The notes under the pieces were generated by a model. The model was not told where the DNA came from and did no database searches. It saw only the letters and a list, made by a program, of their open reading frames with translations. Source: an uncultured Candidatus Saccharibacteria bacterium (GTDB lineage Bacteria > Patescibacteriota > Minisyncoccia > Phycocordibacterales > CAIJYI01). From it: a DNA stretch of 59,162 bases. Shown piece after piece: positions 1 to 59,162 of this stretch (its first letter is position 1; every line of letters begins with the position of its first letter). A program made the position numbers and the translations under genes. The stretch is taken from positions 1 through 59,162 of the forward strand of contig CAYPFT010000003.1 in the NCBI GenBank assembly GCA_964410165.1, in the 5' to 3' direction.

Positions 1-146
1 CGCCAAAATTCAGCGCCAAAATCGGAGATTTGGCGGAGAGACCGCCAAAAGGGCGCGACCTGATTTTCTTGAGCGAAGCGATTAGAAAATGGAAGTACCC
101 GTGTGGCAGACTCACCGACCAAATCTTTCCCCAGTGCGTAAGTCCT
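1..146. repeat. Truncated copy of the ~180-bp TIR repeat family (terminus ...CAGTGCGTAAGTCCT at 132-146), cut by the window start
   Basis: Reverse complement of 75-146 matches 59091-59162 apart from a ~10-nt patch. It is also homologous to the full copy at 20563-20740, sharing ctgccacacgggtacttcc, ggtcgcgcc..ttggcgg..ccgccaaa and gaccaaatctttccccagtgcgtaagtcct. Confidence 0.7.
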
Positions 147-163
147 ATTTAAGTTTGGTGCTT

Positions 164-1144
164 TTAACCCTGCACTCCAACCTTCTTCCTCACCTCTAGC
201 ATTTTCGCGCGGGCAATCTCTTTCGCTCTTTCCCCGCCTTCTTTGAGAATTTTTTTGACAACGGTTTCGTCTTGCGCAATCTCTTTGCGTTTTTCCCGAA
301 GCGGCGCGATGAAAGTTTTCATATTTTCTATAAGTATGTCTTTGGATTCTTTGTAACCGATGCCGCCAATCCGGTATCTTTTTTCGAGACTTGCGAGCAT
401 TTCCGCATCGGCAAAGAGTGTATGAAGCGCGAAAACGTTATCCTGTCCCGGGTCTTTCGGCTCCTCGACGCCCTGCGAATTGGTCGGGATGCCCATGACC
501 GCTTTTTGGATTTCATTGTCTTCCGCAAAGAGGCCGATGGTATTGCCATAGCTTTTGCTCATTTTTCGCCCGTCAGTGCCGGGAACGGTTTTGACGGATT
601 CCAAAATAAGCGCGGAAGGGAGTTTGAAAGTTTCGCCGAAAATTCGATTGAATTTTTCCGCCGTGTCGCGCGCGTATTCAACGTGCTGTTTTTGGTCAAG
701 CCCGACGGGAACGACATCCGCGTCATGAATGAGAATATCCGCCGCCATGAGAAGCGGGTAGTCAAATACGCCGACGTTTATCTCCGCGTTCTTCGCCTGC
801 GCATCTTTATACGCGTGCGCTCGCATGAGATACGGCATCGTGGTAATGCAATTAAAAATCCACCCGAGCTCGCACACTTCAGGGCACTCGGACTGTTTGA
901 AGAGAAGCGTTTTCGCGGGGTCAATGCCGATGGCGAGATAATCAAGCGCGACGTCAAGCGCATTCCGGCCGAGTTCGCCCGCATTTTGCACGGTTGTGAG
1001 CGCGTGATAATCCGCGATAAAAACCCGAGCCTCGTACTCTTCTTGCAAATCCGCAAACTGCTTCATCGCGCCGAAATAATTGCCGATATGCGGCCGCCCC
1101 GTCGGCTTCACGCCGGAAATGAGAATTTTCTTTTTTGGTTCCAT
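164..1144 (-). CDS. trpS: Tryptophan--tRNA ligase
   Basis: 326-aa class I aaRS with HIGN (GRPHIGNYFG) and KMSKS (RKMSKSYGN) motifs. Size and sequence are typical of TrpRS. Confidence 0.9.
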   Translation of the reverse strand: MEPKKKILISGVKPTGRPHIGNYFGAMKQFADLQEEYEARVFIADYHALTTVQNAGELGRNALDVALDYLAIGIDPAKTLLFKQSECPEVCELGWIFNCITTMPYLMRAHAYKDAQAKNAEINVGVFDYPLLMAADILIHDADVVPVGLDQKQHVEYARDTAEKFNRIFGETFKLPSALILESVKTVPGTDGRKMSKSYGNTIGLFAEDNEIQKAVMGIPTNSQGVEEPKDPGQDNVFALHTLFADAEMLASLEKRYRIGGIGYKESKDILIENMKTFIAPLREKRKEIAQDETVVKKILKEGGERAKEIARAKMLEVRKKVGVQG

Positions 1145-1181
1145 CGCCTTATTCTACCAGAAAAATGAAAAACGCGGCATG

Positions 1182-1210
1182 TTGACAACAATATTGCTAT
1201 GTGGTAAGCT
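1182..1210 (+). promoter_or_regulatory. Sigma70-like promoter for the 1262 ORF
   Basis: TTGACA, 17-nt spacer, TGgTAAGCT (extended -10), about 50 nt upstream of the ATG at 1262. Confidence 0.4.
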
Positions 1211-1261
1211 ATTTTTGTAAAGCAGTACCTTACATTTTTTCACACAACCTAGGAAATAAAA

Positions 1262-1501
1262 ATGGCGGAAACAATACTGACAATAATAGATGGGATGAAA
1301 TCAAGTACTATTACCTGCACGCACTGTGCAGAAAATTTTAAACTTACCGGGGAGCATCTTGACCTGCTTAGGGGATATTACCCTGCCATTCAGACAATAA
1401 GTAAACTCCTTGTCATTCCGGTGAAATGCCCAAAATGTAACGAGGATACGCTTATGGAAATTAGAACAATTTCCGAGGAAGAATATCTCGCCGCGAGTTA
1501 G
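1262..1501 (+). CDS. Small zinc-ribbon protein (hypothetical)
   Basis: 79-aa ORF with two CxxC pairs (CTHC ... CPKC). Promoter upstream and terminator downstream. Confidence 0.5.
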   Translation: MAETILTIIDGMKSSTITCTHCAENFKLTGEHLDLLRGYYPAIQTISKLLVIPVKCPKCNEDTLMEIRTISEEEYLAAS

Positions 1502-1502
1502 T

Positions 1503-1531
1503 AAAAACGGGGACAAAATCCCCGTTTTTTT
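1503..1531. terminator. Bidirectional rho-independent terminator between convergent genes
   Basis: aaaaACGGGGAcaaaaTCCCCGTttttttt: 7-bp GC-rich stem flanked by an A-run and a T-run. Confidence 0.6.
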
Positions 1532-3590
1532 ATTTTCCGTCTTCATCCACGCCGAGCATTCCGCGCAGAACGTCTTCGGGGATCTCTTTTGGCGTGCGGG
1601 GTTCCGACATTGATGAAGATCGGTGCGGCTCTTGCCTCGCCTCCGGCTTCTTTTCTTGTTCGTCTTTTTTGGCTTCTTTCAAAATTCCGGAAAGCGCTTC
1701 TTTCAAAGTGTTTCTGTTCTCCGTCGGCTCCGGTGATTTCCATGCTTTCTCTCTTCGAAGCGTATCAAGCGATATCGGCGCCGGACGAGGAATAGCGGGA
1801 GCGGCCGGAATATCAGCCTCGGGAGCTCTCTCCTCTCGAGGAGGGGTATTTCGCGGTGAAAAACGCGGTTTCTCAGTCCATCCGGTTCTCTCTTCCGAAA
1901 ACGCAGGGTGCGGCGGCGTTTGCCTCAAATCCCGCGAAACGGCGGAAGAGCCGCCCGCCGCGTTTCCCTCCCGCCGCATTTCACTGCGGTTTTCCGTTCG
2001 AGGAGGAAAAGAACGTTCCCGCTCTCGAAAAGTATTTCCTCCGGCGGAAGCATCTCTTTGTGCGCTAAAATTCGTTCTCTCGTTTCCCGCATTTCCGAAG
2101 CGGCGAAAGGGTTCCGCTCTCGGAGGAAATGCCGGCGGCGCTCCTCTGTGCGTTTGCGACGGGGGACGGCTTGAAAAACCGGAGGATGGTGCCGGTGTTC
2201 GCAGAGGAGCAAAAGCGGCCGCCGGCGGCGCGCTCATTTTCGATCCGGCCTGTTCCGAAACGGAACTTGGGGGAAGGCGTTCAGGTTTCGGCTCCGCGAA
2301 ACTCATTTGGTGCCACGCCACGATTTCTCCTTCCACGTCGGCCCGTTTCCTTCCGAAAAATTCCCGCGAATGCGCGATGATGTGTTCCTTGAATGAATGC
2401 ACCCCGTGCGGTATCGGCGGAAGCGCTACGGCGGAGAACGGCTTTGACCCGACGCCGTCAATCATGAGCCGAAGATAGAGTTGATATTTATCGAGATTGA
2501 CGATGTCCTCGGCGGAAAATGCCGGCAAAAATTCCTTTTCCAACACTTCGGCGTCAAACGCTCCGACGCGAAATGTAATCATCGTTCCGACGTTCCCGAA
2601 CACCGCCGCGCGGACTTCTTCCTGCATCTGCTCGATATATTGGTGTGCTATCGTCAAATTCAAATGATATTTTCGCGCTTCGGAGAGAATGTCCGCGAAA
2701 GATTCGTTTGCAAATGATTGAAACTCGTCAACGAAAAAATAAAAATTCGGAAGATTTGACATTTCCTCGCGAGAAGCATCGGCGCGCGACATGGCGGCGA
2801 GATATATTTTTGTGATGAGCATGCTTCCGAGGAGGTTGGTGTTCTGCTCTCCGACCTTTCCTTTTGAAAGATTCATAATGAGAATCTTTTTTTGGTCCAT
2901 CATCTCGCGGATATTGAAGGTAGACTTCGGTTGTCCAATGATATTTCTGATTAATGGATTTGAAACAAACTGTCCGACTTTATTTTGGATGGCCGGCGTC
3001 GCTTCTTGCGTATAGCGATCGGTGTACTTCGCATACTCATCCACCCAGAAAGATTTAATGGACGGGTCGGTGATATGATCAACCACTTTTTTCCGGTAAT
3101 CTTTATCCGTAAACATGCGGTTGACGCCAAGCAACGTCGCGTCCGGATATTCGAGAAGCGCGAGGATCGTGTTGTTCAAAATATATTCCATGCGAGCGGA
3201 CCACGCATCCACCCATATTTTTTTGAACGCGCTCATAAGGCCGTTCGCCACGAGATGGCGCTTGTCGTGCCCCACGTCTTCCATGATATTGAAAGACACC
3301 GGATAATCGGTATCAAACGGCGCAAAATATACCACATCTTTAATGCGGTCTTCGGGGACGTAATCAAGCAGAAGCTCGGCGGTGCTTCCGTGCGGATCAA
3401 TGAACCCCATGCCTTCTCCGTTCCGGAGGTCTTGCACTGCCATGTTTTCCAAGAGAGTGGACTTCCCCATTCCCGTTTTCCCGATGACGTACACGTGCCG
3501 CGTGCGATCCGGCGCCTTTATGCCAAAAGGGGTGAGCTTGTTGCGGTAGTCCGCCTGCGCAAAATAGGTAACCCTGTTTTCGTTTTGCAT
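1530..3590 (-). CDS. VirD4/TraG/DUF87-like P-loop ATPase (type IV secretion coupling-protein-like) with a low-complexity C-terminal tail
   Basis: Walker A VIGKTGMGKSTLL. Start moved to MQNENRVTYF (ATG at 3590). The last ~230 aa are P/S/A/R/E-rich low complexity. Confidence 0.6.
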   Translation of the reverse strand: MQNENRVTYFAQADYRNKLTPFGIKAPDRTRHVYVIGKTGMGKSTLLENMAVQDLRNGEGMGFIDPHGSTAELLLDYVPEDRIKDVVYFAPFDTDYPVSFNIMEDVGHDKRHLVANGLMSAFKKIWVDAWSARMEYILNNTILALLEYPDATLLGVNRMFTDKDYRKKVVDHITDPSIKSFWVDEYAKYTDRYTQEATPAIQNKVGQFVSNPLIRNIIGQPKSTFNIREMMDQKKILIMNLSKGKVGEQNTNLLGSMLITKIYLAAMSRADASREEMSNLPNFYFFVDEFQSFANESFADILSEARKYHLNLTIAHQYIEQMQEEVRAAVFGNVGTMITFRVGAFDAEVLEKEFLPAFSAEDIVNLDKYQLYLRLMIDGVGSKPFSAVALPPIPHGVHSFKEHIIAHSREFFGRKRADVEGEIVAWHQMSFAEPKPERLPPSSVSEQAGSKMSAPPAAAFAPLRTPAPSSGFSSRPPSQTHRGAPPAFPPRAEPFRRFGNAGNERTNFSAQRDASAGGNTFRERERSFPPRTENRSEMRREGNAAGGSSAVSRDLRQTPPHPAFSEERTGWTEKPRFSPRNTPPREERAPEADIPAAPAIPRPAPISLDTLRREKAWKSPEPTENRNTLKEALSGILKEAKKDEQEKKPEARQEPHRSSSMSEPRTPKEIPEDVLRGMLGVDEDGK

Positions 3591-3690
3591 AAAAATATAG
3601 TACCACGAAAAGAAGCGGGGGCATATAGGTGTCAGGGTAACAACTTTCAAAATCTTCGGCATGATGGAATCGGCGTCCGATGACGCCGAC

Positions 3691-4032
3691 TCAAATTCCA
3701 AAAAGTATTTTTAGTTTTTTCTCAACCTCTTTCCGCACCGCTCCGTCAATATTCCCTAACTCTCCAAAACAAGTCTTCTTATCCAAGGTAGCAACCTTGT
3801 TCACTTTAATTACCGAGGAGGTTTTTAACCCCGTTGCCAAAAATGATTTTTCTCCTTCCTTCACCGGCACATCAAACGCGCCAATTTTTCCGGACCGAGA
3901 AGAGATAAAAGCGACGATTATGTCATCGCTTTTTATCGGTGCCGATGAAAGGATGAGCGCAGGGCGAAGTTTTTTGCCCGACAAATCGGTAAACGGAAAA
4001 GGGATAAGAACGACGCTTCCTTTCTTAAACAT
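3691..4032 (-). CDS. PemK/MazF-family type II toxin
   Basis: 113 aa. The N-terminus GSVVLIPFPFTDLSGKKLRPALILS is typical of MazF/PemK. Overlaps the upstream antitoxin ORF by 8 nt. Confidence 0.75.
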   Translation of the reverse strand: MFKKGSVVLIPFPFTDLSGKKLRPALILSSAPIKSDDIIVAFISSRSGKIGAFDVPVKEGEKSFLATGLKTSSVIKVNKVATLDKKTCFGELGNIDGAVRKEVEKKLKILFGI

Positions 4033-4303
4033 AGCGTTTTTTGAGATCTTTTACGCTATATAACTCCGGGTCATCTTTCAAAAAATCGAATGATGAAGAA
4101 TTGGCGTTAATGTTCGTTATTTCAGTGAGCTTCGGGTTAATGTTTTCGGGATATTTCATTACCACCACTTCAATTTTATTTCTTCTGCCGATACCGATAA
4201 CGCTATTCTCACGTTTTATCTGCTCGACAAAACCGGCGATGTTTCTCCTCACCTTCGTGGTTGTCATGAATGTGATTGCCTTGTTGGTTGTTTTGAGTTG
4301 CAT
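4025..4303 (-). CDS. Antitoxin, Phd/YefM-like (tentative)
   Basis: 92-aa ORF immediately upstream of and overlapping the toxin. TKVRRNIAGFVEQIKRENSVIGIGRRNK..VVVM resembles the Phd/YefM N-terminus. The start could be an internal Met. Confidence 0.55.
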   Translation of the reverse strand: MQLKTTNKAITFMTTTKVRRNIAGFVEQIKRENSVIGIGRRNKIEVVVMKYPENINPKLTEITNINANSSSFDFLKDDPELYSVKDLKKRYV

Positions 4304-4408
4304 AATTTTAGTTTACGTACATTTTGTACATTTAGCATAACAAATCATACGTTGTGGTCAAATTTGACAAACAAACTAAAATAAGCCTTTATCCTTTCGC
4401 TTCGCCAC

Positions 4409-6835
4409 TCAGTTCTGCTGAGTGGTTTTGTTTTGCGCCGCTTCTTCCTTTGCCACTTCGAGAATCATCGGCACGATGGAATCGGCGTTCAAAGAGACGG
4501 AATCAATGCCTTGCGAAATAAGAAAACGGAGAAAGTCGGGATAGTCCGACGGAGCCTGTCCGCAGAAGCCGATGTACTTGCCACGGCGGTGGCACGCTTC
4601 AATCGCCATCGTGATGAGCGCTTTCACGGATTTGTCGTTTTCGTTTGCAATCGGCGCGATGACGGCGTTGTCGCGATCCATGCCGAGCGTGAGCTGGGCG
4701 AGGTCGTTTGAGCCGATTGAGAAGCCGTCGAAGATGTTGAGGAAGTCGTCGGCGCGAATGATGTTCGTCGGTATCTCGCACATGACGTAAATTTTCAGGT
4801 CATTTTCATTTTGCGTGAGCCCGAAACTTTTCATGATGTCCACCACCTTTTGCCCTTCTTCCGGAGTACGGCAAAACGGCACCATCGGCTGTATGTTCAC
4901 CAGACCGAATTTTTCCCGCGCACGCTTGATGGCGATGCATTCGAGTTCGAAAGCGGGCGCGAAATCGGGATGCGCGTATCGCGATGCCCCGCGCCAGCCG
5001 ATCATTGGATTTTCTTCTTCGGGCTCATACGCTTCCCCTCCAAGGAGCGTGCGGTATTCGTTTGTCTTGAAATCCGAGAAACGCACGATGACTTGATGCG
5101 GATAAAACGCCGCGCCAATCTGCGCGATACCTTCCGCGAGTTTTTCAATATAAAATTCGCGCTTGTCCGGAAAGCCCGCCGTAATCTTCTCAATCTTCGC
5201 TTTCAGTTTGACATCTTTGATAGCTTTGAAATTCAAGAGCGCGAGGGGGTGCACTTGGATATGGGAAGCGATGATGAATTCCTCGCGAGCAAGCCCGACG
5301 CCTTTGTGCGGGAGGAATGAGTGCGAAAACGCGCCTTCCGGAGAGCCGACATTCAGGCAGACTTTCGTTTTCACTTCCGGAATATGTTCAAGATCGTAGG
5401 AACGCTTCTCGAATTTGAGTTCGCCTTTATAGACGCGCCCGACATCGCCGAGCGATGCGTCCACGGTAATGATGTCGCCGGTTTTTACTTTTGAGATAAT
5501 CCCCTCCGCGCCGACAACAGCCGGAATCCCGAGCTCGCGCGACACAATCGCCGCGTGCGAAGTGCGTCCGCCTTTCTCGGTAACAATGGCTTTCGCAATC
5601 TTCATAATCGGCTCCCAGTCCGGGTCGGTAATTTTCGTAATAAGAATCTCCCCTTCCTTGAACTCCGTGAGTTTTGCGGTTGAAAGAATGACGCGGGCTT
5701 TTCCGATAACGATTTTCTTCCCCACTGAAACGCCTTGCGCGAGGTGTTCTTTTTGTTCTTTCAGCGCGTATTCTTCCAGAGTGAAGCCTTTTTTCTCCGC
5801 CTGTACGGTTTCCGGCCGCGCCTGCACGATGTAGAGTTCGTTCTTCACTCCGTCTTTCGCCCATTCAATGTCCATCGGCATCGGATGTCCGACGCGGGCG
5901 GTATAGTGCTTCTCAATCGCCACGGCCCACTTGGCAAGCGTGAGTACTTCTTCATCCGAGAGCGAGAATTTGTTGCTGTCTTCTTTTTTCACTGCAATTT
6001 CTTTCACCGGCTTGACGCCCGCCGCATAAATCATCTTCACGGTCTTTGAACCGAGGGATTTTTTTATGATGGAAGCAAAACCTTTTTCGAGCGCCGGCTT
6101 AAACACGATAAATTCATCGGGGCTGACTTTCCCTTGCACCACCATCTCGCCGAGTCCGTACGAAGCGTTAATCTCCACCACATCGCGGAAGCCGGTTTCG
6201 GTATCAAGCGTAAACATCACTCCCGACGCGCCCTTATCCGAACGCACCATTTTTTGGATGCCCACGGAGAGCGCAATCGCCATATGATCGAACCCTTTAT
6301 CCGCGCGGTAAGAAATGGCGCGATCGGTAAAAAGGGACGCTATCGCCTTTCGGACGGCGATCATGATATTTTTATCGCCTGAGATATTCAAATAGGTTTC
6401 CATCTCGCCGGCAAACGACGCCCCCGGTAAATCTTCCGCCGTTGCTGATGAACGAACGGCGACATCGGTATTTTTTTCTCCCGAATCGGCGGAAAGCGTA
6501 TGGTACCCTTCAAGAATCTGCTCTTCCAAATCCTTCGGAAACGACGCTTTCAAAATCATTTCCCGAATCTTTTTCCCACGCTTCGCCAAATCTCTTAAAT
6601 TTTTCGTATCAAGTCCATCGAGCGTCCCGGTAATCTTTTCCTGCAGTCCGGAGTTGGACACAAAATACCGATACCCCGAAGCGGTCATCACGAGAGCATT
6701 CGGAATGCGAATACCTTGCGGCGTAAGCGCGTTGTACATTTCTCCGAGCGAAGCGTTCTTCCCGCCAACAAGCGCGACATCGTCATTTGATAAATCCGAG
6801 AGCCATAAAATATACTTGCTTGCTTTGTCGTTCAT
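4409..6835 (-). CDS. ppsA: Phosphoenolpyruvate synthase (pyruvate, water dikinase)
   Basis: ATP-grasp N-terminus, swivel phosphohistidine motif GGRTSHAAIVSRELGIPAVVG, and a C-terminal PEP-utilising TIM barrel. Start set at MNDKASKY (ATG 6835). The 48-codon upstream extension in the ORF track covers promoter/palindrome DNA. Confidence 0.9.
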   Translation of the reverse strand: MNDKASKYILWLSDLSNDDVALVGGKNASLGEMYNALTPQGIRIPNALVMTASGYRYFVSNSGLQEKITGTLDGLDTKNLRDLAKRGKKIREMILKASFPKDLEEQILEGYHTLSADSGEKNTDVAVRSSATAEDLPGASFAGEMETYLNISGDKNIMIAVRKAIASLFTDRAISYRADKGFDHMAIALSVGIQKMVRSDKGASGVMFTLDTETGFRDVVEINASYGLGEMVVQGKVSPDEFIVFKPALEKGFASIIKKSLGSKTVKMIYAAGVKPVKEIAVKKEDSNKFSLSDEEVLTLAKWAVAIEKHYTARVGHPMPMDIEWAKDGVKNELYIVQARPETVQAEKKGFTLEEYALKEQKEHLAQGVSVGKKIVIGKARVILSTAKLTEFKEGEILITKITDPDWEPIMKIAKAIVTEKGGRTSHAAIVSRELGIPAVVGAEGIISKVKTGDIITVDASLGDVGRVYKGELKFEKRSYDLEHIPEVKTKVCLNVGSPEGAFSHSFLPHKGVGLAREEFIIASHIQVHPLALLNFKAIKDVKLKAKIEKITAGFPDKREFYIEKLAEGIAQIGAAFYPHQVIVRFSDFKTNEYRTLLGGEAYEPEEENPMIGWRGASRYAHPDFAPAFELECIAIKRAREKFGLVNIQPMVPFCRTPEEGQKVVDIMKSFGLTQNENDLKIYVMCEIPTNIIRADDFLNIFDGFSIGSNDLAQLTLGMDRDNAVIAPIANENDKSVKALITMAIEACHRRGKYIGFCGQAPSDYPDFLRFLISQGIDSVSLNADSIVPMILEVAKEEAAQNKTTQQN

Positions 6836-6883
6836 GCGTTTAAAAATGAAAGAGTAAAGGGCTTCAAAGAGCCGCTTGTTTTT

Positions 6884-6912
6884 ATTATACCAACCCAAAC
6901 TCACGCAGGCAA
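6884..6912 (-). promoter_or_regulatory. Predicted ppsA promoter
   Basis: On the minus strand: TTGCCT, 17 nt, TATAAT, about 49 nt upstream of the ppsA ATG. Confidence 0.35.
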
Positions 6913-6920
6913 AAATTATA

Positions 6921-6960
6921 GTGCGGTCATAATCGTGCATATGCACGATTATGACCGCAC
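6921..6960. promoter_or_regulatory. Perfect 40-bp palindrome (candidate operator or cruciform)
   Basis: gtgcggtcataatcgtgcat|atgcacgattatgaccgcac is exactly self-complementary. It lies just upstream of the predicted ppsA promoter. Confidence 0.5.
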
Positions 6961-6963
6961 TAG

Positions 6964-7146
6964 TTACTGACCTTTCCATATTAGGTTAAGGAAAAATCTG
7001 CTATTTTCCCCGAGTACTTGCCATTCACCGAAAAAGCCATTTCACTGTACTGCCAGTACAGCTTATGCCTTTTTCGGCTCCATGGCGTCATACTCCGGAA
7101 AAATAACAAAATTTTACCTATTAACCTAATATGGAAAGGTCAGTAA
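6964..7146. mobile_element. MITE-like 183-bp element with 26-bp perfect terminal inverted repeats
   Basis: ttactgacctttccatattaggttaa (6964-6989) is the exact reverse complement of 7121-7146. The interior is itself a nested imperfect palindrome (ccgaaaaagc/gcctttttcgg, ctgtactg/cagtacag). No ORF. Confidence 0.5.
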
Positions 7147-7233
7147 ATGTTAAAACAAAAATGACGAGCAAAAAAATTGCCGCCCCTATGGACGGCACTT
7201 CAACAACGCCTTTCAACATTAAAAACGCTTACT

Positions 7234-7695
7234 TTATTTTAAATGCGTTAAATCCATACGTTGGGTAGTCCCCAACCATATTACAGCAAACGCGAATAAG
7301 ATAAAACACAAAGCGAGTATTTCCCGCCAATACGCAACAACTATTGCTCCGATCAATGCGCCTAAAGCAAGTACGATGATTGTTTTGACCCAAAACTCTA
7401 TCGGTCCGGAAAGCGTATCCTTAGCACAGTCTTCGTAGAGATTATCTCGTACAACGTCATCCCTTTCCCAGTTGCGTTTATTCCCCGCAATACAAATATT
7501 TTCCAGCTCAAAACGCTCTTTAATAAAAGCCGTGCGCCGCTTAAGTCCGCCTGGAATAAACCAAAGAACATCTTGCTTAAAAAGCTGAAAAATAAAGTAG
7601 GGATTCCATCCAATATCGCCATCATTGATCGAATATTCCAATCTAAAGTAAAGATACAACAAAACAAACGCGCCAATCGCGTGATATATGTGCAT
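7234..7695 (-). CDS. Hypothetical membrane protein
   Basis: 153-aa ORF with hydrophobic N- and C-terminal segments. No recognisable family. Confidence 0.5.
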   Translation of the reverse strand: MHIYHAIGAFVLLYLYFRLEYSINDGDIGWNPYFIFQLFKQDVLWFIPGGLKRRTAFIKERFELENICIAGNKRNWERDDVVRDNLYEDCAKDTLSGPIEFWVKTIIVLALGALIGAIVVAYWREILALCFILFAFAVIWLGTTQRMDLTHLK

Positions 7696-7865
7696 TTTCT
7701 TCTCCTTTTCAAAAGTTTATATTACAAGCCGCCAAGAAAGATAGTACTATATGAGGGTTTAAATGTCAAAAATTACCCCACCAACACAAAATAAAAATCC
7801 ACTACATTCGCTCCGGTTCGTCCGGTATCAATCTGTCCGCCGGACCAAATCGTGCGTAAGGCGAG

Positions 7866-8777
7866 TTAATCACGTAATTTTTCCGTGAGCATCCTCGGTA
7901 TTTTTCCTTTTGCGTCAATGTACAACAGGCTCTGAAGTATGAATTCTTTCACCTTTTCGGTTTTCACATGCCCTGATTTGGAATATGATTCAATAAAACG
8001 TTTATAATGCGGGGAACGCTTTTGTAATTCTTCTTCGGTTGGGAATGATTGTGTTTCTATGCCAAATTCCTTGAAGATTTTCTTTGCACGTGCCACTTAG
8101 CCGGATTAATTTGGTTGATAATCAACTCGGATTGCAGGTAATGTGCCTCGTACACCGGCTTCTTCTCTCCTCAAAACGAACGATTTTAAGCTCGCAACAC
8201 GATGATTTCGCATGTATTTTTTTTATACACGCGAATTGTTTCAAAAAAACGAAAAAAATGCTTACGCTACCGAACTAAAACGACTACGCTATCAACCAAA
8301 TTAATCCGGCTATTACGCACGTGCGGTATGAGATTCGGTTGTCATGAGGGCAAGTTTTTGCAATTCAGGATTTTCTTTTATAATTTCTGCTATTTTTTCC
8401 GCGTTTCCAACGGTGTCGGTTGATTTTTCTTCAAGAATAATTGCCGTTTCGGGAATATTGGGATATTTTTCCCTTAAATACACTGCCATTTGTTCGCTTT
8501 CCGATGGATATTCTTTGCCGGCAGTTTTTCCTCCTGAAAAAATAATCTTATCAATGAGACTCTCTTTGAACATTTCTCCCGCCGCAAGCACGGACATTTT
8601 TGCCTCAAGACTGAGGCGTAACTTAAATTCTCCCATTTTTTCTTTAGGAGGATATTCCCGCCAATTTTTCCCAAGAACAACGAGTGCATCAAATCGTTCG
8701 GGAAACTCTTTCGCTTCCTTGTTTTCGAGAGAATTAAAAGTGTGTGATTCAATTTTATTAACCATAACCAATGACAA
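7866..8777 (-). pseudogene. DUF218 (YdcF/ElyC/SanA-like) gene split in two by a MITE insertion
   Basis: ORF 8313-8777 carries the DUF218 core (IIFSGGKTAGKEYPSESEQMAVYL ... TTESHTARA*). ORF 7866-8096 continues it ((M)ARAKKIFKEFGIE...). Removing 8094-8324 restores ...HTARAKKIFKEFG in frame. Confidence 0.7.
8094..8316. mobile_element. 223-bp MITE with 23-bp perfect TIRs and an 8-bp target-site duplication
   Basis: TIR tagccggattaatttggttgata (8098-8120) pairs with 8290-8312. The element is flanked by direct GCACGTGC at 8086-8093 and 8317-8324. No ORF inside. Confidence 0.7.
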
Positions 8778-9138
8778 TTTATAACCACAAGCGAGGAGAA
8801 AACGAAAGATTTTCTTTCATTTTCTCGGAGTGCCGTGGTTATATACCCAAAAGATTCGCAAACCTGTGGCTTTTGGGTATATAATGCGTGAGGCTGACAA
8901 TAGCGAGCGTGGCGATACCGAAATCTTACCACAAATAAAGGTTAATGGCCAAAAAAGCTTCCATTGCACAGAACTCCCTTATTCAAATTACACCGTACAT
9001 TTTTCTAAACAATGGTGGCTTTGTTCCCTCTCGGCATTTGACCATATTTCATTATATGGTATAGCGAGAGTCTTTAGGTATATGATTACAGTATATACTA
9101 AAGAGTAAACGCATCCTGCGCAGAAGTTTCCATCGCAG

Positions 9139-10371
9139 TCAAAAACGCGTTCTTAGTTTTCTGTGGTACGCGATTGCGAAACGATGCGCCTCCGCGTTGC
9201 CGAGGAGAATTTCTTTTTCATATTTTCTGGCAAGCTTCTGGTCGCCGATTATTTTTCGCGGGCGATGGCGTTCGTCTTTCACCACACCGAGGACGGGAAT
9301 GACGATGCCGTATCGGAAAAGCGCCCCCTCCGCCGCATTTTTCTGTGCGACTCCCCCGTCAACGGCAATGAGATTCGGGAAACGCCATTCGGGGTGCCCA
9401 AGCCGCCGCTCCAGAACTTCTCTCAAGTGCGCGGTGTCGTTCACGCCTTGCGCTTTTTGGATTTTGAATTTTCGATATTCGCTTTTTTTCGCTTCGCCGT
9501 CTTCCACAACCGTCATCGCTCCAACGGTAAAGGCCCCGCTTATGTGCGCCACGTCATAACACTCTATCCGAAATTGTCTACTGTCAAACTTTGCATACGC
9601 GAAGTTTGACCGCGCGTTGTTTTTCAGAAGCGATACGTCGCGGATATGAGAAAGAGCAAAGAGCGTTTTTTTAATTTCCGCCGCTTTTTCAAATTTTTCT
9701 TTTTTTGCAAAGTCTTTCATCTCGCGCTCCAGTTTTTTCACCAAATCTTTTTTGCGCCCTTTGAAGAAGAGGGCAATGTTGCGAATGGTTTTCGCGTATT
9801 CTTGTTTTGTGATTGCCCCCGAACACACGCCGGGGCAAAGTCCGATCTGGGCGTTCCAGCACGATTTCCCCTGTCTGCCCGCCGGCGGAAGCGCGCACGT
9901 ATCGCGAAAAGGGAATATCTTGCGTACGAGCTTCATCGCTTCGCGGAGGATTCCGCCATTCGGAAACGGACCAAACTGGTAACTGATAACTGGTAACTGA
10001 TAACTGGTTACCAGTGTGCGCCCACGCACGAGCAACACGCGCGGAAAATCCTCTTTCGTAATGACGACAAAGTTGAAGCTCTTGTCGTCCTTCAGATCGG
10101 TGTTGTGTTTTGGTTTGTGTTTTTTGATAAGCTCGGCTTCAAGGAGGAGCGCTTCAAGGACGGAATCGGTTTGGATAAAATCCACTTTCTTCGCATTCTC
10201 GAGCATCGCCGCAAGAAGCGGTCCGCGGGTACTCATAATGTCAGACGAAAAATAACTTCGCACCCGCGAACGAAGCGATGTCGCTTTGCCGATGTACAAA
10301 ATCCCGCCTTTTGCGTCTTTGAAAAAATACACGCCGGGTGTATCCGGAAGTTTTTTGATGTTTTTTATCAT
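9139..10371 (-). CDS. uvrC: UvrC-like excinuclease, short form
   Basis: N-terminal GIY-YIG (GVYFFKDAKGGILYIGKATSLRSRVRSYF), a UVR-like helix (KEKFEKAAEIKK) and a C-terminal endonuclease-like region. At 410 aa it appears to lack the (HhH)2 tail. Confidence 0.75.
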   Translation of the reverse strand: MIKNIKKLPDTPGVYFFKDAKGGILYIGKATSLRSRVRSYFSSDIMSTRGPLLAAMLENAKKVDFIQTDSVLEALLLEAELIKKHKPKHNTDLKDDKSFNFVVITKEDFPRVLLVRGRTLVTSYQLPVISYQFGPFPNGGILREAMKLVRKIFPFRDTCALPPAGRQGKSCWNAQIGLCPGVCSGAITKQEYAKTIRNIALFFKGRKKDLVKKLEREMKDFAKKEKFEKAAEIKKTLFALSHIRDVSLLKNNARSNFAYAKFDSRQFRIECYDVAHISGAFTVGAMTVVEDGEAKKSEYRKFKIQKAQGVNDTAHLREVLERRLGHPEWRFPNLIAVDGGVAQKNAAEGALFRYGIVIPVLGVVKDERHRPRKIIGDQKLARKYEKEILLGNAEAHRFAIAYHRKLRTRF

Positions 10372-10452
10372 ATTTTACCGCATTCTTTTTTTATTTGTCG
10401 AGAAAAAGTGTTATACTCTCTTCAATAAGCCGCCGCGCGGACAACATGGGTT

Positions 10453-11463
10453 ATGATACCAGCGAAAAAAGCAATTATCAAAGTGGCCATTGTGTGTCTC
10501 GCAATAGCGGCGGGTTCCCTCCTTTTTGACGGGCGGCCGGAAGCGGCAGACCGAAACGAGCAAATCACTTTTGACTGCGGCGACCGAAAAAATTTTTCCC
10601 GTGATGGCTACGAGGCGCATTGTCTTGCAAAAAAGGAAGGAAACCAAAACGAGGGATACGTGAAAGGTCTTGCTTTTCTCTCAACGCCTCTTCCCGCGGA
10701 CAGCCTCTCTCCCGCCGCCGGAGCGTGTGCCTATCCTTCCGAAACAAACGTGATTCGCGTCGAAGTGAGCGCCGACGCTCCTTCTCCGCAATGCCAAAAA
10801 GTTTTCGCGAGAAAACAGCTTGCCGTAAAAAATAATACCGATCGGGAACTTTCTCTGTGGTTCGGCGAACAAAAAGATGTTTCCTTAAAAATTCCCGCGC
10901 AAGAAGAACTGCTGATACCCAAAGTGCTCGGGAAATTTCTCGGAGACGGCGTGCATGTACTCCATGGCGAACCATACCAAGGGCCGGAGATATGGATGAC
11001 CACGGAAACCACACCTTATTTATACCAGTTCGGAGACCACCTCGTCCCGGAGGAAGACATGTTTGCCGGCACGCCCGCCGATGTTTCTTTCGGCGCTTTT
11101 CCGCAGGCAAAAAATTCCGCCGCCCAAATTGAAAACGGCGCGCGGTTTGGCCCAAACTTTGCCGGACATTACACGGTTACGGAATGGGGGTGCGGGACAT
11201 CCTGCCAAACATACGCCATAGTGGAGGTAAAAACGGGTGCTATCATACACTACGGCGACCTCAAGAGCGTAATCGGCGCCGAGTACCGCCTTGATAGTTC
11301 TCTTCTCGTTATAAATCCGCCTTCGCACAGGAAAAAAACCGAAAAAAATCTTCTACCGTCAGGGGATGCCGCCACGGAGTATTACGCGCTTATCGGCGGG
11401 CGGCTGATATTCCTTGACCGTCAGTTGCCGGGAGAAAAAACCGCCGCCGCAGTCGACCGATGA
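10453..11463 (+). CDS. Secreted hypothetical protein
   Basis: 336 aa with a signal-peptide-like N-terminus (KVAIVCLAIAAGSLLF). Conserved-looking C-terminal FAGHYTVTEWGCGTSC motif. Confidence 0.6.
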   Translation: MIPAKKAIIKVAIVCLAIAAGSLLFDGRPEAADRNEQITFDCGDRKNFSRDGYEAHCLAKKEGNQNEGYVKGLAFLSTPLPADSLSPAAGACAYPSETNVIRVEVSADAPSPQCQKVFARKQLAVKNNTDRELSLWFGEQKDVSLKIPAQEELLIPKVLGKFLGDGVHVLHGEPYQGPEIWMTTETTPYLYQFGDHLVPEEDMFAGTPADVSFGAFPQAKNSAAQIENGARFGPNFAGHYTVTEWGCGTSCQTYAIVEVKTGAIIHYGDLKSVIGAEYRLDSSLLVINPPSHRKKTEKNLLPSGDAATEYYALIGGRLIFLDRQLPGEKTAAAVDR

Positions 11464-11666
11464 AACAAGCGAAAAAAAACTATTTCTTTTTCTTCGTTTT
11501 CACGGCAAGTTTTGCGTATTTTACCGCGAGACGTTTTTTCGTCTTTTTGGAACGCGATGCTTTATTCTTCGTATTAACACTCATTCTTTTTGCCATAACC
11601 TTTATTGTGTCTTATCCGGACGATTTTGTAAATCTTGCTTTCGCCGTACTCAGCGTGGTATCATAA
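11460..11666 (+). CDS. Small membrane protein (hypothetical)
   Basis: 68 aa with two hydrophobic helices. ATGA start/stop overlap with the upstream gene suggests translational coupling. Confidence 0.35.
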   Translation: MKQAKKNYFFFFVFTASFAYFTARRFFVFLERDALFFVLTLILFAITFIVSYPDDFVNLAFAVLSVVS

Positions 11667-11703
11667 ACACAAGATTACAAGATCATAAAATAAAAAAAAT
11701 TAT

Positions 11704-12013
11704 TATGGGCTTTTTTAAACCTGAGGGCGAGACCGTTGCCCCACAAAGCGAAGCGGAAATAAACGCTCTGCAAAAAGAGCTTGCGGATGTTCAATTGGGC
11801 ATAGAAAACATCGGTTCATTCCCAAATGAACCGCATCGGGATGACGGGAAAAACCTTGATGCGCTCCTCACACAAGAGGCGGGTCTTATGAACGAATTGG
11901 CGAAACTCGGCGTTCAAACGCAATCAGCATTTAACCCAAAACAAAAAGTGGAGCCAAAAGAAGGAGAAGAATATCTTCCGCCATCTCTGCGACAAGGAGG
12001 GATTCTCAATTAA
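11704..12013 (+). CDS. Hypothetical protein
   Basis: Internal ATG of ORF 11414-12013 (MGFFKPEGETVAPQSE...). The upstream part of that ORF overlaps the previous gene in a different frame. Confidence 0.4.
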
Positions 12014-12414
12014 TCTGCGTTTGCGTGGTCGGCCGGAGTTTTTATTTGATCGGTTACTCTTTTTACCAGATCGTCAAGACTCCAATCCACTTTCACCAGA
12101 AAATCGTAAACTCCGTGAGCGACGGCGTCCGAAACTTTGTCCGAATCGCTCAAATTCGTCAGAAAAATAACGTTTGCGGTCTTCCCCCACGCATCTTCGC
12201 GAATCTTCTTTAAGGCGCTCATTCCATCCATTATGGGCATAACGATGTCAAGAAGGATCATGTGAGGATGATGCAAAAGCGCAAGTTTAACGGCTTCCTC
12301 TCCGTTTTCCGCCGGAAAAACCGTAAAGCCTTCCTGCGTGAATCTGTCTTTCAGCCCCCGGAGCAAGGGTGTTTCATCCTCCGCAATAACGATTTTGTAT
12401 GAGTCCATGTTCAT
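12010..12414 (-). CDS. Stand-alone response-regulator receiver domain protein
   Basis: 134-aa CheY-like protein: IVIAEDE..., LLDIVMPIMDG (phospho-acceptor Asp), and a conserved downstream Lys. Confidence 0.8.
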   Translation of the reverse strand: MNMDSYKIVIAEDETPLLRGLKDRFTQEGFTVFPAENGEEAVKLALLHHPHMILLDIVMPIMDGMSALKKIREDAWGKTANVIFLTNLSDSDKVSDAVAHGVYDFLVKVDWSLDDLVKRVTDQIKTPADHANAD

Positions 12415-12516
12415 GATTTTAATACCCTTTGATAATCGACAAAAACTTACTTTCTTGTCTTTCAGTATACCACATATATCAAAAAAATAGGAACCGGAAA
12501 AGATGCCGGACGCGCT

Positions 12517-13179
12517 TCACTCCTGATTCTTTATCGTTCTCTTTTTCCATTCCTCAATTTTCTTATGATCTCCCGTGAGCAGTACTTTCGGAACGCGGTA
12601 TTTTTTATTTTTGTATTCCAAAATTTCCGGACGCGTATACACTTCATGGCTTGAAACGCGGCCATCTTCAAGCGATTCGAATTTCCCCAGCACGCCTTTG
12701 ATCTGGCGCGAGACGGCGTCCATAAAAACCATCGCCGGAAGCTCCCCCCCCGTCAAAACATATTCGCCGATGGACACCTCCTCCGCCTTGAGTATTTTTT
12801 TTACTCTCGCGTCTATTCCTTCATAGCGCCCGCAAATAAGAATAATATCCGTATAATTCTTTTCAACAAGATTTTTGGCGAAAGCATTGGTAAAACTCGC
12901 TCCTCCGGGCGAAAAAATAATGGTCTTCCATTTTTTTTTCTTCCCGGTTTTCCCTTTTACTTTTTCTACCGTCTTCAAAAGCGCCGATGCGAGTAAAATC
13001 ATTCCCGGTCCCCCGCCATAAGGACGTCCGTCAACTTTTTTCCACTTCCCTTCTCCGTATTTTCGGGGATCATAAAATTTTATGCCGATGAGCTTTTTCT
13101 CCCGAGCGCGCCTCAAAATGGATTCGTTGATGTACGAATCGAAACTGTGAGGAAAAAGAGAGATGATATGGAAAAGCAT
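12517..13179 (-). CDS. trmD: tRNA (guanine37-N1)-methyltransferase
   Basis: MLFHIISLFP start (ATG 13179). GRYEGIDARV and the SIGEYVLTGGELPAMV motif are typical of TrmD. Confidence 0.9.
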   Translation of the reverse strand: MLFHIISLFPHSFDSYINESILRRAREKKLIGIKFYDPRKYGEGKWKKVDGRPYGGGPGMILLASALLKTVEKVKGKTGKKKKWKTIIFSPGGASFTNAFAKNLVEKNYTDIILICGRYEGIDARVKKILKAEEVSIGEYVLTGGELPAMVFMDAVSRQIKGVLGKFESLEDGRVSSHEVYTRPEILEYKNKKYRVPKVLLTGDHKKIEEWKKRTIKNQE

Positions 13180-13211
13180 AAGGCGGTATGAATATCTCCG
13201 GCGTGGCGGCG

Positions 13212-13793
13212 TTATATCCCCAATTTCCCATAACATGCTATCTCTTTCTTGATCATTTCTTTTTTGGCATCAGACATCGTCTTGAGCGGCCCGATGCGCG
13301 AAACGCGAACCGGCCTGTACCCCGCAAAGCCGAGCGTCGCTTGTTTTATTTCATTCGCGGTATTTCCAAAAAGGAGTTCGGCGATTACCGGATGGTTGTC
13401 CATCGTAATGACCACGCGGGCGCTTCGACCCTTCAAAAGTCTGTCCCACCAGAACTTTCCCTTTGTAAACTTAAACGCGAAACCGGGAATGAACATTCGA
13501 TCAAACATGCCTTTCAAAAGCGCGGGCATCGCTCCCCACCAATTCGGATATACGAGAAAGAAGTGATCCGCCCATTTCATGTTTTCCTGAATAAGCAGGA
13601 GATCCGGCTCAAGAGCTTGAATGACTTTATATCCTTTATGCAAGATGGGGTCAAAGGTAAGCTCGCCGAGATTGAGGCGTTTGACTTCATGCCCCGCCGC
13701 TTTTGCTCCCTCTTCATACGCATTCGCAAGCGATCCGGACATGCTCTCCACATCCGGATGCCCGACGAGAATGAAAATTTTCTTTTTTGCCAT
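13212..13793 (-). CDS. Flavodoxin-like fold NAD(P)H dehydrogenase (quinone) family protein
   Basis: 193 aa. KIFILVGHPDVESMSGSLANAY and overall similarity to the Flavodoxin_2/KefF/MdaB-type family. Confidence 0.7.
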   Translation of the reverse strand: MAKKKIFILVGHPDVESMSGSLANAYEEGAKAAGHEVKRLNLGELTFDPILHKGYKVIQALEPDLLLIQENMKWADHFFLVYPNWWGAMPALLKGMFDRMFIPGFAFKFTKGKFWWDRLLKGRSARVVITMDNHPVIAELLFGNTANEIKQATLGFAGYRPVRVSRIGPLKTMSDAKKEMIKKEIACYGKLGI

Positions 13794-13923
13794 TTTTGTT
13801 TTTTATTTATCTTTATCTAAACAGTGTAACAAGAAAAAAGACAAGTGTACAATTTAACACAACAAACCCCGCCTTCTTACGGGCAGGGTTTGTATTTCTT
13901 TTTCCGAAACCGGCATTTTTGGA

Positions 13924-16900
13924 TTACGGGTTGTCCCAGAAAGGAAGGTTTGCGAGACTCTTTGAAAGAGCCGGGGTCGCTTTGCCTGTTGGAGGAAGAA
14001 GAGCGGGAATGGCGTTCCCGTCACCGCTCCCGTTGAATGCGTCAAGAACGGAAACAAAACTCATGATGGTATTCTTATTGGTGCCGGCATAAGCTGTGTC
14101 AGCAAGTGCAATCTGCCCTTGAACCGCCGCCGAACATCCGAACGCCGCGCAGTTCAATTTTGCCGCGAGAAGTTGCTGTAAGAGCGCAATGCGCGCTTGA
14201 TCAATCTGGGTGCGTTTTATGCCGGCGGTCGTCTTTGCTATCGGGGCGTAAAATCCGCCGAATATCTTCTCGACAGTTTCAACGGGACCCTTATGTGTTG
14301 CGCCATCTCCTACAAGCATTGTGCCGCCAAGCTGATTAGCAAAGACTGATGTCGTAAAGTCCGTATGCGTCTGCCAGAATCCGATTGTGCGAGTGGTACC
14401 GATAACTCTGATGACTATCGAATCCGCCTCAGAGGCGTACCCCGTATCCGGAGAAATATCATTTCCGAGTAAATCGTCTCCATGACCGGCAACGCTAAAC
14501 GTCGTATTCGCGCTAATCAAGAACTCCAGCGTCCAGACCCACGTTTCGCCGGGATCCATAACGCCGTCGTTGTCTGCGTCTCCAGAGAAGTTCGGACTGT
14601 TCTCATCAAGAACAATCGTGTTTAAGCCGTAGGTCAAGACGACCGTGTTTCCCGTAAGTGGCACTTCGCCGTCATTCGTGTCAGAAACAGTAAGGAGAAC
14701 ATTCTCACCGGGAAGAGTTTCGTATACGTCCGCCGTGATCGAAATAGTCGTATGCGGCTGTTTGAGGGTATTCGTTACCGAAGCCGTTCCTTGCACTCCC
14801 GCTTCCACATTCGTGTTTCCCTCTCCGCTTACCGTCCACGCAAGCCCCGGATCGGTTTCGGTTACGGTATAGGTTCCGGGAATCAGGTTTTCAAGTGTTT
14901 GTGTTCCGCTTACCACACCATTCGTTACGATGAAATTAAGCGGCGTGCCGGAAGGATATGACGGACCGGTAACAATAAGCGAGAAACTTCCGTTGACCGG
15001 CAGGGTATAGCCGCCCAAGACGAGATTCTTCGTCACTTCAAGCGAGCCGGCAACGTAGGTTTTTACGGCATCAACGGATGAGCTGTTTGTCCCGTCAGTC
15101 TCGCGATGCACTATTGTTGAACCAAAAGCGACGTCAACCATTGCGTGAATACTAATCGTTCCCGGAGTCGCGCTGTTGAGTACTATGATGCACTGCCCCG
15201 AAGCGTCAGTGTTTGCTCCGACATTGTCGCACGTGCTTGCGGCAGTATCGAGTACCGATACCGCTCCATCCGCATCGGTAAGAGTAAAGCCTACATGTTC
15301 TCCTGCGGCGACAATCCACGCGCCGCCATCGTTCTTCATTACCGTAACGGTAAAGGTGTGCGGGCTGTTTATGTCGTTCGTCGCCGTCAAAGGATCAATC
15401 GTAATGTTTGCACCGACGACTTTCACGGTCTGGCTGTCTTCGTCTGAGACCGAATTGTTCTCATCGTCCTCCACCGTCACCGAAGCCGTATTCGGATAGG
15501 TTCCGGCATCGGTATGATCTACCAAGTAAACGCAAGAAACAGTCTGCCCCGGAACAAGCGTCGTACCGATAAGCGCCAGACATTCCGGACTCAAAGCGTT
15601 GTCATCGGTGAGAGAAACAATTTCCACGTCTTCAACCGAGGTATTGGTAATCGTTACGGTGTAAGTGAACGTACCGCCCGGTTCAGGCAAAGCCGCGCTG
15701 TCAACCGACTTCACCAAGGCAACCGTCGGTAAGACATCAAGGAAGTTCACGGTGGCATCGTCGCTGTCAGTCGCGTCGCTTCCTTCATTATCAACGGCAT
15801 GCGCGGTAAAGACATTCGTGTGAGAAGTATTTCCGTTCCCGAGAATCGTAGCCGTGTAATCAAAAGTACAGAAACCGCCAACCGGAATGATAGTGCCGAC
15901 CTGACAGTCCGCGTCGCCCGAGAGCGTGCCGAATGTGTCGTCGGAAAGGCTGGTGATGGTAACCGCGTCAACGGAGCTTACGTTCGTAACGGTAAAGGTA
16001 TAGGTAACTGGTCCGCCCGGTTCATTCACTGAAGACACATTCGCCGTTTTATCAACAGTAATCACCGGAAGAATGTTTGAATCGTTGTTCGTGATCGTAC
16101 AAACCGCTGATTCGCCAAGCCCTAAAGTGATTGATGAGCCGCTCTGAACGCCGCCGCCTACACAGACCCATGCTGAAGGCGTGTAGCCTGCCGGACCGGC
16201 CGACTCAGACAAAATATACGTGCCGGCGGAAAAACCCGCCCCGCTTACCACATCCGCGTCCCCGGATGCGCCGGGGCCGGATAATGGAGTCGGGCCGGAG
16301 GCGGAAAGCGTCCATGCGGATTCGGGGGTATTTCCATCTTCATCATTAACAACAATCTTGTTCAAGGTGAGCGACGGCGCTTGGTTGTCCGGAACGAGAA
16401 TATCCGCGCCTTTGATTTGATTGTCCTGGCTTCCGAGAGATCCTCCGTCAAGAAGTTTGAGGTTGAAGTGGTACGGCCCGCCGTTGATTTGCCCCGACCC
16501 GTTTCCCGCTCCCCACGACATGCCGGCGCCATCGCCCGATACCGCCAAGTGTCCGCCCATTTCAATAAGCACTTGTGTGGAAGCGGATGTCCACGTCAAA
16601 ACGTAATTTATATCAGAATCTCCGGTATCGCCAAAATTTGCGACAGAGTGAGCGAGCGTAAGAGATGCCGAAACAATCGCCGCGTTTCCGTAAATCCGTA
16701 TGGTTCTGTTGCCATTGGCTGTTTCATACGCATTTATGCGATCTTGGGTCGAACCGTCCGCACTGACGAATGCATCATCGGGAACCGAGACATCAAGGAA
16801 AAATGATCCCGTCTTGAGAGCCGTACACGTTGCGCCAAGAGATCCGGGCGGCCCGATTGAGGGATCGCAGGCTTGCCCGTTTAAGTCGGTAAAAGCCACC

Positions 16901-17259
16901 CCCTCCGAAGCGGCGCTGGCAATCGCTTGATCGTAAGAAGTCAGCCAATCGTACGCATGAATCCCCGCCTTTGACGCTTGATGGCTGAAATTCAAAGTGT
17001 GCACATTGCCGGAGGTAGTGCCGATATTCGCGAATACCGTTCGTTGCGGAACACTCATTCCTTCGTAGTATTTTGAATTGCTTTGCTGAATGATTCCATT
17101 AATCCACTTGCAATCGCCTAAGGTCGAATTTTCATTTGAACACTGCTTGAAATCTACAATTTCCTGCGCGTTCGCGACCGCAACCGCTCCGAAAGCTCCA
17201 ACGAAAAGAATTTGTGCAAGAATGACGGTGCTTGCGAAAAGTCGTTTATACTCGTTCAT
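13924..17259 (-). CDS. Large secreted surface protein with repeated DUF11/Ig-like domains
   Basis: Start at MNEYKRLFASTVILAQ (signal peptide, cleavage near ANAQE). Multiple repeats of the ...VTYTFTVTNVS...VTITSLSDD... type. Confidence 0.7.
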   Translation of the reverse strand: MNEYKRLFASTVILAQILFVGAFGAVAVANAQEIVDFKQCSNENSTLGDCKWINGIIQQSNSKYYEGMSVPQRTVFANIGTTSGNVHTLNFSHQASKAGIHAYDWLTSYDQAIASAASEGVAFTDLNGQACDPSIGPPGSLGATCTALKTGSFFLDVSVPDDAFVSADGSTQDRINAYETANGNRTIRIYGNAAIVSASLTLAHSVANFGDTGDSDINYVLTWTSASTQVLIEMGGHLAVSGDGAGMSWGAGNGSGQINGGPYHFNLKLLDGGSLGSQDNQIKGADILVPDNQAPSLTLNKIVVNDEDGNTPESAWTLSASGPTPLSGPGASGDADVVSGAGFSAGTYILSESAGPAGYTPSAWVCVGGGVQSGSSITLGLGESAVCTITNNDSNILPVITVDKTANVSSVNEPGGPVTYTFTVTNVSSVDAVTITSLSDDTFGTLSGDADCQVGTIIPVGGFCTFDYTATILGNGNTSHTNVFTAHAVDNEGSDATDSDDATVNFLDVLPTVALVKSVDSAALPEPGGTFTYTVTITNTSVEDVEIVSLTDDNALSPECLALIGTTLVPGQTVSCVYLVDHTDAGTYPNTASVTVEDDENNSVSDEDSQTVKVVGANITIDPLTATNDINSPHTFTVTVMKNDGGAWIVAAGEHVGFTLTDADGAVSVLDTAASTCDNVGANTDASGQCIIVLNSATPGTISIHAMVDVAFGSTIVHRETDGTNSSSVDAVKTYVAGSLEVTKNLVLGGYTLPVNGSFSLIVTGPSYPSGTPLNFIVTNGVVSGTQTLENLIPGTYTVTETDPGLAWTVSGEGNTNVEAGVQGTASVTNTLKQPHTTISITADVYETLPGENVLLTVSDTNDGEVPLTGNTVVLTYGLNTIVLDENSPNFSGDADNDGVMDPGETWVWTLEFLISANTTFSVAGHGDDLLGNDISPDTGYASEADSIVIRVIGTTRTIGFWQTHTDFTTSVFANQLGGTMLVGDGATHKGPVETVEKIFGGFYAPIAKTTAGIKRTQIDQARIALLQQLLAAKLNCAAFGCSAAVQGQIALADTAYAGTNKNTIMSFVSVLDAFNGSGDGNAIPALLPPTGKATPALSKSLANLPFWDNP

Positions 17260-17506
17260 ATGTTTATCTGTGCTTATCTTGATAATCCCCGCATCAATTA
17301 CTCTGATCACTGTAACGCCAGCCGGGTAGCTAATAAAATTCAGTCAAAATATTATGGGAAATGGTATGCTTTTCGGCGTAAAAAGTCAAATTTTTGTATA
17401 AGGCCACTCCATTCTTAACACAAATGTCCACTGAAATTCGGCGGGAAAGGTGCAGAAAAAAACCTTGCCGAAGAAGATCGACAAGGTCTTTGAAAAATGC
17501 GACATT

Positions 17507-18319
17507 CTACCCGCCGCTTACCATTTCCGCCTTTTTCCGAAGCGGCAGGGTTTCTTTGAGGAATTTTATCAAAGCGGAAGCCGGGACGCCGCACGCTATT
17601 CCAGTGCTATCGCCTCTTGCGATCATCCCATTCACTTTATCCGACTCAAAATTATAAAGCGCGCCGCCGGAATTTCCTGAACTGATGAACATATCAACCA
17701 GAAAATATTTATGTCCCGGATCATTGCAATCATTGAGTCCAACTTTCATGGCGGATCCGGTGCGAAGAGTGTCCGATATGCCAAACGGGGACCCTGATAA
17801 CCCGAGAAGCGAAAAGGAAATTTCGCTCTCATCTTGAAGAACAAACCCTTCTCGCATAGGGCTGATTTTTTTGTCAAACCGCAAAAGAGCTATATCGTCC
17901 GTCGTGGATACTGCCACGACGAAAACGAGAAAAGTAATGCCGCTTACATCAACTGCTTTATAGCTCTCCCCCAAATGAAGGGTTACTCCTGGTGGAAAAT
18001 TGACGAGATTGCCGATGGCGTCTGTAGCTTCTTTTTTTATTTTATTGGAATCAGTAACATGCTTGTTTGTCAAAAGGTATCTGCCGTTGCACAATTCACA
18101 TTGAGGAATAAAGGCTGTTCCTTGTTTCCACCCCAGTTCCGTTACTTTTCCTTTGTTTTTTCCAGATTCCCCCGCGGTAACAACTGAATTCGGGATTGTG
18201 TAAAGAGTAAAACTGAATTTTCCAGAGCCGTTTTTATCCATAAGGGCTCGGTGCGCATCACCGATGGCTTTTAAGACTTTATGTCCTTTCAGCATCATTA
18301 TGGGCATGCGCGGTCGCAA
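17507..18319 (-). CDS. Trypsin-like (S1/S1C) serine protease; the 5' end is possibly frameshifted
   Basis: Catalytic Ser motif SSGNSGGALY. A signal-peptide-like mini-ORF (MKTSYLYKFTALFAFCFLSLFFATAHA, 18279-18383) overlaps the 5' end in another frame, next to a T8/A8 run. Confidence 0.7.
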   Translation of the reverse strand: MRPRMPIMMLKGHKVLKAIGDAHRALMDKNGSGKFSFTLYTIPNSVVTAGESGKNKGKVTELGWKQGTAFIPQCELCNGRYLLTNKHVTDSNKIKKEATDAIGNLVNFPPGVTLHLGESYKAVDVSGITFLVFVVAVSTTDDIALLRFDKKISPMREGFVLQDESEISFSLLGLSGSPFGISDTLRTGSAMKVGLNDCNDPGHKYFLVDMFISSGNSGGALYNFESDKVNGMIARGDSTGIACGVPASALIKFLKETLPLRKKAEMVSGG

Positions 18320-18472
18320 AAAAAAGAGAAAGGAAGCAGAACGCGAACAACGCGGTAAATTTGTAAAGGTATGATGTTTTCATGGTACGATAACTCCGAA
18401 AAATGTAGTCTGTCCTTACTATACTCCTTTTCAATGTACACAACAAGGAAAGAGTGCCAATATAGTTATGTG

Positions 18473-18544
18473 CGGGTCCGCCCGGACTCGAACCGGGAAT
18501 AGCGGTTTTGGAGACCGCCGTTTTACCATTGAAACTACAGACCC
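18473..18544 (-). tRNA. tRNA-Trp (anticodon CCA)
   Basis: Manual cloverleaf: GGGTCTG acceptor, anticodon loop CTCCAAA, T-loop TTCGAGT, 72 nt. 3' CCA is not encoded. Confidence 0.9.
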
Positions 18545-18606
18545 AGATGAAAACAAAAAAACAGCCCCGATTATGGTGCCATTTTATCACGATTCCTCCA
18601 AACAAT

Positions 18607-18765
18607 CTACTTTTTCGCCTCTTTATGCGGGGTGTGTTTTCGGCACCACAAACAATGCTTGGAAGGTTCAAGCTTCTTTTCCACGCGTTTTTTATTGCGC
18701 GTGGTCCAATAATTCACATGTTTGCATTTCGTGCAAGCCAGTTTGATAAGATGATCCTGCGACAT
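18607..18765 (-). CDS. rpmG: 50S ribosomal protein L33
   Basis: 52-aa ORF, too short for the ORF track: MSQDHLIKLACTKCKHVNYWTTRNKKRVEKKLEPSKHCLWCRKHTPHKEAKK. It has the CxxC..CxxC L33 pattern and sits next to tRNA-Trp. Confidence 0.85.
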   Translation of the reverse strand: MSQDHLIKLACTKCKHVNYWTTRNKKRVEKKLEPSKHCLWCRKHTPHKEAKK

Positions 18766-18799
18766 GGTAAGGAGAGTATACTATGCGCTTACAAAAAAA

Positions 18800-20539
18800 T
18801 CAAGCGCCTTCTTTCAGGTATTCCGGCGTATTGACCGCCATCCAATCCACCATCTGCCGCATCACATATGGCGCGCCGATGGGATTATGAAGCGGGCCTC
18901 GCTCCATTACCAGAGCGAAGGCGTATGTAGGTTTGTCGAACGGAAAGAAGCCGATAACCCACGAGTTTACGGCATCTTTCTTCGCACCGAGCTCGGCGGT
19001 GCCGGTCTTCGCGGCAATCTTCACGCTGTCCACATTCAAGGCGACCGCCGTACCGAGAAGCACCCCGCGCCGCATCCCCTCTTGAACAACCTCAAAATCC
19101 GCCTTCGGCAAGGAGAGTTGTGTTTTCGGCGCTTCTGCGTCAACCGCTACATGCGGCGTAACCAGCGTTCCGTACGAGGCAACAGAACTTACCGCCCGCA
19201 CCGCCTGAAGCGGCGTTATCTGAAAACCGTATTGCCCGATGGACGTGTGGTACGTATTACCGAGCAGCCACGGCGCTCCGTCGAAGTTTCGCGCTTTCCA
19301 CTCCGGGTTCGGGATCACGCCGCTCTTCTCTCCCGCAATATCAACGCCCGTAGTCGAACCGAATCCGAACATTCTCATATACTTTTCAATATTTGCAATC
19401 CCCAGACCCTTTTGCTCATTTTTGTATCCGCCGCCGATTTCGTAAAAGTAGACATCGGACGACACCGCGATAGCGTCGCGCATATCAACATACCCGTGCG
19501 CTTTCCAGTCCTTAAAAATGGTCGGCTTATCGGGAAAATACGGATTTGGTATGGAAATGGATCCGGTGGAAAGTATTTGTTTTTCCGGTGTAATGACATG
19601 CTCGTTGAGCGCGGCGAGCGCCATAAACGGCTTTACGATGGAACCCGGCGTATACAGTCCGGACACGGCGCGATCCAAAAAAGGCGTTCCTTTATCCGTT
19701 TGATATTTTACGATAGCTTCATGGTCATCTCCGTCGGTCAGTATCTGGGGACGGTATTCCGGAAAACTGGTGAGTGCAAGTATTTCACCGTTTTCCACGT
19801 CCATGATAACCCCCGCTCCGGCACGAAACCCGACTCTTCCGGCTGTTTCAGAAATAAGAGAATACATTTGTTTTTGCACGCGCGAGTCTATGGTAAGAGA
19901 GAGATCTTTTCCTGAAGAGGGGGGGTTGATTACGCTCTCGGACTGCACGCGAGAAAGCGCGTCCACTTCCTGAATTTTCGTGCCGGATACCCCGCTTATC
20001 TTCGTATTATAGACCTGCTCAACGCCGTCTTTCCCCTCGAAATCTTTTTTGTAATAAAATCCCGAAGAATCTTTTGCCGGATAACTCAAATAGCCGAGCA
20101 AGTGTCCGAAGCCCGGGTCCTCAGTATATCGCCTGAGCGGAAAATCATTGAGCGAGCTTCCGTCTTTTGCTTCTTTCGACGAAGCATCCGTCCGGTTCGT
20201 TTGCGTTTCCGGAAGCACATTCCACGCAAGCGGCACTTTGTTGCGATCGTAAATGGCGCCGCGGCTGCCAAAAATGAGCGAATGCTCAAGGCGGTTGTTT
20301 TCCGCGCGAGCGCGAAATTCCTGTCCGTGAGTAATCTGCAAAAGCCCGACTTTCCAGAGATACACGCCCTGTGCAAACAAGAAGAAAATACCGACGAAAG
20401 CGATCGTCAGCTTCGATATTGGCTTTTCAATCCGCCCTTCGAACTGATGCACATTGAAATTCGGCAAATTGCTTGAATCGAGGAATATCTCGTTCGGGTC
20501 GAGGTTTTGTCTTCGCTTTTTTCGGAAAATTGTTTTCAT
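18800..20539 (-). CDS. mrdA: Penicillin-binding protein 2 (peptidoglycan D,D-transpeptidase)
   Basis: 579 aa with an N-terminal TM helix. SxxK (GSIVKP) and KTG (AKTGTAE) motifs. Lies downstream of mreBCD. Confidence 0.85.
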   Translation of the reverse strand: MKTIFRKKRRQNLDPNEIFLDSSNLPNFNVHQFEGRIEKPISKLTIAFVGIFFLFAQGVYLWKVGLLQITHGQEFRARAENNRLEHSLIFGSRGAIYDRNKVPLAWNVLPETQTNRTDASSKEAKDGSSLNDFPLRRYTEDPGFGHLLGYLSYPAKDSSGFYYKKDFEGKDGVEQVYNTKISGVSGTKIQEVDALSRVQSESVINPPSSGKDLSLTIDSRVQKQMYSLISETAGRVGFRAGAGVIMDVENGEILALTSFPEYRPQILTDGDDHEAIVKYQTDKGTPFLDRAVSGLYTPGSIVKPFMALAALNEHVITPEKQILSTGSISIPNPYFPDKPTIFKDWKAHGYVDMRDAIAVSSDVYFYEIGGGYKNEQKGLGIANIEKYMRMFGFGSTTGVDIAGEKSGVIPNPEWKARNFDGAPWLLGNTYHTSIGQYGFQITPLQAVRAVSSVASYGTLVTPHVAVDAEAPKTQLSLPKADFEVVQEGMRRGVLLGTAVALNVDSVKIAAKTGTAELGAKKDAVNSWVIGFFPFDKPTYAFALVMERGPLHNPIGAPYVMRQMVDWMAVNTPEYLKEGA

Positions 20540-20562
20540 GTTTTTTTCATATTTTTAACAAT

Positions 20563-20740
20563 AGGACTTACGCACTGTTGCGACAGCGTACGATTTCGGC
20601 GAGGAATTTTGGTCGGTTTCTCTGCCACACGGGTACTTCCAATTTTATACTCCCTGCGGTCGTTAAAATTTAGGTCGCGCCTCTTGGCGGTGGAACCGCC
20701 AAAATAGAGCGACCAAATCTTTCCCCAGTGCGTAAGTCCT
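20563..20740. mobile_element. Full-length 178-bp MITE-like repeat with 15-bp TIR AGGACTTACGCACTG
   Basis: aggacttacgcactg (20563-20577) pairs with cagtgcgtaagtcct (20726-20740). Internal hairpin ttggcggtggaaccgccaa. Possible AACAA flanking duplication. Copies also occur at both window ends. Confidence 0.55.
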
Positions 20741-20831
20741 AAACAATACAAAAATAGAAGAATGGGGAAAATAGAAAGATAAAAAAACGGTTATTTTTTG
20801 TATTTTCTTATTTTGTATGTTTCTATTTACC

Positions 20832-21110
20832 TTACACCCGCAACTTTCCTTTTACAAACTTCGCCGCAAAAATAATAGCGAGAAAAACGGAAGAGAAAAT
20901 AAAACGAAAACCGTAGAGGCTCGCGATAGGGACGCCGTAGAGCATATCAAACAAAAGACCGAAAAAGAACGCTTCGTAGAAATTTTTAAAATACCAGACG
21001 CCGAAGAAAAGAGCTACCGCGACAAGCCACCCCGGCGCATACAGCACGGAAAAAAAGAGAAACATGTCCGCAATCACTCGTTTGCGAATTGAAGTTGTAT
21101 TGCTATTCAT
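20832..21110 (-). CDS. mreD: MreD-like small membrane protein (assigned by position)
   Basis: 92 aa with 3 hydrophobic helices. Its start overlaps the mreC stop, in the canonical mreB-mreC-mreD-mrdA order. Confidence 0.45.
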   Translation of the reverse strand: MNSNTTSIRKRVIADMFLFFSVLYAPGWLVAVALFFGVWYFKNFYEAFFFGLLFDMLYGVPIASLYGFRFIFSSVFLAIIFAAKFVKGKLRV

Positions 21111-21912
21111 TTACCGAAAGATAAGGAATAATCTGCACATACTTCAGTTCAAAGATATTAACCGGGCTTCGCAAGTAGAGTTTCTGGAAAAAATCGGCAA
21201 GATTTTCTTCTTTTGACTCAACATGCGCGAGAATGAACCCGTCCGATCCGGGGAGAATCGCGGCATCACCTTCCCGTATATCAAGATCGCGCGGAAGCTC
21301 CGCCATGTATGCCCCCCCTCCGAGACCGGTAAGCTGTGCCGGAATATTTTCAGGACCCAAAAACACGTCCGTTCTTTCTCCGGTAGAAGAAAATCCTTTA
21401 ATTTTTGAGGAATGGGAGTACGTTTCCACCACCTTCCCGAGAGCAAGATTTTGTCCGCTCAAAGCGATATCTCCATTCTTTATCCCTGCCGCACTTCCAA
21501 TATCCAACAGGAAAGTGTCAAAAGGAAGATGCCCGCCCGGATGTGCCAGAATTCCCGCGAAAACGCTTGACTCCTTTTTCCCGAAGAGAAGTTTTTTCAA
21601 TTCAAGATTTTCTTGCATGGAGAAATCATACCCTTTCAAGTCTACTGTAAGCGCATTGATTCTCTGTTTCAGCGCTTCGTTCTCTTTTGCGAGTTCTGTT
21701 TTTGAGCGAAACACCCCCCCGGCCGGCGGAAATGCATCGGCCACGAGCCCCGCCGTATTCCAAAAAGGCACGACGCCGATGTTAAGCCATGAAGATACGG
21801 CGCGAAAAGCACTGTGGTTTGCCCCAAAAAAAATAATGAGAAAAAGCGCGAAGAGGAAAAACAGCTTCCCGCCGTTTTTGTTTTGTTTTTTGCTTGGAAT
21901 AATTGGTCGCAT
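21103..21912 (-). CDS. mreC: Rod shape-determining protein MreC
   Basis: Start at MRPIIPSKKQ (ATG 21912). TM helix, a coiled-coil segment (ELAKENEALKQRINAL) and a beta-rich C-terminus. Located directly after mreB. Confidence 0.75.
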   Translation of the reverse strand: MRPIIPSKKQNKNGGKLFFLFALFLIIFFGANHSAFRAVSSWLNIGVVPFWNTAGLVADAFPPAGGVFRSKTELAKENEALKQRINALTVDLKGYDFSMQENLELKKLLFGKKESSVFAGILAHPGGHLPFDTFLLDIGSAAGIKNGDIALSGQNLALGKVVETYSHSSKIKGFSSTGERTDVFLGPENIPAQLTGLGGGAYMAELPRDLDIREGDAAILPGSDGFILAHVESKEENLADFFQKLYLRSPVNIFELKYVQIIPYLSVNE

Positions 21913-22103
21913 GTGTTGGTATATTTTTATTGCACTACCAGAAACAGGATTGAAACCACTTGCACGAGACGGGAATTTTCGATGCAATGTGCTTTTATTT
22001 TTCGAGGGGTTCGCGGAGCTGTATAGCAATACTGCTCCGCAACCCCGCAGAAAAATAGAAACACAGGGCGCGAAAATTACGGCGCGGGCAAAAGTATGGC
22101 ACA

Positions 22104-23159
22104 CTACGATGGTGGCGATTCGTCATCCTCATATATGAATGCTTCCCGATAAAGGTCAAGGCGTTCCAACACCATCCCTGTGCCGCGGACAACGCAAGTA
22201 AGCGGGTCATCGGCGATAAAAATCGGAATTTTCAGTTCTTCCGCCAAGAGCGCGTCAAGCCCGCGGATAAGCGCTCCTCCGCCGACGAGCACGATACCGC
22301 GATGCATGATGTCAGAGAGGACTTCGGGGGGAGTTTCTTCAAGCGTTTCTTTTATCGCTTCCACGAGCATCGCGATTGACTGCGAAATAGCTTCTCTGAT
22401 GTCGGAATCGGTTATCACTACTTCCCGCGGAAGCCCGGTAATAAGATCGCGACCGCGAAGCGGCGCTTCAAGCGGCGCGTCATTTTTGATTACTGAGCCG
22501 ATGGCAATTTTTACCGCTTCCGCCGTTTTCTCTCCCGTCAAAATCTTAAACTCATTTCTTATGTAAGAAACGATATCGCTATTCAACTTATCTCCCGCGA
22601 TGCGAAGATTTTTAGACTTCACAATACCGCCGAGAGATATGACCGCAATATCAGTCGTCCCGCCGCCGATATCAACCACCATGCTCCCGATCGGCTCGTT
22701 TACGGGAAGACGGATGCCGATTGCCGCCGCCATCGGTTCTTCAATGATGTACACCTCCCGCGCACCGGCATTCCGAGCGGCGTCTTTCACGGCGCGAGTT
22801 TCAACATTGGTGATGCCGGACGGAACGCCGATAACCACGCGGGGGCGCGCCATCTTGTGCGATATGGCGTTCGCTTTATTGAGAAAATACGAGAGCATTT
22901 CCTGCGTTACTTCAAAATCGGAAATGACGCCATCCACGAGCGGGCGGATGGCGACGATATGAGAAGGGGTTCGTCCGACCATTTCTTTCGCCGCGTGTCC
23001 CACCGCCACAACCTGCCCGGTCTTTTGATTGAGTGCCACAACGGACGGCTCATTGATGATAATCCCATGCCCGCGCGTATACACCAGTGTATTTGCCGTA
23101 CCGAGGTCAATACCGATATCGTTCGCAAACATTTTCCTGAGTTTTTCGAATCGTGCCAT
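22104..23159 (-). CDS. mreB: Rod shape-determining actin homologue MreB
   Basis: 351 aa with clear MreB sequence (IGIDLGTANTLVY..., DIGGGTTD..., VLVGGGALIRGLD). Confidence 0.95.
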   Translation of the reverse strand: MARFEKLRKMFANDIGIDLGTANTLVYTRGHGIIINEPSVVALNQKTGQVVAVGHAAKEMVGRTPSHIVAIRPLVDGVISDFEVTQEMLSYFLNKANAISHKMARPRVVIGVPSGITNVETRAVKDAARNAGAREVYIIEEPMAAAIGIRLPVNEPIGSMVVDIGGGTTDIAVISLGGIVKSKNLRIAGDKLNSDIVSYIRNEFKILTGEKTAEAVKIAIGSVIKNDAPLEAPLRGRDLITGLPREVVITDSDIREAISQSIAMLVEAIKETLEETPPEVLSDIMHRGIVLVGGGALIRGLDALLAEELKIPIFIADDPLTCVVRGTGMVLERLDLYREAFIYEDDESPPS

Positions 23160-23232
23160 AGTAGCCCAATTCTACTGGAAAGGGGTGTGTACGTCAAAAA
23201 TTTGACACATTTACTTTTGTATGATACATTAT

Positions 23233-23255
23233 ACTTCTGATTCTAACTCAGAAGT
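23233..23255. promoter_or_regulatory. Inverted repeat (candidate operator) upstream of the wHTH gene
   Basis: acttctga-ttctaac-tcagaagt lies 13 nt upstream of the 23268 ATG, downstream of a TTGACA box at 23198. Confidence 0.3.
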
Positions 23256-23267
23256 TGGTACATTATT

Positions 23268-23549
23268 ATGATGAGTATATTAAATGAAGAAATGGTAATT
23301 GAGGTTTTAAGCACGCGCGAACAAACTATGAGAGAAATCATGGATAAGCTTGAGCGTTACCATAAAAAAGAATTTACATTCGGGGTGCTTTATATGATTG
23401 TGAATGGACTGGAAAAGCAAGGAATTGTATGTGTTAAATTTCCTGAAACTCAGACGAAACCGCGTACCCCGATGAAAGTTCGTCTTACCGGAACTAAAAA
23501 ATCCGAAAACAAGGACAAAGTTGGTATCATGGAGCCGGTGTTTATGTAG
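23268..23549 (+). CDS. Small winged-helix (PadR-like) transcriptional regulator
   Basis: 93 aa. LSTREQTMREIMDKLERYHKKEFTFGVLYMIVNGLEKQGIV resembles a PadR/wHTH recognition region. Confidence 0.5.
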   Translation: MMSILNEEMVIEVLSTREQTMREIMDKLERYHKKEFTFGVLYMIVNGLEKQGIVCVKFPETQTKPRTPMKVRLTGTKKSENKDKVGIMEPVFM

Positions 23550-23577
23550 ATGCGTTTCCCTGTTAGGGGGTCGGTTC

Positions 23578-23607
23578 AAAGCCCAGCATATATGATGGGC
23601 TTTTTTT
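23578..23607 (+). terminator. Rho-independent terminator
   Basis: AGCCCA-gcatatatga-TGGGCT followed by ttttttt, between convergent genes. Confidence 0.5.
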
Positions 23608-24835
23608 ATTTTAACGACTTAAAAAGTTCATCCTCCGAAACCATCTTCACTTCCCCGCTTCTGCGCTCTTTGAGTTCAAACTTCCCCGCCGCGACGGTTT
23701 TCTCACTCACCACGATGCGGTACGGGATGCCGATGAGGTCGCTGTCTGCAAATTTTTCGCCCGGGCTCGTTTCCCGGTCATCGTACAAAACTTCCACTCC
23801 CATGCGCGTTAATTTTTCATACAATTCATCCGCTTCTTTTTTGGCGCGGATTTCAACGAGGTGTACGACAAACGGCGCGATTGATGCAGGCCATACCAGC
23901 CCGCGCACATCGGAGAGCGCTTCAGCCGCCACGCCCATGAGTCTTGAAATGCCAAGACCGAAACATCCCATAATCGGATGTTCGTCCGCTCCGTCTTTAT
24001 TTCTGAATGTCAGTGAAAAATCATTCGTGTATTTCTTGCCGAGGTCGAAAATATTTCCCACCTCGGATGCCTTTGCGCGCGAGAGTTTTCCCTTTCCGCA
24101 TCGGGTACAACCATCGCCTTCTTTTTGGTCGCTCACTTCCACGTTGGCGCAATACGAGCATTCATCGCAATACAAAATATCATCTTCTCCGGCATCGGTC
24201 AGCACCATGAATTCATACGAGAGCTTTTCGGTAAAACTCCCGCCGGAGGCTTCAGTGGCTTTGGCGACGAGTTCTGTGCGCGTGTAGATGCGCAAGTAAG
24301 CCTCTTTCGCTTTCTCATAAAACGCATCGAAATCTTCCTGCGTCTCATGGAACGAGTACATGTCTTTCATGGTAAACTCGCGCCCGCGCATGATGCCGGA
24401 CTTTGCGCGCAATTCGTCGCGGTATTTCTGCCCTATCTGATATATCGCGAGAGGCAAGTCTTTGTAGGAAGAAATGTATTCTCGCGCAATCGGGGTGACT
24501 ATTTCTTCTTCGCTCTGTCCGATGGTGTACTCTTTTTCTGTGCGGCTGTTGATCTTGAACACCACGTCCACCTTGTCCCACGCCCCCGTCTGTTTCCACG
24601 GCTCGCTCGGATGAAGCGTCGCCATCCGAATTTCCTGCCCGCCGATTTTGTTCATCTCGTCGCGCACGATGTTTTCAATTTTCTGCAATACGCGCATCCC
24701 AAGCGGAAGGTAAGAATACACCCCCGCCATTTCTTTATGCACGTACCCCGCCCGAATCAAAAGCTCCGCGTTCTTGGAAACCTCGTCCTTCGGCGCCTCT
24801 TTGCGTGTTTTTGTGAATAGATGTGTTTGTCGCAT
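23606..24835 (-). CDS. proS: Proline--tRNA ligase (short form without the INS editing domain)
   Basis: 409-aa class II aaRS with a ProRS-type N-terminus (HLFTKTRKEAPKDEVSKNAELLIRAGY). Cys-rich insert CDECSYC...CTRCGKG. C-terminal anticodon-binding domain. Confidence 0.9.
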   Translation of the reverse strand: MRQTHLFTKTRKEAPKDEVSKNAELLIRAGYVHKEMAGVYSYLPLGMRVLQKIENIVRDEMNKIGGQEIRMATLHPSEPWKQTGAWDKVDVVFKINSRTEKEYTIGQSEEEIVTPIAREYISSYKDLPLAIYQIGQKYRDELRAKSGIMRGREFTMKDMYSFHETQEDFDAFYEKAKEAYLRIYTRTELVAKATEASGGSFTEKLSYEFMVLTDAGEDDILYCDECSYCANVEVSDQKEGDGCTRCGKGKLSRAKASEVGNIFDLGKKYTNDFSLTFRNKDGADEHPIMGCFGLGISRLMGVAAEALSDVRGLVWPASIAPFVVHLVEIRAKKEADELYEKLTRMGVEVLYDDRETSPGEKFADSDLIGIPYRIVVSEKTVAAGKFELKERRSGEVKMVSEDELFKSLK

Positions 24836-24930
24836 GATGTGGAAAAGTTATGTTGACAAATAAAATGGTTTTGATATACTAAAAGTGTGATAATATTCTA
24901 AGGCCGTCCTCAGGGACGGTTTTATGATTT

Positions 24931-25461
24931 TTACGGAGAGGCATCTTCCCTGCTTATCTCTCCTCTCAATTTTTTCAAGTCTATATATTTATCCGCTCGT
25001 TCCAGCAACTCTTTCGAAATATGCCCGCGGGTCGAGCACGCAATAATGGTTTTATGCTCTTCATATTTGAGCGCATCAAGCGGCGTTGAAAAATCACTGT
25101 CGCCGGAAAAAAGAATAAGCGTATCGTATCTCTCTTTTATGCGGAACATTTCAAACGCAAGCTCAATGTCGAGATTATTTTTCCATTTATAGGTGCCGTC
25201 ATGCCGCCTGATTTTCTTGATTGATTTTGTCCTCACGACATACCCGTTTATTTCAAGCATGTCCAAAAACTTTTGCTGCCCCCTGCTCCCATCGTCTTTC
25301 CCCGTATAGAGAAAACATTTAACATCGCCGCCGCATTCTTTTTGAAGATACTGAATAAGTTTTTCATACGAAATTTTCCAGCCCAAAGTCCGCTGAGTAT
25401 AAAAAACATTCTCGGCATCTATAAAAACATATACCCGACCTTTCGTGAATTTTCCTATCAT
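24931..25461 (-). CDS. NYN (LabA/DUF88) domain protein
   Basis: VYVFIDAENVFYT ... LFSGDSDF are acidic NYN/PIN-like motifs. Confidence 0.75.
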   Translation of the reverse strand: MIGKFTKGRVYVFIDAENVFYTQRTLGWKISYEKLIQYLQKECGGDVKCFLYTGKDDGSRGQQKFLDMLEINGYVVRTKSIKKIRRHDGTYKWKNNLDIELAFEMFRIKERYDTLILFSGDSDFSTPLDALKYEEHKTIIACSTRGHISKELLERADKYIDLKKLRGEISREDASP

Positions 25462-25591
25462 GATTTTATCCTACACTAAAAAACATCCCTGTTGCAAACA
25501 GCAAAAGTATGCTATGCTTACAAGTAGCAAGGATGCGGTTCTTTATACGGAAATTCAAACATTTTCAACCTCATAGGATAAGGAGAGTGTC

Positions 25592-25738
25592 ATGAAAAAT
25601 GACAGAATAATTGCACAACCTATCAAAACGATAATCGCTCCGGCTCGTCGCTTTGAACCGGAGTGTGCCATTAAACCCGGTTTTGGTCCATGCGACCCAG
25701 ACAACATTTCACAAGGTTACGTCATACCTCGCATTTGA
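25592..25738 (+). CDS. Small hypothetical peptide (48 aa)
   Basis: ATG preceded by AAGGAGAG at optimal spacing. MKNDRIIAQPIKTIIAPARRFEPECAIKPGFGPCDPDNISQGYVIPRI. No family recognised. Confidence 0.3.
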   Translation: MKNDRIIAQPIKTIIAPARRFEPECAIKPGFGPCDPDNISQGYVIPRI

Positions 25739-25809
25739 GGGGCAAACTCGCCACAGGACTTTTTGTTTCTGCGGCATTTTTATGCAAGACTGGGATTTTC
25801 GACTCCGCG

Positions 25810-26910
25810 TTATCCCGCCACAAGCTTCATCACGTCATGAAACGTGATGACGATAATAAGGAGTATCAGCGCCGCGAAGCCGACCGCGTGCGCGGTGTTG
25901 GCGATTTTCGGTTTTATGGGAGAGCGTTTAATGACTTCTATTAAGAGGAAGAAAAGGCGTCCGCCGTCGAGGGCGGGAATGGGGAGGACGTTGATGACGG
26001 CGAGGTTTATGGAGATGAGTGCGGTAAGCCCGAGAAGGTAAACAAAACCCATGCCGCTCGCGTTCCCCACCATGCTGACGATTCCCACGGGACCGGAAAC
26101 AGCGGACATGTCGGCTTTGCCAAGTATCGCATCATGAAGAAGCGTATACAGTCCTTTGAATGTTTCGCCGGTATATTTGAACGTCAGCTTCCCTCCCCAA
26201 ATGAGCGCCGAGTACCACGGAAGCCGTACGACGCCGATCATATCCATGGCAATACCAACGGCGGGCTTTCCTTCAAGTACGCCCGATGCCGGGGTAACGG
26301 CAATAATTTTTTCTTCGCCTTTACGAACAAGATGCACTTGTATTTCTTCTGCCGGGTGGCTTGCAACAAATGACTGAAATCCTTCCGGGGTCATTTCCGT
26401 AAGAAAACTTTGCCCCGAAGAAAGCGAGGATATCTTATCGCCGTACATGATTCCCGCTTTTTCCGCCGGCGATTCTTTTAATACTTCAGTAACGACGAGC
26501 GTTGAATCGCTTATGGTTTGCCCCGGAAACGCGCTCTCCACCGATGCGGGAAGTCCGATCATAAATCCGAAAGAAATAAGAAACCACGCGAGAAGCAGAT
26601 TAAAAAAAACGCCGGCGGCGAGTACTGCGGCCTGTATGATTTTCGGCTTATGAACGAAACTCCGCGCGCGGTCGGGGCCGTTGGTGTTTTCTTCGTCGGG
26701 GTTCTCGCCGAAGATTTTCACAAAACCGCCGAGCGGTAGCGCATTTATGGTATATTCCGTTTCGCCGAATTTTTTTCCGTAGAGCTTCGGCGGAAATCCG
26801 ACGCCGAACTCGTCAACGCGGATGCCGGCTCTTTTCGCCACGATGAAATGCCCGAACTCATGGACGAGAATGAGAAGAGCGAGAATGATGATGAAAAGGA
26901 GGATACTCAT
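25810..26910 (-). CDS. rseP: RIP metalloprotease RseP (site-2 protease, M50)
   Basis: HEFGHF zinc motif in TM1, an internal PDZ-like region, and a C-terminal NVLPIPALDGG motif. Confidence 0.85.
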   Translation of the reverse strand: MSILLFIIILALLILVHEFGHFIVAKRAGIRVDEFGVGFPPKLYGKKFGETEYTINALPLGGFVKIFGENPDEENTNGPDRARSFVHKPKIIQAAVLAAGVFFNLLLAWFLISFGFMIGLPASVESAFPGQTISDSTLVVTEVLKESPAEKAGIMYGDKISSLSSGQSFLTEMTPEGFQSFVASHPAEEIQVHLVRKGEEKIIAVTPASGVLEGKPAVGIAMDMIGVVRLPWYSALIWGGKLTFKYTGETFKGLYTLLHDAILGKADMSAVSGPVGIVSMVGNASGMGFVYLLGLTALISINLAVINVLPIPALDGGRLFFLLIEVIKRSPIKPKIANTAHAVGFAALILLIIVITFHDVMKLVAG

Positions 26911-26912
26911 GC

Positions 26913-27464
26913 TTATTTCGATATTTCCTCTTCCTTTCGCGCCGCGTGTGCCTCCAATTTTTGATTTATCGCATCAACATACTTCTGCATTTCATCTTTC
27001 AGACGGAACTTCTCGTCTTCGGCGATAGTCCCCTCGCGCTCTTCGGCTTGAATATCGCTCCACACTTCGTCCCTTTCCGACCGCACTTTAATGCGCGCTT
27101 GTTCCAGTTTTTCACGCGTTACTTTCACAAGCGATGTGCGGCGCTCCGACGTAAGCTCCGGAAATGAAATGCGAAGCCCTTGGTCATCGGTCGATACCGA
27201 AAGTCCGAGGTTCGCTTCCATGACGGCCTTCTCCATCGACTTTATTTGCGACTTATCCCATGGGGTCAGGCGGAGAGTCTTTGCGTCTTCAATGGAAATG
27301 CTTGCGGCATGTTTCAGGGGCGTTCGCGCTCCGTAGGCTTCAACGGATACGCCATCAAGAATAGCCGGCGTTGCGCGCCCCGTACGCACGGACAAGTATT
27401 CGTCCCCGAGCCAGTCTTCAATTCCCTGCAATTGTTTTTTGAAATGTGAAAAATCGTATGACAT
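26913..27464 (-). CDS. frr: Ribosome recycling factor
   Basis: 183 aa with typical Frr sequence (RTGRATPAILDGVSVEAYG ... ISFPELTSERR). Confidence 0.95.
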   Translation of the reverse strand: MSYDFSHFKKQLQGIEDWLGDEYLSVRTGRATPAILDGVSVEAYGARTPLKHAASISIEDAKTLRLTPWDKSQIKSMEKAVMEANLGLSVSTDDQGLRISFPELTSERRTSLVKVTREKLEQARIKVRSERDEVWSDIQAEEREGTIAEDEKFRLKDEMQKYVDAINQKLEAHAARKEEEISK

Positions 27465-27536
27465 GGTTTTCTATTGATTGTTATCAGTATAGCAGAAAAA
27501 AATTTGCATGGACACCTTTGCGTAGTTTACGGCATA

Positions 27537-28274
27537 TTATTTTTCTATCTTCATCCTGCTTTGTTCAAGCGAATTTTTATTGTCCTCGCTATCGTTCCCT
27601 GAAAAAAGCAGGTCGATCAACTTTACCGCTTCTTCAACGGTCGCGGCTTTATATATCTGGCTACTCGAAGATTGGATCAGTGCCCCGAATCCGCTCTTGA
27701 GCATTTCATCGTATTGATCGCCGACAAAAATAACGGGCTTTGTCGGGAGTTTCATCATTGCCTTCAGCTTCTGATTGAAATGCAAATTGGCCATTACTTC
27801 TACTTGCGTTCCCGTATCTCCGGGCAATACGATGCAGGCACTACTATCCTCAATGAGCTTCCCCAAACGTACATAGACTCCGTATTTTCCCTCAACCGCT
27901 TCGGTTGAAACATTTTCACCGGCGGCAATCGGTCCCGGAAAATTTTCCGCGACAATACCCGTCGCCGCCGGATTGAAGAACGAAAGAAATCTCGCTTCGG
28001 CAGAATCATTTTTTATTTCTTGTATCGCCGAATCCGCGCCTTCGAGCGCGCCTTTCATGGCGCCGAAATTATAACCGCCGCTTGCAATGGAATACCATTC
28101 TTTCGTGAGCGCATGGCCGAGCGTCCGAGCGTCCGATTCCGAACTGTTTCCACCAAGAATGCTCACCCGAAAGTTTACTTTTTTGAACCGTTCTTTCGCA
28201 TCGGGGTCAGATTCAAAAAAAAGCTCCATCTGTTCTCCGGAACCTGCTTCAGTGCTTTGGTGCAAATTTTCCAT
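27537..28274 (-). CDS. LOG/TIGR00730-like Rossmann-fold protein (tentative)
   Basis: 245 aa. LPGDTGTQVEV resembles the PGGxGTxxE motif of the LOG/SLOG family. Confidence 0.45.
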   Translation of the reverse strand: MENLHQSTEAGSGEQMELFFESDPDAKERFKKVNFRVSILGGNSSESDARTLGHALTKEWYSIASGGYNFGAMKGALEGADSAIQEIKNDSAEARFLSFFNPAATGIVAENFPGPIAAGENVSTEAVEGKYGVYVRLGKLIEDSSACIVLPGDTGTQVEVMANLHFNQKLKAMMKLPTKPVIFVGDQYDEMLKSGFGALIQSSSSQIYKAATVEEAVKLIDLLFSGNDSEDNKNSLEQSRMKIEK

Positions 28275-28309
28275 ATTTTTTTATTTGTTATTCTTTTAAC
28301 ATTAAGATT

Positions 28310-29701
28310 TTACATGTGTTCTTTTTTCACTTTTTCCAATAAATCTTTCAGTGCCGGACTAACGGAAGGCTTATACTCGTGCGTTTTATCAACCTGCAAA
28401 AACTCTTCCGGGAGAAGCGCCACCTGCTCGGCTGTGTACTCTCGTATTTCGTTCAAACCTTTCCGTTCATAAACCAGTTTTCCGTTTCGGAAAATTTCTA
28501 TCAATTGCGGTTCGCCAAGATTTTCATCCTCAAGCCCTATCACATCGCTTACAAATTTCCCGTTCTTGATAGTTCGAAATACTTGCTTCTTCCCCGGGTA
28601 ACTTTCTTTTCCGGGAGAAAACTTTGCGCATTGCTTCACGTTTCCGTTTGAACAAATTTCAGCAAGTTTGTAAACCGTTTCAAGTTTCGGAGAATCAGTG
28701 AGATTGATAACTTCCGTAGTGACGAGAAAGTTATCTGCCGCAATGCCTCTTGTCATATAATCTTTGATCTTGTATTCATCAAGATTACTTGCGATAGTGA
28801 TTTTCACTTCCGAAAGCCCCGCCGTATCAAGCATCTTTCTCGCCGTAGCCGAGCGTTCAAAGAGATCTCCGCTGTCTATGATGATATTCGGGAGGCCTTT
28901 CTTTTTTTGTTTCAGTTCGTTTGTGACAGTGATGGCGTTCTTCATGCCCTGTTCAAAATCATACGTGTCCACCATGAGATTGATCATCCCTTCAAACAAA
29001 GTGGACATGGTTCTCATTGCGTCGATCTCGCTCGGGAAAGATTTGATCACTGCGTGATACGCATTGGTGAGAGCGTGGACGACGGGCAATCCGAATTTTC
29101 GCGAAAAAGCAGGGATAGAATCAGATCCAACCAATCCGGCAATATAGGCGGCGCGGCTTCCCTTCATGGCCGTTTCAAAACTCGTCGCGCGGATACCGGC
29201 TAGACCGATGCACTTTTTCGGCCGAGCGGCAATGACACACCGAATCGCTTTTGAGAGAAAAGCGGTATTCCCGGTAAGCGCGTTCATAAAAAACATAGTA
29301 AAGAGATTCGACTCAATTATCGGAGCCGTTATCCGCACGACTGGACCGCTGCCAGGGAAAAAGACGCTTCCTTCGGAGAGGGCAGAGAGAGAACCGGTAA
29401 AGCGGAAAGTTCTCAAGTACTCGGCAAAGTTTGCGGTAATGGCTTTCGCCTCAAGAAGCGTTTGAACTTGATCTTCCGTGTACTTCCAATCAAGAAGCCC
29501 GCCAATAATTTCATCAAGTCCGCCGAAAAGAAGAAAATTTCTGTTTGGCGGAGCGTCCCTCACCATGAGATCAAACGTGGCGATATCGTCTTTCATTCCG
29601 CTCTCATACCACGCCGCAGATGCCGCAAAAATCTGCGGAAGCTCGTAGAGATTAAGATCCTCTTCAGTGAAAAGATACGATTCCGGAAAGTTGTTATTCA
29701 T
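28310..29701 (-). CDS. Nicotinate phosphoribosyltransferase family protein (copy 2)
   Basis: 463 aa, long archaeal/CPR-type NAPRT architecture. Conserved C-terminal KxSPGKESYPGKKQVFR block. Paralogous to the adjacent gene. Confidence 0.8.
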   Translation of the reverse strand: MNNNFPESYLFTEEDLNLYELPQIFAASAAWYESGMKDDIATFDLMVRDAPPNRNFLLFGGLDEIIGGLLDWKYTEDQVQTLLEAKAITANFAEYLRTFRFTGSLSALSEGSVFFPGSGPVVRITAPIIESNLFTMFFMNALTGNTAFLSKAIRCVIAARPKKCIGLAGIRATSFETAMKGSRAAYIAGLVGSDSIPAFSRKFGLPVVHALTNAYHAVIKSFPSEIDAMRTMSTLFEGMINLMVDTYDFEQGMKNAITVTNELKQKKKGLPNIIIDSGDLFERSATARKMLDTAGLSEVKITIASNLDEYKIKDYMTRGIAADNFLVTTEVINLTDSPKLETVYKLAEICSNGNVKQCAKFSPGKESYPGKKQVFRTIKNGKFVSDVIGLEDENLGEPQLIEIFRNGKLVYERKGLNEIREYTAEQVALLPEEFLQVDKTHEYKPSVSPALKDLLEKVKKEHM

Positions 29702-29734
29702 GGTTTTATGGTTTTTATGTTTCTAAATAATTTT

Positions 29735-31162
29735 TTACTCTTTCGCCAGTATTTCACCCCCATGCTTCTTCTTCACTTCCGCGAGCATCTTCCTCAAGCC
29801 CTTGCTGATTGAAACGGGATATATCTTTTGCTTATTCACATCTTTGTACGCATGCGGAAGTTTCGCCAGCTCTTCGTGAAGATACTTCTTCGTTTCTCCC
29901 AGCGTCGGGAGCGGTTTTACCAACTTTCCATTCTCAATAAATTTCTGAAGTAGCGGCTCGCCGAGATTTTCATCTTCAAGCCCAATAATGTCGCCGACCA
30001 TCTTTCCTTTCTTGTCATAAGTACGAAATACCTGTTTTCTGCCCGGGTAACTTTCTTTGCCTTTGGCAAGCTTCGCTTTCTGTTCAACCGTGCCGTCTGT
30101 GCGCCGAAGTTCTGCCATTTTGTAAATGATCTCAAGCTTCGGCGCATCGGAAGTATTCACAAATTCTGTAACCGCTACAAAGAGACTCACGGGAATTTTC
30201 TTTGACATATAACGAGAGATCGAATACTCATCAAGATTGCTGGCTATAACTATCCCTACATCTTGCATCTTTGCTTTGTCGAGCGTCTTTCGCGCATATA
30301 CGGCGCGCTTGTACAAATCTCCGCTGTCAATAGTGACGATCACGCGCCGCCAATCATTTTTCCCGATATGTGAAAGCTCTCTTATAAAGAGAGAAAGCCC
30401 ATGTTCAAAATGATAGGTATCAACCATGACATTCATGCTGGCGGCTCCGGGAAGAAGCTCTTTAAGCGCGTATTGAAACGCTTCTTTTTCAGACGGAAAC
30501 GACTTGATAACCGCGTGATTAACGTTGACGGTAAATTTTGACGGGGGCGGAAACTCCGGAAATTTTCTCGTAAATATCGGCGCCACATGCGGAAAAGCAT
30601 CAAAGAAAAACGCCGTTTTAGAAGCAAAGATACTTTGTTCAAACCCGGGAATGCGGGTCACGGCGAGCATAAGCATTTTGTCTTTCGCCGCTTCTTTAAG
30701 CCGTGCGCCTTTTGTCAGTACGCGGATGGGATAGCTGAAAGAATTAAGGAGAAAAGCGGTAAGGATATTCGCTTCCAAGAGCGGCGCCGTGATGCGAACG
30801 ATGGGTTCGCCGGGGAAAAATAGCGTGCCATCGCGAAGAGCACGGACATCGCCGGTGAAAGAAAAACTCTTGTAAAAATTCTTGAGTTCAGGAGAATTCA
30901 AAAACCCCATCTTCTCTAAAAGCGCCAGGGCATCGTCGTCGAAACGGTATGCCTCAAGAATTGCCAAGAATCGATCAATCCCATGCATGATGAAGTAATT
31001 CCACCTTGGAGGCAGGTCGCGCACAACAAGGTCGAAAGTCGCTATTGCATTGCCGAGGCCACGCTTCATAAAAGCCATGTTGGCCACAAAGATATTTGTG
31101 TATTCCATCAGCGGAATATCCGATACATCTACTTGATAGCATTTGAGAGTTTTATCGTCCAT
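29735..31162 (-). CDS. Nicotinate phosphoribosyltransferase family protein (copy 1)
   Basis: 475 aa, collinear with 28310-29701 (FDLVVRD, VIKSFPSE, MVDTYxFEXG, IDSGDL, KGKESYPGRKQVFR). Confidence 0.75.
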   Translation of the reverse strand: MDDKTLKCYQVDVSDIPLMEYTNIFVANMAFMKRGLGNAIATFDLVVRDLPPRWNYFIMHGIDRFLAILEAYRFDDDALALLEKMGFLNSPELKNFYKSFSFTGDVRALRDGTLFFPGEPIVRITAPLLEANILTAFLLNSFSYPIRVLTKGARLKEAAKDKMLMLAVTRIPGFEQSIFASKTAFFFDAFPHVAPIFTRKFPEFPPPSKFTVNVNHAVIKSFPSEKEAFQYALKELLPGAASMNVMVDTYHFEHGLSLFIRELSHIGKNDWRRVIVTIDSGDLYKRAVYARKTLDKAKMQDVGIVIASNLDEYSISRYMSKKIPVSLFVAVTEFVNTSDAPKLEIIYKMAELRRTDGTVEQKAKLAKGKESYPGRKQVFRTYDKKGKMVGDIIGLEDENLGEPLLQKFIENGKLVKPLPTLGETKKYLHEELAKLPHAYKDVNKQKIYPVSISKGLRKMLAEVKKKHGGEILAKE

Positions 31163-31394
31163 GAAATTATTATTACATTTTCATTATTCAAGTTTGGATT
31201 GAAAAATACTTCCCTAGCTTGCTACAATGATAGTGAAAATTCCGCAAACAAGCAATGATAAAGGAAGTTCCTTAACCTTTTCCGCGCAGGGATGGAAGCG
31301 GCAAGGAATAGATTTTGAAGTCCACCGAAGAAATTGGTAGTCCAAGCGAGCAATGGCGGTGTTTGCTCAGTGGCTTCGAAAACTAACCGGGAGT

Positions 31395-32015
31395 TTAGTT
31401 TGCCAAATACTCAATGGCTTTGCCTTTCTTTCCGTTGGTTTTAATCTTTTGCTCTTTTATCAGCTGTAAAAGATACCGCTCTGCCGTTTTATCCGAAACA
31501 TGTAAAAGTTTTTCCACTTCGTCATTTGTGATTTTTCCTTTCTTGGTAATTTCTACCAAAATCCGATCAAGTTTCTTTCGTTTCCGAAATTGCAATTTCT
31601 CCCTTGCTTGCGCGAGGAGAGAAAGAGCAAAGCTTTTTTTATTCTCCTCTGGAGAAACGACAACCGCCACGGGCGGAACGATCACTCCGCCAGCTGGCGG
31701 ATGCGTATTTTCACCGCTTCGCGGTTCAGGCGTTACCGCCTGTGAACTTGGCGCAGTCGCGCTTTCAACCGTTTCGGTTTGCGCCGAAATCGGTTCGGAG
31801 GCACCTCCCTCGCCCGTGGAAGCTTCCACCAAAGGAGGGAAGGCAATCGGGTCAATTACCCCTAATTGACCCGATTCGCTTGACGGCGGTTCGGCAATTT
31901 TCGGTTCATTTTGAGCCGTTTCCGGCACGCTTAGAGCAACCGAAACGGCTTCGCCGTTCGTCGTTCCGGCTTCGTCGGGTTTAGAATTTTCTGTTTCTGG
32001 TGACATAGGGAACAT
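31395..32015 (-). CDS. Hypothetical protein with a low-complexity N-terminus and a C-terminal winged-helix-like domain
   Basis: 206 aa. The C-terminus ILVEITKKGKITNDEVEKLLHVSDKTAERYLLQLIKEQKI looks like a wHTH. Confidence 0.5.
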   Translation of the reverse strand: MFPMSPETENSKPDEAGTTNGEAVSVALSVPETAQNEPKIAEPPSSESGQLGVIDPIAFPPLVEASTGEGGASEPISAQTETVESATAPSSQAVTPEPRSGENTHPPAGGVIVPPVAVVVSPEENKKSFALSLLAQAREKLQFRKRKKLDRILVEITKKGKITNDEVEKLLHVSDKTAERYLLQLIKEQKIKTNGKKGKAIEYLAN

Positions 32016-32088
32016 TTTCCTGTAAAATTTGGCCGGGCGCCGGCGAGCGATTTTTTGAGCCCTTGCTCAAAAAATTATCGCTCCGCCG

Positions 32089-32134
32089 TTCAAGCCCTCA
32101 CGAAAGCCAAGCAGTTGGCTTTCTTCCTCGGCAC
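32089..32134 (+). repeat. Inverted copy of the tRNA-Leu(UAG) 3' end, interrupted by a GCAG-loop hairpin (distal unit)
   Basis: TTCAAGCCCTC-ac-[gaaagccaaGCAGttggctttc]-t-TCCTCGGCAC. Followed by CTCGCTTTGCTC and a 24-nt direct copy of the tRNA-Leu 3' end plus 5 trailer nt (32156-32179). Confidence 0.7.
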
Positions 32135-32250
32135 AAAAATCTCGCTTTGCTCTATTTTTGTGCCGAGGAGAGGACTTGACCGTTACACGGTCAGTACCCG
32201 TTTCCCATTTTTTCGCCATCAAAGATGGCTCAAAAATATGGGGGAACGGC

Positions 32251-32296
32251 TTCAAGCCCTCTCTCGCAAGTGAAGCAGTTCACTTGCTCTCGACAC
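32251..32296 (+). repeat. Inverted copy of the tRNA-Leu(UAG) 3' end, interrupted by a GCAG-loop hairpin (proximal unit)
   Basis: TTCAAGCCCTCTCTCG-[caagtgaaGCAGttcacttg]-CTCTCGACAC. It faces the real tRNA-Leu 3' end 27 nt away. Confidence 0.7.
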
Positions 32297-32323
32297 CAAA
32301 AATACGCAGAGCGTATTATTTTG

Positions 32324-32405
32324 TGCCGAGGAGAGGACTTGAACCTCCATGGGTTGCCCCGTCTGCTCCTAAGGCAGGTGCGTCTACCAATTTCGCCACC
32401 TCGGC
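32324..32405 (-). tRNA. tRNA-Leu (anticodon TAG)
   Basis: GCCGAGGTGGCGAAATTGGTAGACGC..CTTAGGA..long variable arm..GGTTCAAGTCCTCTCCTCGGCA, 82 nt. No encoded CCA. Confidence 0.9.
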
Positions 32406-32518
32406 ATGAGCAACTTCACTACGGAATTTCTCCCTCGACTAAACTTTTCTACAGAAAAGTTTGTCTGGGCACCGCCTCACCCGTTTTGTCCGACCTCGGA
32501 CAAAACATGGCTCCGGCG

Positions 32519-32563
32519 TTCGAATCCTAACGGAAGCAAAGCAGTTTGCTTCCTCTGAGCGAC
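32519..32563 (+). repeat. Inverted copy of the tRNA-Lys 3' end, interrupted by a GCAG-loop hairpin (distal unit)
   Basis: TTCGAATCCTAac-[ggaagcaaaGCAGtttgcttcc]-tcTGAGCGAC. Followed by CTCGCTTTGCTC and a 15-nt direct copy of the tRNA-Lys 3' end (32581-32595). Confidence 0.7.
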
Positions 32564-32674
32564 CCTCCTCGCTTTGCTCAGTCCGCCCAGTAGGAATTTC
32601 TCTCCTTACAGGAGCAGTACACCTTTTCGACTTGTTCATCCGCCTTTGGCGGACTCACAAGTAACGAAAAGCTC

Positions 32675-32720
32675 TTCGAATCCTAACGGAAGCAAAGCAG
32701 TTTGCTTCCTCTGGGCGGAC
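32675..32720 (+). repeat. Inverted copy of the tRNA-Lys 3' end, interrupted by a GCAG-loop hairpin (proximal unit)
   Basis: TTCGAATCCTAac-[ggaagcaaaGCAGtttgcttcc]-tcTGGGCGGAC. The real tRNA-Lys 3' end (GTCCGCCCAGTAGGATTCGAA) starts 18 nt downstream. Confidence 0.75.
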
Positions 32721-32738
32721 ATTCCGCTTCGCTTCCTG

Positions 32739-32811
32739 TCCGCCCAGTAGGATTCGAACCTACGACCTTCTCGTTAAGAGCGAGCAGCTCTACCAACTGA
32801 GCTATGGGCGG
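32739..32811 (-). tRNA. tRNA-Lys (anticodon CTT)
   Basis: CCGCCCA/TGGGCGG acceptor (C1:G72), anticodon loop CTCTTAA, T-loop TTCGAAT, 73 nt. No encoded CCA. Confidence 0.85.
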
Positions 32812-33070
32812 CAGATAAAAAATTAAAATTGAAAAAGTTAAAACTTGTACTCCAAAATTAACTTTCTCTACTATACTGTATTTTCAGATATTTCTCAACT
32901 TGTCTTTATAACCTTTTTCATTTTTCACTTTCAGATTTTCATTTAACAAAGTGCGCTTGAAAGGATTGGATTGGAACAAGGTTTGGCAGGAACTCCGCTT
33001 TTGGCAGGGAGTTTTGCAGCCATCCTATCAAGCAATATAGTCATTTTATCAGAAATAGACACTTCTTTCT

Positions 33071-33739
33071 ATGACAGACCAAGACATACCAATACAGACC
33101 AGTAATACGAAGAAGTTTTCTTTTTACGAAAACTTTGACGGACATTACCACAAGATTGGCGAGATAAGAGAACTTATCCCGCAGTTTAAGGTTTTCTACT
33201 ATTCCGAGCGGCAAAATGACCCAGAACGAAGCGCTATCAAGATTATCAATGACTTCAACAGGAAAATCTCTCCGCTCACTTTCTTCCCTTGGGAGAAACA
33301 ATATCGCCTCTGGCGTAAAAAATGGGATGCAGACCTTCTCATAGAGCGGGGCTACAAACAGCAGCAACGTCAGATTATTAAGCTACGAGACGAGCAAAAC
33401 GGGCTTATCGTGCCAGATGAGCATTCCCTTGAGATTGGGACGCATACCCTCGCTGGGGAGCTTCTGAACGACGCTATGACCCTACTCAAAAGAGACCAGG
33501 AGGATGAAAGTTTCTATGATGAGGAAATCTTGGTTAAACGGAGAACCTATATCCTCAACGTCTTCAACTACGTTACAAGGGCTGTTCACGGCAAGGAAGC
33601 TCTTAAAATAAAATCTAACGCCGAAAAGCGCGAGACCTTCGGTTTTCTTACGGAACTCATCAATAGGTCAACCGCAGGCAAAATTACAAGCGATGAAATG
33701 GCATTGCTAAAACAATCAATAGGTCAGGACAAAAATTAG
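33071..33739 (+). CDS. Hypothetical protein (island cargo)
   Basis: 222-aa ORF, the only plus-strand gene in the left part of the island. No family recognised. Confidence 0.5.
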   Translation: MTDQDIPIQTSNTKKFSFYENFDGHYHKIGEIRELIPQFKVFYYSERQNDPERSAIKIINDFNRKISPLTFFPWEKQYRLWRKKWDADLLIERGYKQQQRQIIKLRDEQNGLIVPDEHSLEIGTHTLAGELLNDAMTLLKRDQEDESFYDEEILVKRRTYILNVFNYVTRAVHGKEALKIKSNAEKRETFGFLTELINRSTAGKITSDEMALLKQSIGQDKN

Positions 33740-33927
33740 CCCTGCTTTTGTTCGCCATCCTTCTTTTCAAGCTCATCAACCCATTCTTTCTTGATGGGTC
33801 TGTAAATAGCATCGAACATCGTTAGAAGATTTATACCTTCTTCGGCTGCCTTCTCGTCGGAGATGTCCTCGCCAAACTGCTCCTTCCAGATTTTTTTGAA
33901 CTCTTTTAGTGCTTTATTGGACAGCAT
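33736..33927 (-). CDS. Small hypothetical protein (last gene of the R-M operon)
   Basis: 63 aa starting at MLSNKALKEFKKIWKEQFG. Overlaps the upstream membrane-protein gene by 14 nt. Confidence 0.4.
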   Translation of the reverse strand: MLSNKALKEFKKIWKEQFGEDISDEKAAEEGINLLTMFDAIYRPIKKEWVDELEKKDGEQKQG

Positions 33928-34405
33928 AGTATTTTTTATAAACGATGTAGCCAATACCAAATACGATTAAAGATATGCCGAGCGGTGGGAATAGATACAA
34001 GATGAGATTAAAAATGTTGTAGAAAAAAGAGATGATGGTATTTAGCACATCTACAATGAACGGAATAATCACAAAATACATTCCGAGTATTAAGCCCCAC
34101 CATATCAAATCCTTCATTTCGTTATACTTTCTCCAGCCGCCGCGTGTGCCACGATAGAGAGAATAAAGAAACTTATAGAAACCCGTAGCAAACAAAAAAG
34201 CGCCGAGTGTTACATAAACCAACGCACTATAAAATAGTCGCGGTAATAATCCTGGCGCTTCTACGGGGTTTATAGATTGCCACTCAAAGCCCTTTTCCGT
34301 GAAGAAATGCCATAGCAACACAGCCAAAGCAAAAACGACGGCGAACGCCGCCGAAAATGTAACTTCTTTCCATTTTGTTTTCAAAACATTTCGATACCAG
34401 GTCAT
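33914..34405 (-). CDS. Multi-pass membrane protein (hypothetical)
   Basis: 163 aa with 4-5 hydrophobic helices. Starts 11 nt after the PHP-ATPase stop. Confidence 0.55.
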   Translation of the reverse strand: MTWYRNVLKTKWKEVTFSAAFAVVFALAVLLWHFFTEKGFEWQSINPVEAPGLLPRLFYSALVYVTLGAFLFATGFYKFLYSLYRGTRGGWRKYNEMKDLIWWGLILGMYFVIIPFIVDVLNTIISFFYNIFNLILYLFPPLGISLIVFGIGYIVYKKYYAVQ

Positions 34406-34416
34406 TATATTGACTA

Positions 34417-37086
34417 TTAAATGTGGAGCTTCTCACCACGTTTTTTGAACGCTTCTCTACCTCCCTCTAATTTCAACAACTCATCTCTGTTTTCTAAATC
34501 CTCGATGGTTGTTTCTATAAACTCTGTAATACCAGTTTCGTTTTTAAGTATGAAGATTTTTTCCGAATCTCCGTTCACTACGAAGTTAGCATTGTGAGTT
34601 GCAAAAATAATTTGTCTATTATTCTTTTTTCTCCTTATCAACGGGACAAGATAATTGGCAATAAGTGAGCCATCCAGATGAGCTTCTGGTTCGTCAATTA
34701 TCAGCGGATAATTACCAAACAAAAGCAGGACGACCATCACAGCTGTGCATTTTTGTCCAAAAGATGCGCGTTCTATATCCTTACCGTCATACAACACCTG
34801 GATGCGTTTATGTTTTGAAACATCATTGAGGTGTTTATCTCTTATGAACTGGAATACTTTGTAGTTAGATTCGTCCGCAAAAACATCCTTCAAGAACTTC
34901 ATATACCCAACTTTCTTTTCTTCTTTGGCAAGAAATGAAAGTATTTTTTCTTGGTTTTCTGCAAAGATTTCCTTGTTTTCAACAATGTATCCTTTCAACA
35001 GGTCGGTTCTTTCGCTATCGTGGTGTTCAGCGAAATAGGAATAAAAATCGCTGGCGATTTCTTTCCACGCTTGTTGCAGGTCGAAGAAGTAAGCCAAGCC
35101 AATATCCTTGATGTCTTCTTTGTCGTTTTCTTTTGCTTGTTCCTCTAATGTAGTTACAAGCGGCTTTATGGAGTCGCCAATAACTTTTTCGTATTCCAAT
35201 TTAACCCTTTTTGCTTCTTCGAGAATTGAATTATATTCACCCAGCTCTTTCTTTTTATCTTCGATTCTCTTTTTAATTTTAGACAACTCATCATTGACCT
35301 TAACGAGTTTTTGTGGAGCACTCTTAACCTGTAAGATGTTCTCATCCGAAAGTCCAGCTTTTTTTAGTAATTTTGAGAGTTCTTTTTCTTGAGTTTCGAT
35401 TTCTTTGGACAATCCTTCCTCTTTTTGAATTAGCGCCTTAAAGTTTTTTCTATCAAGAACCTCTCCTGCTTTTTCGATGTTTGCTTGAGCTTTGGAATAT
35501 GCCTCTTGATATTGTTTGGTTATATCGTCAGTGTCTGCCGTTGCTTGAGAATCTTCAGAGTTGTTATCGTTCGATGAATCCAAAACAAAGTGCTGCTCCT
35601 TGAGACCGCTTATTGACTCTCTTAACTCATCAACAGCGGTTCTCCAGCTCTCCAGTTGTTGTTTCTGATTACTTTTCTTTGTGATTATTCCTATGATGTC
35701 AGCGTATTCCTGGCTTTGTGTTACTTTAATGCTGTTTTCTAATGTTTTCTTTTCTTTCTCTTTGGCTTCCATCTCGGTGGCTGATTCCTTAATGGATTCA
35801 ATCACAAACTGAAAGGAAGCAATCTTTTTTAGAAGTTGGGAGAGCTTAAGCTCATCCTTCTCAAGCAAGCCATCGCTTAAAATGTTCGCTCGTTCGTAAA
35901 TTGCATCGGTAAATGCCTCTTTGTTGGTAGCGAAACTTTCAACTTCACTTTGCCCGATGAACTCAAATACCTCCACCCCATCAAATGTAAAAAAGTTTCT
36001 GTCCGCAGTGTTGAAAGATGGCTGGATTTTTTCCCAGAAAAAGTTTGAAGAACTGGGGTCTTTTGAGTGCTGACCTAAAAAATTAAGAACAGTGCTTTTA
36101 CCCGAACCTCTGCCTCCAATAAAACAATTTAGAAATGGACTTAAGAAAAATGTATCTTGTATGTTGGCAAAACAGAACGGCTCCTCCTTTTCAGTGCCAT
36201 CTTTCTGTTTGACGTTTATTTTTGCCCCCTTTGGTATCTTGAAAGTAATGCTGTCTATTGCGTTATTCGGTTTAATTGGCTCTTTCTCCTGTGTAGCAAC
36301 GCGCGATTGAGGGTCGTAAATAATTTGCTTAAGTCCTTCGTATGTTTTCTCGGACTTAATCCAAGTAAAGCCATCACCAACAACTGATGCCTGGTGAGCG
36401 TCAGAAGTTTTTATTAGGGCAAAGTGGTTTGGGTCGAAACTCCAACTTTTTATAATTTTTATTGTCTCACTTAAATCATCATCGGTTTTGTGGTCGAGAG
36501 CAAAATAATACTTTCCTCCAACCGCATTATCAAAGAACTTCTTTCGGTTCGCGCCCGTTGTTTTCTTAAACAGACCTTTGTTGCTTTGAGAATGCGCAAA
36601 GATTGGTAAGCCAATATCTTCCTTGTAAATCTTGTCCAGGATTTCGTGAATGTCGCCATTTATTGATTCCGCTTGTCCATTAGCATTAAAAACAGGTGAT
36701 GATAGATGACATATGTTATTCAAAAAATGTTCAATAGTTTCTTTCCAGGTCTGCTTGCCAATTTTTTCCTTATACAAGGGGTTGAAAACTACGAGTATTT
36801 GATAACCCGTATTTACATCTATCTCCACGCCAGCCAAAACCGTAATATCGAGCTTTTCTCCTTCGACAATCTCTAATGCCCTATCAATGGCAACTCCACA
36901 GTTATGGTCAGTTATAGCAACAACCGATATACCCTTCTCAATCGCTTTTTTTAGATAATCCCGTGTAGCATTAGTGATTTCGGCGGTCTTATTTGCCAAA
37001 TCTGAAAACCACTCATCCTTAATTGGCTGAATTTGCAAATCCCACTTTCTCCATTCTGAACCCCTGTTTTGTGATGTTTGACTCAT
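34417..37086 (-). CDS. PHP-domain phosphoesterase fused to an SMC/Rad50/SbcC-like ABC ATPase with a coiled-coil insert
   Basis: N-terminal PHP motifs (VVAITDHNCG, LAGVEIDV, FAHSQS, IKTSDAHQ). Walker A FIGGRGSGKSTVLNFLG. A ~300-aa Lys/Glu-rich coiled coil. Walker B PLIIDEPEAHLD, then IFATHNANF. Confidence 0.75.
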   Translation of the reverse strand: MSQTSQNRGSEWRKWDLQIQPIKDEWFSDLANKTAEITNATRDYLKKAIEKGISVVAITDHNCGVAIDRALEIVEGEKLDITVLAGVEIDVNTGYQILVVFNPLYKEKIGKQTWKETIEHFLNNICHLSSPVFNANGQAESINGDIHEILDKIYKEDIGLPIFAHSQSNKGLFKKTTGANRKKFFDNAVGGKYYFALDHKTDDDLSETIKIIKSWSFDPNHFALIKTSDAHQASVVGDGFTWIKSEKTYEGLKQIIYDPQSRVATQEKEPIKPNNAIDSITFKIPKGAKINVKQKDGTEKEEPFCFANIQDTFFLSPFLNCFIGGRGSGKSTVLNFLGQHSKDPSSSNFFWEKIQPSFNTADRNFFTFDGVEVFEFIGQSEVESFATNKEAFTDAIYERANILSDGLLEKDELKLSQLLKKIASFQFVIESIKESATEMEAKEKEKKTLENSIKVTQSQEYADIIGIITKKSNQKQQLESWRTAVDELRESISGLKEQHFVLDSSNDNNSEDSQATADTDDITKQYQEAYSKAQANIEKAGEVLDRKNFKALIQKEEGLSKEIETQEKELSKLLKKAGLSDENILQVKSAPQKLVKVNDELSKIKKRIEDKKKELGEYNSILEEAKRVKLEYEKVIGDSIKPLVTTLEEQAKENDKEDIKDIGLAYFFDLQQAWKEIASDFYSYFAEHHDSERTDLLKGYIVENKEIFAENQEKILSFLAKEEKKVGYMKFLKDVFADESNYKVFQFIRDKHLNDVSKHKRIQVLYDGKDIERASFGQKCTAVMVVLLLFGNYPLIIDEPEAHLDGSLIANYLVPLIRRKKNNRQIIFATHNANFVVNGDSEKIFILKNETGITEFIETTIEDLENRDELLKLEGGREAFKKRGEKLHI

Positions 37087-37092
37087 ATCATT

Positions 37093-39576
37093 TTATTCGC
37101 CCCACACTTCGGCGATTTTGTTTTCTACTTTATCCTCGTAAAGCTGAATCATCCTTTGAGCTGATTCTATATGTCCCTGTTCGTCTCGAAGTTGTTGCAC
37201 AATCTGCTTCTGTGTATCTAAATCTGGTAACGGGATTTTGAACTTCTTTATTTGGTCAGTGGTAAGATTCTTAAAAACAGCGCCTATTGATTGTGAATTG
37301 TTTAGCTGCTTTTGATTCAAGAACACATAGTATAAGAACTCTGGCAGTATGTCTTTTGAAAGTTCCCTAAACCCAACAAAGCCGTCGTGTATGCACGCGT
37401 CAACATTGAGAATTGACGGCAAGCCAGGGTTGCCGCTAACCGCCATAACTACCTCTCCTTTTTTCATTGGTCGGCTCAATTTTGCTCCTTCTTCCGTTAA
37501 AAAATCAGTTTGCGGGGTAACATACATTCCATCTCTTGTTACATCAGAAATCATCAAGCGCGGCACGCTGCCCCCATAATAGCGTTTATCTCCTTGTGGT
37601 CGCGGCGAACTGCCACGAACCAATTTGCATATACCATCAATCGCAATTTCTTTCCATTCGGGACTAATCTTTATTGTTGGTTTGTGGTGCGTAATGATTT
37701 GCTTCGCACCATCAATGACTTTTTGATAGCTATCGAGTTCGTCAGCAATTTCTTTTTGAAGTTCGGGCGGAGGGAGAGGGATTTTGTATTTTGACAACCA
37801 AACGGTGCTTAAGTTCTTTTGAGCAACACCATTTGATGATGCAATACACTCATTCTCAAAGGCATCGGCGTTTAGGAGATGAAATAAAAATCGTGTGGTG
37901 ATTTTTTCGGGATTGACCCGCAGGCAAGCTACTCTTTGATTTAGTGCAGCGGGTAAAAGTTCCCTCGTCATTAGCCCAACCCTACCAACATTTCCCGTTA
38001 AAGAAATCAACAGGTCATTTTCAAACAATTCGTATTTTTCGATAGATTCTTTAGAAACAAGTGGATAAAACTTTGGGTTGTCATCAACTATTTCTCCTTT
38101 TTGAACGTTGGTTATTCGTATTACGCGGACACCTTTATTAGTATAGTTATCACTCTTAAACGCATATCCGTTTACTATGTCGCAAACATCGCCAAGTTTT
38201 ACCATTTCCCATTTGTGGTTAAAAACTTTGGCAATGTGATTATATCTATCGCCAGAAAGATTGTATTCTCCGTCTTCAGCGATTTGAGTTTTTGGAACAG
38301 CCCACGCAAACAAACTACCTTCTTTGAGCAAATGGTTCTTTTTACCTGTTCTTATTATCTCGTGCTGTGTTTTAAGGATTTCAACGGCGTGTGGTAAATC
38401 GTTGCGGTCAATTGGCTTCCGCTGTGCCCCCAAATCAAAGCCATCATTGAGAATCTTGATGAATAGAATATCTTTTGATTGTTTTGCCAGCTGGTTATCA
38501 AAAAAAAGAATACTCGTTCTCACGCCAGAGTAAGGATTGAAAACTCCAGCAGGCAAAGACACAATCGCATACAATCCATCTTCAACAAGAAGTTTTCGCA
38601 ATTGCTTGTAGGAAGTCGCGGCAGTAAAAACAATCCCTTCGGGCACAATGATACCCGCCCGTCCTTTATTGTTGAGATGCTCTAATATGTAATCAACAAA
38701 AAGCACTTCAGAGCGGTTGGCTTGCACCATAAAGCGCTTATGTGGACGGATACCGCCTCTTGGTGTCATAAATGGCGGATTTGCCATCATTACATCGAAG
38801 CGCTCATCCCACTTTTCTTCGCTTGTAAGCGTGTCGTATTCGTGGATTTTTGGACTTGGGAAGCCGTGGAGATACATATTCACCAGGGAGAGCTTCACCA
38901 TATCTGGTGATATGTCGTATCCCGCGAGATTTGCCATCAGACGCTTTTTTTCATCAGGAGTCAGGGGTTTGTTCTTGTTGGATTTCAGAATGTGCTTATA
39001 GGCGGAAATCAAAAATCCAGCCGTGCCACAAGCGGGGTCAAGGATGGTTTCGTCTTTCTTTGGGTCAACCACTTCAACAATAAAATCAATGATGTGGCGC
39101 GGCGTTCGGAACTGTCCCGCTTCACCCTGTGAGCCAAGCACAGACAGCAGATACTCAAAAGCGTCGCCAAGATTCTCGCTGTGGTCGTAAGAAAAAGTGT
39201 TTATGTCCTTTAGGAACAGGTTTAGTGTTTCTGGGTCGCGGTATGGCAAAAAGGCATCTTTGAAGACATCACGGAAGAGTTGTGGCAGGTGTGGATTCTT
39301 CGACATCTTCGTTATGGCTTCCACATAGAGATTCAGACGCTCCTGCCCGCCAAGTTTCGCATCCATCATTTTGCTCCAAGCGTATTTCTCAAATCCGTTC
39401 GTAAAAAACTGCGGCTTGCCTTTTGGCAATGATGCGGCTTGCTTATCCATATCGTCCATAAACTTATAGATAAGTGCCGTGGTGATTTGCTCTACCTGGG
39501 CTTTTGGGTCTGGGACTTTGCCAACCAATACATCCCGCGCCGAATCAATTTTCTTTTTTATTTCTTGGGTCAACAT
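37093..39576 (-). CDS. hsdM: Type I restriction-modification methyltransferase fused to a specificity subunit (HsdM-HsdS fusion)
   Basis: HsdM N-terminus (VGKVPDPKAQVEQITTALIYKFMDD), AdoMet motif DPACGTAGFL, catalytic MANPPF. Followed by two TRD-like halves (WEMVKLGDVCDIVNGYAF..., WKEIAIDGICKLVRGSSPRP...). Confidence 0.85.
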   Translation of the reverse strand: MLTQEIKKKIDSARDVLVGKVPDPKAQVEQITTALIYKFMDDMDKQAASLPKGKPQFFTNGFEKYAWSKMMDAKLGGQERLNLYVEAITKMSKNPHLPQLFRDVFKDAFLPYRDPETLNLFLKDINTFSYDHSENLGDAFEYLLSVLGSQGEAGQFRTPRHIIDFIVEVVDPKKDETILDPACGTAGFLISAYKHILKSNKNKPLTPDEKKRLMANLAGYDISPDMVKLSLVNMYLHGFPSPKIHEYDTLTSEEKWDERFDVMMANPPFMTPRGGIRPHKRFMVQANRSEVLFVDYILEHLNNKGRAGIIVPEGIVFTAATSYKQLRKLLVEDGLYAIVSLPAGVFNPYSGVRTSILFFDNQLAKQSKDILFIKILNDGFDLGAQRKPIDRNDLPHAVEILKTQHEIIRTGKKNHLLKEGSLFAWAVPKTQIAEDGEYNLSGDRYNHIAKVFNHKWEMVKLGDVCDIVNGYAFKSDNYTNKGVRVIRITNVQKGEIVDDNPKFYPLVSKESIEKYELFENDLLISLTGNVGRVGLMTRELLPAALNQRVACLRVNPEKITTRFLFHLLNADAFENECIASSNGVAQKNLSTVWLSKYKIPLPPPELQKEIADELDSYQKVIDGAKQIITHHKPTIKISPEWKEIAIDGICKLVRGSSPRPQGDKRYYGGSVPRLMISDVTRDGMYVTPQTDFLTEEGAKLSRPMKKGEVVMAVSGNPGLPSILNVDACIHDGFVGFRELSKDILPEFLYYVFLNQKQLNNSQSIGAVFKNLTTDQIKKFKIPLPDLDTQKQIVQQLRDEQGHIESAQRMIQLYEDKVENKIAEVWGE

Positions 39577-39578
39577 AA

Positions 39579-42095
39579 TTACATATAGGCGTTAAGAGAC
39601 ACGTAATCCTTAACATATTCGGGCACACGCTCAATCCAGCCGTTGAGAGCATCAAGGTCAGAGAGGGTTAGTTTTGGATTTGTGGCAAGCCGTGTGTATT
39701 CTCCTTTTTCGATAACATCTCGAATCTCGTTATCGGTAATATACGCCTTGAGATAGTTTTTAATCGGCATTACGAATTGGCTTTCTGGTTTGTTGATTGC
39801 AATAAACTTCTCAAACTCGTCTTCAAGCAATTCGTCCTTCGACTTGAAATTAGTAATGCCACCGAATACTTTTTCGATAAACTCGCGTAAGCTGATTCTT
39901 CGGTCAGCTTTCACAGATTTGCGGAGTTTTTCCAGATTGAAAAAATCTTCGGGTTTATCGAAAATCTTATCCTTCACATAACCCTCGATAGTGTCCAGGT
40001 CTCCTTCTTCGTATTTTTGTTTGATAAACGAGTCATCCTTTACTGCCGCCTCAAACTTCTCGAAAAGTTTTCGGTCAATCTTCATCCCTTCAACCCCAAC
40101 CGCTTTTTCCGCAAATGTCTTTAATGGGTCTGGTTGAGTGATGCTAATTTCGTCAATGTTGATTCCTGGCTCGCCGCCTTCTCCGCCCATCCCCGTTTTA
40201 GCAGGTAGATGCAAAACTTCGTCATAATCGTATTTTTCCTCGAAATACTCACAGTTAGCAAAGTAATCAAATAATTTGAACTTATCCTTTGCCACTTGAG
40301 CTTGTTGAACATCTCCAGCTTCTTTTATCTGATGAGAAAACTTGTATTTGCGTGTGCCACGACCCTTGATTTGGATAAAGTCGGTTGGAGAAAAAATCGG
40401 GCGCATCAAAACAACATTAAGAATATCCTCACAGTCATACCCAGTCGTCATCATTCCAACTGTTACACATATGCGCGTCTTACTTGAGCGGTAGCCATCC
40501 AAAAACTTGGTATGACCATTGAGATTGTTGTTGGCAAAACTCACTGTAAAACTCTGGGCATCGGTGATATTAGAGGTAACTTGCACTGCAAAATCAGAAT
40601 TGTATTTACCAGGGTAGAGTTGGTCGGCAAACTGGTTGAGGATTTGTGTTACTTTCGAGGCGTGTTTTTGGCTTACGCAAAAAACAATACTCTTACCCAT
40701 TTCGTCCGTTATAGGGTCTTTCAGGGCGTTTTCAAAAAATGTTTTGCAAAAAATCTGATTGGTTTTGTCGGAGAAAAACTTGCGCTCGAAGTCAGTATGG
40801 AAAAAAGTTTGTTCCTCCTCTTTGCCGTTTTCATCTTCAACCATCATTGCGTAGCCCTTTTCTGAAAGTAATTCGGTTGTAATTTCCGTGCGGGCATCTG
40901 CAACAATGGGATTCACCAAGTAGCCATCTTTAACGCCATCGAGTAGGGAGTAGCGGAATGTCGGCTCGCCAGTTTCGCAACCGAAAGTTTTATACGTATC
41001 CAAAAGTTGACGGCGTTCCCACGCTCGCGGGTCTCGTGAATTGAGTTTGGCTGGGTCAATACCCTTGAGATAATTTTTGGGAGTTGCGGTAAGCCCCAAC
41101 TTATAACCAACAAAGTATTCAAAGACGGCGCGGCTGTTACCACCTATTGAACGATGAGCTTCATCTGAAATAAGCAGGTCAAAATCAGTTGGAGAAAAAA
41201 GTTTCTGGTATTTGTTATTGAAAGACAAACTTTGCACCGTTGAGACAACAATTTCTGCCTTTCTCCAATCATCCTTATTCTCTTTATAGATAACCGCGGT
41301 GTAATCTTTTGAAAGCCATTTTTTGAAGTTTTTGTGTGCTTGGTCTTCCAATTCCAAACGGTCAACTAAAAATAAGATTCGTTTAGCATTACCGCTTTTC
41401 AAAAAAAGTTTAATGACGGCTGCTGAAACAAGTGTTTTGCCCGTGCCAGTAGCCATTTCGAAAAGATAGCGGTCATTTCCAGTTGCGGCGGATTCTTGTA
41501 GCGCCTTTATAGCACGTAACTGGTAAGGGCGTAGGAACTTTAGTGCCTCTGCATCAATAAGGTCTTGGCGCTGTGCCTCATCTGCCCAACGCGGGTCGCT
41601 TTTATAATCTGATTTTTGTGTAAGGACGATGTAATCTTCATCAACTTTTTCATCAGCTATGCGCTTTGAGTTTGGTTTGAATTGTTCAAAATGTTCAAGA
41701 GAATCTGGCGTTGGAAACTGGATTATTACTGTCGGGTTGCCGCGTTCCAAATCCCAAAAATAATGTAGGTTTCCGTTCGACAGAATGATAAAACGAACAT
41801 TGAGTGATTGAGCATACTTTCGCGCTTGTTCCTTGCCGTCGAGTGGGTCTTTATCTTCGGATTTTGCCTCAAGAACTACATACGGAAATCCCTTTCCATC
41901 GAGTAGTAAAAAATCTATGAATCCATTTTTTGTTTTTTCAAAGTCAGCTCCAAACTCATCAACTTCTTTTTTAGTAAGTTTAGTGTTCAGTTCCAGAACA
42001 ATGTTTGCTTTGCCTTTTTCATTATCAAAAAATCTCCAACCAGATTTCTGGAGTAAGTCGTTTATCTTGATTCTGGCTTTTGCTTCCTTTTGCAT
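39579..42095 (-). CDS. hsdR: Type I restriction enzyme R subunit-like endonuclease/helicase
   Basis: N-terminal restriction-endonuclease-like region (ARIKINDLLQKSGW). SF2 helicase motifs MATGTGKT and SDEAHRS, then QIKGRGTR. Confidence 0.85.
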   Translation of the reverse strand: MQKEAKARIKINDLLQKSGWRFFDNEKGKANIVLELNTKLTKKEVDEFGADFEKTKNGFIDFLLLDGKGFPYVVLEAKSEDKDPLDGKEQARKYAQSLNVRFIILSNGNLHYFWDLERGNPTVIIQFPTPDSLEHFEQFKPNSKRIADEKVDEDYIVLTQKSDYKSDPRWADEAQRQDLIDAEALKFLRPYQLRAIKALQESAATGNDRYLFEMATGTGKTLVSAAVIKLFLKSGNAKRILFLVDRLELEDQAHKNFKKWLSKDYTAVIYKENKDDWRKAEIVVSTVQSLSFNNKYQKLFSPTDFDLLISDEAHRSIGGNSRAVFEYFVGYKLGLTATPKNYLKGIDPAKLNSRDPRAWERRQLLDTYKTFGCETGEPTFRYSLLDGVKDGYLVNPIVADARTEITTELLSEKGYAMMVEDENGKEEEQTFFHTDFERKFFSDKTNQIFCKTFFENALKDPITDEMGKSIVFCVSQKHASKVTQILNQFADQLYPGKYNSDFAVQVTSNITDAQSFTVSFANNNLNGHTKFLDGYRSSKTRICVTVGMMTTGYDCEDILNVVLMRPIFSPTDFIQIKGRGTRKYKFSHQIKEAGDVQQAQVAKDKFKLFDYFANCEYFEEKYDYDEVLHLPAKTGMGGEGGEPGINIDEISITQPDPLKTFAEKAVGVEGMKIDRKLFEKFEAAVKDDSFIKQKYEEGDLDTIEGYVKDKIFDKPEDFFNLEKLRKSVKADRRISLREFIEKVFGGITNFKSKDELLEDEFEKFIAINKPESQFVMPIKNYLKAYITDNEIRDVIEKGEYTRLATNPKLTLSDLDALNGWIERVPEYVKDYVSLNAYM

Positions 42096-42098
42096 AAT

Positions 42099-42278
42099 TT
42101 ACTTGTGTATGTTGGAGCTACGTCGAATAAAATCTTGCAGGTCTTCCTCGTATATGCGCCATCTGCCGATTTTTGTCGCTTTCAGCTTCTTCGCCTCGAT
42201 ATAGCGATAGACAGTGCGCTCTCCAACCTGGAGTCGCTTTGCTACTTTTTCTATTGTTAGAAACTTCTTTTTTGGCAT
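42099..42278 (-). CDS. Small HTH (excisionase/MerR-like, HTH_17-type) protein heading the R-M operon
   Basis: 59-aa ORF not in the track: MPKKKFLTIEKVAKRLQVGERTVYRYIEAKKLKATKIGRWRIYEEDLQDFIRRSSNIHK. Its stop lies 4 nt before the hsdR ATG. Confidence 0.6.
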   Translation of the reverse strand: MPKKKFLTIEKVAKRLQVGERTVYRYIEAKKLKATKIGRWRIYEEDLQDFIRRSSNIHK

Positions 42279-42511
42279 AGCTACCAGTTATGATTTGTTA
42301 TGACTTGATATAACGAATCATAACGCTTCATAACTCTTATGTCAAAAATGTTCAAAACTGACAACTGGTTTTTTCTGCACAATTTTATTTTTTTCAGAGC
42401 TGTGGATAAGTATTCTATAACTTTCTTATACTCTTATGCACTTTGGATAACGCGCTTATACATCAAAAAACTTGTTGCAATTTTATGAACTGGTAAAATT
42501 AAATTGACAGT

Positions 42512-42724
42512 TACGTAGTTGCCGAGAGAAAACGGCAACTATCGAGCAGCAGAAGTAACGTCGCCAATACAATCGTATCCAGCTGCGATTGTCTACGTGA
42601 AAACGTAGCGCGACTCTTTCGATTCGCTGGTGGCGATAAACTTCTGCTGATGCACAAAGCCCGTTAGCGGCTTTGCGGGTCGCCTCAAAGCAGAAGCCCC
42701 GCCAAGCCATTAGCGGGTTTTTTC
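42512..42724 (+). ncRNA. Candidate structured RNA (cloverleaf-like four-way junction plus terminator); family unknown
   Basis: Nested helices. Outer pair: cagcagaagt (42547-56) with acttctgctg (42640-49). Next pair: cgtcgcca (42559-66) with tggtggcg (42628-35), enclosing three hairpins, including ctacgt-GAAA-acgtag. Then caaagccg-ttag-cggctttg and cccgc..gcggg + T7. A TGgTAAAAT -10-like box lies upstream. Confidence 0.35.
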
Positions 42725-42725
42725 T

Positions 42726-42980
42726 ATGCTCACTGTCGAACAATGTAAAAAAATCCTTGGCGAAAAAACCAAGAATTATACAGACGAACAAATCGAAGCA
42801 ATACGAGATGAGCTTTATATAGCTGCGAACCTTTCTTTTGAACATTGGAGAAAAAGCCATTGTCTGACTTCGGGAGATTCCAACACGTCTCCCGAAGTGA
42901 GCCAACGGCTCGCGCCTAACCCACTCCCTGTCGGAGACCCTGTGGGCGTAAAAAAACAGGGGGAAGATAAGCCAAGATAA
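42726..42980 (+). CDS. Hypothetical small protein (uncertain)
   Basis: 84-aa ORF. The first ~40 aa look protein-like (LTVEQCKKILGEKTKNYTDEQIEAIRDELYIAANLSFEHW). The 3' half overlaps hairpin-rich DNA. No SD. Confidence 0.3.
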   Translation: MLTVEQCKKILGEKTKNYTDEQIEAIRDELYIAANLSFEHWRKSHCLTSGDSNTSPEVSQRLAPNPLPVGDPVGVKKQGEDKPR

Positions 42981-43273
42981 CGGATTCCTTAGTTGCACTG
43001 GTAATTGTGAGGTCTCCAGCTGGAGACGCAGCCGAGCGAGGCGGTAATCCTCGCCGATGGGAAAGAATAAAAAAAATCGCCGTCCGATTTTTCTCAACCC
43101 TTTCCCTGCTCCTTGAGAGACACCACCGCGCGTGGGACATAGACCAAGACAGATACAGGTATAGACATACAACAGATACCAGGTATCAAGGACAACGGCT
43201 CGTGGGCGGTGGGGGTATGTAATGGCAATAGCAATTAAAGGTCGAGATTATTTAATAATCCAAAAATAACTTT

Positions 43274-43444
43274 ATGAGAGACCAGCATTACTCAAATAAA
43301 ACAATTAGGATGGCTGATAAAACCTGGGAGACATTGAAACATAAGCGGAAAAAATCTGGCAAAACCTGGAACTTATATCTGCTGGATTTGCTCAAGAAAA
43401 AAAGTCAGTCAAAAAGTTTTGAACCAGAAAAATCCGAGTTGTAG
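43274..43444 (+). CDS. Hypothetical small basic protein (56 aa)
   Basis: MRDQHYSNKTIRMADKTWETLKHKRKKSGKTWNLYLLDLLKKK... Possibly a ribbon-helix-helix-like DNA binder. Not in the ORF track (under 60 aa). Confidence 0.3.
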   Translation: MRDQHYSNKTIRMADKTWETLKHKRKKSGKTWNLYLLDLLKKKSQSKSFEPEKSEL

Positions 43445-43831
43445 AGGGCATCCCCGCCGCCTTCAGAAGGGTTAAAAGGAGAACTACGACCACCCAAATG
43501 TGGTTTTACGCAAAAATAGTAAGGGATTAGAAGGGTCTATACCTCTACAAGCCATCACGGTATAACGCGGAATAACCCTTGTAATACGTGTCTGTGTAGG
43601 CAAGAGGAGAATTACTACCCCAGACGTGGAAAGCCCAGAAATAAAAACAGCCCTCGTGGGGCAATGGCATTAAATAGACATTTTATTTCGTTCACTCGAA
43701 TCAAATACAAACTTTCACTTACAAACTAATCATAGCAAAGCTACCCACTGCGTCAAGTGGATAACTTATACAAACTTTCAGCTCATCCTACCGCATTAAA
43801 TGTCTATTAAGAGAAACGCCAACAAAAAATT

Positions 43832-44050
43832 ATGAACAAGCCATTAGAACAATCCAGTCCACTAAACGCTACGAGCGAAGTCGAAACCATCGGGGTGAGT
43901 GCTGTATCAAAATCCCTTGGTGTATCACGCGCTACTGTTTTGCGTTGGATTCAGGCGAAAAAAATTGATGGTTTCTTTCGCATCGGCAGCAAGTGGCTTA
44001 TTCGCAAGATTGATTTTGATACTTTCATCAATAAAAAAATTAGCAGCTAA
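43832..44050 (+). CDS. Excisionase-family HTH (HTH_17) DNA-binding protein
   Basis: 72 aa. VSAVSKSLGVSRATVLRWIQAKKIDGFFRIGSKWLIRKIDFDTFI. Confidence 0.65.
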   Translation: MNKPLEQSSPLNATSEVETIGVSAVSKSLGVSRATVLRWIQAKKIDGFFRIGSKWLIRKIDFDTFINKKISS

Positions 44051-44060
44051 TAATAAAGTT

Positions 44061-44525
44061 ATGAACGAGCACAACAAAGAGTCAGCTGAAAAAGGAGGTC
44101 ATTATTTCAAATACGTTATAGGCATTCTGTTTTTAGCTTTTGTAAGTAGTTTAATATCGCTTGCCTTACTGGATACTTTGGGATATGAGGACATCTCTAT
44201 TTACGTCCTCTGGGGAATCTGGGTAGTGATTTTATCTCTTTATTGCTGGAATGCAGAGCCAGAAAAATACCCGCAATATACGGAGACCCCGTGGGAAGCA
44301 AGGGCAAGGTATGTTGGAGAACTTTGTATCTATACTTTTTTTGGATTCTTGGGCACTATCGGGTCGCTGGCTGTATTGGGAATGTTGCTGCAATGGATTT
44401 TAGAAATAGACATCAGTGAAATGGGAAATACTTATCGTCTTATTTTCCTTGCTTGGGGCGGGTGGATAATAGGGTTGCACATATGGTTTAAGGAGCAGGA
44501 AAAAAGGAAATCTCAAAAACAATGA
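44061..44525 (+). CDS. Membrane protein (hypothetical)
   Basis: 154 aa starting at MNEHNKESAEKGGHYF, with 4 hydrophobic helices. Its stop overlaps the recombinase start (ATGA). Confidence 0.5.
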   Translation: MNEHNKESAEKGGHYFKYVIGILFLAFVSSLISLALLDTLGYEDISIYVLWGIWVVILSLYCWNAEPEKYPQYTETPWEARARYVGELCIYTFFGFLGTIGSLAVLGMLLQWILEIDISEMGNTYRLIFLAWGGWIIGLHIWFKEQEKRKSQKQ

Positions 44526-45412
44526 GTAACTACATCACACAATTTTTACATTACCTTGCCGTTGAACGCGCCTTCTCGCCGCGAACTATTGCCGCATACC
44601 AACACGACTTGGATAAGTTCGAGGAGTTTTTAATGACTGAAAACAAAACGGACATTATCCATATTACAAAGGAAGATGTGCGCCACTTTTTATCGCAACA
44701 AGCCAAAACAAACGGAGCTGTTACGCGTGCCCGCAAACTTTCTTCAATAAAATCTTTTTTCAAATACCTTGGACACGAGGGAGTTATTGCTGCAAACCCT
44801 GTAAGCGACATAGAAGCTCCGAAGTTACCAGAAAAAGAACCCTCTTATCTTACAGAGATTGAATACCGAGACCTTATATCAGCAGTCAGATTCAAAGCAA
44901 CGCCATACTACCTTCCGCGTGATATGGCTATCGTTATCTTGTTCTTGGGCACTGGTATTCGTTTGTCAGAACTTGTTGGATTGACACTGGATAGAGTAAA
45001 TCTTGAGGGCAACGACAGAAACATCATAGTGAAAGGCAAGGGCAACAAAGAGCGAACTATTCCTCTAACAAATGAGGTTGTAAATGTTCTTCGGCAGTAT
45101 TTGAAGGAACGTCGAGATGTAGCAAGTAACCATCTCTTCATAAGTCGGTTCGATGATGAGCTTCACGCCCGTAGCGTATACGGTCTCGTAAAGAAATACC
45201 TAAAAGTCGCTGACATCAAAAAGAACAAAGCGGCAGTTCATACACTACGCCACACATTCGGCGCATCTCTTTTGAACAGTGGAGCTAACCTTGTAGTTAT
45301 TCAAGAGCTTTTAGGGCATAAAAAGCTGGAAACCACCAGACGTTATTTGCATATCAATAACGTTGACCTACGTAACGCGGTAGATAAATTAGTTTTGAAC
45401 AAACCACAATGA
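44522..45412 (+). CDS. Tyrosine recombinase/integrase (XerC/XerD-like)
   Basis: 296 aa with an N-terminal SAM-like core-binding domain. Catalytic-domain motifs GTGIRLSEL, HTLRHTFG, LLGHKKLETTRRYLH. Confidence 0.85.
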   Translation: MSNYITQFLHYLAVERAFSPRTIAAYQHDLDKFEEFLMTENKTDIIHITKEDVRHFLSQQAKTNGAVTRARKLSSIKSFFKYLGHEGVIAANPVSDIEAPKLPEKEPSYLTEIEYRDLISAVRFKATPYYLPRDMAIVILFLGTGIRLSELVGLTLDRVNLEGNDRNIIVKGKGNKERTIPLTNEVVNVLRQYLKERRDVASNHLFISRFDDELHARSVYGLVKKYLKVADIKKNKAAVHTLRHTFGASLLNSGANLVVIQELLGHKKLETTRRYLHINNVDLRNAVDKLVLNKPQ

Positions 45413-47057
45413 GCCACACACCGACAAAACCAAAAGCAATAATTTACCTGCGAGTATCCTCGAAGGAGCAGCTCAAGGGTAAAAGTATGGAAACCCAAAA
45501 AGCCGACTGTAAAAAATACTGTGCAGAGCAAGGGTTTGAGGTTGTAGAGATTTTCATAGAGGAAGGAGAATCTGCAAAGAACGATGACAGAACCCAACTG
45601 CAACGCTTGCTGGCATACTGCCGAGAACACAAAAAACAAATCAGTTATCTTGTTATTTGGAAGGTTGACAGGTTAGCAAGAAACATCGGCGATTTCTACG
45701 AAATACAAAAAACCTTAATGGCGCACGGAGTAGTTATTCATTCCGCTACTGAAACAGGCATCAATGGAGAAGGTATTACCGCCGAAGTAATGACGGGATT
45801 TCTCGCTATATTCGCCCGCATAGACAATAAGATAAAATCCGATAGAAGCAGAACTAATTTGCGGGCGCTATTACGCTCTGGCATATACCCCTTATCCCCT
45901 CCGCTCGGTTACATTTCGAGACAAAATAAAAAGCACTCGCAAAAGAAACGGCTTCCAGACCCCATAGATGAGGAGCGATTTTTCATAATCCAGCGCGGGT
46001 TAAAAGAGTTCTCCACGGGAATACACACGGTGAAAAGTTTGACGATGAGATTTAGGGAATTGGAGCTGACTTCTCGCACTGGTAAAAAAATCTATCCTCA
46101 AATGGTGGATGTGATGCTCACAAACGTATTCTATGCTGGTTGGATTGAAGATAAGCACTGGACACCAGAAGATTTACCAGATGAGAAACTTGTTAGAGGT
46201 CTACATACCCCAGCGATTACGCTTGAGGAGTTTCAAAAAAACCAGCTCATTAAAGCTGGACGTTCAGTGAATGCGAAACCACGCTCACGAGCCAATCCAG
46301 ATTTTCCCTTACGTGATTTTGCACGATGCTACGAGTGTAAAGGCACTCTGACGGGCAGCTGGTCTCGTGGACACGGCGGGCGATATGCCTATTATCACTG
46401 CAAAAATAGAAAGTGTGCCCGCTATGGGAAAGGAAACTCAAAAACAGACGTTGAAAAATCTTTTATTACTTTACTTGAAAAAGTAGCGCCAACGGAAGTT
46501 GCTCTTACTCTTTTCAAAGAAATTGCCCTGGATGTTTGGGAAACAAATCGCAAGGCACTCAATGCTGATGGTGAGCGCCACGAAAAGAAGATTGCGGAGA
46601 TAAAAACTCAAATCGCCGAATTGATTACAATGCGAGGTCGTGGTCTTATCACTGATGAGCAATTACTGGAAGGGAAACAGCCGTTGGAAGAGGCAAAAAT
46701 CATAGCCCAGCTTGCTCTCAATGAAACTCGTATCGAGGAATGGGACATTGAAGCTGCCATTAGCTACGCAACGCAGTTTATGCGTGATTTGCCGCGGCAA
46801 TGGTTGGATTACTCGCTTGAAAACAAGCAAAGGTTCCAACAAATGGCATTTCCAGAAGGAGTTATTTACGAAAAGGAAAAAGTTTGTCGAACCCAAAAGT
46901 TAGGGCTTATTTACGAACTTTTGCAGGGCGTTGATACCCCTAATTTTGATTTGGTGCCCGGGGCGGGAGTCGAACCCGCAAGAGCTTATGCCCACGACAT
47001 TTTAAGTGTCGCGTGTCTACCAATTTCACCACTCGGGCATTCATTATCTCAAACTTG

Positions 47058-47058
<1 letters not shown>
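45409..47058 (+). CDS. Large serine recombinase; the annotated 3' end runs antisense through tRNA-Leu(UAA)
   Basis: Resolvase-type N-terminus (AIIYLRVSSKEQ ... VDRLARN), recombinase domain, zinc ribbon CYECKG...HCKNRKC, coiled coil. The last ~36 codons are the antisense translation of the tRNA gene. Confidence 0.8.
46952..47038 (-). tRNA. tRNA-Leu (anticodon TAA), 3' CCA encoded
   Basis: GCCCGAGTGGTGAAATTGGTAGACAC..CTTAAAA..long variable arm..GGTTCGACTCCCGCCCCGGGCACCA, 87 nt. Confidence 0.9.
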
Positions 47059-47129
<71 letters not shown>

Positions 47130-47145
47130 GCGGTGTAATCTTATG

Positions 47146-47469
47146 CTACGTTTCCCGCAAAAGCTCGTCAATGCGCTGGCGGAATTTTTCGCCTTTATCA
47201 ATTTCAAAATCAACGCGGGGAATGGTTTTTATGCGCGCGTTTTTCTTTATATGCTCCCGCAATTCGGTGCGTTTTCTTTTAGTAAAAGCAAGCGCCGTTT
47301 CTGATTGGTCTTCCGGGAAAATGCTTAAAAGAATGACGGCGCTTCGTTCGCGGTCTTGCATCTTTACATCGGTAACGGTGATAAGCGAAGTGCGGTTGGA
47401 TTCGCGGGAAAGAAACTCGGAGGCGAGCCGCTTGACGATATTTCCGACTTTTTCCTCTCTGTCCGCCAT
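47146..47469 (-). CDS. rbfA: Ribosome-binding factor A
   Basis: 107 aa (VGNIVKRLASEFLSRE...LITVTDVKMQDRERSAVILLSIF), directly downstream of infB. Confidence 0.85.
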   Translation of the reverse strand: MADREEKVGNIVKRLASEFLSRESNRTSLITVTDVKMQDRERSAVILLSIFPEDQSETALAFTKRKRTELREHIKKNARIKTIPRVDFEIDKGEKFRQRIDELLRET

Positions 47470-47480
47470 GGTATTTTCGA

Positions 47481-48998
47481 TTATTTCTTTATTAAGACAA
47501 ACGCTTCCAAAACATCGCCGGGGGCTATCTCTTGCTTTGTTTCCACTTTCGCGCCAAACTCGAGGCCTTCATTCACTTGTTTTGATTTTATTTTTTGCTG
47601 TTGGAGTTCGATGATTTTCCCGCGGCCGATTTCAAAATCACGCCGAAGTATTTTTACAGTATCGCCGAGAGAGAGCAGGCCTTCCTCTACCCGGCCTCCG
47701 ACGATATAAGAGCCTTTGGAACCGCCGAATATACGTATAATTTTCGCGAGGCCTTCTTTCTCTTCGACTTCAATTCGCGGGCGTCTCTTCTCCAGTTCTT
47801 CCGCGAGCCATTCCGCGAGCTTGTAAATGATATCAAAAAGCGCTATGACAACGCCGAAGCGTTCGGCAGACGCTTTCGCTTGCGCATCGGGTTTTACGCT
47901 GAAACCAAGCACGATCGCGTCCCCGCCGGCTGAAGCGCTCCGAATATCATTCTCGGTAATCATGCCGGCCCCCGCGGCGAGAATTTTTAGCGCCACTCCT
48001 TCCACTTTGATTTTTTCAATCTCATGAAGAATCGCATCAACGGCGCCGAGCGCGTCGGCTTTAATAACGATCGGGACAGTGACGCGGCCTGCCTTTTCTT
48101 CTTGCGCGGCATTGCCGGAAAAAGCGCCTGCGGCAAAAGCGTCGGTGCGGACCGCCTTTTCGGCTTCTTTCTTCGTTTTGTGCGACGCAAATTCGTCTCC
48201 CGCTTTCGGCGGCTCGCCAAAACCGCCTATGCGTACCGGCATGGAAAATTGCGCTTCGTTTATCGGCGCTCCAATGAAGTTTTCAAGAGCCCGTATCGGA
48301 GCGACGGTTTTTCCGGACGTAATGAACATTCCTTTTTTTAAGGAGCCGTCTTTTATGAGCAGAGTCGCACTCACGCCTTTTTTCGGATCCACGCTTGATT
48401 CAAGCACTATTCCTTCCGCATTTTTTGAAGGGTCGCCGGAAAACTCCTCCATGTCCGCGATGAGAAGCACCATGTCAAGAAGCTCCGACACGCCGGTGCC
48501 TGTTTTTGCGGAAACAGCCACGCACGGAACGGCACCGCCGTGTCCTTCCAAATATATTTCGTGTTCCGTGAGAGTTTGCTTTGTCTTCTCGATGTTTGCA
48601 TTCGGACGATCAATCTTGTTGATCGCGACGACAAAAGGAATGGAACTTTCTTTGATTGCTTTGTACGCTTCCATGGTTTGCGCTTTGACGCCGTCTTCCG
48701 CGGAAACGATCAGTATGGCGATGTCGGCCGCAAAGGCCGAATGGTAGCGCATTTTTACGAAGGCTTCATGCCCCGGCGTATCAAGGAAAGTGATTTTTCT
48801 TTCCCGTCCCTCCCCGTCCGTATGCACCGCTTCATAGGCGCTCAACCGCTGGGTTATACCGCCGACTTCTTCCGCGACAACGGCGGATTTCCGAATGTAA
48901 TCCAAAAGAGTGGATTTGCCATGATCAATATGCCCCATAATTGTAACGACGGGGGGGCGTGGAAAAGACTTCTTTTCTTGAGAATTTTTTATCGGCAT
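47481..48998 (-). CDS. infB: Translation initiation factor IF-2 (short form)
   Basis: G domain VVTIMGHIDHGKSTLLD, DTPGHEAF, NKID. C-terminal IF-2 domains. Lacks the long N-terminal extension. Confidence 0.9.
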   Translation of the reverse strand: MPIKNSQEKKSFPRPPVVTIMGHIDHGKSTLLDYIRKSAVVAEEVGGITQRLSAYEAVHTDGEGRERKITFLDTPGHEAFVKMRYHSAFAADIAILIVSAEDGVKAQTMEAYKAIKESSIPFVVAINKIDRPNANIEKTKQTLTEHEIYLEGHGGAVPCVAVSAKTGTGVSELLDMVLLIADMEEFSGDPSKNAEGIVLESSVDPKKGVSATLLIKDGSLKKGMFITSGKTVAPIRALENFIGAPINEAQFSMPVRIGGFGEPPKAGDEFASHKTKKEAEKAVRTDAFAAGAFSGNAAQEEKAGRVTVPIVIKADALGAVDAILHEIEKIKVEGVALKILAAGAGMITENDIRSASAGGDAIVLGFSVKPDAQAKASAERFGVVIALFDIIYKLAEWLAEELEKRRPRIEVEEKEGLAKIIRIFGGSKGSYIVGGRVEEGLLSLGDTVKILRRDFEIGRGKIIELQQQKIKSKQVNEGLEFGAKVETKQEIAPGDVLEAFVLIKK

Positions 48999-49027
48999 GG
49001 CAAGAATGAAACATCGACTTTTCGATT

Positions 49028-49480
49028 TTACTTTTTTATTTTTTCGAGTACCTCTTTCTCTTCATCAGAGAGATTGAATTCCGAATTGAAAGTCTTGATG
49101 GGTTTCGCGTAGACGCTGACGCTGTCCCGGGCATAGATGCCGGAAACGATGACGCCGTTTCCCTCTTCATCCGTAAATGCGGTAACAAAGCTCTGATTCC
49201 CTCCGGAACCGGTTCCCCGAAACGGGTTGAAGCGGACGGTTTCAATGCGGCTTATGCTTCGTCGCAGACGTTCACGAAGATCGGCATATCGCATATCTCC
49301 ATGTTTTCGCGCAAGACGCAATTCGTCAACGCCGCTCTTTATGGAAAGGATGCTCTCTTCCAAACTTTTTCCGTTTTTTCCGGAAAGAAGGCGGCGTATC
49401 CGTACTTCCAAACGAATAACCCAGATGGCCAAAATAGCCGTAACGCCCGCAAGAATAGAGAGAAAACTGATTGTATCCAT
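49028..49480 (-). CDS. DUF4446 family protein
   Basis: Start at MDTISFLSILAG (TM helix). RFNPFRGTGSGGNQSFVTAFTDEEGNGVIVSGIYARD is typical of DUF4446. Confidence 0.65.
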   Translation of the reverse strand: MDTISFLSILAGVTAILAIWVIRLEVRIRRLLSGKNGKSLEESILSIKSGVDELRLARKHGDMRYADLRERLRRSISRIETVRFNPFRGTGSGGNQSFVTAFTDEEGNGVIVSGIYARDSVSVYAKPIKTFNSEFNLSDEEKEVLEKIKK

Positions 49481-49588
49481 AATTTTTACATTGTATAACA
49501 AAAAACCGTTTTCTGCAAAAAAAATGCCGATGGGATTCACAACCTTTTTTGGAAAAAGCCCGGCATTGCAGAATGTCGGGCATCAATC

Positions 49589-49960
49589 TTACTTAAAATC
49601 CATACGAAACTCTTTTCCAAATTTGAAGAAACCGAGACGAATATACCATGCATGAACCTCCGGCCGCTCGTCCCGGCTTGTAGCAAGGAGTTTGTAACAT
49701 CCCGCTTCTTTGGCATTCTGTATAACTTGTTCCACAATTCTTGTGCCAAATCCTCGTTTTTGAAACCCCGTATCGGTTTCTACGCCGCTCAAAAGACCAA
49801 AAGGTTTTGAGTGTTCATCGTCCCGGCATATAAAAAGATACGCCCTTGCAACCGTTTTGCCTTCCACATCAAAGCTGAATTTTTTCCCTTCGCACCATGC
49901 ATCGGAAATGCGAGCCGGAGCCGTGTGTTCGCTGTCTTCTTTGGTATGTATTGTCGCCAT
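49589..49960 (-). CDS. GNAT family N-acetyltransferase
   Basis: 123 aa with the acetyl-CoA binding motif FQKRGFGTRIVEQVIQ. Confidence 0.75.
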   Translation of the reverse strand: MATIHTKEDSEHTAPARISDAWCEGKKFSFDVEGKTVARAYLFICRDDEHSKPFGLLSGVETDTGFQKRGFGTRIVEQVIQNAKEAGCYKLLATSRDERPEVHAWYIRLGFFKFGKEFRMDFK

Positions 49961-50044
49961 GCTGTTCTCCTTCGTATGTACCCTGCAAATACTGCTACAT
50001 TACACACTAACGAAAAGCGCTTCTCATGTCAATGTGCCGGAATG

Positions 50045-50153
50045 TAAGTCCTCACGCCATAAAAATAAGTTTTCAAAACTTGCTATCGAATCCCGCCTAA
50101 ACATTTCGGAGCAGGGTACAACCCTGCTCCGGCGACAGGGCGTGAGGAGTTAC
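50045..50153. mobile_element. 109-bp MITE-like element with ~14-bp TIRs and a 9-bp target-site duplication
   Basis: taagtcctcacgcc ... ggcgtgaggagtta(c), with one mismatch. Flanked by direct GCCGGAATG at 50036-50044 and 50154-50162. Internal hairpin ggagcagggt-aca-accctgctcc. Confidence 0.55.
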
Positions 50154-50174
50154 GCCGGAATGAACATGTACCCA

Positions 50175-51068
50175 TCATTCGCGCCCGTAATAGGCGAGGA
50201 TCGCCTGTATGCCGGAAAGATTCTCTTTCCATTCAACAGACTCGTGCGTGGTTAATTCTACCGTGATGGCCGGAATGCCGATGGAGGCAAGCCATCCTTC
50301 GGAGTCGCCGGTAATCTCATAGGCATCAAATGTTTTCACCGCTCCATATCCGGATGCTTTTGCGTAAGCATTCATAATGTCAAGCGTTTCCGGTAAAATG
50401 CCGTTTCGGCATTCCGATGCGTATACGAAGCCCGACTTGCTGTGCCAAAACACCGCCGCCGCCGGCTTATTTTTTAGAATAAAATTCCTGAGAGCGACCG
50501 CTTCCGGTTCGGAGAACGGCGCGGTTCCGGCACTTACCGGATTTCCTTTCCATGTACTCTCCGGTTTCCATTTGCAATCAAAATTTCTATTCAAATCAAC
50601 CGTATGCGCATTAAATCGCCCGGGGATTGCGGCATCCGCGGCTTGCGGAACATCGGCGAGCAAGAAACGCCCTTCTTTGCCGACAACTTTGTACACTCCA
50701 TCGGGATTAAGAGAGGGGATCACCGTAACGGTTACATTCTTTGGCAGAGCGTCCTGATTCGCGTTCAAGTAATCTAAAAATTGATAGGCGAGCAATACGC
50801 TGTTCCATTCATATCCGCCATGCATCCCGCCGGCAAAAACAAGATGCGTTTTGCCGTTGCCATACGCATATGCTTCAATCTTGCGCCCCTCGACGGATAC
50901 GCCGATGATGTCATATTTCGGGCCGGTATTCGTTGTTGCCGAGAGCTCGACAAGTACCTGCTCAGGAGCTTTTCCAATGGAGAAAAAGAAAAACGCAAAC
51001 ACGCCGGCGAGAAGAAGCGCGAGGAAAATAAGAATGAACAACGTGAGCTTCGAAGAAAGGGGTGGCAT
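50175..51068 (-). CDS. M14-family zinc carboxypeptidase-like protein (copy 2)
   Basis: Signal/TM N-terminus. GGMHGGYEWNS and DLNRNFDCKW motifs. Paralogous to the upstream gene. Confidence 0.7.
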   Translation of the reverse strand: MPPLSSKLTLFILIFLALLLAGVFAFFFFSIGKAPEQVLVELSATTNTGPKYDIIGVSVEGRKIEAYAYGNGKTHLVFAGGMHGGYEWNSVLLAYQFLDYLNANQDALPKNVTVTVIPSLNPDGVYKVVGKEGRFLLADVPQAADAAIPGRFNAHTVDLNRNFDCKWKPESTWKGNPVSAGTAPFSEPEAVALRNFILKNKPAAAVFWHSKSGFVYASECRNGILPETLDIMNAYAKASGYGAVKTFDAYEITGDSEGWLASIGIPAITVELTTHESVEWKENLSGIQAILAYYGRE

Positions 51069-52012
51069 TATTCCGCGTAATGTTTTAACAGAGCATCAAT
51101 CCCCGCTTGGTTTTTGCTCCATTCCGTATCGGTGTGATTCGTGAGGAGAACGCTCACGGCGGGAATTTTTTTCTTGGCGAACCAATTGACCATATCGCCG
51201 GTTATTTTATAGAAATCAAAACTTTTATATGCCGGGTATCCGGAAGCGGCGGCGTACGCTTTCACAATCTCGGCCGTTTCCGGAAGCACGCCGTCATGGC
51301 AGTTCGATGCAAAGACGCCGCCGGCGGAACTGTACCAGACTACCGCCGCGGATAAACTGCGCGTCTCCGCATAATTTTTTATCGCGAGCGATTCCGGCTC
51401 GGAAAACGCCGCGCCCCCGCCACTCACTTTCGCGGTTTTCCACACGCCGGATTCCTGCCAGTCGCAGTCAAAATTTCGGTTCAGGTCAACGCTGTTTGCG
51501 TTGAACCGCCCGGGTACGGTCGCCGCTTCCCCTGCCGGCACATCCGATGCGGAGAAACGCCCTTCTTTGCCGGTAACTTTATAGATCCCATCGGGATTGA
51601 GCGCCGGGATGACCGTTGCTTTTATGCCTGCCGGGAGAGCGCTTTCGTTTTTTTCAAAATAATCCATCGCCTCATAAGCAACCAATGCGGTGTTCCATTC
51701 GTATCCGCCGTGAATGCCGCCGATAAATAAAATTTCTCTCTCCCCTTTCCCGTAGTGATACGCGACAATATCTCTCCCCTCGACAGATTTCCCGATAACC
51801 GTTTTTGTTTCATCCGCTATCGGTTCGACAGCCGACGGCGGTTCGGTTTGCGGTGTGCTCGTTTGCCGGTTTAATCTTTTCCCGCCGGTATCCGGCATTG
51901 CCACATTTTGATCTTCGACCATTTCCAACGTATCGAATGAACTTCCCTTCCAAAAATACGCGCCAAGACCCAAAAGAACAACGACTATAAGTATGATGAT
52001 GGTGTTTTTCAT
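51068..52012 (-). CDS. M14-family zinc carboxypeptidase-like protein (copy 1)
   Basis: Signal/TM N-terminus. GGIHGGYEWNT and DLNRNFDCDW motifs. Its stop overlaps the start of copy 2. Confidence 0.7.
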   Translation of the reverse strand: MKNTIIILIVVVLLGLGAYFWKGSSFDTLEMVEDQNVAMPDTGGKRLNRQTSTPQTEPPSAVEPIADETKTVIGKSVEGRDIVAYHYGKGEREILFIGGIHGGYEWNTALVAYEAMDYFEKNESALPAGIKATVIPALNPDGIYKVTGKEGRFSASDVPAGEAATVPGRFNANSVDLNRNFDCDWQESGVWKTAKVSGGGAAFSEPESLAIKNYAETRSLSAAVVWYSSAGGVFASNCHDGVLPETAEIVKAYAAASGYPAYKSFDFYKITGDMVNWFAKKKIPAVSVLLTNHTDTEWSKNQAGIDALLKHYAE

Positions 52013-52066
52013 ATGCTTTTAGTATACCATGCGTTTGAAAAAATATCTCCTGAGATCCTGTTCAGA

Positions 52067-52197
52067 TAGGACTTACGCAAACGGATGAGATTCGCGTTTT
52101 TCCGCCCGGATGATCGCGGAGAAGCTGTACGAACCAGTACTGCTTCCCGAGTCGTCCGGGAGAAAAATGCGAAGATCGCCGTTTTGCGTAGGTCCTA
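52067..52197. mobile_element. 131-bp MITE-like element related to the AGGACTTACGCA family
   Basis: taggacttacgcaaacgg (52067-84) pairs with ccgttttgcgtaggtccta (52179-97), an imperfect TIR. Lies between convergently or tandemly arranged genes. Confidence 0.45.
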
Positions 52198-52198
52198 T

Positions 52199-52723
52199 TT
52201 ATGTCGCTTCGAATTCCGCTTTAATAATGCCGCCGTCCGAGGACTCATTCATTGCGGGAAGATCGTTTCCGGGAAGGAAAAATCCGTCGCCGTTATCAAA
52301 ATGAATCGTAGCGGTATGTTTTTCTCCTTTGAGGAGAGGTTCCCGAAGGGTAATCTCGATATTTTCCGACTCCCCTGCCGGAAGAAGCGCGCTTGAACCG
52401 ATGATCTTCCCGAGCATTTCGCCATCCATTCGATGCACGATGACAAACCCTTTTCGAGCGAGAGAAACAGACGCCACCATAACCGCACTTCCGGCTTTCT
52501 GATCTTTTACGGCAAGAGCGCTCCGCCCTCCGCCGCCGGAAACCGCAGGAACAACGTGGGAATCAATATCACCCGCGGTTGCGACCGCCGCTTGCTCCTT
52601 TTCCGCGCTTTGCAAAAATTGCGGCAATTGTATGCCGCGCCGCAAGAGCACCGACGAAGAAAGAAGGATGATGAGGGCGACGGCGCTTACGCGCACATTC
52701 TTGTTCATAAATTCTTTATTCAT
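52199..52723 (-). CDS. Secreted hypothetical protein
   Basis: 174 aa with a signal-peptide-like N-terminus (VRVSAVALIILLSSSVLL). No family recognised. Confidence 0.55.
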   Translation of the reverse strand: MNKEFMNKNVRVSAVALIILLSSSVLLRRGIQLPQFLQSAEKEQAAVATAGDIDSHVVPAVSGGGGRSALAVKDQKAGSAVMVASVSLARKGFVIVHRMDGEMLGKIIGSSALLPAGESENIEITLREPLLKGEKHTATIHFDNGDGFFLPGNDLPAMNESSDGGIIKAEFEAT

Positions 52724-52746
52724 TTTTTTGTCAGCAGATTATTAGT

Positions 52747-52882
52747 TGCGGGACTAGGAACTCGCCCCATTGCGGGGCGGGGATTTTTTGCCTCGCTTTG
52801 CTCAGCATAAAAAATCCCTTCGAGCCCTAGGCGGAAGTGAAGCAGTTCACTTCCTTCCCGCAGGAAAAAACTTCGTTTTTTA
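52747..52882. repeat. tRNA-Gln trailer unit: a direct copy and a hairpin-split inverted copy of the tRNA-Gln 3' end
   Basis: tgcgggactagg (52747-58) equals 52884-95. Hairpins cgcccc-attgc-ggggcg and gggatttttt..CTCGCTTTGCTC..aaaaaatccc. Then TTCGAGCCCTAG-gc-[ggaagtgaaGCAGttcacttcc]-t-TCCCGCAG (52819-63). Confidence 0.75.
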
Positions 52883-52953
52883 CTGCGGGACTAGGGCTCG
52901 AACCTAGATACTCAGGACCAAAACCTGATGTCCTACCATTAGACGATCCCGCA
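52883..52953 (-). tRNA. tRNA-Gln (anticodon TTG)
   Basis: TGCGGGA/TCCCGCA acceptor (U1:A72, as in bacterial tRNA-Gln), anticodon loop TTTTGGT, T-loop TTCGAGC, 71 nt. No encoded CCA. Confidence 0.9.
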
Positions 52954-53122
52954 ATGAATTTTTTACAAAGTTCTCGTCTTCACAATGAGGCGTCCGTTTT
53001 TGCGACTTCACTCGAACCTACTTTATCAAAAATTCCTGAATGACGAAAGCCCCGCCACCGCCTCGCTCCGCTCGGCAACCCCAAAGAAGTTCTGGGCAGT
53101 GTGGCGGGGCTTTAATGCGGAC

Positions 53123-53159
53123 TCGTCTGTATCCCCGCCCGCAGGGTCTGGGGAGGAAT
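53123..53159. repeat. Left 37-bp inverted repeat of the cassette
   Basis: ctcgtctgtatccccgcccgcagggtctggggaggaat is the exact reverse complement of 56129-56165. An imperfect extension (tgcggactcgtct) mimics the tRNA-Gln 5' end. Confidence 0.8.
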
Positions 53160-53176
53160 GCGGGCGGGGGGTTGCT

Positions 53177-54229
53177 TCAATTTTTCGATTCTGCGAATTT
53201 CAAAATGTATGGATAAACTTCCGCGATTTCACCCATCGTTGATTTGTAGAGGTGTTGAGATTCTACATCGTTGCTCCCAAGATTGAGGTACTTGTATCCA
53301 AGAAGTTTGGCGCGCGCCGCCAAACTGAAAAATTGATATTGGATAAGTCCCTCGTACTCAACATCGCAAAAACTGGCATTTACCGCCAAGCAATTTTGAT
53401 TGATCGGGTATGCCGACGTAAACGCAACAGGTCGGTTATTAAAAAATGTTATATACGCAATTATATTTTCATTATCAACTTTATCAGCGTACTCGTCAAT
53501 GAAATGTGGGTAGTAGACACCACCCATCCACTTTTTAATCTCTTTTACATCGGCACCCTTTTCAAACTGCTTGGCGGTTCTTTCTGCTATATCTGAACTC
53601 CACCGGTCTACCAGTTCACGAAATGACTCTTGTAAATTTTTTGTAAGACTTCTCTCTTGCGCCTCGTATTCTCCAAAAAATATTTTCCTCTTGATTTTTC
53701 GTATGTGATTTCTAAAGCTATCCATCTTCACACTCGGAACAAAACCAAATGTGGCCTTGATTATGTCGTCAACGCTACAAACGATTTCAGGATATTTGTC
53801 ATCATCAAGTTTCTTAAAATCCGTATTGCCGCTAGAAGGCACTTCCTGAAAACAATTTTTGAGCAAATAATCTTTGTTTTCATCACTGTATATTTTCTTC
53901 GCAAAAATCTCTTGTCCCAAAACTCCTGAAAGCTCTTTTGCTAAAAACGGAACACTTTGAATTGCATTAACGCCAAGCGGTAGAAAAATATAATTCGGTA
54001 CGGTTTTGCCCCAATTCGGAGCGATAGTAATAAGGTGTTCTTTTTTCTTATCGAAATACTTAATGCCTCGTCCGTTTGATATTTGCTTGATGAAAACCCA
54101 ACTGCGTGAATAGTGATAGGGATATTTCTTCCCTTCGGATTTCAAAAACTCCTCATACAATGTCTTGTCAGAGTCAGTGATTTTTGAGCAGTTTGGTATT
54201 GAGGAAATTATTTTTTCTATAGTATCCAT
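53177..54229 (-). CDS. Putative aminoacyl-tRNA-dependent transferase (DUF2156/LPG-synthase-C or FemXAB-like GNAT fold; tentative)
   Basis: 350 aa. The pattern resembles DUF2156: YSRSWVFIKQ..., MDSFRNHIRKIKRK..., ELVDRWSSD..., and a C-terminal YLNLGSNDVESQHLYKSTMG (compare the NLG/DLGG motif). Assignment is from memory of family motifs, not a search. Confidence 0.4.
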   Translation of the reverse strand: MDTIEKIISSIPNCSKITDSDKTLYEEFLKSEGKKYPYHYSRSWVFIKQISNGRGIKYFDKKKEHLITIAPNWGKTVPNYIFLPLGVNAIQSVPFLAKELSGVLGQEIFAKKIYSDENKDYLLKNCFQEVPSSGNTDFKKLDDDKYPEIVCSVDDIIKATFGFVPSVKMDSFRNHIRKIKRKIFFGEYEAQERSLTKNLQESFRELVDRWSSDIAERTAKQFEKGADVKEIKKWMGGVYYPHFIDEYADKVDNENIIAYITFFNNRPVAFTSAYPINQNCLAVNASFCDVEYEGLIQYQFFSLAARAKLLGYKYLNLGSNDVESQHLYKSTMGEIAEVYPYILKFAESKN

Positions 54230-54236
54230 ACTTTTT

Positions 54237-54309
54237 TGGTGCGGGGGGAAAGATTTGCACTTTCATCCCACGTCTGGAAGACGCATGTGCTACTTTGCAC
54301 CACCCCCGC
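54237..54309 (-). tRNA. Non-canonical tRNA-Gly (anticodon TCC), 3' CCA encoded
   Basis: GCGGGGG-TG-GTGC-AAAGTA-GCAC-A-TGCGT-CTTCCAG-ACGTG-GGAT-GAAAG-TGCAAAT-CTTTC-CCCCCGC-A-CCA. Gly identity pairs G1:C72, C2:G71, G3:C70 and C35 C36 are present. The 6-nt D-loop lacks GG, and the T-loop has G at position 55. Confidence 0.65.
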
Positions 54310-54326
54310 GTACATGTTTGATTTTA

Positions 54327-56057
54327 TCATTTTTCTGGCTCCTTTGAAACCAGAAAATCTTGAATAGCAAGGTAGTCCATTTTTGTTCTTTTGAAAGTTA
54401 TTACCGCGTCAAGAGGCGAGCAAACAATCGGTTCGTTTTCATTAAACGACGTATTGAGCACCATTGGTACTCCAGTGATTTTCTTAAATTCTAAAATTAG
54501 CGAATGATATTTTGGATTTATTTCCCTTCTCACAACTTGAATTCTACTTGTTCCATCTACATGTGTTACTGCAGGAACAGCAGCTCTCTTTTCTTTCTTT
54601 ACGGGAAAGGCAAACTCCATAAACTCTGTTGAGATCGAGGCACAGTTTTTTGGAATTTCAAACCAATCATTTGTATCCTCGCTTAAAACGCTCGGCGCGA
54701 AAGGACGAAATGGTTCCCGCTTCTTGATTCGTATATTCAAAGTTTCTTTCATCGTTATATTCCTTGGATCAACAAGAAGAGAACGATTGCCGAGTGCTCG
54801 TGGTCCCCATTCCATCTTTCCTTGAAACCAGCCGACGATATTTCCTTCGGAAATGAGTTTTGCCGTTGTTTCTTCTATATTCGCCAATTTTTTATATCGG
54901 ACACCTTCGGTGATTAAGATATTCTCAATTTCACTTTCGGAATAGTCTGGTCCCCAAAAAGCATGTTCCATCACAAATTCTCTGTTTTGAGATTGTAGGT
55001 CATTCCAAAGGTAGTACGCGGCACCTAGCGCGGTACCCGCATCATGCGCCGCTGGTTGGATATAAATATTCTCAAAATATCCTCCACGCATGATTTCAAA
55101 ATTTGATACGCAGTTCAATGCGACACCTCCGGCAAGACAAAGATTTTTCGATTTGGTAGTCTCGGATAAATATTTAGCGAGATTGAGCACAGCATCATTC
55201 GTAATTGCCTGAAGTCCAGCCGCCACGTCTTCGTGTGCAGTTGTCCTTTCGTCTGGACTATTCAATCTCTTTACTTCAAACAACTTTTCTAGTGGTTCAT
55301 AATCATTCGATCTGAAACGCAAAACATCCTCATCAACTCTAAAATTTCCGTCTGGCTCGATACTGATGATTTTCTGAAAAAGCGAATGGAATCTCTTTTT
55401 CTCTCCAAACGAGGCAAGTCCCATTACCTTTGCCGCATCATATTCGGAAAATCCTAGAAACTTTGAGAGTTTTTCCCACAAAAAGCCGATTGAATTCGGA
55501 TAGGCGATTTCTTTTATAACAGACATTTTGTTTCCTTTTCCCACGCCAAGCCACGTCGTCGTGATTTCGCCAATCCCATCTATTGACAGCACGGCCGATT
55601 CCTTGAATGGTGAAACATAGTAAGCACTTCCAGCGTGGGAAATGTGATGAGGAACCCAGATGGTCTTATTGGTTAAATCTATCCCCGCATACTCACTAAG
55701 GAGTTTTGGAACATTCATTATTTTTTCGTAAAAAAGTTCCTCGCCGAATTTGCTCCCCCAGTCGCCTTCGGTGAAATATTTATCAATGCCGACATTTTTA
55801 AGACGCTCTTTCGGACAAAAAGAAATTCCAATTTTGTCTATTTCAGTAAATGTGATCCCGGCTTTCCGCAAACAAAAATCGATGGCTTGTTTAGGTATCA
55901 CATCAGGGTTACTAACTAACGCTGGTTTGCCGTGCTTGATTCGCGTAAATCGCTCTTCCTCAACGGCAACAACTAACTGCCCGTCTTTTAGAAGACAGGC
56001 CGAGAGTTCATGATACGTTGTGTTGATTCCCAAAATGTAGGAAGTTTTCATTTGCAT
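54327..56057 (-). CDS. NodU/CmcH/TobZ-family carbamoyltransferase
   Basis: 576 aa. N-terminus ILGINTTYHELSACLLKDGQLVVAVEEERFTRIKHGK, plus a Kae1-like core and a YrdC-like C-terminal half typical of this family. Confidence 0.8.
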   Translation of the reverse strand: MQMKTSYILGINTTYHELSACLLKDGQLVVAVEEERFTRIKHGKPALVSNPDVIPKQAIDFCLRKAGITFTEIDKIGISFCPKERLKNVGIDKYFTEGDWGSKFGEELFYEKIMNVPKLLSEYAGIDLTNKTIWVPHHISHAGSAYYVSPFKESAVLSIDGIGEITTTWLGVGKGNKMSVIKEIAYPNSIGFLWEKLSKFLGFSEYDAAKVMGLASFGEKKRFHSLFQKIISIEPDGNFRVDEDVLRFRSNDYEPLEKLFEVKRLNSPDERTTAHEDVAAGLQAITNDAVLNLAKYLSETTKSKNLCLAGGVALNCVSNFEIMRGGYFENIYIQPAAHDAGTALGAAYYLWNDLQSQNREFVMEHAFWGPDYSESEIENILITEGVRYKKLANIEETTAKLISEGNIVGWFQGKMEWGPRALGNRSLLVDPRNITMKETLNIRIKKREPFRPFAPSVLSEDTNDWFEIPKNCASISTEFMEFAFPVKKEKRAAVPAVTHVDGTSRIQVVRREINPKYHSLILEFKKITGVPMVLNTSFNENEPIVCSPLDAVITFKRTKMDYLAIQDFLVSKEPEK

Positions 56058-56128
56058 TCATTGTAGCAAAATTTTCTGGTCTTTGAAATTTCGCCGAACC
56101 AAAAAATTGAAGATCGAAGACCGCGCGG

Positions 56129-56165
56129 ATTCCTCCCCAGACCCTGCGGGCGGGGATACAGACGA
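56129..56165. repeat. Right 37-bp inverted repeat of the cassette
   Basis: attcctccccagaccctgcgggcggggatacagacga(g) is the reverse complement of 53123-53159. Overlaps the right 22-bp direct repeat. Confidence 0.8.
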
Positions 56166-56184
56166 TCCCGCAATGAATTTTCGG

Positions 56185-56257
56185 AGCCGCTTCTCGGGCT
56201 TGAACCGAGGACCTACGGTTTACAAAACCGTTGCTCTACCAACTGAGCTAAAGCGGC
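56185..56257 (-). tRNA. tRNA-Thr (anticodon TGT)
   Basis: GCCGCTT/AAGCGGC acceptor, anticodon loop TTTGTAA, T-loop TTCAAGC, 73 nt. No encoded CCA. Confidence 0.9.
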
Positions 56258-56380
56258 ACGAACTTTTCCTGAGCCTACCAAAACAGCTAAAGCGGCGTGA
56301 ACTTCTCCTGAGCCTACCAAAACAGCTAAAGCGGCGTGAACTTCTCCTGAGCCTACCAAAACAGCTAAAGCGGCGTGAAA
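56248..56380. repeat. 39-bp tandem repeat (3.4 copies) seeded by the 5' end of tRNA-Thr
   Basis: ctaaagcggc(a/g)(c/t)gaactt(t/c)tcctgagcctaccaaaacag starts at 56248, 56287, 56326 and 56365 (partial). Read on the minus strand, each unit starts with GCCGCTTTAGCTGTTTTGGTAGGC, a diverged copy of the tRNA-Thr acceptor plus D-arm. Confidence 0.85.
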
Positions 56381-56416
56381 TAATGATGCAGGTGCATAAG
56401 TATTTTGTATACGGTA

Positions 56417-56815
56417 TTATACCTTATTCTTCTGCTTCATCCGTTTCTTATGTTCAGCGATATCTTTCAGAAAAAACGACGAGGCGCCTTGCCCTTGCGA
56501 TCCTTCGCTCATGCGTTTTTTCACAAGCGCCTCTTCCGTCAATGCGATGAGTCGGCGCATGAGCTTCCTTGTTTTATCCACCACCGAAACGCTGGACGTA
56601 AGGGACGATGCAAGGAGGCGAAGTGCGGTTCTTTTCCCCTCTTCCCACATCTTTTTTTCCCATACGGCAAAGATGTGAAGTTGTTTTGAAAACTCTTTCC
56701 GATCAGGAAACGGGATCTTTCCTTTTTCAAGCTCCCGAAGACGGAAAAATACCATGAAAAGAGCCGCAATGGCGGAAAAAGAAAATATGGAATAGAGAAG
56801 ATACATGGGAGTCAT
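56417..56815 (-). CDS. Hypothetical membrane protein
   Basis: 132-aa ORF with an N-terminal TM helix (MYLLYSIFSFSAIAALFMVFF). Lies upstream of nothing recognisable. Confidence 0.45.
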   Translation of the reverse strand: MTPMYLLYSIFSFSAIAALFMVFFRLRELEKGKIPFPDRKEFSKQLHIFAVWEKKMWEEGKRTALRLLASSLTSSVSVVDKTRKLMRRLIALTEEALVKKRMSEGSQGQGASSFFLKDIAEHKKRMKQKNKV

Positions 56816-56837
56816 ACTTGCCCCTTATGCGTTTCGC

Positions 56838-57425
56838 TTATCGCGCGACGGTGAAGCGCGAAAATTTCGCCACTTCCGTTCTTTCGCCGAACTTTTGGAC
56901 GGCGGTTTCGAGAAGCTGTTTTATAGTTTGGCTTTCGTCCTTAATGAAAGGTTGTTCAAGCAAAACCTTTGTTTTCAAGTAGTCGGAAATCTTTCCTTCA
57001 AGAATCTTTGCGCGAATATCCGCCGGCTTGTCTTTTGGTATTTCATTCTCAAGCACTTCGGTAACACGAGAAAGTTCTTCTGCCGGCATGTCTTCTCTCT
57101 TCAAGTACGGAGGATTCGTCGCGGCAATGTGCATGGCGATATCGTATGCGAGCTTCTGAAACTCTTCGTTCTTTGACACGAAATCCGTTTCCGAGGAAAG
57201 GATAACCATCGCGCCGACGCTTTTATTGTTGTGGATATAAGAAGCGACTGTCCCCGCGCCAAGCTCTCGCTCGGCTTTTTTAGAAGCGACATCCCCGCTT
57301 TTTTTACGAAGAAGAAGGATGGCTTTCTCGGTGTCGCCGAGAGCTTCTTCCAGGGCTTTTTTGCATTGCATAACGGACACGCCGGTAATGTCCCGCAGTT
57401 CTTTAATTTGGTCGGTGGTAATCAT
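56838..57425 (-). CDS. tsf: Elongation factor Ts (short form)
   Basis: Start at MITTDQIKELRDITGVSVMQCKKALEEA (UBA-like EF-Ts N-terminus; ATG 57425). 195 aa. Downstream of rpsB. Confidence 0.9.
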   Translation of the reverse strand: MITTDQIKELRDITGVSVMQCKKALEEALGDTEKAILLLRKKSGDVASKKAERELGAGTVASYIHNNKSVGAMVILSSETDFVSKNEEFQKLAYDIAMHIAATNPPYLKREDMPAEELSRVTEVLENEIPKDKPADIRAKILEGKISDYLKTKVLLEQPFIKDESQTIKQLLETAVQKFGERTEVAKFSRFTVAR

Positions 57426-57450
57426 AATCTTAAAAGCCTGCTCCTTTATT

Positions 57451-58146
57451 TTACTCTCCTTTGAATGCTGAAACAAGCTCGTTCGTGATAAAACGAATGC
57501 TTCCGGCAGAGGCATCGTTCCCCGGAATCGGGAAATCCGCATCGTGGAAATTACAGTCGGAGTTGAGAAGAGCGATAACGGGAATCCCCATTTTTCTCGC
57601 CTCGGCAATGGCGAGTTTTTCTTTTTTCGTGTCAATGACGAATATGGCCGCCGGCAATTGATTCATATCGGCAAGCCCGCCGAAAAGCTTCGCCAAGCGG
57701 TCTTCTTCCCGCGAAAAAAGAAGCCGCTCTTTTTTGGTATACCTATCAAGCTCGCCTTTTTCTTTCTTCTCTTGAAGTTCCTTCATGCGGGCAATGCGTT
57801 TTTTTATCTCTTCAAAATTCGTGAAAATGCCTCCGACCCACCGCTCCACAACATAGGGCATGCCGGCGAGCTCGGCCGCGCTTCGCACCGCCATCCGCGA
57901 TTCATTCTTTGTCCCGACAAAAAGCACTGTTTTCCCTCCCGCCGCGAGCGTCCGCATAAAAGCTTTTGCTTTTTCGAGATATTCGCGAGTTTTTTCAAGG
58001 TTGATAATCTCTACGCGGTTCTTCATCCCGTAAATTACCGGTTTCATTGACGGATGACGGCTCGAACGAGAATAGCCAAAATGCACCCCCGCTTGAAACA
58101 TGGCGTCTAAAACACTTTCTCCGGTTTTGATTTCTTTTTCATTCAT
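57451..58146 (-). CDS. rpsB: 30S ribosomal protein S2
   Basis: Start at MNEKEIKTGESVLDAMFQAGVHFGYSRS (ATG 58146). Typical S2 sequence. Confidence 0.9.
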   Translation of the reverse strand: MNEKEIKTGESVLDAMFQAGVHFGYSRSSRHPSMKPVIYGMKNRVEIINLEKTREYLEKAKAFMRTLAAGGKTVLFVGTKNESRMAVRSAAELAGMPYVVERWVGGIFTNFEEIKKRIARMKELQEKKEKGELDRYTKKERLLFSREEDRLAKLFGGLADMNQLPAAIFVIDTKKEKLAIAEARKMGIPVIALLNSDCNFHDADFPIPGNDASAGSIRFITNELVSAFKGE

Positions 58147-58198
58147 TGCTTCCCATCCTAGCAAAAATATCAAAAACGCGCAACATCACGTGAAAAGA

Positions 58199-59068
58199 TT
58201 AGCTCTTGGTAAGAAAAACCTTGAGTTGCTCTTCAATGACTTTTTCCATCTCAAATACCGCGTTTTCCATTATCTTGTACGGCGCAAGCTCTTCCGTTTC
58301 CGCTTTTAGCGTCTTTTCAAGCGCGTGCCTGAAAGCAATGCGGATTTCGGTACTGATATGGATAATGGATACTCCCGCGAGTATCGCCCGCCTAAAGTCA
58401 TGGTTCGTGATGCCGGATCCGCCATGAAGAACTATCGGTACGCCGGCACTCTCCCGTATGGCTTTGATGCGGTCGATGTCAAGCGCGGGGTTCGGGCTGT
58501 TTTTCAGCATGCCGTGGATATTCCCCACCGCCGGCGCCAGCAAGTCAACGCCCGTTTCTTTCACAAATCGTTCGGCATCTTCCGGCTTCGTGAGTGTGTC
58601 CGGAGAGAGGTGAACGTCGCTTGGCAAAATATCATATACTTTTGAGGAAGCGCCGATATAGCCGAGCTCCCCTTCCATGAGAACGTCCGCATTTTTACTT
58701 TTCGCGTACTCAACGCACTTTTTCGCCAGTTCTACGTTTTCATCAAACGGAAGTTTTGCGCCGTCAAAAATCACCGCGTCATACCCCGCATCCACGACCT
58801 CTTTCACTTTTTCAAAAGAATACGTGTGGTCCGCATTTAAGAAAACCGGATAACCGAATTCTTCGCGCAGGCTTTTTACCAAAGCAACGCACTGCCGAAC
58901 ACCCATGAAAGCCCGCTCCTTTTCCGATGTTCCGATGATAACCGGCACCTTCATCCTCTTTGCCGCATGGAATATCGCCCACATTCCTTCAATATTCGAC
59001 ATATTAAAGTGTCCGACAATGGAATGTTTTTCGTCCGCTTCTTGTATGTATTGTTTGAGGGTCTGCAT
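58199..59068 (-). CDS. fba: Class II fructose/tagatose-bisphosphate aldolase family protein
   Basis: 289 aa. VPVIIGTS..., FLNADHTYS, IVLHGGSG are class II aldolase motifs. Confidence 0.85.
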   Translation of the reverse strand: MQTLKQYIQEADEKHSIVGHFNMSNIEGMWAIFHAAKRMKVPVIIGTSEKERAFMGVRQCVALVKSLREEFGYPVFLNADHTYSFEKVKEVVDAGYDAVIFDGAKLPFDENVELAKKCVEYAKSKNADVLMEGELGYIGASSKVYDILPSDVHLSPDTLTKPEDAERFVKETGVDLLAPAVGNIHGMLKNSPNPALDIDRIKAIRESAGVPIVLHGGSGITNHDFRRAILAGVSIIHISTEIRIAFRHALEKTLKAETEELAPYKIMENAVFEMEKVIEEQLKVFLTKS

Positions 59069-59090
59069 GGCGCGTGGGTGTTTTTTATGC

Positions 59091-59162
59091 AGGACTTATG
59101 TACAGGTGAAAGATTTGGTCGGTGAGTCTGCCACACGGGTACTTCCATTTTCTAATCGCTTC
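59091..59162. repeat. Truncated copy of the ~180-bp TIR repeat family, cut by the window end
   Basis: aggacttatgtacaggtgaaagatttggtcggtgagtctgccacacgggtacttccattttctaatcgcttc. This is the inverted counterpart of 75-146 and is homologous to the left arm of 20563-20740. Confidence 0.7.

What the first reader, a model, noticed from the sequence alone, without database searches (positions are those of the whole stretch)
32016..32738. tRNA-Leu and tRNA-Lys are followed by tandem units: an inverted copy of their own 3' end, split at the T-stem/acceptor junction by a conserved GCAG-loop hairpin
Each of four units contains the sense sequence of the neighbouring tRNA's last ~20 nt, placed in inverted orientation: TTCAAGxCCTC...CCTCGGCAC for Leu and TTCGAATCCTA...TGGGCGGAC for Lys. 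Each inverted copy is interrupted at the same structural position, between the T-stem and acceptor strands, by a 20-22-nt hairpin.
- The hairpin loop is always GCAG. The stems differ by compensatory changes: gaaagccaa/ttggctttc, caagtgaa/ttcacttg, ggaagcaaa/tttgcttcc.
- Units are separated by direct copies of the tRNA 3' end: 24 nt at 32156-32179 and 15 nt at 32581-32595.
- They share other conserved pieces. The 12-mer CTCGCTTTGCTC occurs at 32141 and 32568. A TTACA-loop hairpin followed by CAGTACNC occurs at 32178-32199 and 32602-32623.
The flanking arms match each local tRNA, so they cannot simply be carried in by one mobile sequence. The pattern suggests either a tRNA-end-templated insertion/duplication mechanism or a selected trailer structure that can pair with the tRNA 3' end. 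I do not recognise this architecture.
Basis: seen in the sequence. Interest (0 to 1): 0.8.

Follow-up and report, generated by a model that had tools for sequence, protein, structure and literature searches.

The report
Tiny folded insertion elements behind tRNAs
The repeats behind tRNA-Leu, tRNA-Lys and tRNA-Gln belong to a widespread family of small, highly folded insertion elements that I could not find described anywhere; they occur mainly in Patescibacteria, sit at the 3' end of tRNA, tmRNA and one ribosomal-protein gene, and each carries a mirror-image copy of that gene end split by a conserved 22-nt hairpin.

Summary
The window holds five units, not four; the fifth follows tRNA-Gln at 52747-52881. 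On the tRNA-sense strand each unit reads:
- the gene's 3' part, from the T-loop through a short trailer
- a tip loop
- an inverted complement of that 3' part, interrupted by a conserved 9-bp hairpin (GCAG on the + strand, CTGC on the sense strand)
- a body of one or two hairpins
- usually a second, direct copy of the gene's 3' part (DR2).

The same hairpin occurs in at least 100 loci, mostly Patescibacteria. 61 of these 100 hairpins lie just 3' of a tRNA of about 19 isotypes, others after tmRNA genes or inside the end of rplE. The arms match the local gene.

At rplE, related genomes have empty sites. There the element supplies a new stop codon and the native gene end survives as a relic behind it.

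No Rfam family, plasmid or phage record, or paper matched, and no recombinase gene lies nearby.

Best reading: miniature non-autonomous insertion elements whose gene-sense single strand folds into a forked hairpin resembling the target. The closest analogues are CTXphi attP(+) and integron attC. The enzyme and the way the arms are retargeted are unknown. A role as trailer RNA or a programmable guide is not excluded.

The parts
32323..32405 (-). tRNA-Leu(tag). Its T-loop-to-3'-end segment, with trailer (32311-32344), forms one strand ('a') of the palindrome of unit B.
   Evidence: ARAGORN and Rfam; inverted repeats I4/I9; fold
32180..32322 (-). Unit B, next to tRNA-Leu. Trailer/tip hairpin plus arm2 at 32288-32322 (the sense-strand T-run makes it terminator-like); conserved hairpin 32266-32287; arm1 32251-32261; body 32180-32250, including the TTACA-loop hairpin and CAGTAC at 32180-32199.
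32156..32179 (-). DR2 of unit B: a 24-nt exact copy of the tRNA-Leu segment from the T-loop to 4 nt past the 3' end. It also serves as strand 'a' of unit A.
   Evidence: (D3)
32016..32155 (-). Unit A, the distal and older-looking Leu unit. Tip loop with CTCGCTTTGCTC at 32141-32153; arm2 32125-32140 (16/16 complementary to 32154-32169); hairpin 32102-32123; arm1 32089-32099; body about 32016-32088, truncated and running into the start of the ORF at 31395-32015. No DR beyond it.
   Evidence: (I3)
32738..32811 (-). tRNA-Lys(ctt). Positions 32737-32758 form strand 'a' of unit D.
   Evidence: (I13, I14)
32596..32737 (-). Unit D, next to tRNA-Lys. Tip loop 32722-32736, which reads GGAAGCGAAGCGGAA on the sense strand and contains GCGAAGC; arm2 32711-32721; hairpin 32688-32709; arm1 32675-32685; body 32596-32674 with the TTACA-loop hairpin and CAGTAC at 32602-32623.
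32581..32595 (-). DR2 of unit D: a 15-nt copy of the tRNA-Lys T-stem 3' strand plus acceptor 3' strand. It also serves as strand 'a' of unit C.
   Evidence: (D6)
32420..32580 (-). Unit C, the distal Lys unit. Tip with CTCGCTTTGCTC at 32564-32580; arm2 32555-32563, degenerate, with mismatches that are G.T pairs on the sense strand; hairpin 32532-32553; arm1 32519-32529; body 32420-32518, of the same class as unit A.
52882..52954 (-). tRNA-Gln(ttg), the gene that carries the fifth unit.
52759..52881 (-). Unit E, not in the finding. Trailer/tip 52865-52881; arm2 52857-52864; hairpin 52833-52854; arm1 52819-52830; body 52759-52818, two hairpins, one with CTCGCTTTGCTC in its loop at 52792-52803.
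52747..52758 (-). DR2 of unit E: a 12-nt copy of the tRNA-Gln T-stem 3' strand plus acceptor 3' strand.

Best explanation
The units are miniature (about 120-220 bp), non-autonomous insertion elements. They occupy the 3' end of conserved genes: tRNA, tmRNA and, in some lineages, rplE.

On the gene-sense strand an element reads:
- (a) a copy of the gene from the insertion point to its end, plus its own short trailer
- a tip, which is either an intrinsic-terminator-like hairpin or a loop carrying a C-GNA-G / GCGNAGC mini-hairpin motif
- (a') an inverted complement of (a), interrupted about 12 nt from its outer end by a conserved hairpin GRAAGNNAA-CTGC-TTNNCTTYC
- a body of one or two conserved or covarying hairpins.

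Behind the body lies the displaced native gene end (DR2).

SHOWN:
- this anatomy recurs in dozens of genomes and on about 19 tRNA isotypes
- the arms match the local gene
- at rplE the element supplies the present stop codon, and the sequence behind the element is the native gene end
- related genomes have empty sites and decayed remnants
- unit DNA is better conserved between species than the neighbouring rplE coding sequence
- no recombinase gene is linked.

INFERRED:
- The gene-sense strand is the lagging-strand template, judged from GC skew. As a single strand it folds (a) onto (a') into a forked three-way-junction hairpin that looks like the double-stranded target.
- A recombinase supplied in trans recognises the structure and the conserved hairpin. 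A host Xer-like tyrosine recombinase is a candidate; an HUH enzyme is the alternative.
- That enzyme exchanges one strand at the base of the fork (T-loop 55/56 in tRNAs), and replication fixes the insertion. CTXphi attP(+) and integron attC work this way.
- The gene stays functional because the element brings a replacement 3' end, often with a terminator.
- The arms stay matched because (a) is under selection as part of the gene. The quasi-palindrome would be kept perfect by intrastrand template switching or repair.
For: - Recurrence and structure.
- Arms specific to the local gene: own tRNA 9.9 of 13 matches against 6.9 of 13 for other isotypes; 48 of 67 units beat at least 95% of other isotypes.
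- DR2 is present in 42 of 66 units. It always starts in the T-loop and ends 0-8 nt past the discriminator.
- Targets also include tmRNA and rplE.
- rplE comparison: the filled locus L211 has a 274-nt intergenic space and the empty relative L210 has 114 nt. The relic codons match the native tail at 8 of 9 residues. The '..KAE*' tail occurs only in filled alleles.
- Patchiness: 1 full unit and 2 remnants among 36 rplE loci of Patescibacteria-like relatives (51-85% identity to the query), sampled without regard to whether a unit is present.
- Unit DNA is 84-95% identical between species whose rplE is 73-74% identical. By eye, the distal bodies of L074 and L101 are nearly identical, about 45 of 46 nt.
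- Tandem units have degenerate distal copies.
- Folds: dG about -55 kcal/mol, z about -10.
- Strand asymmetry: the sense strand folds better in 49 of 54 units (p 4e-9). For the bodies this survives a composition control: z -2.90 against -2.31, p 0.005.
- Hairpin single mismatches are A.C on the GCAG strand 9:3, by my hand classification of the hits that look like units.
- GCGNAGC / C-GNA-G tips are DNA mini-hairpin motifs known from single-strand DNA priming sites (PMC13037366).
- GC skew places the sense strand as the lagging-strand template.
- Precedent for a folded single-strand attP made of two inverted target-like sites: PMC4246890.
- A XerC/XerD/XerA-like recombinase is present in the window.
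- No linked recombinase was found near 100 loci.
Against: - No movement has been observed. The closest empty site is at 92% protein identity, not at strain level.
- No enzyme is identified, and no autonomous relative was found.
- The five window units are only about 67-75% identical to each other. This is not a recent burst, and conserved modules in old copies could equally mean a host function.
- Retargeting of both arms to about 19 isotypes is unexplained.
- In L009 and L049 the DR2 looks like the end of a different tRNA-Gly from the adjacent gene. The simple model needs a secondary recombination or deletion to explain this.
- Whether the DR1 segment itself is native or element-borne could not be resolved.
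- The strand bias and the mini-hairpin motif are also compatible with RNA.
Confidence: 0.55

Rival explanations
1. The structure is a selected cis-acting RNA. The trailer is co-transcribed with the tRNA and either pairs with the tRNA 3' half or forms its own fold. It would control termination, 3' processing or stability, and the conserved hairpin would be a protein-binding site.
For: - The sense strand is the better-folding strand.
- Stems keep their structure through compensatory changes.
- Unit DNA is more conserved than the neighbouring coding sequence.
- Old, diverged copies in the window still keep the modules.
- Many tips are terminator-like.
Against: - In 22 of 56 units a terminator-like hairpin plus T-run lies between the tRNA and the arms.
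- The arms complement trailer bases and would compete with tRNA folding.
- Only 3 of 8 tRNAs in the window carry units.
- The same element sits inside a protein-gene end and changes its C-terminus.
- Distribution among relatives is patchy, with remnants.
- DR2 copies decay.
Confidence: 0.2
2. The split arms are a programmable guide. The arms flanking the conserved hairpin, as single-strand DNA or as RNA, base-pair with the target strand and define where a hairpin-bound enzyme cuts and joins. This would extend the 4-nt guide logic of IS200/IS605 to about 20 nt. The arms would be rewritten or perfected against each new target.
For: - The scaffold is constant and the arms vary, on about 19 tRNA isotypes plus tmRNA and rplE.
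- The distance from the hairpin to the outer end of the palindrome, where DR2 begins, is constant at about 12 nt, while arm2 length varies.
- L074 and L101 have nearly identical distal bodies, yet their arms differ at 6 of 19 positions in step with the host gene (compared by eye).
- Where DR1 and DR2 differ, the arms follow DR1 12:1.
- In L009 and L049 the arms match the adjacent tRNA while DR2 resembles another tRNA-Gly.
Against: - The 12:1 result is also expected from simple decay of DR2.
- No enzyme is known, and there is no evidence for any rewriting step.
- A hairpin inside a templated copy is hard to generate by copying.
- Mosaic recombination between elements explains the L074/L101 pattern equally well.
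Confidence: 0.15
3. The unit is a tRNA-like RNA gene. After the tRNA is released, a'-body-DR2 folds into an acceptor/T minihelix with the same acceptor stem as the neighbouring tRNA. The conserved hairpin stands where the D and anticodon arms leave a tRNA. RNase P, RNase Z and the CCA-adding enzyme would then process it.
For: - Topology of the alternative fold: a 7-bp acceptor-like helix, the hairpin, then a 5-bp T-like helix.
- The sense strand is the folding strand.
Against: - DR2 is missing or decayed in 24 of 66 units.
- Where they differ, the arms follow DR1, not DR2.
- The arm next to the T-stem is the complement of the T-loop, not a T-loop (Leu CTTGAA, Gln GCTCGAA).
- Units at rplE have no tRNA-like helix.
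- Neither the tRNA model nor any other Rfam model scores on the units.
Confidence: 0.07
4. The pattern is chance similarity or an assembly artefact.
For: None found.
Against: The same architecture appears in about 100 independent assemblies from many studies and sample types.
Confidence: 0.01

Closest known systems
CTXphi-type integration: a folded (+) single-strand attP recombined with dif by XerC/XerD (IMEX class)
   Same: - The attachment site is made of two inverted target-like sequences on one strand, separated by a spacer. Together they fold into a forked hairpin of about 150 nt that mimics the double-stranded target.
- No integrase is encoded by the element.
- The integrated order predicted for single-strand exchange at the base of the fork (target-left | a - loop - a' - rest | target-right) is the order seen here (PMC4246890).
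   Different: - The target is a tRNA, tmRNA or rplE 3' end, not dif.
- The element is 0.12-0.22 kb with no genes, not a 7-kb phage.
- One arm carries a conserved 22-nt hairpin.
- The arms differ from lineage to lineage.
- A single-strand DNA stage and Xer involvement are not shown.
Integron attC sites and gene cassettes
   Same: - Recombination sites are recognised by the structure of one folded strand rather than by sequence.
- There is an imperfect palindrome with a variable terminal structure and an unpaired feature that breaks the symmetry.
- The crossover lies at the base of the stem.
- Tandem arrays form.
- The folding strand is the lagging-strand template (PMC5027507 and PMC6393395, listed; own knowledge).
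   Different: - There are no R/L boxes or GTTRRRY core at the junctions.
- There is no integron integrase, attI or cassette ORFs.
- The stem sequence here is a copy of the target gene.
IS200/IS605 single-strand 'peel and paste' transposition, and REP/RAYT
   Same: - Subterminal hairpins are read on one strand.
- Bases next to the hairpin foot pair with the flanking target.
- There is a preference for the lagging-strand template.
- Non-autonomous hairpin-only derivatives exist (PMC5027513, listed; own knowledge).
   Different: - In IS200/IS605 the guide is 4-5 nt; here about 20 nt are complementary.
- IS200/IS605 make no direct repeat and do not rebuild the gene end.
- No TnpA or RAYT gene was found near about 100 loci or in the window.
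- There is no REP-like GTAG motif.
tRNA/tmRNA-targeted genomic islands and their integrase-less derivatives (CIME-like)
   Same: - Insertion is in the 3' part of tRNA and tmRNA genes, with the crossover in the T-loop.
- The gene is rebuilt by an element-borne copy and a displaced partial copy remains as a direct repeat.
- Tandem accretion occurs (own knowledge: Williams 2002; fragments discussed in PMC9897764, listed).
   Different: - These units are 100-fold smaller.
- They have no integrase and no cargo.
- They carry an inverted split copy of the att sequence and conserved hairpins.
- One scaffold serves about 19 isotypes.
MITEs and other small bacterial repeats (Correia, RPE, BIME, RIME)
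   Same: They are small, structured, non-coding and intergenic, and sometimes supply terminators or alter gene ends.
   Different: - There are no family-wide terminal inverted repeats and no fixed-length target duplication.
- Copies within a genome are only 67-75% alike.
- The ends are copies of the local target.
IS110/IS1111 bridge (seek) RNA
   Same: A non-coding module in which two short guide segments flank a hairpin and specify the target.
   Different: - As I recall the published geometry, the two guides of each bridge-RNA loop read opposite DNA strands, and a second loop reads the donor.
- Here both arms are collinear and read one strand (offset of exactly 12 in 28 of 56 units).
- There is a single guide-like module and no recombinase gene is linked.

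Membership tests
tRNA/tmRNA-targeted integrative element (genomic-island type) | Insertion in the 3' part of a tRNA or tmRNA gene, with a direct repeat of that part at the far end | tested here: met
   DR2 is present in 42 of 66 units and starts in the T-loop. The window has DRs of 24, 15 and 12 nt. tmRNA examples are L062 and L102.
tRNA/tmRNA-targeted integrative element (genomic-island type) | Element-encoded integrase next to the att site, and kilobase-scale cargo | tested here: not met
   DR2 is always 69-131 nt from the hairpin, apart from one 279-nt tandem copy and one copy 5.6 kb away. No recombinase family recurs near the loci.
MITE | Family-wide terminal inverted repeats and a fixed-length target-site duplication | tested here: not met
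   The inverted sequences are copies of the local gene and differ from unit to unit. DR length varies between 12 and about 28 nt.
MITE | Many near-identical copies per genome and a related autonomous IS | tested here: not met
   Window units are 67-75% identical to each other. No transposase was found in the window or near the loci.
Integron attC / cassette | R''/R' core sites (RYYYAAC / GTTRRRY) at the base of the folded site, and a nearby IntI and attI | tested here: not met
   The junctions read GGTT^CGAAT (tRNA), ATYGG^CTNCC (rplE), and ..TTGTGACC^..ATAGCC^ or ..GAGAAAT^ at the element end. No integron integrase was found nearby.
Integron attC / cassette | Recognition as a folded single strand, with asymmetry features | not testable with these tools
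   Only in-silico folds and strand bias are available.
CTXphi-type IMEX | Two inverted target-like sites on one strand that fold into a forked attP | tested here: met
   In the 56 units lying within 80 nt of their tRNA, the palindrome scores above the shuffled-arm 99th percentile in most cases (53 of 62 tRNA-linked units).
CTXphi-type IMEX | The target is dif, recombination is by XerC/XerD, and there is a filamentous-phage or satellite genome | tested here: not met
   The targets are tRNA, tmRNA and rplE. There are no genes in the element. No units of the Patescibacteria type were found in IMG/VR. Xer dependence is not testable.
IS200/IS605 and REP/RAYT | A Y1 HUH transposase (TnpA or RAYT) in the element or genome neighbourhood | tested here: not met
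   Pfam scans of the window ORFs gave nothing. No such cluster was found near 100 loci. Whole genomes were not searched.
IS200/IS605 and REP/RAYT | Subterminal hairpin with adjacent bases pairing to the flanking target, and no target duplication | tested here: inconclusive
   Hairpin-adjacent complementarity to the flank is present, but over about 20 nt, and a direct repeat exists.
IS110-family bridge RNA | Two loops, each with two guides that read opposite strands of target and donor, and a linked DEDD/serine recombinase | tested here: not met
   Both arms are collinear copies of one strand. There is one guide-like module and no linked recombinase. The family geometry is taken from memory, not checked in a paper.
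Any Rfam family (ribozymes, tRNA-like RNAs, known sRNAs) | Covariance-model match at or near the gathering score | tested here: not met
   Only the tRNAs score. In the window region at E<=10, and in 20 loci at the gathering threshold, nothing overlaps the units.
Intrinsic terminator | G+C-containing hairpin followed by a T-run directly after the gene | tested here: inconclusive
   22 of 56 palindrome tips qualify. The rest carry a loop motif instead. A terminator does not account for the arms, the hairpin, the body or DR2.

The most novel reading that the evidence does not exclude
The conserved 22-nt hairpin with its two flanking arms is a natural, compact, programmable targeting module. About 20 nt of single-strand DNA (or RNA) complementarity, split by a protein-binding hairpin, would tell a trans-acting recombinase or nuclease where to insert the element. 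The enzyme would cut a fixed distance of about 12 nt from the hairpin. The arms would be rewritten or perfected against each new target. That would be a guide-directed DNA insertion system distinct from CRISPR-associated transposons, IS110 bridge RNAs and the 4-nt guides of IS200/IS605.
Probability: 0.18. Interest if true: 0.92.

Novelty: new variant of a known kind. Interest (0 to 1): 0.74.

Why it matters
If these are mobile, they are the smallest gene-end-replacing insertion elements I know of. They are common in the Candidate Phyla Radiation (Patescibacteria), whose mobile DNA is poorly known.

- Annotation: they explain a class of 'tRNA gene fragments', odd tRNA trailers, and altered C-termini such as the '..KAE' tail of L5.
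- Mechanism: one constant scaffold serves about 19 tRNA isotypes, tmRNA and a protein gene. Either a structure-reading recombinase accepts any stem sequence, as integron integrases do with attC, or the arms act as a guide. Either case can be tested directly with synthetic oligonucleotides.
- Application: either case could yield a compact site-specific insertion tool.

If they are instead functional RNAs, they would be a large new family of structured RNAs linked to tRNA genes.

Tried and rejected
- **Rfam.** A gathering-threshold scan of the window, an E<=10 scan of 31900-32900, and a gathering-threshold scan of 20 loci returned only tRNAs.
- **Literature.** I searched by sequence and by topic and found nothing describing this.
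- **Plasmid and phage collections.** Only the tRNA-Leu gene itself matches. In IMG/VR only a Mesorhizobium-type repeat carries the hairpin.
- **Linked enzyme.** I clustered 604 ORFs near 100 hairpins. The top clusters are IF-2, the CCA-adding enzyme, RF, RbfA, UPF0102 and L5, which reflects synteny with tRNAs and not a transposase.
- **Autonomous versions.** A search for distant DR2 copies found none.
- **Close relatives of the window.** None exist in the protein database (best 54% identity). Two exact-protein look-ups failed. An empty-site test at the window's own loci was therefore impossible, and I did it at rplE instead.
- **Pairing with mature tRNA (a PBS-like primer site).** Rejected, because the arms complement trailer bases, not CCA.
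- **Pseudo-tRNA made by direct duplication.** Rejected, because the arm is the reverse complement of the T-loop (CTTGAA for Leu, GCTCGAA for Gln).
- **Small ORF starting at the frequent ACATGGCTCC.** Rejected, because the ATG is not conserved and stop codons follow.
- **Hammerhead-like or other ribozyme at the junction.** No core motifs and no Rfam hit.
- **IS110 bridge-RNA geometry.** Rejected because the arms are collinear.
- **Crossover at the hairpin position.** Rejected, because arm1 matches DR1-left, not DR2-left.
- **'Arms follow DR1 12:1' as proof of co-travel.** Discounted, because decay of DR2 gives the same result.
- **L109 DR2 'with a different T-stem'.** My first reading was wrong. 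The adjacent DR2 is a decayed copy, and the other match belongs to an older truncated unit.
- **One script timed out** and was rerun in a smaller form.
Full report
**1. What is in the window**

All eight tRNA genes of the window are on the minus strand. The region 32016-32738 therefore holds the 3' trailers of tRNA-Leu(tag) (32323-32405) and tRNA-Lys(ctt) (32738-32811).

- four 9-bp hairpins with a GCAG loop
- the 24-nt and 15-nt direct copies of the tRNA ends
- the 12-mer CTCGCTTTGCTC
- the TTACA-loop hairpins followed by CAGTAC.

A fifth unit, not in the finding, follows tRNA-Gln at 52747-52881. It also contains the 12-mer, at 52792.

The hairpin is not a chance feature. It gives 5 matches against 0.24 expected, and none of 100 shuffles reaches 5. 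No other tetraloop gives more than one comparable hairpin.

**2. Anatomy, read on the tRNA-sense strand**

After the tRNA, in order, come:
- a short trailer
- a tip loop
- the complement of the trailer and of the acceptor 3' strand
- two junction bases
- the conserved hairpin (CTGC loop on this strand)
- two junction bases
- the complement of the T-stem 3' strand and of the T-loop
- a body of one or two hairpins
- in most units a second, direct copy of the tRNA from the T-loop to a few bases past the discriminator (DR2).

The 'inverted copy split by a hairpin' and the 'direct copies between units' are therefore parts of one repeating unit. In a tandem pair, the DR2 of the proximal unit is the partner strand of the distal unit's arms.

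As single strands the window units fold into three-way junctions, with dG of -52 to -56 kcal/mol and z about -10.

The arm next to the T-stem is a true reverse complement of the T-loop: CTTGAA for Leu, GCTCGAA for Gln. It is not a second T-loop, so the unit is not a duplicated tRNA with its middle replaced.

**3. It is a widespread family**

I scanned one genome per species with the hairpin pattern, leaving two stem positions free.
- 100 of the 121 matches have complementary bases at the free positions. There are 10 different pairs, p = 1e-98.
- Most hosts are Patescibacteria (Saccharibacteria, Paceibacteria, Nomura-, Moranii-, Kaiser- and Vogelbacteria and others).
- A few hits come from MAGs labelled Parachlamydiales, Elusimicrobia, Fimivivens, Verrucomicrobia or Bdellovibrionales.
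- 61 of the 100 hairpins have a tRNA gene of some isotype 6-225 nt away, in exactly the window's geometry; about 19 isotypes are represented.
- Others lie behind tmRNA genes (L062, L102) or inside the end of rplE (L038, L074, L101, L118, L135).

The arms match the local gene. The 13 isotype-specific bases match the unit's own tRNA at 9.9 of 13 on average, against 6.9 of 13 for other isotypes. 48 of 67 units beat at least 95% of other isotypes, and all five window units beat every one.

The bodies fall into a few recurring classes:
- GGTCACAA...CGCGACC
- GGCTATTACATAGCC-AGGTGCTTTTC...GAAAAGC
- ATTTCTCCCTCGACT...GTCTGGGCACCG...CATGGCTCCGNC.

These contain a variable hairpin that keeps its structure through compensatory changes.

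No Rfam family matches. Neither does any plasmid or phage record, nor any paper I could find.

**4. Evidence that the units are insertions**

(a) DR2 is found in 42 of 66 units. It always begins in the T-loop, about position 55/56. It ends 0-8 nt past the discriminator, where it diverges from the tRNA's present trailer. This is the classical signature of insertion into the 3' part of a tRNA gene.

(b) The rplE case shows the polarity of events.
- In filled genomes L5 ends '...PLQK-AE*' or '...PLQK-PTE*'. The stop codon lies in the tip of the palindrome.
- Behind the body lies a relic 'LPLxKKEEVK*' with its own terminator.
- L5 proteins 96-100% identical to that of L074 all have the 'KAE' tail. 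The closest protein with another tail (P0126, 92% identical) ends 'MPLKKKEEVK'.
- The locus of P0126 (L210) has a 114-nt intergenic space; the filled locus L211 has 274 nt.
- The relic of the filled locus (CCGTTG ATT AAA AAA GAA GAG GTA AAA TAA) matches the native end of the empty one (CCGTTG AAG AAG AAG GAG GAG GTT AAA TAA) at 8 of 9 codons.

So the element supplies the present gene end, and the native end is displaced behind it.

(c) I drew a metagenome sample of rplE loci of Patescibacteria-like relatives without regard to the element. Of the 36 loci analysed (51-85% identity), one has a full unit (L135). Two have remnants (L138 and L140): the 'KAE*' tail plus half a palindrome, and L138 also keeps the first 8 nt of the hairpin. 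The closest relatives of L074 (L130-L134, 79-85% identity) have native tails and no unit.

(d) Unit DNA is 84-95% identical between species whose rplE coding sequence is 73-74% identical. By eye, L074 and L101 share an almost identical distal body, about 45 of 46 nt. That fits horizontal spread or very strong constraint. It does not fit neutral vertical decay.

(e) In the window, the distal units of both tandem pairs are the more degenerate ones, as expected if new copies enter at the gene.

**5. Which strand folds, and is it DNA or RNA?**

- The gene-sense strand folds more stably than its complement in 49 of 54 units (p = 4e-9) and has more G.U/G.T pairs, 186 against 114.
- For the bodies the difference survives a composition control: z -2.90 against -2.31, p = 0.005.
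- Among the hits I judged by hand to be true units, single mismatches in the hairpin are A.C on the GCAG strand, which is G.T on the sense strand, 9 times against 3.
- The conserved class-iii stem GGTCACA/CGCGACC has two A.C mismatches on the GCAG strand, which are G.T pairs on the sense strand.

So the sense strand is the one under structural selection.

Three observations lean towards DNA rather than RNA:
- The arms complement trailer bases, not CCA.
- 22 of 56 units have a terminator-like hairpin plus T-run between the gene and the arms.
- About 14 of the other tips carry C-GNA-G or GCGNAGC on the sense strand; for example, unit D has GCGAAGC. This is the extraordinarily stable DNA mini-hairpin motif, which a recent review places at single-strand DNA priming sites: the G4 origin and RSF1010 ssiA (PMC13037366).

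The window's GC skew is -0.055 on the + strand along its whole length. The tRNA-sense strand is therefore the G-rich one, and by the usual rule the lagging-strand template. This is an inference. IS200/IS605 elements and integron attC sites exploit the same strand.

None of this excludes an RNA role.

**6. Most likely mechanism (inferred)**

The order found in the genome is: target-left | a - tip - a' - body | target-right. This is exactly what single-strand exchange at the base of a folded hairpin gives, followed by replication. CTXphi is the established example. Two inverted dif-like sites fold into an attP(+) of about 150 nt, XerC exchanges one strand pair, and replication completes the integration (PMC4246890).

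Here the crossover lies at the outer end of the palindrome. At rplE, arm1 matches the DR1 side and not the relic. The conserved hairpin sits about one helical turn (10-12 nt) from that point, whereas arm2 varies in length. This suggests a protein bound at the hairpin.

No recombinase gene is linked to the units, so the enzyme must act in trans. The window does encode a XerC/XerD/XerA-like tyrosine recombinase at 44522-45412, scoring below the equivalog cut-offs. Its involvement is pure conjecture, and an HUH enzyme is an alternative.

**7. What remains unexplained**

- How both arms come to match about 19 different isotypes.
- Whether the DR1 segment is native or element-borne. At 92% identity the empty and filled rplE alleles are too diverged to tell.
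- Why L009 and L049 have a DR2 that looks like the end of another tRNA-Gly. Recombination between two elements would explain it, but that is not shown.
- Why copies within one genome are only 67-75% alike yet keep all modules.

The last point keeps a host function as a real rival, whether as RNA or as DNA structure. The first three keep the 'programmable or templated arms' reading alive.

**8. Comparison with known systems**

| Known system | Shared | Missing or different |
|---|---|---|
| Tyrosine-integrase genomic islands | target choice and gene-end replacement | integrase, cargo, size |
| CTXphi attP(+) and attC | folded-strand logic | dif, R/L boxes, linked enzymes |
| IS200/IS605 | hairpin with adjacent complementarity | here about 20 nt, with a direct repeat and no TnpA |
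| MITE or REP | small, structured, non-coding | arms are copies of the local gene |
| IS110 bridge RNA | split guides around a hairpin | arms here are collinear |

I therefore file these units as a new variant of the known kind 'small non-autonomous insertion or integrative element at gene 3' ends'. I give about an 18% chance that the arms act as a true guide, which would make the system categorically new.

**9. Verdict**

Interest is high because the family is abundant, I found no description of it, it is structurally unusual, and it can be tested directly.

Noticed in passing
window 52941-52962 and 56160-56181; inverted repeats 53111-53167 / 56121-56177 and 53175-53205 / 56082-56112: A 22-nt direct repeat, made of the first 14 nt of tRNA-Gln plus 8 nt of leader, recurs immediately 3' of tRNA-Thr. 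The 3.2 kb in between holds an LPG_synthase_C-like ORF, tRNA-Gly and a carbamoyltransferase gene. It is bounded by inverted repeats of about 57 and 31 nt. It looks like an insertion or invertible segment in the 5' part of tRNA-Gln that rebuilt the tRNA 5' end. The original order would have been tRNA-Thr, 9 nt, tRNA-Gln.
   Followed up: partly
window 56236-56379: Three tandem 39-nt repeats lie directly upstream of tRNA-Thr. Each is a partial copy of the tRNA's first ~22 nt (GCCGCTTTAGCT..GGTAG) plus a 17-nt spacer. This is a 5'-side counterpart of tRNA-end copies and is unexplained.
   Followed up: no
window about 53040-53100 (minus strand), upstream of tRNA-Gln: A long hairpin (AAGCCCCGCCAC...GGTGGCGGGGCTT) has a loop containing GAGCGGAGCGAG. 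This belongs to the same GCGNAGC-type class as the loop motif in the unit tips, but here it is on the 5' side of a tRNA.
   Followed up: no
window 33000-47100: A defence and mobility island lies between tRNA-Lys and tRNA-Leu(taa). It holds an AAA_21/PHP protein (34417-37086), type I R-M genes hsdM/S (37093-39576) and hsdR (39579-42095), a XerC/D-like tyrosine recombinase (44522-45412) and a large serine recombinase (45409-47058) that abuts or overlaps the 3' end of tRNA-Leu(taa) at 46952-47038. This is probably a classical island integrated at that tRNA.
   Followed up: partly
L024, L030, L050, L060, L081 (Mesorhizobium); L119, L126, L128, L129 (IMG/VR); L001, L076, L092, L115 (Sulfurovum, Hydrogenimonas, Nitratifractor): The same 22-nt hairpin occurs in repeats of other bacteria with different flanks, for example ..GCCGGCTTTCGTCGTTCG-hp-CGTCCGCTGCGCGGACC.. 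in rhizobia. There is no tRNA next to it. This may be a wider superfamily that shares the hairpin module.
   Followed up: no
L138 (about 2037-2075) and L140 (about 1483-1510): These are decayed remnants of the rplE unit. The 'KAE*' tail and half of the palindrome survive, and in L138 the first 8 nt of the hairpin as well, followed by unrelated sequence. The element-supplied gene end therefore outlives the element.
   Followed up: partly
L065, L067, L091, L099, L107: A subclass of units has a palindrome that covers only the last ~5 nt of the tRNA plus the trailer and terminator. The hairpin then lies beyond the tRNA end. In L065 and L099 (both at tRNA-Trp) the trailers differ and the arms differ with them.
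   Followed up: partly
window 28310-29701 and 29735-31162: Two tandem paralogous nicotinate phosphoribosyltransferase genes, about 41% identical to each other, lie just downstream of the units. The organism has no close relative in the protein database; the best hit is 54% identical.
   Followed up: no
window 1530-3701: A TrwB/TraG-like type IV coupling protein is encoded here. It could be relevant to single-strand DNA traffic in this genome.
   Followed up: no

Follow-up and report, generated by a model that had tools for sequence, protein, structure and literature searches.

The locus described here raises the question of whether a nuclease-ATPase gene lying directly behind a restriction-modification (R-M) system is a functional partner of that system or only its neighbour. 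The first-pass annotation of the window (the whole 59,162-nucleotide stretch of DNA that was analysed) had proposed a single operon with an R-M-linked second line of defence. This interpretation was supported in part, as set out below. No paper describing the combination was found in the literature searched, which agrees with the annotation, where it is noted as not known to have been characterised.

The operon and its type I R-M genes

The six minus-strand genes that had been assigned to 33736-42278 were confirmed with the same coordinates (Table 1). The first four junctions leave gaps of 3, 2, 6 and 11 nt, and the fifth is a 14-nt overlap. Identical genes of identical length, including the convergent 222-aa gene (seven in all), were called by an independent gene caller in a second assembly of the same sample (L176). 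The domains proposed for the operon proteins also held up in profile searches and AlphaFold2 (AF2) models.

Table 1. Features of the operon and of the surrounding island (coordinates refer to the window)
Feature	Coordinates	Strand	Remarks
HTH leader, 59 aa	42278..42099	-	operon gene 1
HsdR, 838 aa	42095..39579	-	operon gene 2
Fused HsdM::HsdS, 827 aa	39576..37093	-	operon gene 3
TrlF-family PHP-ATPase, 889 aa	37086..34417	-	operon gene 4
TM protein, 163 aa	34405..33914	-	operon gene 5
Small ORF, 63 aa	33927..33736	-	operon gene 6
222-aa gene	33071..33739	+	convergent, outside operon; island backbone gene
Low-GC integrative island, ~14 kb	32812..46951		between tRNA-Lys(ctt) and tRNA-Leu(taa)
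Tyrosine recombinase	44522-45412	+	Phage_integrase 5.8e-37
Large serine recombinase	45409-47058	+	Resolvase + Recombinase + Zn_ribbon_recom
Sigma-70-like promoter TTGACA-17-TATGAT	42317..42345	-	39 nt 5' of HTH start codon
Operator-like heptamer array	42287..42334	-	units 10-11 nt apart; covers -10 box and 5' leader
Terminator-like GC-rich hairpin + T run	34336..34353	-	inside TM-gene codons 18-27

HsdR carries HSDR_N, ResIII and Helicase_C domains, i.e. an N-terminal PD-(D/E)xK nuclease and an SF2 motor, with the motifs D..EAK, GTGKT, DEAH, TAT and QxxGR all present. It matches the PADLOC model REase_I (8.4e-57); its nearest NCBIfam model is EcoAI/FtnUII, with a score under the cut-off of that model. 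Over its full length it is 58.8% identical to a helicase encoded on Escherichia coli IncF plasmids. The 827-aa protein combines an N6_Mtase domain (134-447, with NPPF at residue 266) with two Methylase_S stretches (454-628 and about 636-807), which represent two target-recognition domains, and it is recognised by the PADLOC models MTase_I (1.3e-99) and Specificity_I (1.5e-60). The methyltransferase and both target-recognition halves are thus indeed contained in one chain, as had been annotated. Such a fusion is not a rarity, since more than 120 full-length fused homologues of 800-850 aa were found. Together, HsdR and HsdM::HsdS would form a type I enzyme, methylating the DNA of the host and cleaving incoming DNA that lacks the modification.

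The TrlF-family protein

The 889-aa protein contains PHP and AAA_21 domains in profile searches and consists of an N-terminal PHP phosphoesterase and an ABC/SMC-like ATPase head that is interrupted by a long coiled coil. The annotation had tentatively named it Ppl. Its relationship to Ppl is clear (3.5e-33 with the PADLOC model; 165 bits, 1.8e-48 with NCBIfam Ppl), but the latter score lies far below the cut-off of 1000, whereas the protein passes the NCBIfam model TrlF_fam_ATP (425.3 bits; cut-off 350). It is therefore a member of the TrlF family rather than Ppl proper. When its AF2 model (pLDDT 75) was used in Foldseek, it matched SMC, RecN, Rad50 and JetC heads and RNase AM-type PHP domains. 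The ATPase motifs comprise Walker A (GGRGSGKS), Walker B (LIIDE), an SFGQ signature and H831, while the PHP ligands are D16, Q18, Q20, H61, E88, H165, D229 and H231.

In this PHP site, motif I reads QxQ in place of HxH. The substitution H12A in the N-terminal nuclease domain of E. coli Ppl abolishes defence (bioRxiv 10.1101/2022.06.16.496414), and H12 is probably a motif I histidine (the Ppl used for alignment was that of a K. pneumoniae plasmid). The nuclease of TrlF may therefore be altered or inactive; in what follows, the QxQ-type site is presumed to retain nuclease activity.

The annotation had named a match to a housekeeping SbcCD-like repair system as one of the results that would overturn its view, and we looked for one. 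The head and coiled coil do have a Rad50/SMC/RecN-like fold, as expected of a housekeeping SbcCD/Rad50-like enzyme standing beside R-M genes by chance. However, the apex of the coiled coil (residues about 500-520; acidic and disordered) has no CxxC zinc hook, no SbcD/Mre11 partner was found, the gene is carried by a mobile island of low GC content, and the TrlF family is patchy, plasmid-borne and grouped with defence models. A housekeeping identity is close to refuted on these grounds, and we consider it barely conceivable.

Association of TrlF with R-M genes

Among 31 non-redundant loci of the close clade, 26 have an R-M gene directly 5' of TrlF on the same strand, and in 23 of these the two are at most 30 nt apart or overlap. 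The upstream systems are type I (12 loci), type III (4), ISP/IIG-like (6), an EcoRI-like methylase with GmrSD (3) and a PLD protein with SNF2 (1). The R-M link of the PHP-ATPase put forward in the annotation is thus well founded, but it is not specific to type I systems. In two loci (L102 and L001) TrlF is even embedded within the R-M operon. TrlF proteins that are 88-93% identical follow a type I system in some loci (L097, L100, L101, L102) and the EcoRI-like methylase with GmrSD in another (L005). Cassette swapping is also seen in a comparison of the window with locus L080, which share the HTH gene, TrlF and backbone DNA; the stretch from the HTH stop to the TrlF start holds type I R-M genes in the window and type III genes in L080.

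The association reaches beyond Patescibacteria. The order leader-HsdR-HsdM::S-TrlF recurs on the E. coli IncF plasmids (58.8% identity for HsdR, 45.7% for HsdM::S), while on Klebsiella and Lactococcus plasmids TrlF adjoins type II and type III systems. Among 61 more distant TrlF relatives, Methylase_S is the most frequent upstream partner (9 proteins). Ppl and many TrlF relatives are solitary or paired with TrlG rather than with R-M genes. Together with the five close-clade loci that have no R-M gene upstream of TrlF, they indicate that an R-M partner is not a strict requirement for TrlF.

It is accordingly possible, if rather unlikely, that TrlF is a self-sufficient Ppl-like defence which only shares the promoter and controller of the R-M genes, and which acts on different phages or at different stages with no hand-over between the two. 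Ppl is active alone in E. coli (bioRxiv 10.1101/2022.06.16.496414), stand-alone defence genes are often embedded in type I R-M, BREX and DISARM loci (bioRxiv 10.1101/2024.01.29.577857), and in sister loci the slot behind the same HsdR-HsdM::S pair is taken by PifA-like, Old-like, FokI-domain or HEC-05-like genes; several plasmids, like the five close loci, carry TrlF without R-M genes. On the other hand, the position of TrlF is regular (last in the R-M block and on its strand, with the close spacing given above), and the HTH and TrlF genes persist as a bracket around an R-M cassette that is swapped. These two features suggest more than loose clustering. Adjacency as such would also be expected from simple clustering of defence genes in an operon.

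The diversity of partners bears equally on the idea that TrlF guards restriction, i.e. that it senses anti-restriction proteins or R-M failure and responds with its nuclease. The same analogy had been drawn in the annotation, and the anticodon nuclease PrrC is almost confined to type I loci. Three ABC ATPase models, AriA, AriAB and HEC-01A, also recognise the ATPase region of TrlF (E = 1.9e-11 to 2.2e-05), but this likeness is confined to generic ABC ATPase lobes, and profile searches found neither a Toprim nor an anticodon-nuclease domain in TrlF. The presence of near-identical TrlF proteins behind mechanistically unrelated R-M types argues against the recognition of one complex or one class of inhibitor, and we regard a guard function as quite improbable.

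The island as carrier of the operon

The operon is cargo of an island of about 14 kb, with a GC content of 0.38-0.45 against 0.45-0.53 in the flanks. The genome in which the island and the operon are set is a groundwater, Patescibacteria-like one. At its 3' end, the serine recombinase ORF overruns tRNA-Leu(taa) on the opposite strand, and the same overlap occurs in L080, L086 and L100. Logan contigs show breaks at both island-flanking tRNAs. The backbone is syntenic with that of L080 except in two slots, namely R-M (37087-42088) and TM (33636-34417). The 222-aa gene, whose stop overlaps that of the small ORF by 4 nt, has homologues in the equivalent convergent position in L080-82 (319 bits) and L165 (400 bits); searches of family, PHROG and PDB collections gave no match to it.

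Another reading of this arrangement is that the HTH, TrlF, TM, small-protein and 222-aa genes constitute the backbone of the element, with R-M cassettes as hotspot cargo, and that TrlF serves the element itself, e.g. by keeping out other mobile DNA or competing with it. The presence of exactly two variable slots, the recombinase-tRNA overlap in four related islands, TM homologues that close the cargo region in islands without R-M genes (L175, L184) and the frequency of TrlF on conjugative plasmids (651 of 901 matching records typed as conjugative) are all in line with it. Nevertheless, TrlF adjoins R-M genes outside such islands as well, in many phyla and on plasmids with other backbones, and the TM gene is found at none of 164 other TrlF loci, so that the genes assigned to the backbone do not always occur together. 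We therefore think this reading improbable. We are highly confident that the locus is an R-M operon to which a TrlF defence gene has been added, and that it is carried on a mobile island.

The terminal genes

The 163-aa product is a putative membrane protein, as annotated, with four predicted transmembrane helices corresponding to four hydrophobic segments (four to five had been proposed). Its family (78 database homologues) has the invariant residues W3, W42, P51, S60, G68, Y94, K98, W102, N122, S126 and N130, and its AF2 model (pLDDT 83) found no PDB match. In Patescibacteria, members of this family occupy the last position in defence operons: homologues stand at the end of other such operons, after PifA-like, Old-like, HEC-05/GmrSD_N, FokI-domain and DUF4917 genes. 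This, together with the absence of the TM gene from the other TrlF loci (0/164), shows that the PHP-ATPase, TM and small-ORF genes do not form a conserved trio.

The last gene encodes 63 aa from an ATG or 74 aa from an upstream TTG; the former start is supported by the MLS start kept in the family alignment. The protein is acidic and soluble and belongs to a conserved small family, for which profile and structure searches gave no match. In L165, L170 and L174 a homologue comes after a TM gene; in L112 it comes immediately after TrlF, and L080 and L113 have one downstream of TrlF. The 4-TM and 63-aa proteins would constitute a separate terminal module, placed after whichever accessory defence gene the element carries, with membrane tethering or an effector function as candidate roles.

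The hairpin within the TM gene lies 65 nt past the stop codon of TrlF. It may act as an attenuator, or a run of Ala/Phe codons may have produced it by coincidence. The peptide that it encodes (SAAFAVVFALA) is conserved in TM homologues, and coding constraint alone could therefore explain it.

The leader gene and control region

The 59-aa leader belongs to the HTH_17 (excisionase) family (Pfam HTH_17, E = 1.4e-16; TIGR01764, 1.2e-12) and is a putative autoregulatory controller of the operon. A homologous 59-aa leader heads the type III R-M and TrlF operon of L080, and small DNA-binding proteins (HTH_17, HTH_3 or RHH-like) also lead the related operons.

The promoter upstream of the leader has the top score within 32800-43400 (11/12 matches). 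The regional total of promoter-like sites does not exceed that of shuffled controls, and the evidence for this promoter is thus its position and its score. The array that covers its -10 box consists, on the minus strand, of GTTATGA, GTTATGA, GTTATAT, TCATAAC and TCATAAC; of the seven exact GTTATGA sites in the 59-kb window (both strands), four lie inside these 48 nt. A repeat array is also found at the equivalent position of L080, but its sequence is different. The suggestion that the HTH protein might be a controller fits this layout. It would bind the array over its own -10 box and limit expression, presumably as a repressor, while the single promoter 5' of its gene would drive all six genes as one transcript. 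Two features of the region speak against a one-transcript view, namely the terminator-like hairpin past the TrlF stop and a 10/12 promoter-like site inside the TrlF gene.

Proposed mechanism and comparison with known systems

The locus is best read as an R-M operon led by a controller gene, to which a nuclease-ATPase has been added as a second line of defence. As to how the two are connected, we tentatively favour, at a little less than an even chance, a coupling through the DNA substrate. TrlF would load on ends or nicks made by restriction and would degrade or block the cut DNA, preventing its repair or recombination. The lead for this mechanism comes from E. coli Ppl, which is described as a 3'-5' ssDNA exonuclease dependent on endonucleases for its 3'-OH ends (PMC12904381). 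Such coupling would require no protein contacts, and would therefore explain why near-identical TrlF proteins are found behind type I, type III, ISP/IIG-like and GmrSD modules.

The HTH leader would act like the C proteins and RptR at the head of other R-M loci, RptR being a precedent for a controller leading such a locus (PMC12255303). The guard function judged improbable above would liken TrlF to PrrC, which guards EcoprrI, and to PARIS, which responds to Ocr. TrlF itself is related to Ppl, an anti-phage exonuclease, and we propose that it is a single-chain analogue of Rad50/SbcC, in which a PHP nuclease domain replaces Mre11/SbcD.

Organization of the operon

The six minus-strand ORFs of the first-pass annotation were found at the same positions when their coordinates were re-derived, and a second, separately annotated assembly of this groundwater sample (L176) contains identical genes of identical lengths. 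Their stop and start codons nearly abut: four junctions are gaps of 3, 2, 6 and 11 nt, at the fifth the genes overlap by 14 nt, and clear Shine-Dalgarno motifs were not found. Since the seven sequencing runs in which the sequence is present are all DNA metagenomes (groundwater), the case for co-transcription rests on gene spacing and transcription signals, from which we infer that the genes form a single transcription unit.

Coordinates of the features discussed for the window
Feature	Coordinates	Strand	Type
HTH leader, 59 aa	42278..42099	minus	ORF
HsdR, 838 aa	42095..39579	minus	ORF
Fused methylase-specificity protein (HsdM::S), 827 aa	39576..37093	minus	ORF
PHP-ATPase (TrlF family), 889 aa	37086..34417	minus	ORF
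Membrane (TM) protein, 163 aa	34405..33914	minus	ORF
Small ORF, 63 aa from ATG	33927..33736	minus	ORF
Promoter-like TTGACA-17-TATGAT	42345..42317		putative promoter
Heptamer array (48 nt)	42287-42334		repeats
Hairpin + T run	34353..34336		possible attenuator
Serine recombinase	45409-47058		ORF
tRNA gene, on the strand opposite to the recombinase	46952-47129		tRNA
43-nt hairpin element, three copies	32089-32131, 32519-32561, 32675-32717		repeats
Nicotinate phosphoribosyltransferase-like, 463 and 475 aa	28310-29701, 29735-31162		paralogous genes
IF-2-like GTPase, 505 aa	47481-48998		gene
TrwB/VirD4-type protein, 723 aa	1530-3701		gene

The promoter-like sequence, 39 nt 5' of the HTH start codon, was the top site within the region 32800-43400. 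Five heptamers (GTTATGA, GTTATGA, GTTATAT, TCATAAC and TCATAAC), in a phase of 10-11 nt, lie over and past its -10 box, and this array holds four of the seven exact GTTATGA sites of the whole window. A different repeat array occupies the equivalent position in a related, syntenic locus (L080). The hairpin followed by a T run, within the 5' end of the TM gene, may lower read-through or may simply mirror the codons of a conserved Ala/Phe-rich helix.

The leader belongs to the HTH_17/excisionase family (the best family in both Pfam and NCBIfam), and has neither the HTH_3 (Cro/C1) fold of classical C proteins nor the RptR fold. At the sequence level, the operon thus combines a small DNA-binding first ORF with repeats over its own promoter, as in leader-repressor systems, and the protein is a putative controller of that promoter. 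The leaders of sister operons are HTH_17, HTH_3 (L100, L101, L005, L004 and L104) or ribbon-helix-helix-like proteins.

The type I restriction-modification core

HsdR contains the HSDR_N, ResIII and Helicase_C domains, i.e. the PD-(D/E)xK nuclease and SF2 translocase of type I enzymes, with the motifs D..EAK (about residues 60-77), GTGKT at 217, DEAH at 311 and QxxGR at 575. Its best NCBIfam model, EcoAI/FtnUII (type IB), scored 251 bits, below the equivalog cut-off of 550, and this subtype was therefore not assigned. The 827-aa protein is a gamma-class N6-adenine methyltransferase (HsdM; N6_Mtase 7.5e-54, DPACGTAG, NPPF266), followed in the same polypeptide by two Methylase_S stretches (target-recognition domains), with no separate HsdS. 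Such fusions are common: more than 120 clusters of 800-850 aa match the full length with 46-80% identity, and they span many phyla as well as archaea. Some fused relatives (P0210, P0217 and P0232) are longer (1041-1071 aa) and carry an additional N-terminal domain, PF18734, a further case of an accessory module joined to the R-M core.

The MADS system was also considered for this locus. Only the mad1, mad2 and mad5 models matched (a generic HTH, a methyltransferase and an S subunit), and MADS was rejected because MAD6, MAD7 and MAD8, defined as mandatory in the MADS paper, are absent.

The fourth gene encodes a TrlF-family protein

The first-pass annotation had likened the 889-aa protein to the PHP-ATPase single-gene defence proteins named Ppl. 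A relationship to Ppl is borne out by a partial match to the PADLOC model PDLC02208 (E = 3.5e-33, best stretch 769-886) and by 165.2 bits against the NCBIfam model NF042955 (best stretch 9-335), but the latter score misses the cut-off of 1000, whereas the cut-off of 350 for NF045780 (TrlF family AAA-like ATPase) is passed with 425.3 bits (E = 8.1e-127; residues 8-888 aligned to profile positions 1-944). The protein is therefore a TrlF and not a Ppl proper. TrlF is a large family, with 2568 clusters at 50% identity that reach an E value of 1e-30 or better.

Pfam recognizes PHP and AAA_21 domains, i.e. the TrlF arrangement of a PHP domain and an ABC head interrupted by a coiled coil. The AlphaFold2 model (pLDDT 75) predicts a PHP barrel and a two-lobed ABC head with a helical hairpin (407-653) between the lobes, and Foldseek matched it to SMC, RecN, Rad50 and JetC heads and to RNase AM-type PHP domains; by sequence, the TrlF profile gave weak PHP or chance-level matches only in the PDB. 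In the ATPase, the residues of Walker A, Walker B, signature, Q-loop and H-loop are all preserved. The match to the AriA and AriAB models is confined to this part of the protein, and no Toprim domain of the PARIS AriB or OLD C-terminus type was found in the Pfam scan. There is no TrlG partner (AlbA_2 + HATPase_c_4) among the operon genes and the scanned neighbours.

The combination of an ABC head, a long antiparallel coiled coil and a metal-dependent DNA-end phosphoesterase is shared, as the fold matches show, with SbcCD/Mre11-Rad50, and a housekeeping role in DNA repair was thus one of the possibilities to be weighed. We consider it less likely and rejected it: the PHP domain is fused, in contrast to the separate calcineurin-like subunit of SbcCD, and no separate Mre11/SbcD gene was found in the island; the apex of the coiled coil (about residues 500-520; low pLDDT) is acidic and contains no Cys and no CxxC zinc hook; and the context is one of mobile defence genes rather than core repair.

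The TrlF proteins have a mosaic make-up. Some pairs from L003, L004, L005, L097 and other loci share approximately 87-91% identity in their C-terminal half or two-thirds and only approximately 70% overall, and many database matches, of higher identity, are restricted to 75% of the query. These patterns point to intragenic recombination near the PHP/ATPase boundary.

A putatively remodelled PHP metal site

Motif I of the window TrlF reads D16-L-Q18-I-Q20, in place of the canonical D-x-H-x-H, and the protein lacks the HxH of Ppl; the Ppl of a Klebsiella pneumoniae plasmid has DFHNH at this position, and the TrlF of an E. coli plasmid is likewise canonical. Of the 120 best homologues, 115 are nearly full-length, and a survey of their metal ligands revealed two mutually exclusive patterns: (i) HxH with Tyr at 61 and no His at 165 (90 proteins), and (ii) QxQ with H61 and H165 (23 proteins, including that of the window). 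E88 and D229 are invariant among the 115 proteins, and 107 of them have H231. This co-variation points to a metal site remodelled under selection rather than to decay. E. coli Ppl no longer defends the cell when its nuclease domain, at the N terminus, carries the substitution H12A (bioRxiv 10.1101/2022.06.16.496414), and H12 is probably a motif I histidine. Nuclease activity cannot be taken for granted in the window TrlF.

TrlF genes are placed behind R-M modules of different types

The genes neighbouring TrlF relatives were mapped in 164 loci (78 from genomes, 80 from metagenomes, plus look-ups) by local ORF calling, seed searches and Pfam. Within the close clade (identity of roughly 38% or more), 31 non-redundant loci had at least 500 nt of upstream sequence, and 26 of these have an R-M gene immediately 5' of TrlF and in the same orientation, in 23 cases with a gap of 30 nt or less or with an overlap. 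The upstream modules are of type I (12 loci), type III (Mod-Res; 4), ISP/IIG-like methylase-TRD proteins (6), EcoRI-like methylase with GmrSD (3) and PLD with SNF2 (1). In L102 and L001, the TrlF gene is situated within the R-M operon. TrlFs with 88-93% identity over their full length follow type I genes in L097, L100, L101 and L102, and an EcoRI-like methylase with GmrSD in L005. Among more distant relatives, the link with R-M is weaker: the commonest upstream partner, Methylase_S, accompanies 9 of 61 proteins, and many loci are unrelated to R-M. A TrlG-like gene lies 3' of distant relatives in L001 and L077.

This arrangement also occurs on plasmids. The finO-repA interval of E. coli IncF plasmids (L177, NZ_CP097428.1, 1117-8856) encodes, in this order, a 62-aa leader, a helicase with 58.8% full-length identity to the window HsdR, a methylase with 45.7% identity to HsdM::S, and an ATPase of the TrlF family. 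The close HsdR recurs in about 55 plasmid records. Complete E. coli genomes gave no megablast match to the region, and the IncF link is visible only at the protein level (tblastn). Elsewhere, TrlF adjoins a type II R-M system (a Klebsiella plasmid), lies 5' of a type III system (a Lactococcus plasmid), accompanies a TrlG-like gene (a Yersinia ruckeri plasmid) or stands alone in a defence-rich region (a Salmonella plasmid).

The TM and 63-aa genes form a separate terminal module

According to the first-pass annotation, the PHP-ATPase, TM and small-ORF genes would make up a unit acting as a second line of defence linked to R-M. The three genes are not such a unit, because a homologue of the TM protein is absent from all 164 other TrlF loci and because the TM and 63-aa genes are paired elsewhere with other partners. 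The TM protein family comprises 78 database members with eleven invariant residues, and nine contexts of its gene were examined.

Genes found 5' of the TM gene in the nine contexts
Locus	Genes 5' of the TM gene
Window	HsdR-HsdM::S, TrlF
L165	HsdR-HsdM::S, 262-aa protein, PifA-like KAP NTPase
L167	HsdR-HsdM::S, Old-like ATPase
L170	HsdR-HsdM::S, FokI-domain protein + S49 peptidase
L172	HsdM-HsdS-HsdR, HEC-05-like GmrSD_N protein + S49 peptidase
L174	HsdR, four poorly annotated proteins
P0143 contig	MmeI-like enzyme ... FokI-domain protein
L175	DUF4917 protein
L184	1249-aa protein without assigned function, serine-recombinase island

In all nine, the TM gene is last or next to last in the operon and follows the preceding gene at a distance of approximately 10 nt or less. 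The 63-aa gene follows it in the window, L165, L170 and L174, and is found without the TM gene directly after TrlF in L112 and downstream of TrlF in L080 and L113. The pair is thus a terminal module common to operons with differing accessory defence genes.

The TM protein model gave no PDB match by Foldseek, and the PDB searches with the TM and 63-aa profiles and with the 222-aa protein (encoded by the convergent neighbouring gene) returned chance-level matches at best (e.g. annexin, E = 0.05). No match was found for the TM, 63-aa, 222-aa, 229-aa and 208-aa proteins in PHROGs, Pfam, NCBIfam or PADLOC.

An S49/NfeD-type peptidase gene recurs in the accessory regions (L080, 12675-13998; L170, 5160-5993; L172, 6181-6993), sometimes directly 5' of the TM gene. 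DUF2726, encoded in the accessory region of L080, was also detected near finO on a Ppl-bearing Klebsiella IncF plasmid (L186).

The operon is carried by an island lying between tRNA genes

The stretch which carries the operon has a GC content of 0.38-0.45 (0.45-0.53 in the flanks), lies between tRNA-Lys and tRNA-Leu, and encodes two recombinases, one of the tyrosine type and one, large, of the serine type. The ORF of the latter overruns, with its 3' end, a tRNA gene on the opposite strand, and the same overlap is present in L080 (728-802), L086 (5317-5391) and L100 (2331-2422). These overlaps point to a family of small elements in Patescibacteria which have a pair of serine and tyrosine recombinases and insert at tRNA genes. 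The overlapped tRNA varies among related islands (Leu, Glu, Pro or Ser).

Comparison at the DNA level with L080, whose TrlF shares 73% identity with that of the window, divides the island into backbone and variable DNA. The 222-aa gene, TrlF, the HTH leader and the region through the recombinases are common to both. The slot between the HTH stop codon and the TrlF start codon holds type I genes in the window and type III genes in L080, and the slot 3' of TrlF holds the TM gene in the former and the S49/NfeD peptidase with DUF2726 in the latter. That TrlF serves the biology of the element itself is conceivable for a gene of such a backbone; we consider this less likely.

Long direct repeats are not expected at the attachment sites of serine recombinases. 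None were found, the sole repeat spanning the island being the similarity of the two tRNA-Leu genes, and GC content and synteny with L080 were therefore used to place the ends of the island. Contig joints which skip approximately 14.65 kb between the tRNA-Leu genes were considered as a candidate empty site and rejected: their sides are only 20-25 nt long, with unrelated letters between, and they were taken for tRNA genes of other organisms.

Several further observations concern the island and its surroundings. In the source sample, word depth across window positions 31000-48500 was 17.2-17.7 for island contigs and 11.5-13 for flanking contigs, and contig breaks fall within tRNA-Lys and tRNA-Leu; several strains may carry the island, or it may also occur in an excised form. 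A 43-nt element containing a hairpin (GGAAGCAAA...TTTGCTTCC) occurs around the tRNA-Leu and tRNA-Lys genes in three copies, two of which are 98% identical; it may act as a terminator or in processing. Nearby, two neighbouring paralogues encode nicotinate phosphoribosyltransferase-like proteins and, on the other side, there is a gene for an IF-2-like GTPase which lacks the extended N-terminal part that most IF-2 proteins of bacteria have. A protein with domains of TrwB/VirD4-type coupling proteins, encoded at the far end of the window, hints at type IV secretion or conjugation genes in its vicinity.

A possible role of TrlF after restriction

R-M systems are the commonest bacterial defence, and the way in which other systems are wired to them is poorly understood. 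We favour a model with two steps, in which the restriction enzyme would break incoming DNA and so supply TrlF with ends of the kind that are described as licensing E. coli Ppl (review PMC12904381); the SMC-like head would find the break, and the PHP domain would then degrade or block the DNA. The occurrence of nearly identical TrlFs behind unrelated types of R-M makes such a hand-over of substrate more plausible than specific contacts between proteins.

The main alternative is that two independent defences are simply layered in one operon. Layering is a documented pattern (bioRxiv 10.1101/2024.01.29.577857), and in sister loci other stand-alone defence genes fill the same slot. It is also conceivable, albeit less likely, that TrlF guards the cell against anti-restriction proteins. 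If the two-step model is correct, and the two systems are coupled through DNA ends, this would be a simple and general route by which defence systems can cooperate, and it would provide a function for TrlF, a named family without one.

The model can be extended into a broader and more speculative proposal with three parts: (i) TrlF-family proteins are general “restriction amplifiers”, for which the ends or nicks made by the upstream R-M system license the destruction or immobilization of the invader, so that in reduced genomes and on plasmids they would take the part which RecBCD plays after restriction in E. coli; (ii) the bracket formed by the HTH leader and TrlF is a docking site for swappable R-M cassettes of any type; and (iii) the 4-TM and 63-aa proteins are a second shared module serving many accessory defence genes. 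We put this forward tentatively and consider it rather unlikely.

The locus is one instance of a recurrent but unstudied pattern: a Ppl-like nuclease-ATPase gene sits at the 3' end of diverse R-M operons and is retained through cassette exchange. The conserved 4-TM terminal gene, for which relatives are not known, recurs in operons with PifA-, Old-, HEC-05- and FokI-like genes and may be a component common to them.

Comparison with known systems

Operons in which a second defence gene is appended to, or embedded among, R-M genes and controlled by a small leader repressor are already known; TrlF has been named and Ppl has been characterized. The literature searched contained no report of (i) the systematic placement of TrlF at the 3' ends of R-M operons irrespective of their type, (ii) a leader-TrlF bracket with exchangeable R-M cassettes, (iii) the QxQ/HxH split of the PHP site, or (iv) the shared 4-TM terminal gene.

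The name TrlF comes from the temperature restriction locus of Photorhabdus (PMC7554251). The TrlF of the P. laumondii trlR-trlF-trlG locus belongs to the same family by the cut-off and has the same PHP and ATPase architecture as the window protein, and its gene is preceded by that of a small putative regulator (TrlR, 79 aa), as the window operon has its leader. In contrast, the window lacks TrlG, its leader is of the HTH_17 family, and a complete type I R-M system lies between leader and TrlF. The sole known phenotype of the Photorhabdus locus, growth arrest at 36 C, was mapped to trlG and not to trlF, and in Yersinia ruckeri pYR3 fragments of type I methylase genes lie between the regulator and trlF (PMC7554251).

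E. coli Ppl, a single-gene anti-phage system, resembles the window protein in its N-terminal PHP domain, ABC ATPase and length (about 890 aa). The Ppl HMMs match both ends of the window TrlF, and a plasmid Ppl is approximately 27% identical to it over half the length; Ppl is encoded by a lone gene, whereas the window protein is the product of the fourth gene of an R-M operon. Ppl is described as an end-dependent 3'-5' ssDNA exonuclease, held off by bound NTPs and licensed by the 3'-OH ends which phage homing endonucleases generate (review PMC12904381).

Accessory genes embedded in type I loci include PrrC, RloC and the RptR-controlled DarTG2 of an EPEC island. These are anticodon nucleases or a toxin-antitoxin system, whereas the window operon encodes a PHP/SMC-like nuclease-ATPase whose gene is appended after the R-M genes and whose relatives serve several R-M types; its leader is of the HTH_17 family and not RptR.

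A parallel in gene order is the operon of the IncF plasmids (e.g. NZ_CP097428.1). It differs from the window in its ribbon-helix-helix-like leader, in a shorter HsdM::S (677 aa) with apparently one target-recognition domain, and in a TrlF of only 26-39% identity which has the HxH motif and is followed by neither a TM gene nor a small ORF. The order of the four genes (leader, HsdR, HsdM::S, TrlF) is nevertheless the same, and the occurrence of this operon on natural E. coli plasmids makes it directly testable in a standard laboratory host.

Follow-up and report, generated by a model that had tools for sequence, protein, structure and literature searches.

A conserved, uncatalogued folded leader RNA of Patescibacteria integrating mobile elements, with a candidate role as attenuator of their mobility operon

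The stretch of DNA analyzed here, hereafter the window, comprises 59,162 nt from Candidatus Saccharibacteria. It holds an island of ~14 kb between tRNA genes, and within this island lies the feature under study, a candidate structured RNA at 42512-42724 on the plus strand. The genes around this RNA are as follows:

Left of the leader, minus strand: an HTH_17 gene (42099-42278), a type I restriction system and a PHP-ATPase
42726-42980, plus strand: 84-codon ORF, the first gene of the operon, of which only the first ~45 codons (42726 to 42860) look coding
43274-43444, plus strand: 56-codon ORF (56-aa protein)
43832-44050, plus strand: second HTH_17 gene, excisionase-like
44522-45412, plus strand: tyrosine recombinase
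45409-47058, plus strand: large serine recombinase

The same backbone, i.e. opposite-strand HTH_17 gene, leader, small ORF, 56-aa ORF, conserved non-coding DNA, HTH_17 gene, tyrosine recombinase and serine recombinase, recurs with different cargo in loci L024/25 and L029/30; parts of it are also seen on three shorter contigs, L027, L028 and L032. Across homologues of the small ORF, differences are distributed over the three codon positions as 840:519:1196, which is a coding pattern over the first ~45 codons. The predicted structure of the small protein is a two-helix hairpin, confident over residues 1-45 (pLDDT above 90) and poor in the tail (below 50). A search of 400 sampled Patescibacteria genomes gave matches to this ~45-aa protein family at E <= 0.001 in 26 of them (loci L150-L176); there, the gene mostly sits behind another one and without such a leader. 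Searches for the role of the protein gave nothing in Protein Atlas, no function in Pfam, and a single match, to PHROG 21111, which is itself of unknown function.

Three further loci, L065, L118 and L150, share the leader and the small ORF and have in addition an ORF of 266-324 aa:

L065, 1126-2049, minus strand: 266-324-aa ORF
L118, 5368-6168, minus strand: 266-324-aa ORF
L150, 1920-2894, plus strand: 266-324-aa ORF

These ORFs match no Pfam or PHROG family, and their product could be an initiator or a regulator. In L065 and L118 a serine recombinase follows, and L065 also has the divergent HTH_17 gene. The element in the window is without the 266-324-aa protein and carries the tyrosine recombinase in its stead.

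Upstream of the small ORF, the following features were recognized:

42472-42499, plus strand: predicted sigma-70-type promoter, with -35 TTGTTG (42472-77), a 16-nt spacer and extended -10 TGgTAAAAT (42491-99)
42508-42514, plus strand: conserved 5' end CAGUUAC, of which GUUAC (42510-14) can form helix Pa with GUAAC (42555-59)
42514-42544, plus strand: hairpin P0, with the all-purine loop AGAGAAAA (42525-32) within the motif GAGAGAAAAC
42547-42556, plus strand: 5' arm of P1, which pairs perfectly with 42640-49 and holds the 5' copy of box X' (AGCAGAAG, 42548-55)
42559-42566 (CGUCGCCA) with 42628-35 (UGGUGGCG), plus strand: helix P2, with two G-U pairs in the window
42569-42592, plus strand: hairpin P3, ACAAUCG/CGAUUGU, with conserved AAUAnAAU before it and conserved GUAUCC in its loop
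42593-42608, plus strand: hairpin P4, CUACGU-GAAA-ACGUAG
42610-42627, plus strand: hairpin P5, GCGA..UCGC
42628-42649, plus strand: putative switching strand, made up of the P2 3' arm, AUAA and the P1 3' arm, with conserved GGCGAUAA and then box X
42641-48, plus strand: box X (CUUCUGCU), able to pair with 42548-55 (in P1) or with 42689-96 (in the apical loop of T)
42655-42675, plus strand: local hairpin Ha, CAAAGCC/GGCUUUG, which excludes the lower half of the T stem
42656-42723, plus strand: long terminator hairpin T, with 5' arm 42656-79, 3' arm 42698-42721 and U6 (42718-23)
Apical loop of T, plus strand: UCGCC and box X' (AGCAGAAG, 42689-96)

The promoter puts the predicted transcription start near G42506. 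TTGnnn, a spacer of 16-19 nt and TAnnnT are found at equal distance to CAGUUAC in the eight other full-length members (the contig of L023 covers the -10 only) and in L024, and in all members the predicted starts fall 0-8 nt before this conserved sequence. One metagenome variant carries TGGTATAAT at the promoter position. It should be noted that a consensus promoter scanner did not list the window promoter since its -35 matches at 3/6 bases only.

At the other end, a G+C-rich hairpin followed by a U-run, as in an intrinsic terminator, is formed by 42656-42721 and U6, with the ATG of the small ORF at 42726, 5 nt past the hairpin. The first-pass annotation had placed a terminator directly 5' of this ATG, and the arrangement proves to be conserved with covariation. 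In a comparison of five sequences, T comprises 22 pairs that are 94.5% paired, six of them changed on both sides; its covariation score is reached by 0/500 shuffles and beats all slid controls. The distance from hairpin to small-ORF ATG is 0-12 nt in 9/10 sequences, and ~25 nt to the next ATG in L098. Runs of 4-7 consecutive U follow the hairpin in 9/10 sequences, and L065 has three; the weak run there (UUUC) suggests translational masking over termination in this locus. In L118, AGGAGG occurs within the T 3' arm, seven nt 5' of the ATG, so that the hairpin would also hide the Shine-Dalgarno sequence there. T was missed by a simple terminator scanner, its apical loop being longer than 8 nt. 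Subtype B (L023, L026, L032 and L098) has a plain terminator without the X' loop.

Altogether, eight full-length homologues of the leader and one 3' fragment were found, in metagenomes and in genomes of Saccharibacteria, Brennerbacteria and other Patescibacteria; the comparison set thus amounts to 9-10 sequences, part of them closely related. Blastn with the leader and with 42280-43830 against 8 family and 400 class genomes gave short chance-level matches only. The small ORF downstream has 17 protein homologues, and a metagenome scan with an alignment of such homologues yielded 14 loci. In metagenome loci, leader homologues lie 5' of the small ORF in L027 (close) and in L023, L026 and L032 (distant); at the same place, L028 holds a 3' fragment only, and L024/25 and L029/30 have more diverged leaders at the equivalent position. 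The DNA pattern GAGAGAAAAC..AATANAANNNTATC gave 91 genome and 22 viral matches before covariance-model filtering. From these, R1, a covariance model of the 5' part of the leader, retained only L065 and L098, both Saccharibacteria MAG loci, and L118, a Brennerbacteria MAG locus; the rest of the 91 genome and 22 viral matches failed R1 and are regarded as chance. L150 was added through the small-protein search of 400 phylum genomes, and two informative leader variants were recovered among short contigs from four metagenome DNA runs. Among public runs, none of RNA was listed as containing the sequence.

The leader is present in one copy per genome. When order-level relatives of the Saccharibacteria and the Brennerbacteria carrier were searched with model R2, 150 genomes for each (300 in total), no further copy was found. 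Its absence from these sampled relatives indicates that the RNA is sporadic, like its carrier elements, as expected for a mobile element. With the small-protein alignment as query, no relative was found in viral contigs.

Regarding coding capacity, no frame on either strand is stop-free in all nine leaders. A 229-aa minus-strand ORF, which had been named at the outset as an example of a feature that could overturn a non-coding reading, has no Pfam family and loses its frame in other members. Since no frame is kept across the members, we consider this ORF to be spurious.

Regarding known RNA families, the leader gives no Rfam 15 match at gathering score, in agreement with the initial impression that no family was recognizable. 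At E <= 10, there are only chance-level miRNA matches inside the element and weak chance-level matches to PyrR and DUF3800-VI downstream. The Rfam search gave no match of the leader to LOOT RNA, and nothing relevant at E <= 1 in the eight homologous loci. A resemblance to tRNA, as suggested in the first-pass annotation, finds no support: ARAGORN and Rfam RF00005 identify eight tRNAs in the window and none at 42500-42730, and the TTCGA and GNRA loops are not conserved. There is also no tmRNA match at the leader. No metabolic or transport pathway is associated with the leader, the downstream genes encoding small proteins, HTH_17 proteins and recombinases, and a literature search found no description of this RNA.

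The plus strand of 42512-42724 folds with an MFE of -101.8 kcal/mol, compared with -61.3 +/- 4.3 kcal/mol for dinucleotide shuffles (z = -9.4; 0/200 as good), and the minus strand has a fold z of -6.3. Every helix that had been picked out by eye is present, at the same coordinates, in the plus-strand MFE fold, and the impression that their density exceeds chance is upheld by the z-score and by the retention of the structure in homologues. Among the full-length leaders, folding favors the plus over the minus strand in 9/9, by 0.7 to 19.2 kcal/mol, and one-sided changes that preserve G-U pairs occur in P2 and P0. We take the leader to function as an RNA transcribed from the plus strand.

Covariation among homologues, proposed from the start as one way to check the structure, was found for P0, Pa, T, P3 and P5. 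In the nine sequences, both sides are changed in 8/9 pairs of P0, while its loop is invariant or nearly so; no other sequence element in the family is as conserved as the surrounding motif, and the invariant purine loop looks like a protein or tertiary contact site. Helix Pa, which competes with the top of P1 and the base of P0, has five pairs with 91% of cells paired, and one pair changes from A-U to G-C in 3/9 sequences (GUUAC/GUAAC to GUUGC/GCAAC). For P0 and Pa jointly, the covariation score is reached by 0/500 shuffles and the slid controls collapse.

Between the window and L027, substitutions touch 18 pairs, of which 13 remain paired, with five double compensatory changes (two in P3, two in P5 and one in P0). 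P2 shows three one-sided changes in L027 that retain pairing and are possible on the plus strand only. The P4 stem is retained in L027's own fold with a U-A to G-C change; an apparent break of P4 against L027 was an alignment effect, the position pairing as G-C in that fold. A third variant of the P5 stem occurs on a metagenome contig. The GNRA (GAAA) loop of P4 and the T-loop-like TTCGA of P5, both highlighted in the first-pass annotation, are indeed present in the window, but they are not conserved: the loops are CAAAAA and UUCC, respectively, in L027, and both also differ in a metagenome variant. The four-way junction is confined to one subtype (window and L027), and from P2 to the switching strand, the core shows strong variation among subtypes in the number and length of its hairpins, P4 and P5 included. 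Conserved motifs of the leaders are the GAGAGAAAAC loop, CAGUUAC, AAUAnAAU, GUAUCC and GAUU.

Taken together, the leader is, as judged from sequence comparison, a conserved, uncatalogued folded RNA of ~215 bases that belongs to integrating mobile elements of Patescibacteria/CPR. The original proposal of a structured non-coding RNA of a mobile island thus stands, with a conserved leader that heads the recombinase operon and keeps no frame.

Several segments of the leader have more than one partner. Box X can pair within P1 or with X' in the apical loop of T, and X.X' complementarity of 7-11 nt is found at the homologous position in 5/5 sequences with this terminator type, through four different sequences (shuffle p from 0.04 down to below 0.0002):

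Window and L027: X CUUCUGC(U), X' (A)GCAGAAG
L028: X UCCUGCUU, X' AAGCAGGA
L118: X UUCCAUUGAG, X' CUCAAUGGAA
L065: X AUCCAUUGGC, X' GCCAAUGGAU

In the window and L027, X doubles as the 3' arm of P1, which makes the P1 5' arm and the T loop two copies of X'; in L118 and L065, X lies outside P1. Ha and the lower stem of T also compete and are both conserved, Ha being retained in L027, L028 (with a U-G pair), L118, L065 and L150. The mutually exclusive gcggg/cccgc/gcggg pairings noted earlier at the 3' end are also borne out as alternatives. The two partners of X, and Ha set against T, correspond to the exclusive terminator and anti-terminator pairings of a riboswitch-type expression platform. 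In the model, X.X' and the full T stem would exclude each other, since a linker of 7 nt ties X to the base of a ~25-bp stem that has X' at its tip. When X.X' is forced, the predicted fold has Ha, is without the long terminator and is less stable than the MFE by 6-18 kcal/mol.

The 5' arm of P3 likewise has two perfectly complementary partners, one local and one distal, both covarying in six members through AAAACUG, AAAAUCG, AAAAUUG and AGAAUY. The local partner follows the conserved UAUC(C); the distal one precedes the P2 3' arm in five members and overlaps it or lies just after it in L098. Pairing between the P0 loop and the region of the second P3 partner was also considered and dropped, as it holds in L023 only. 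A search of the window for complementary targets of the P0 loop returned only the leader's own U-run, which is not conserved in other members.

Upstream of the promoter, a perfect DnaA box (TTATCCACA, 42401-09, minus strand) lies ~100 nt before the predicted start, and no other perfect box occurs in the 59-kb window; a one-mismatch box (42442-50, minus strand) lies ~60 nt before it. Perfect DnaA boxes also occur 102-124 nt before the predicted start in L027, L118, L150 and L024 and in the same intergenic region of L029, and four further members have one-mismatch boxes. Their position suggests DnaA control of two divergent promoters, or an origin of the element.

The leader most likely acts as an on/off switch for the operon. 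The form of this switch that we favor, and hold to be somewhat more probable than all other readings combined, is a two-state, cis-acting attenuator and start-site mask of the element's mobility operon. The leader (~215 nt, roughly 42506-42724, plus strand) would head the rightward operon of the integrative element. In the OFF state (state A), P1 would close the core (P2 to P5) and tie up X (42641-48), allowing T (42656-42721) to form; the U-run would then halt transcription, and the base of T, 5 nt from the ATG, would bury the ribosome landing site. In the ON state (state B), X would pair with X' in the apical part of T (42689-96) and Ha would hold the T 5' arm, so that the full terminator is blocked, the operon is read and the start site is open. 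We infer both the use of these pairings as a switch and the assignment of the ON state. With state B 6-18 kcal/mol less stable than state A, a kinetic choice or a stabilizing factor would be needed. As trigger, a small molecule, another RNA or a protein, which the element itself might encode, may be envisaged; the variability of the core speaks against an aptamer of the classical metabolite-binding kind. Furthermore, subtype B has no X' loop, so the X.X' mechanism cannot be family-wide, and a withholding of X by P1 would not apply to L118 and L065. It is doubtful, though conceivable, that the leader represents an orphan riboswitch or factor-sensing class that times the excision/integration genes by a host metabolite, a second messenger or the replication state, the last of these being suggested by the conserved upstream DnaA boxes.

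Among known systems, terminating riboswitches of the SAM-I type (RF00162) offer one parallel: there too, a leader directly after the promoter has a junction domain closed by P1, a segment of the expression platform can pair with the P1 3' strand instead, and a terminator with U-run precedes the regulated gene. The present leader differs in having no Rfam match and a core whose number of helices varies among subtypes, in regulating genes of mobile-element regulation and recombination, not of metabolism or transport, and in its alternative partner, which is the apical loop of the terminator and not the terminator 5' arm. The novelty would lie in an anti-terminator that, unusually for an attenuator or riboswitch-like leader, is aimed at the terminator's own apical loop. 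The leader also shares with countertranscript attenuation in the plasmid rep leaders of pT181, pIP501 and pAMbeta1 the two exclusive folds, one of them a terminator before a maintenance gene of a mobile replicon. The regulated genes differ, however, and the leader has no predicted minus-strand antisense promoter: a consensus scan, which can miss weak sites, found no minus-strand promoter-like site in 42500-43700, the nearest being at 42345-42317 and 43756-43729.

A third parallel is found in the immunity system of the phage-plasmid P4, in which the CI RNA (seqB) pairs with two segments of the alpha-operon leader, seqA and seqC; this RNA belongs to the C4 family (RF01695). Both are leaders of an early or maintenance operon of a mobile element and end early from a constitutive-looking promoter, and in the window, a box is flanked on either side by a copy of the repeated box to which it is complementary. 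In contrast to P4, the leader has no match to the C4 sequence or structure, and only two boxes are present in L118 and L065. The likeness nevertheless raises the question of whether the leader works as a stand-alone or processed trans-acting small RNA of the CI type, which would be released at T and pair with nascent leaders of its own or an incoming element, or with another target, and thereby shut off the mobility operon. Its own promoter and strong terminator would be expected to give a discrete RNA of ~215 nt, the box order X' - X - X' in the window and L027 resembles seqA - seqB - seqC, and the most stable state is the terminated one. Such a role could coexist with the cis model. Nonetheless, we consider it unlikely: apart from the lack of a C4/CI match in Rfam and the two-box members, there is one copy per genome and no complementary target of the P0 loop elsewhere in the window, and the ATG abuts the hairpin, which leaves the downstream gene without a promoter of its own, to be fed by read-through.

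The remaining explanations each account for part of the data. P0 lies directly after the promoter, and its invariant all-purine loop, the most conserved element and one that stands outside the alternative pairings, is reminiscent of boxB; several more conserved hairpins are found inside and after the small ORF. These features would suit an RNA of processive antitermination, comparable to lambda nut or HK022 put, in which P0 and the 5' single strand recruit a protein or act on the polymerase, which then passes T and further hairpins downstream. This is very improbable, as no match by sequence or family was obtained, none of the proteins is recognizably N- or Q-like, and the covarying X.X' and two-partner P3 would be left unexplained. 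A static structured 5' UTR that keeps the recombinase operon constitutively low or stabilizes the mRNA, its pairings arising from sequence duplication, would be in keeping with the far greater stability of state A and with the plain terminator of subtype B. It is nevertheless an improbable reading, in that X.X' and the second P3 partner covary with at least four sequences each, which is hard to obtain without selection on the pairings. The DnaA boxes at 42401-09 and 42442-50 and in relatives, the A+T-rich flank, and the 266-324-aa proteins after the small ORF in other elements, which could be initiators, would fit a role at the DNA level, i.e. an origin, a single-strand initiation site, a primer RNA for a DnaA-dependent origin, or protein-binding inverted repeats. 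This reading, under which the replication RNA suggested in the first-pass annotation would fall, is highly unlikely, the anatomy otherwise being better suited to a cis-regulatory leader. The preference for the plus strand and the G-U-dependent conservation fit RNA and not duplex DNA, promoter and terminator bracket the element exactly, and the repeat arms vary freely among elements while complementarity is kept; moreover, the window's element has no recognizable replication initiator, and its DnaA boxes are equally explicable as transcriptional input to two divergent promoters.

Almost nothing is known of how mobile elements are regulated in the uncultivated, ultra-small Patescibacteria. If the two-state attenuator model applies, the leader offers a concrete control point for excision and integration, and it adds a covariation-supported, uncatalogued structured RNA family before a recombinase operon. 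Should the trigger be a small molecule or a signal of the host's state, this would be a rare RNA sensor governing horizontal gene transfer; should the leader be a static attenuator only, it would still be a useful marker for the element family in metagenomes.

Some further observations were made on the surrounding DNA. The divergent promoter of the HTH_17/restriction operon lies at 42345-42317 on the minus strand (TTGACA, 17-nt spacer, TATGAT). Around it, at 42285-42345, are TTATGA/TCATAAC repeats, also present at the equivalent region in L024 and L029, which might represent operator or iteron sites. In L118, the serine recombinase adjoins an apparent tRNA gene.

The tail of the 84-codon ORF (42860-42975) contains at least three hairpins with compensatory changes in L022, L023, L026 and L027, one of them being CUUCGGGAGA..UCUCCCGAAG and another having a conserved GGACG-UAAAAA loop. 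The corresponding protein tail is predicted to be disordered and its frame shifts among homologues; this stretch is probably a second structured RNA segment and not protein. Further downstream, 43410-44044 includes ~400 nt of non-coding DNA before the second HTH_17 gene that have 71-78% nucleotide identity to L022, L024/25, L028 and L032. Within this DNA, a strong promoter-like site on the minus strand (43756-43729; TTGACG, 16-nt spacer, TG TATGAT) overlaps a one-mismatch DnaA box at 43756-64.
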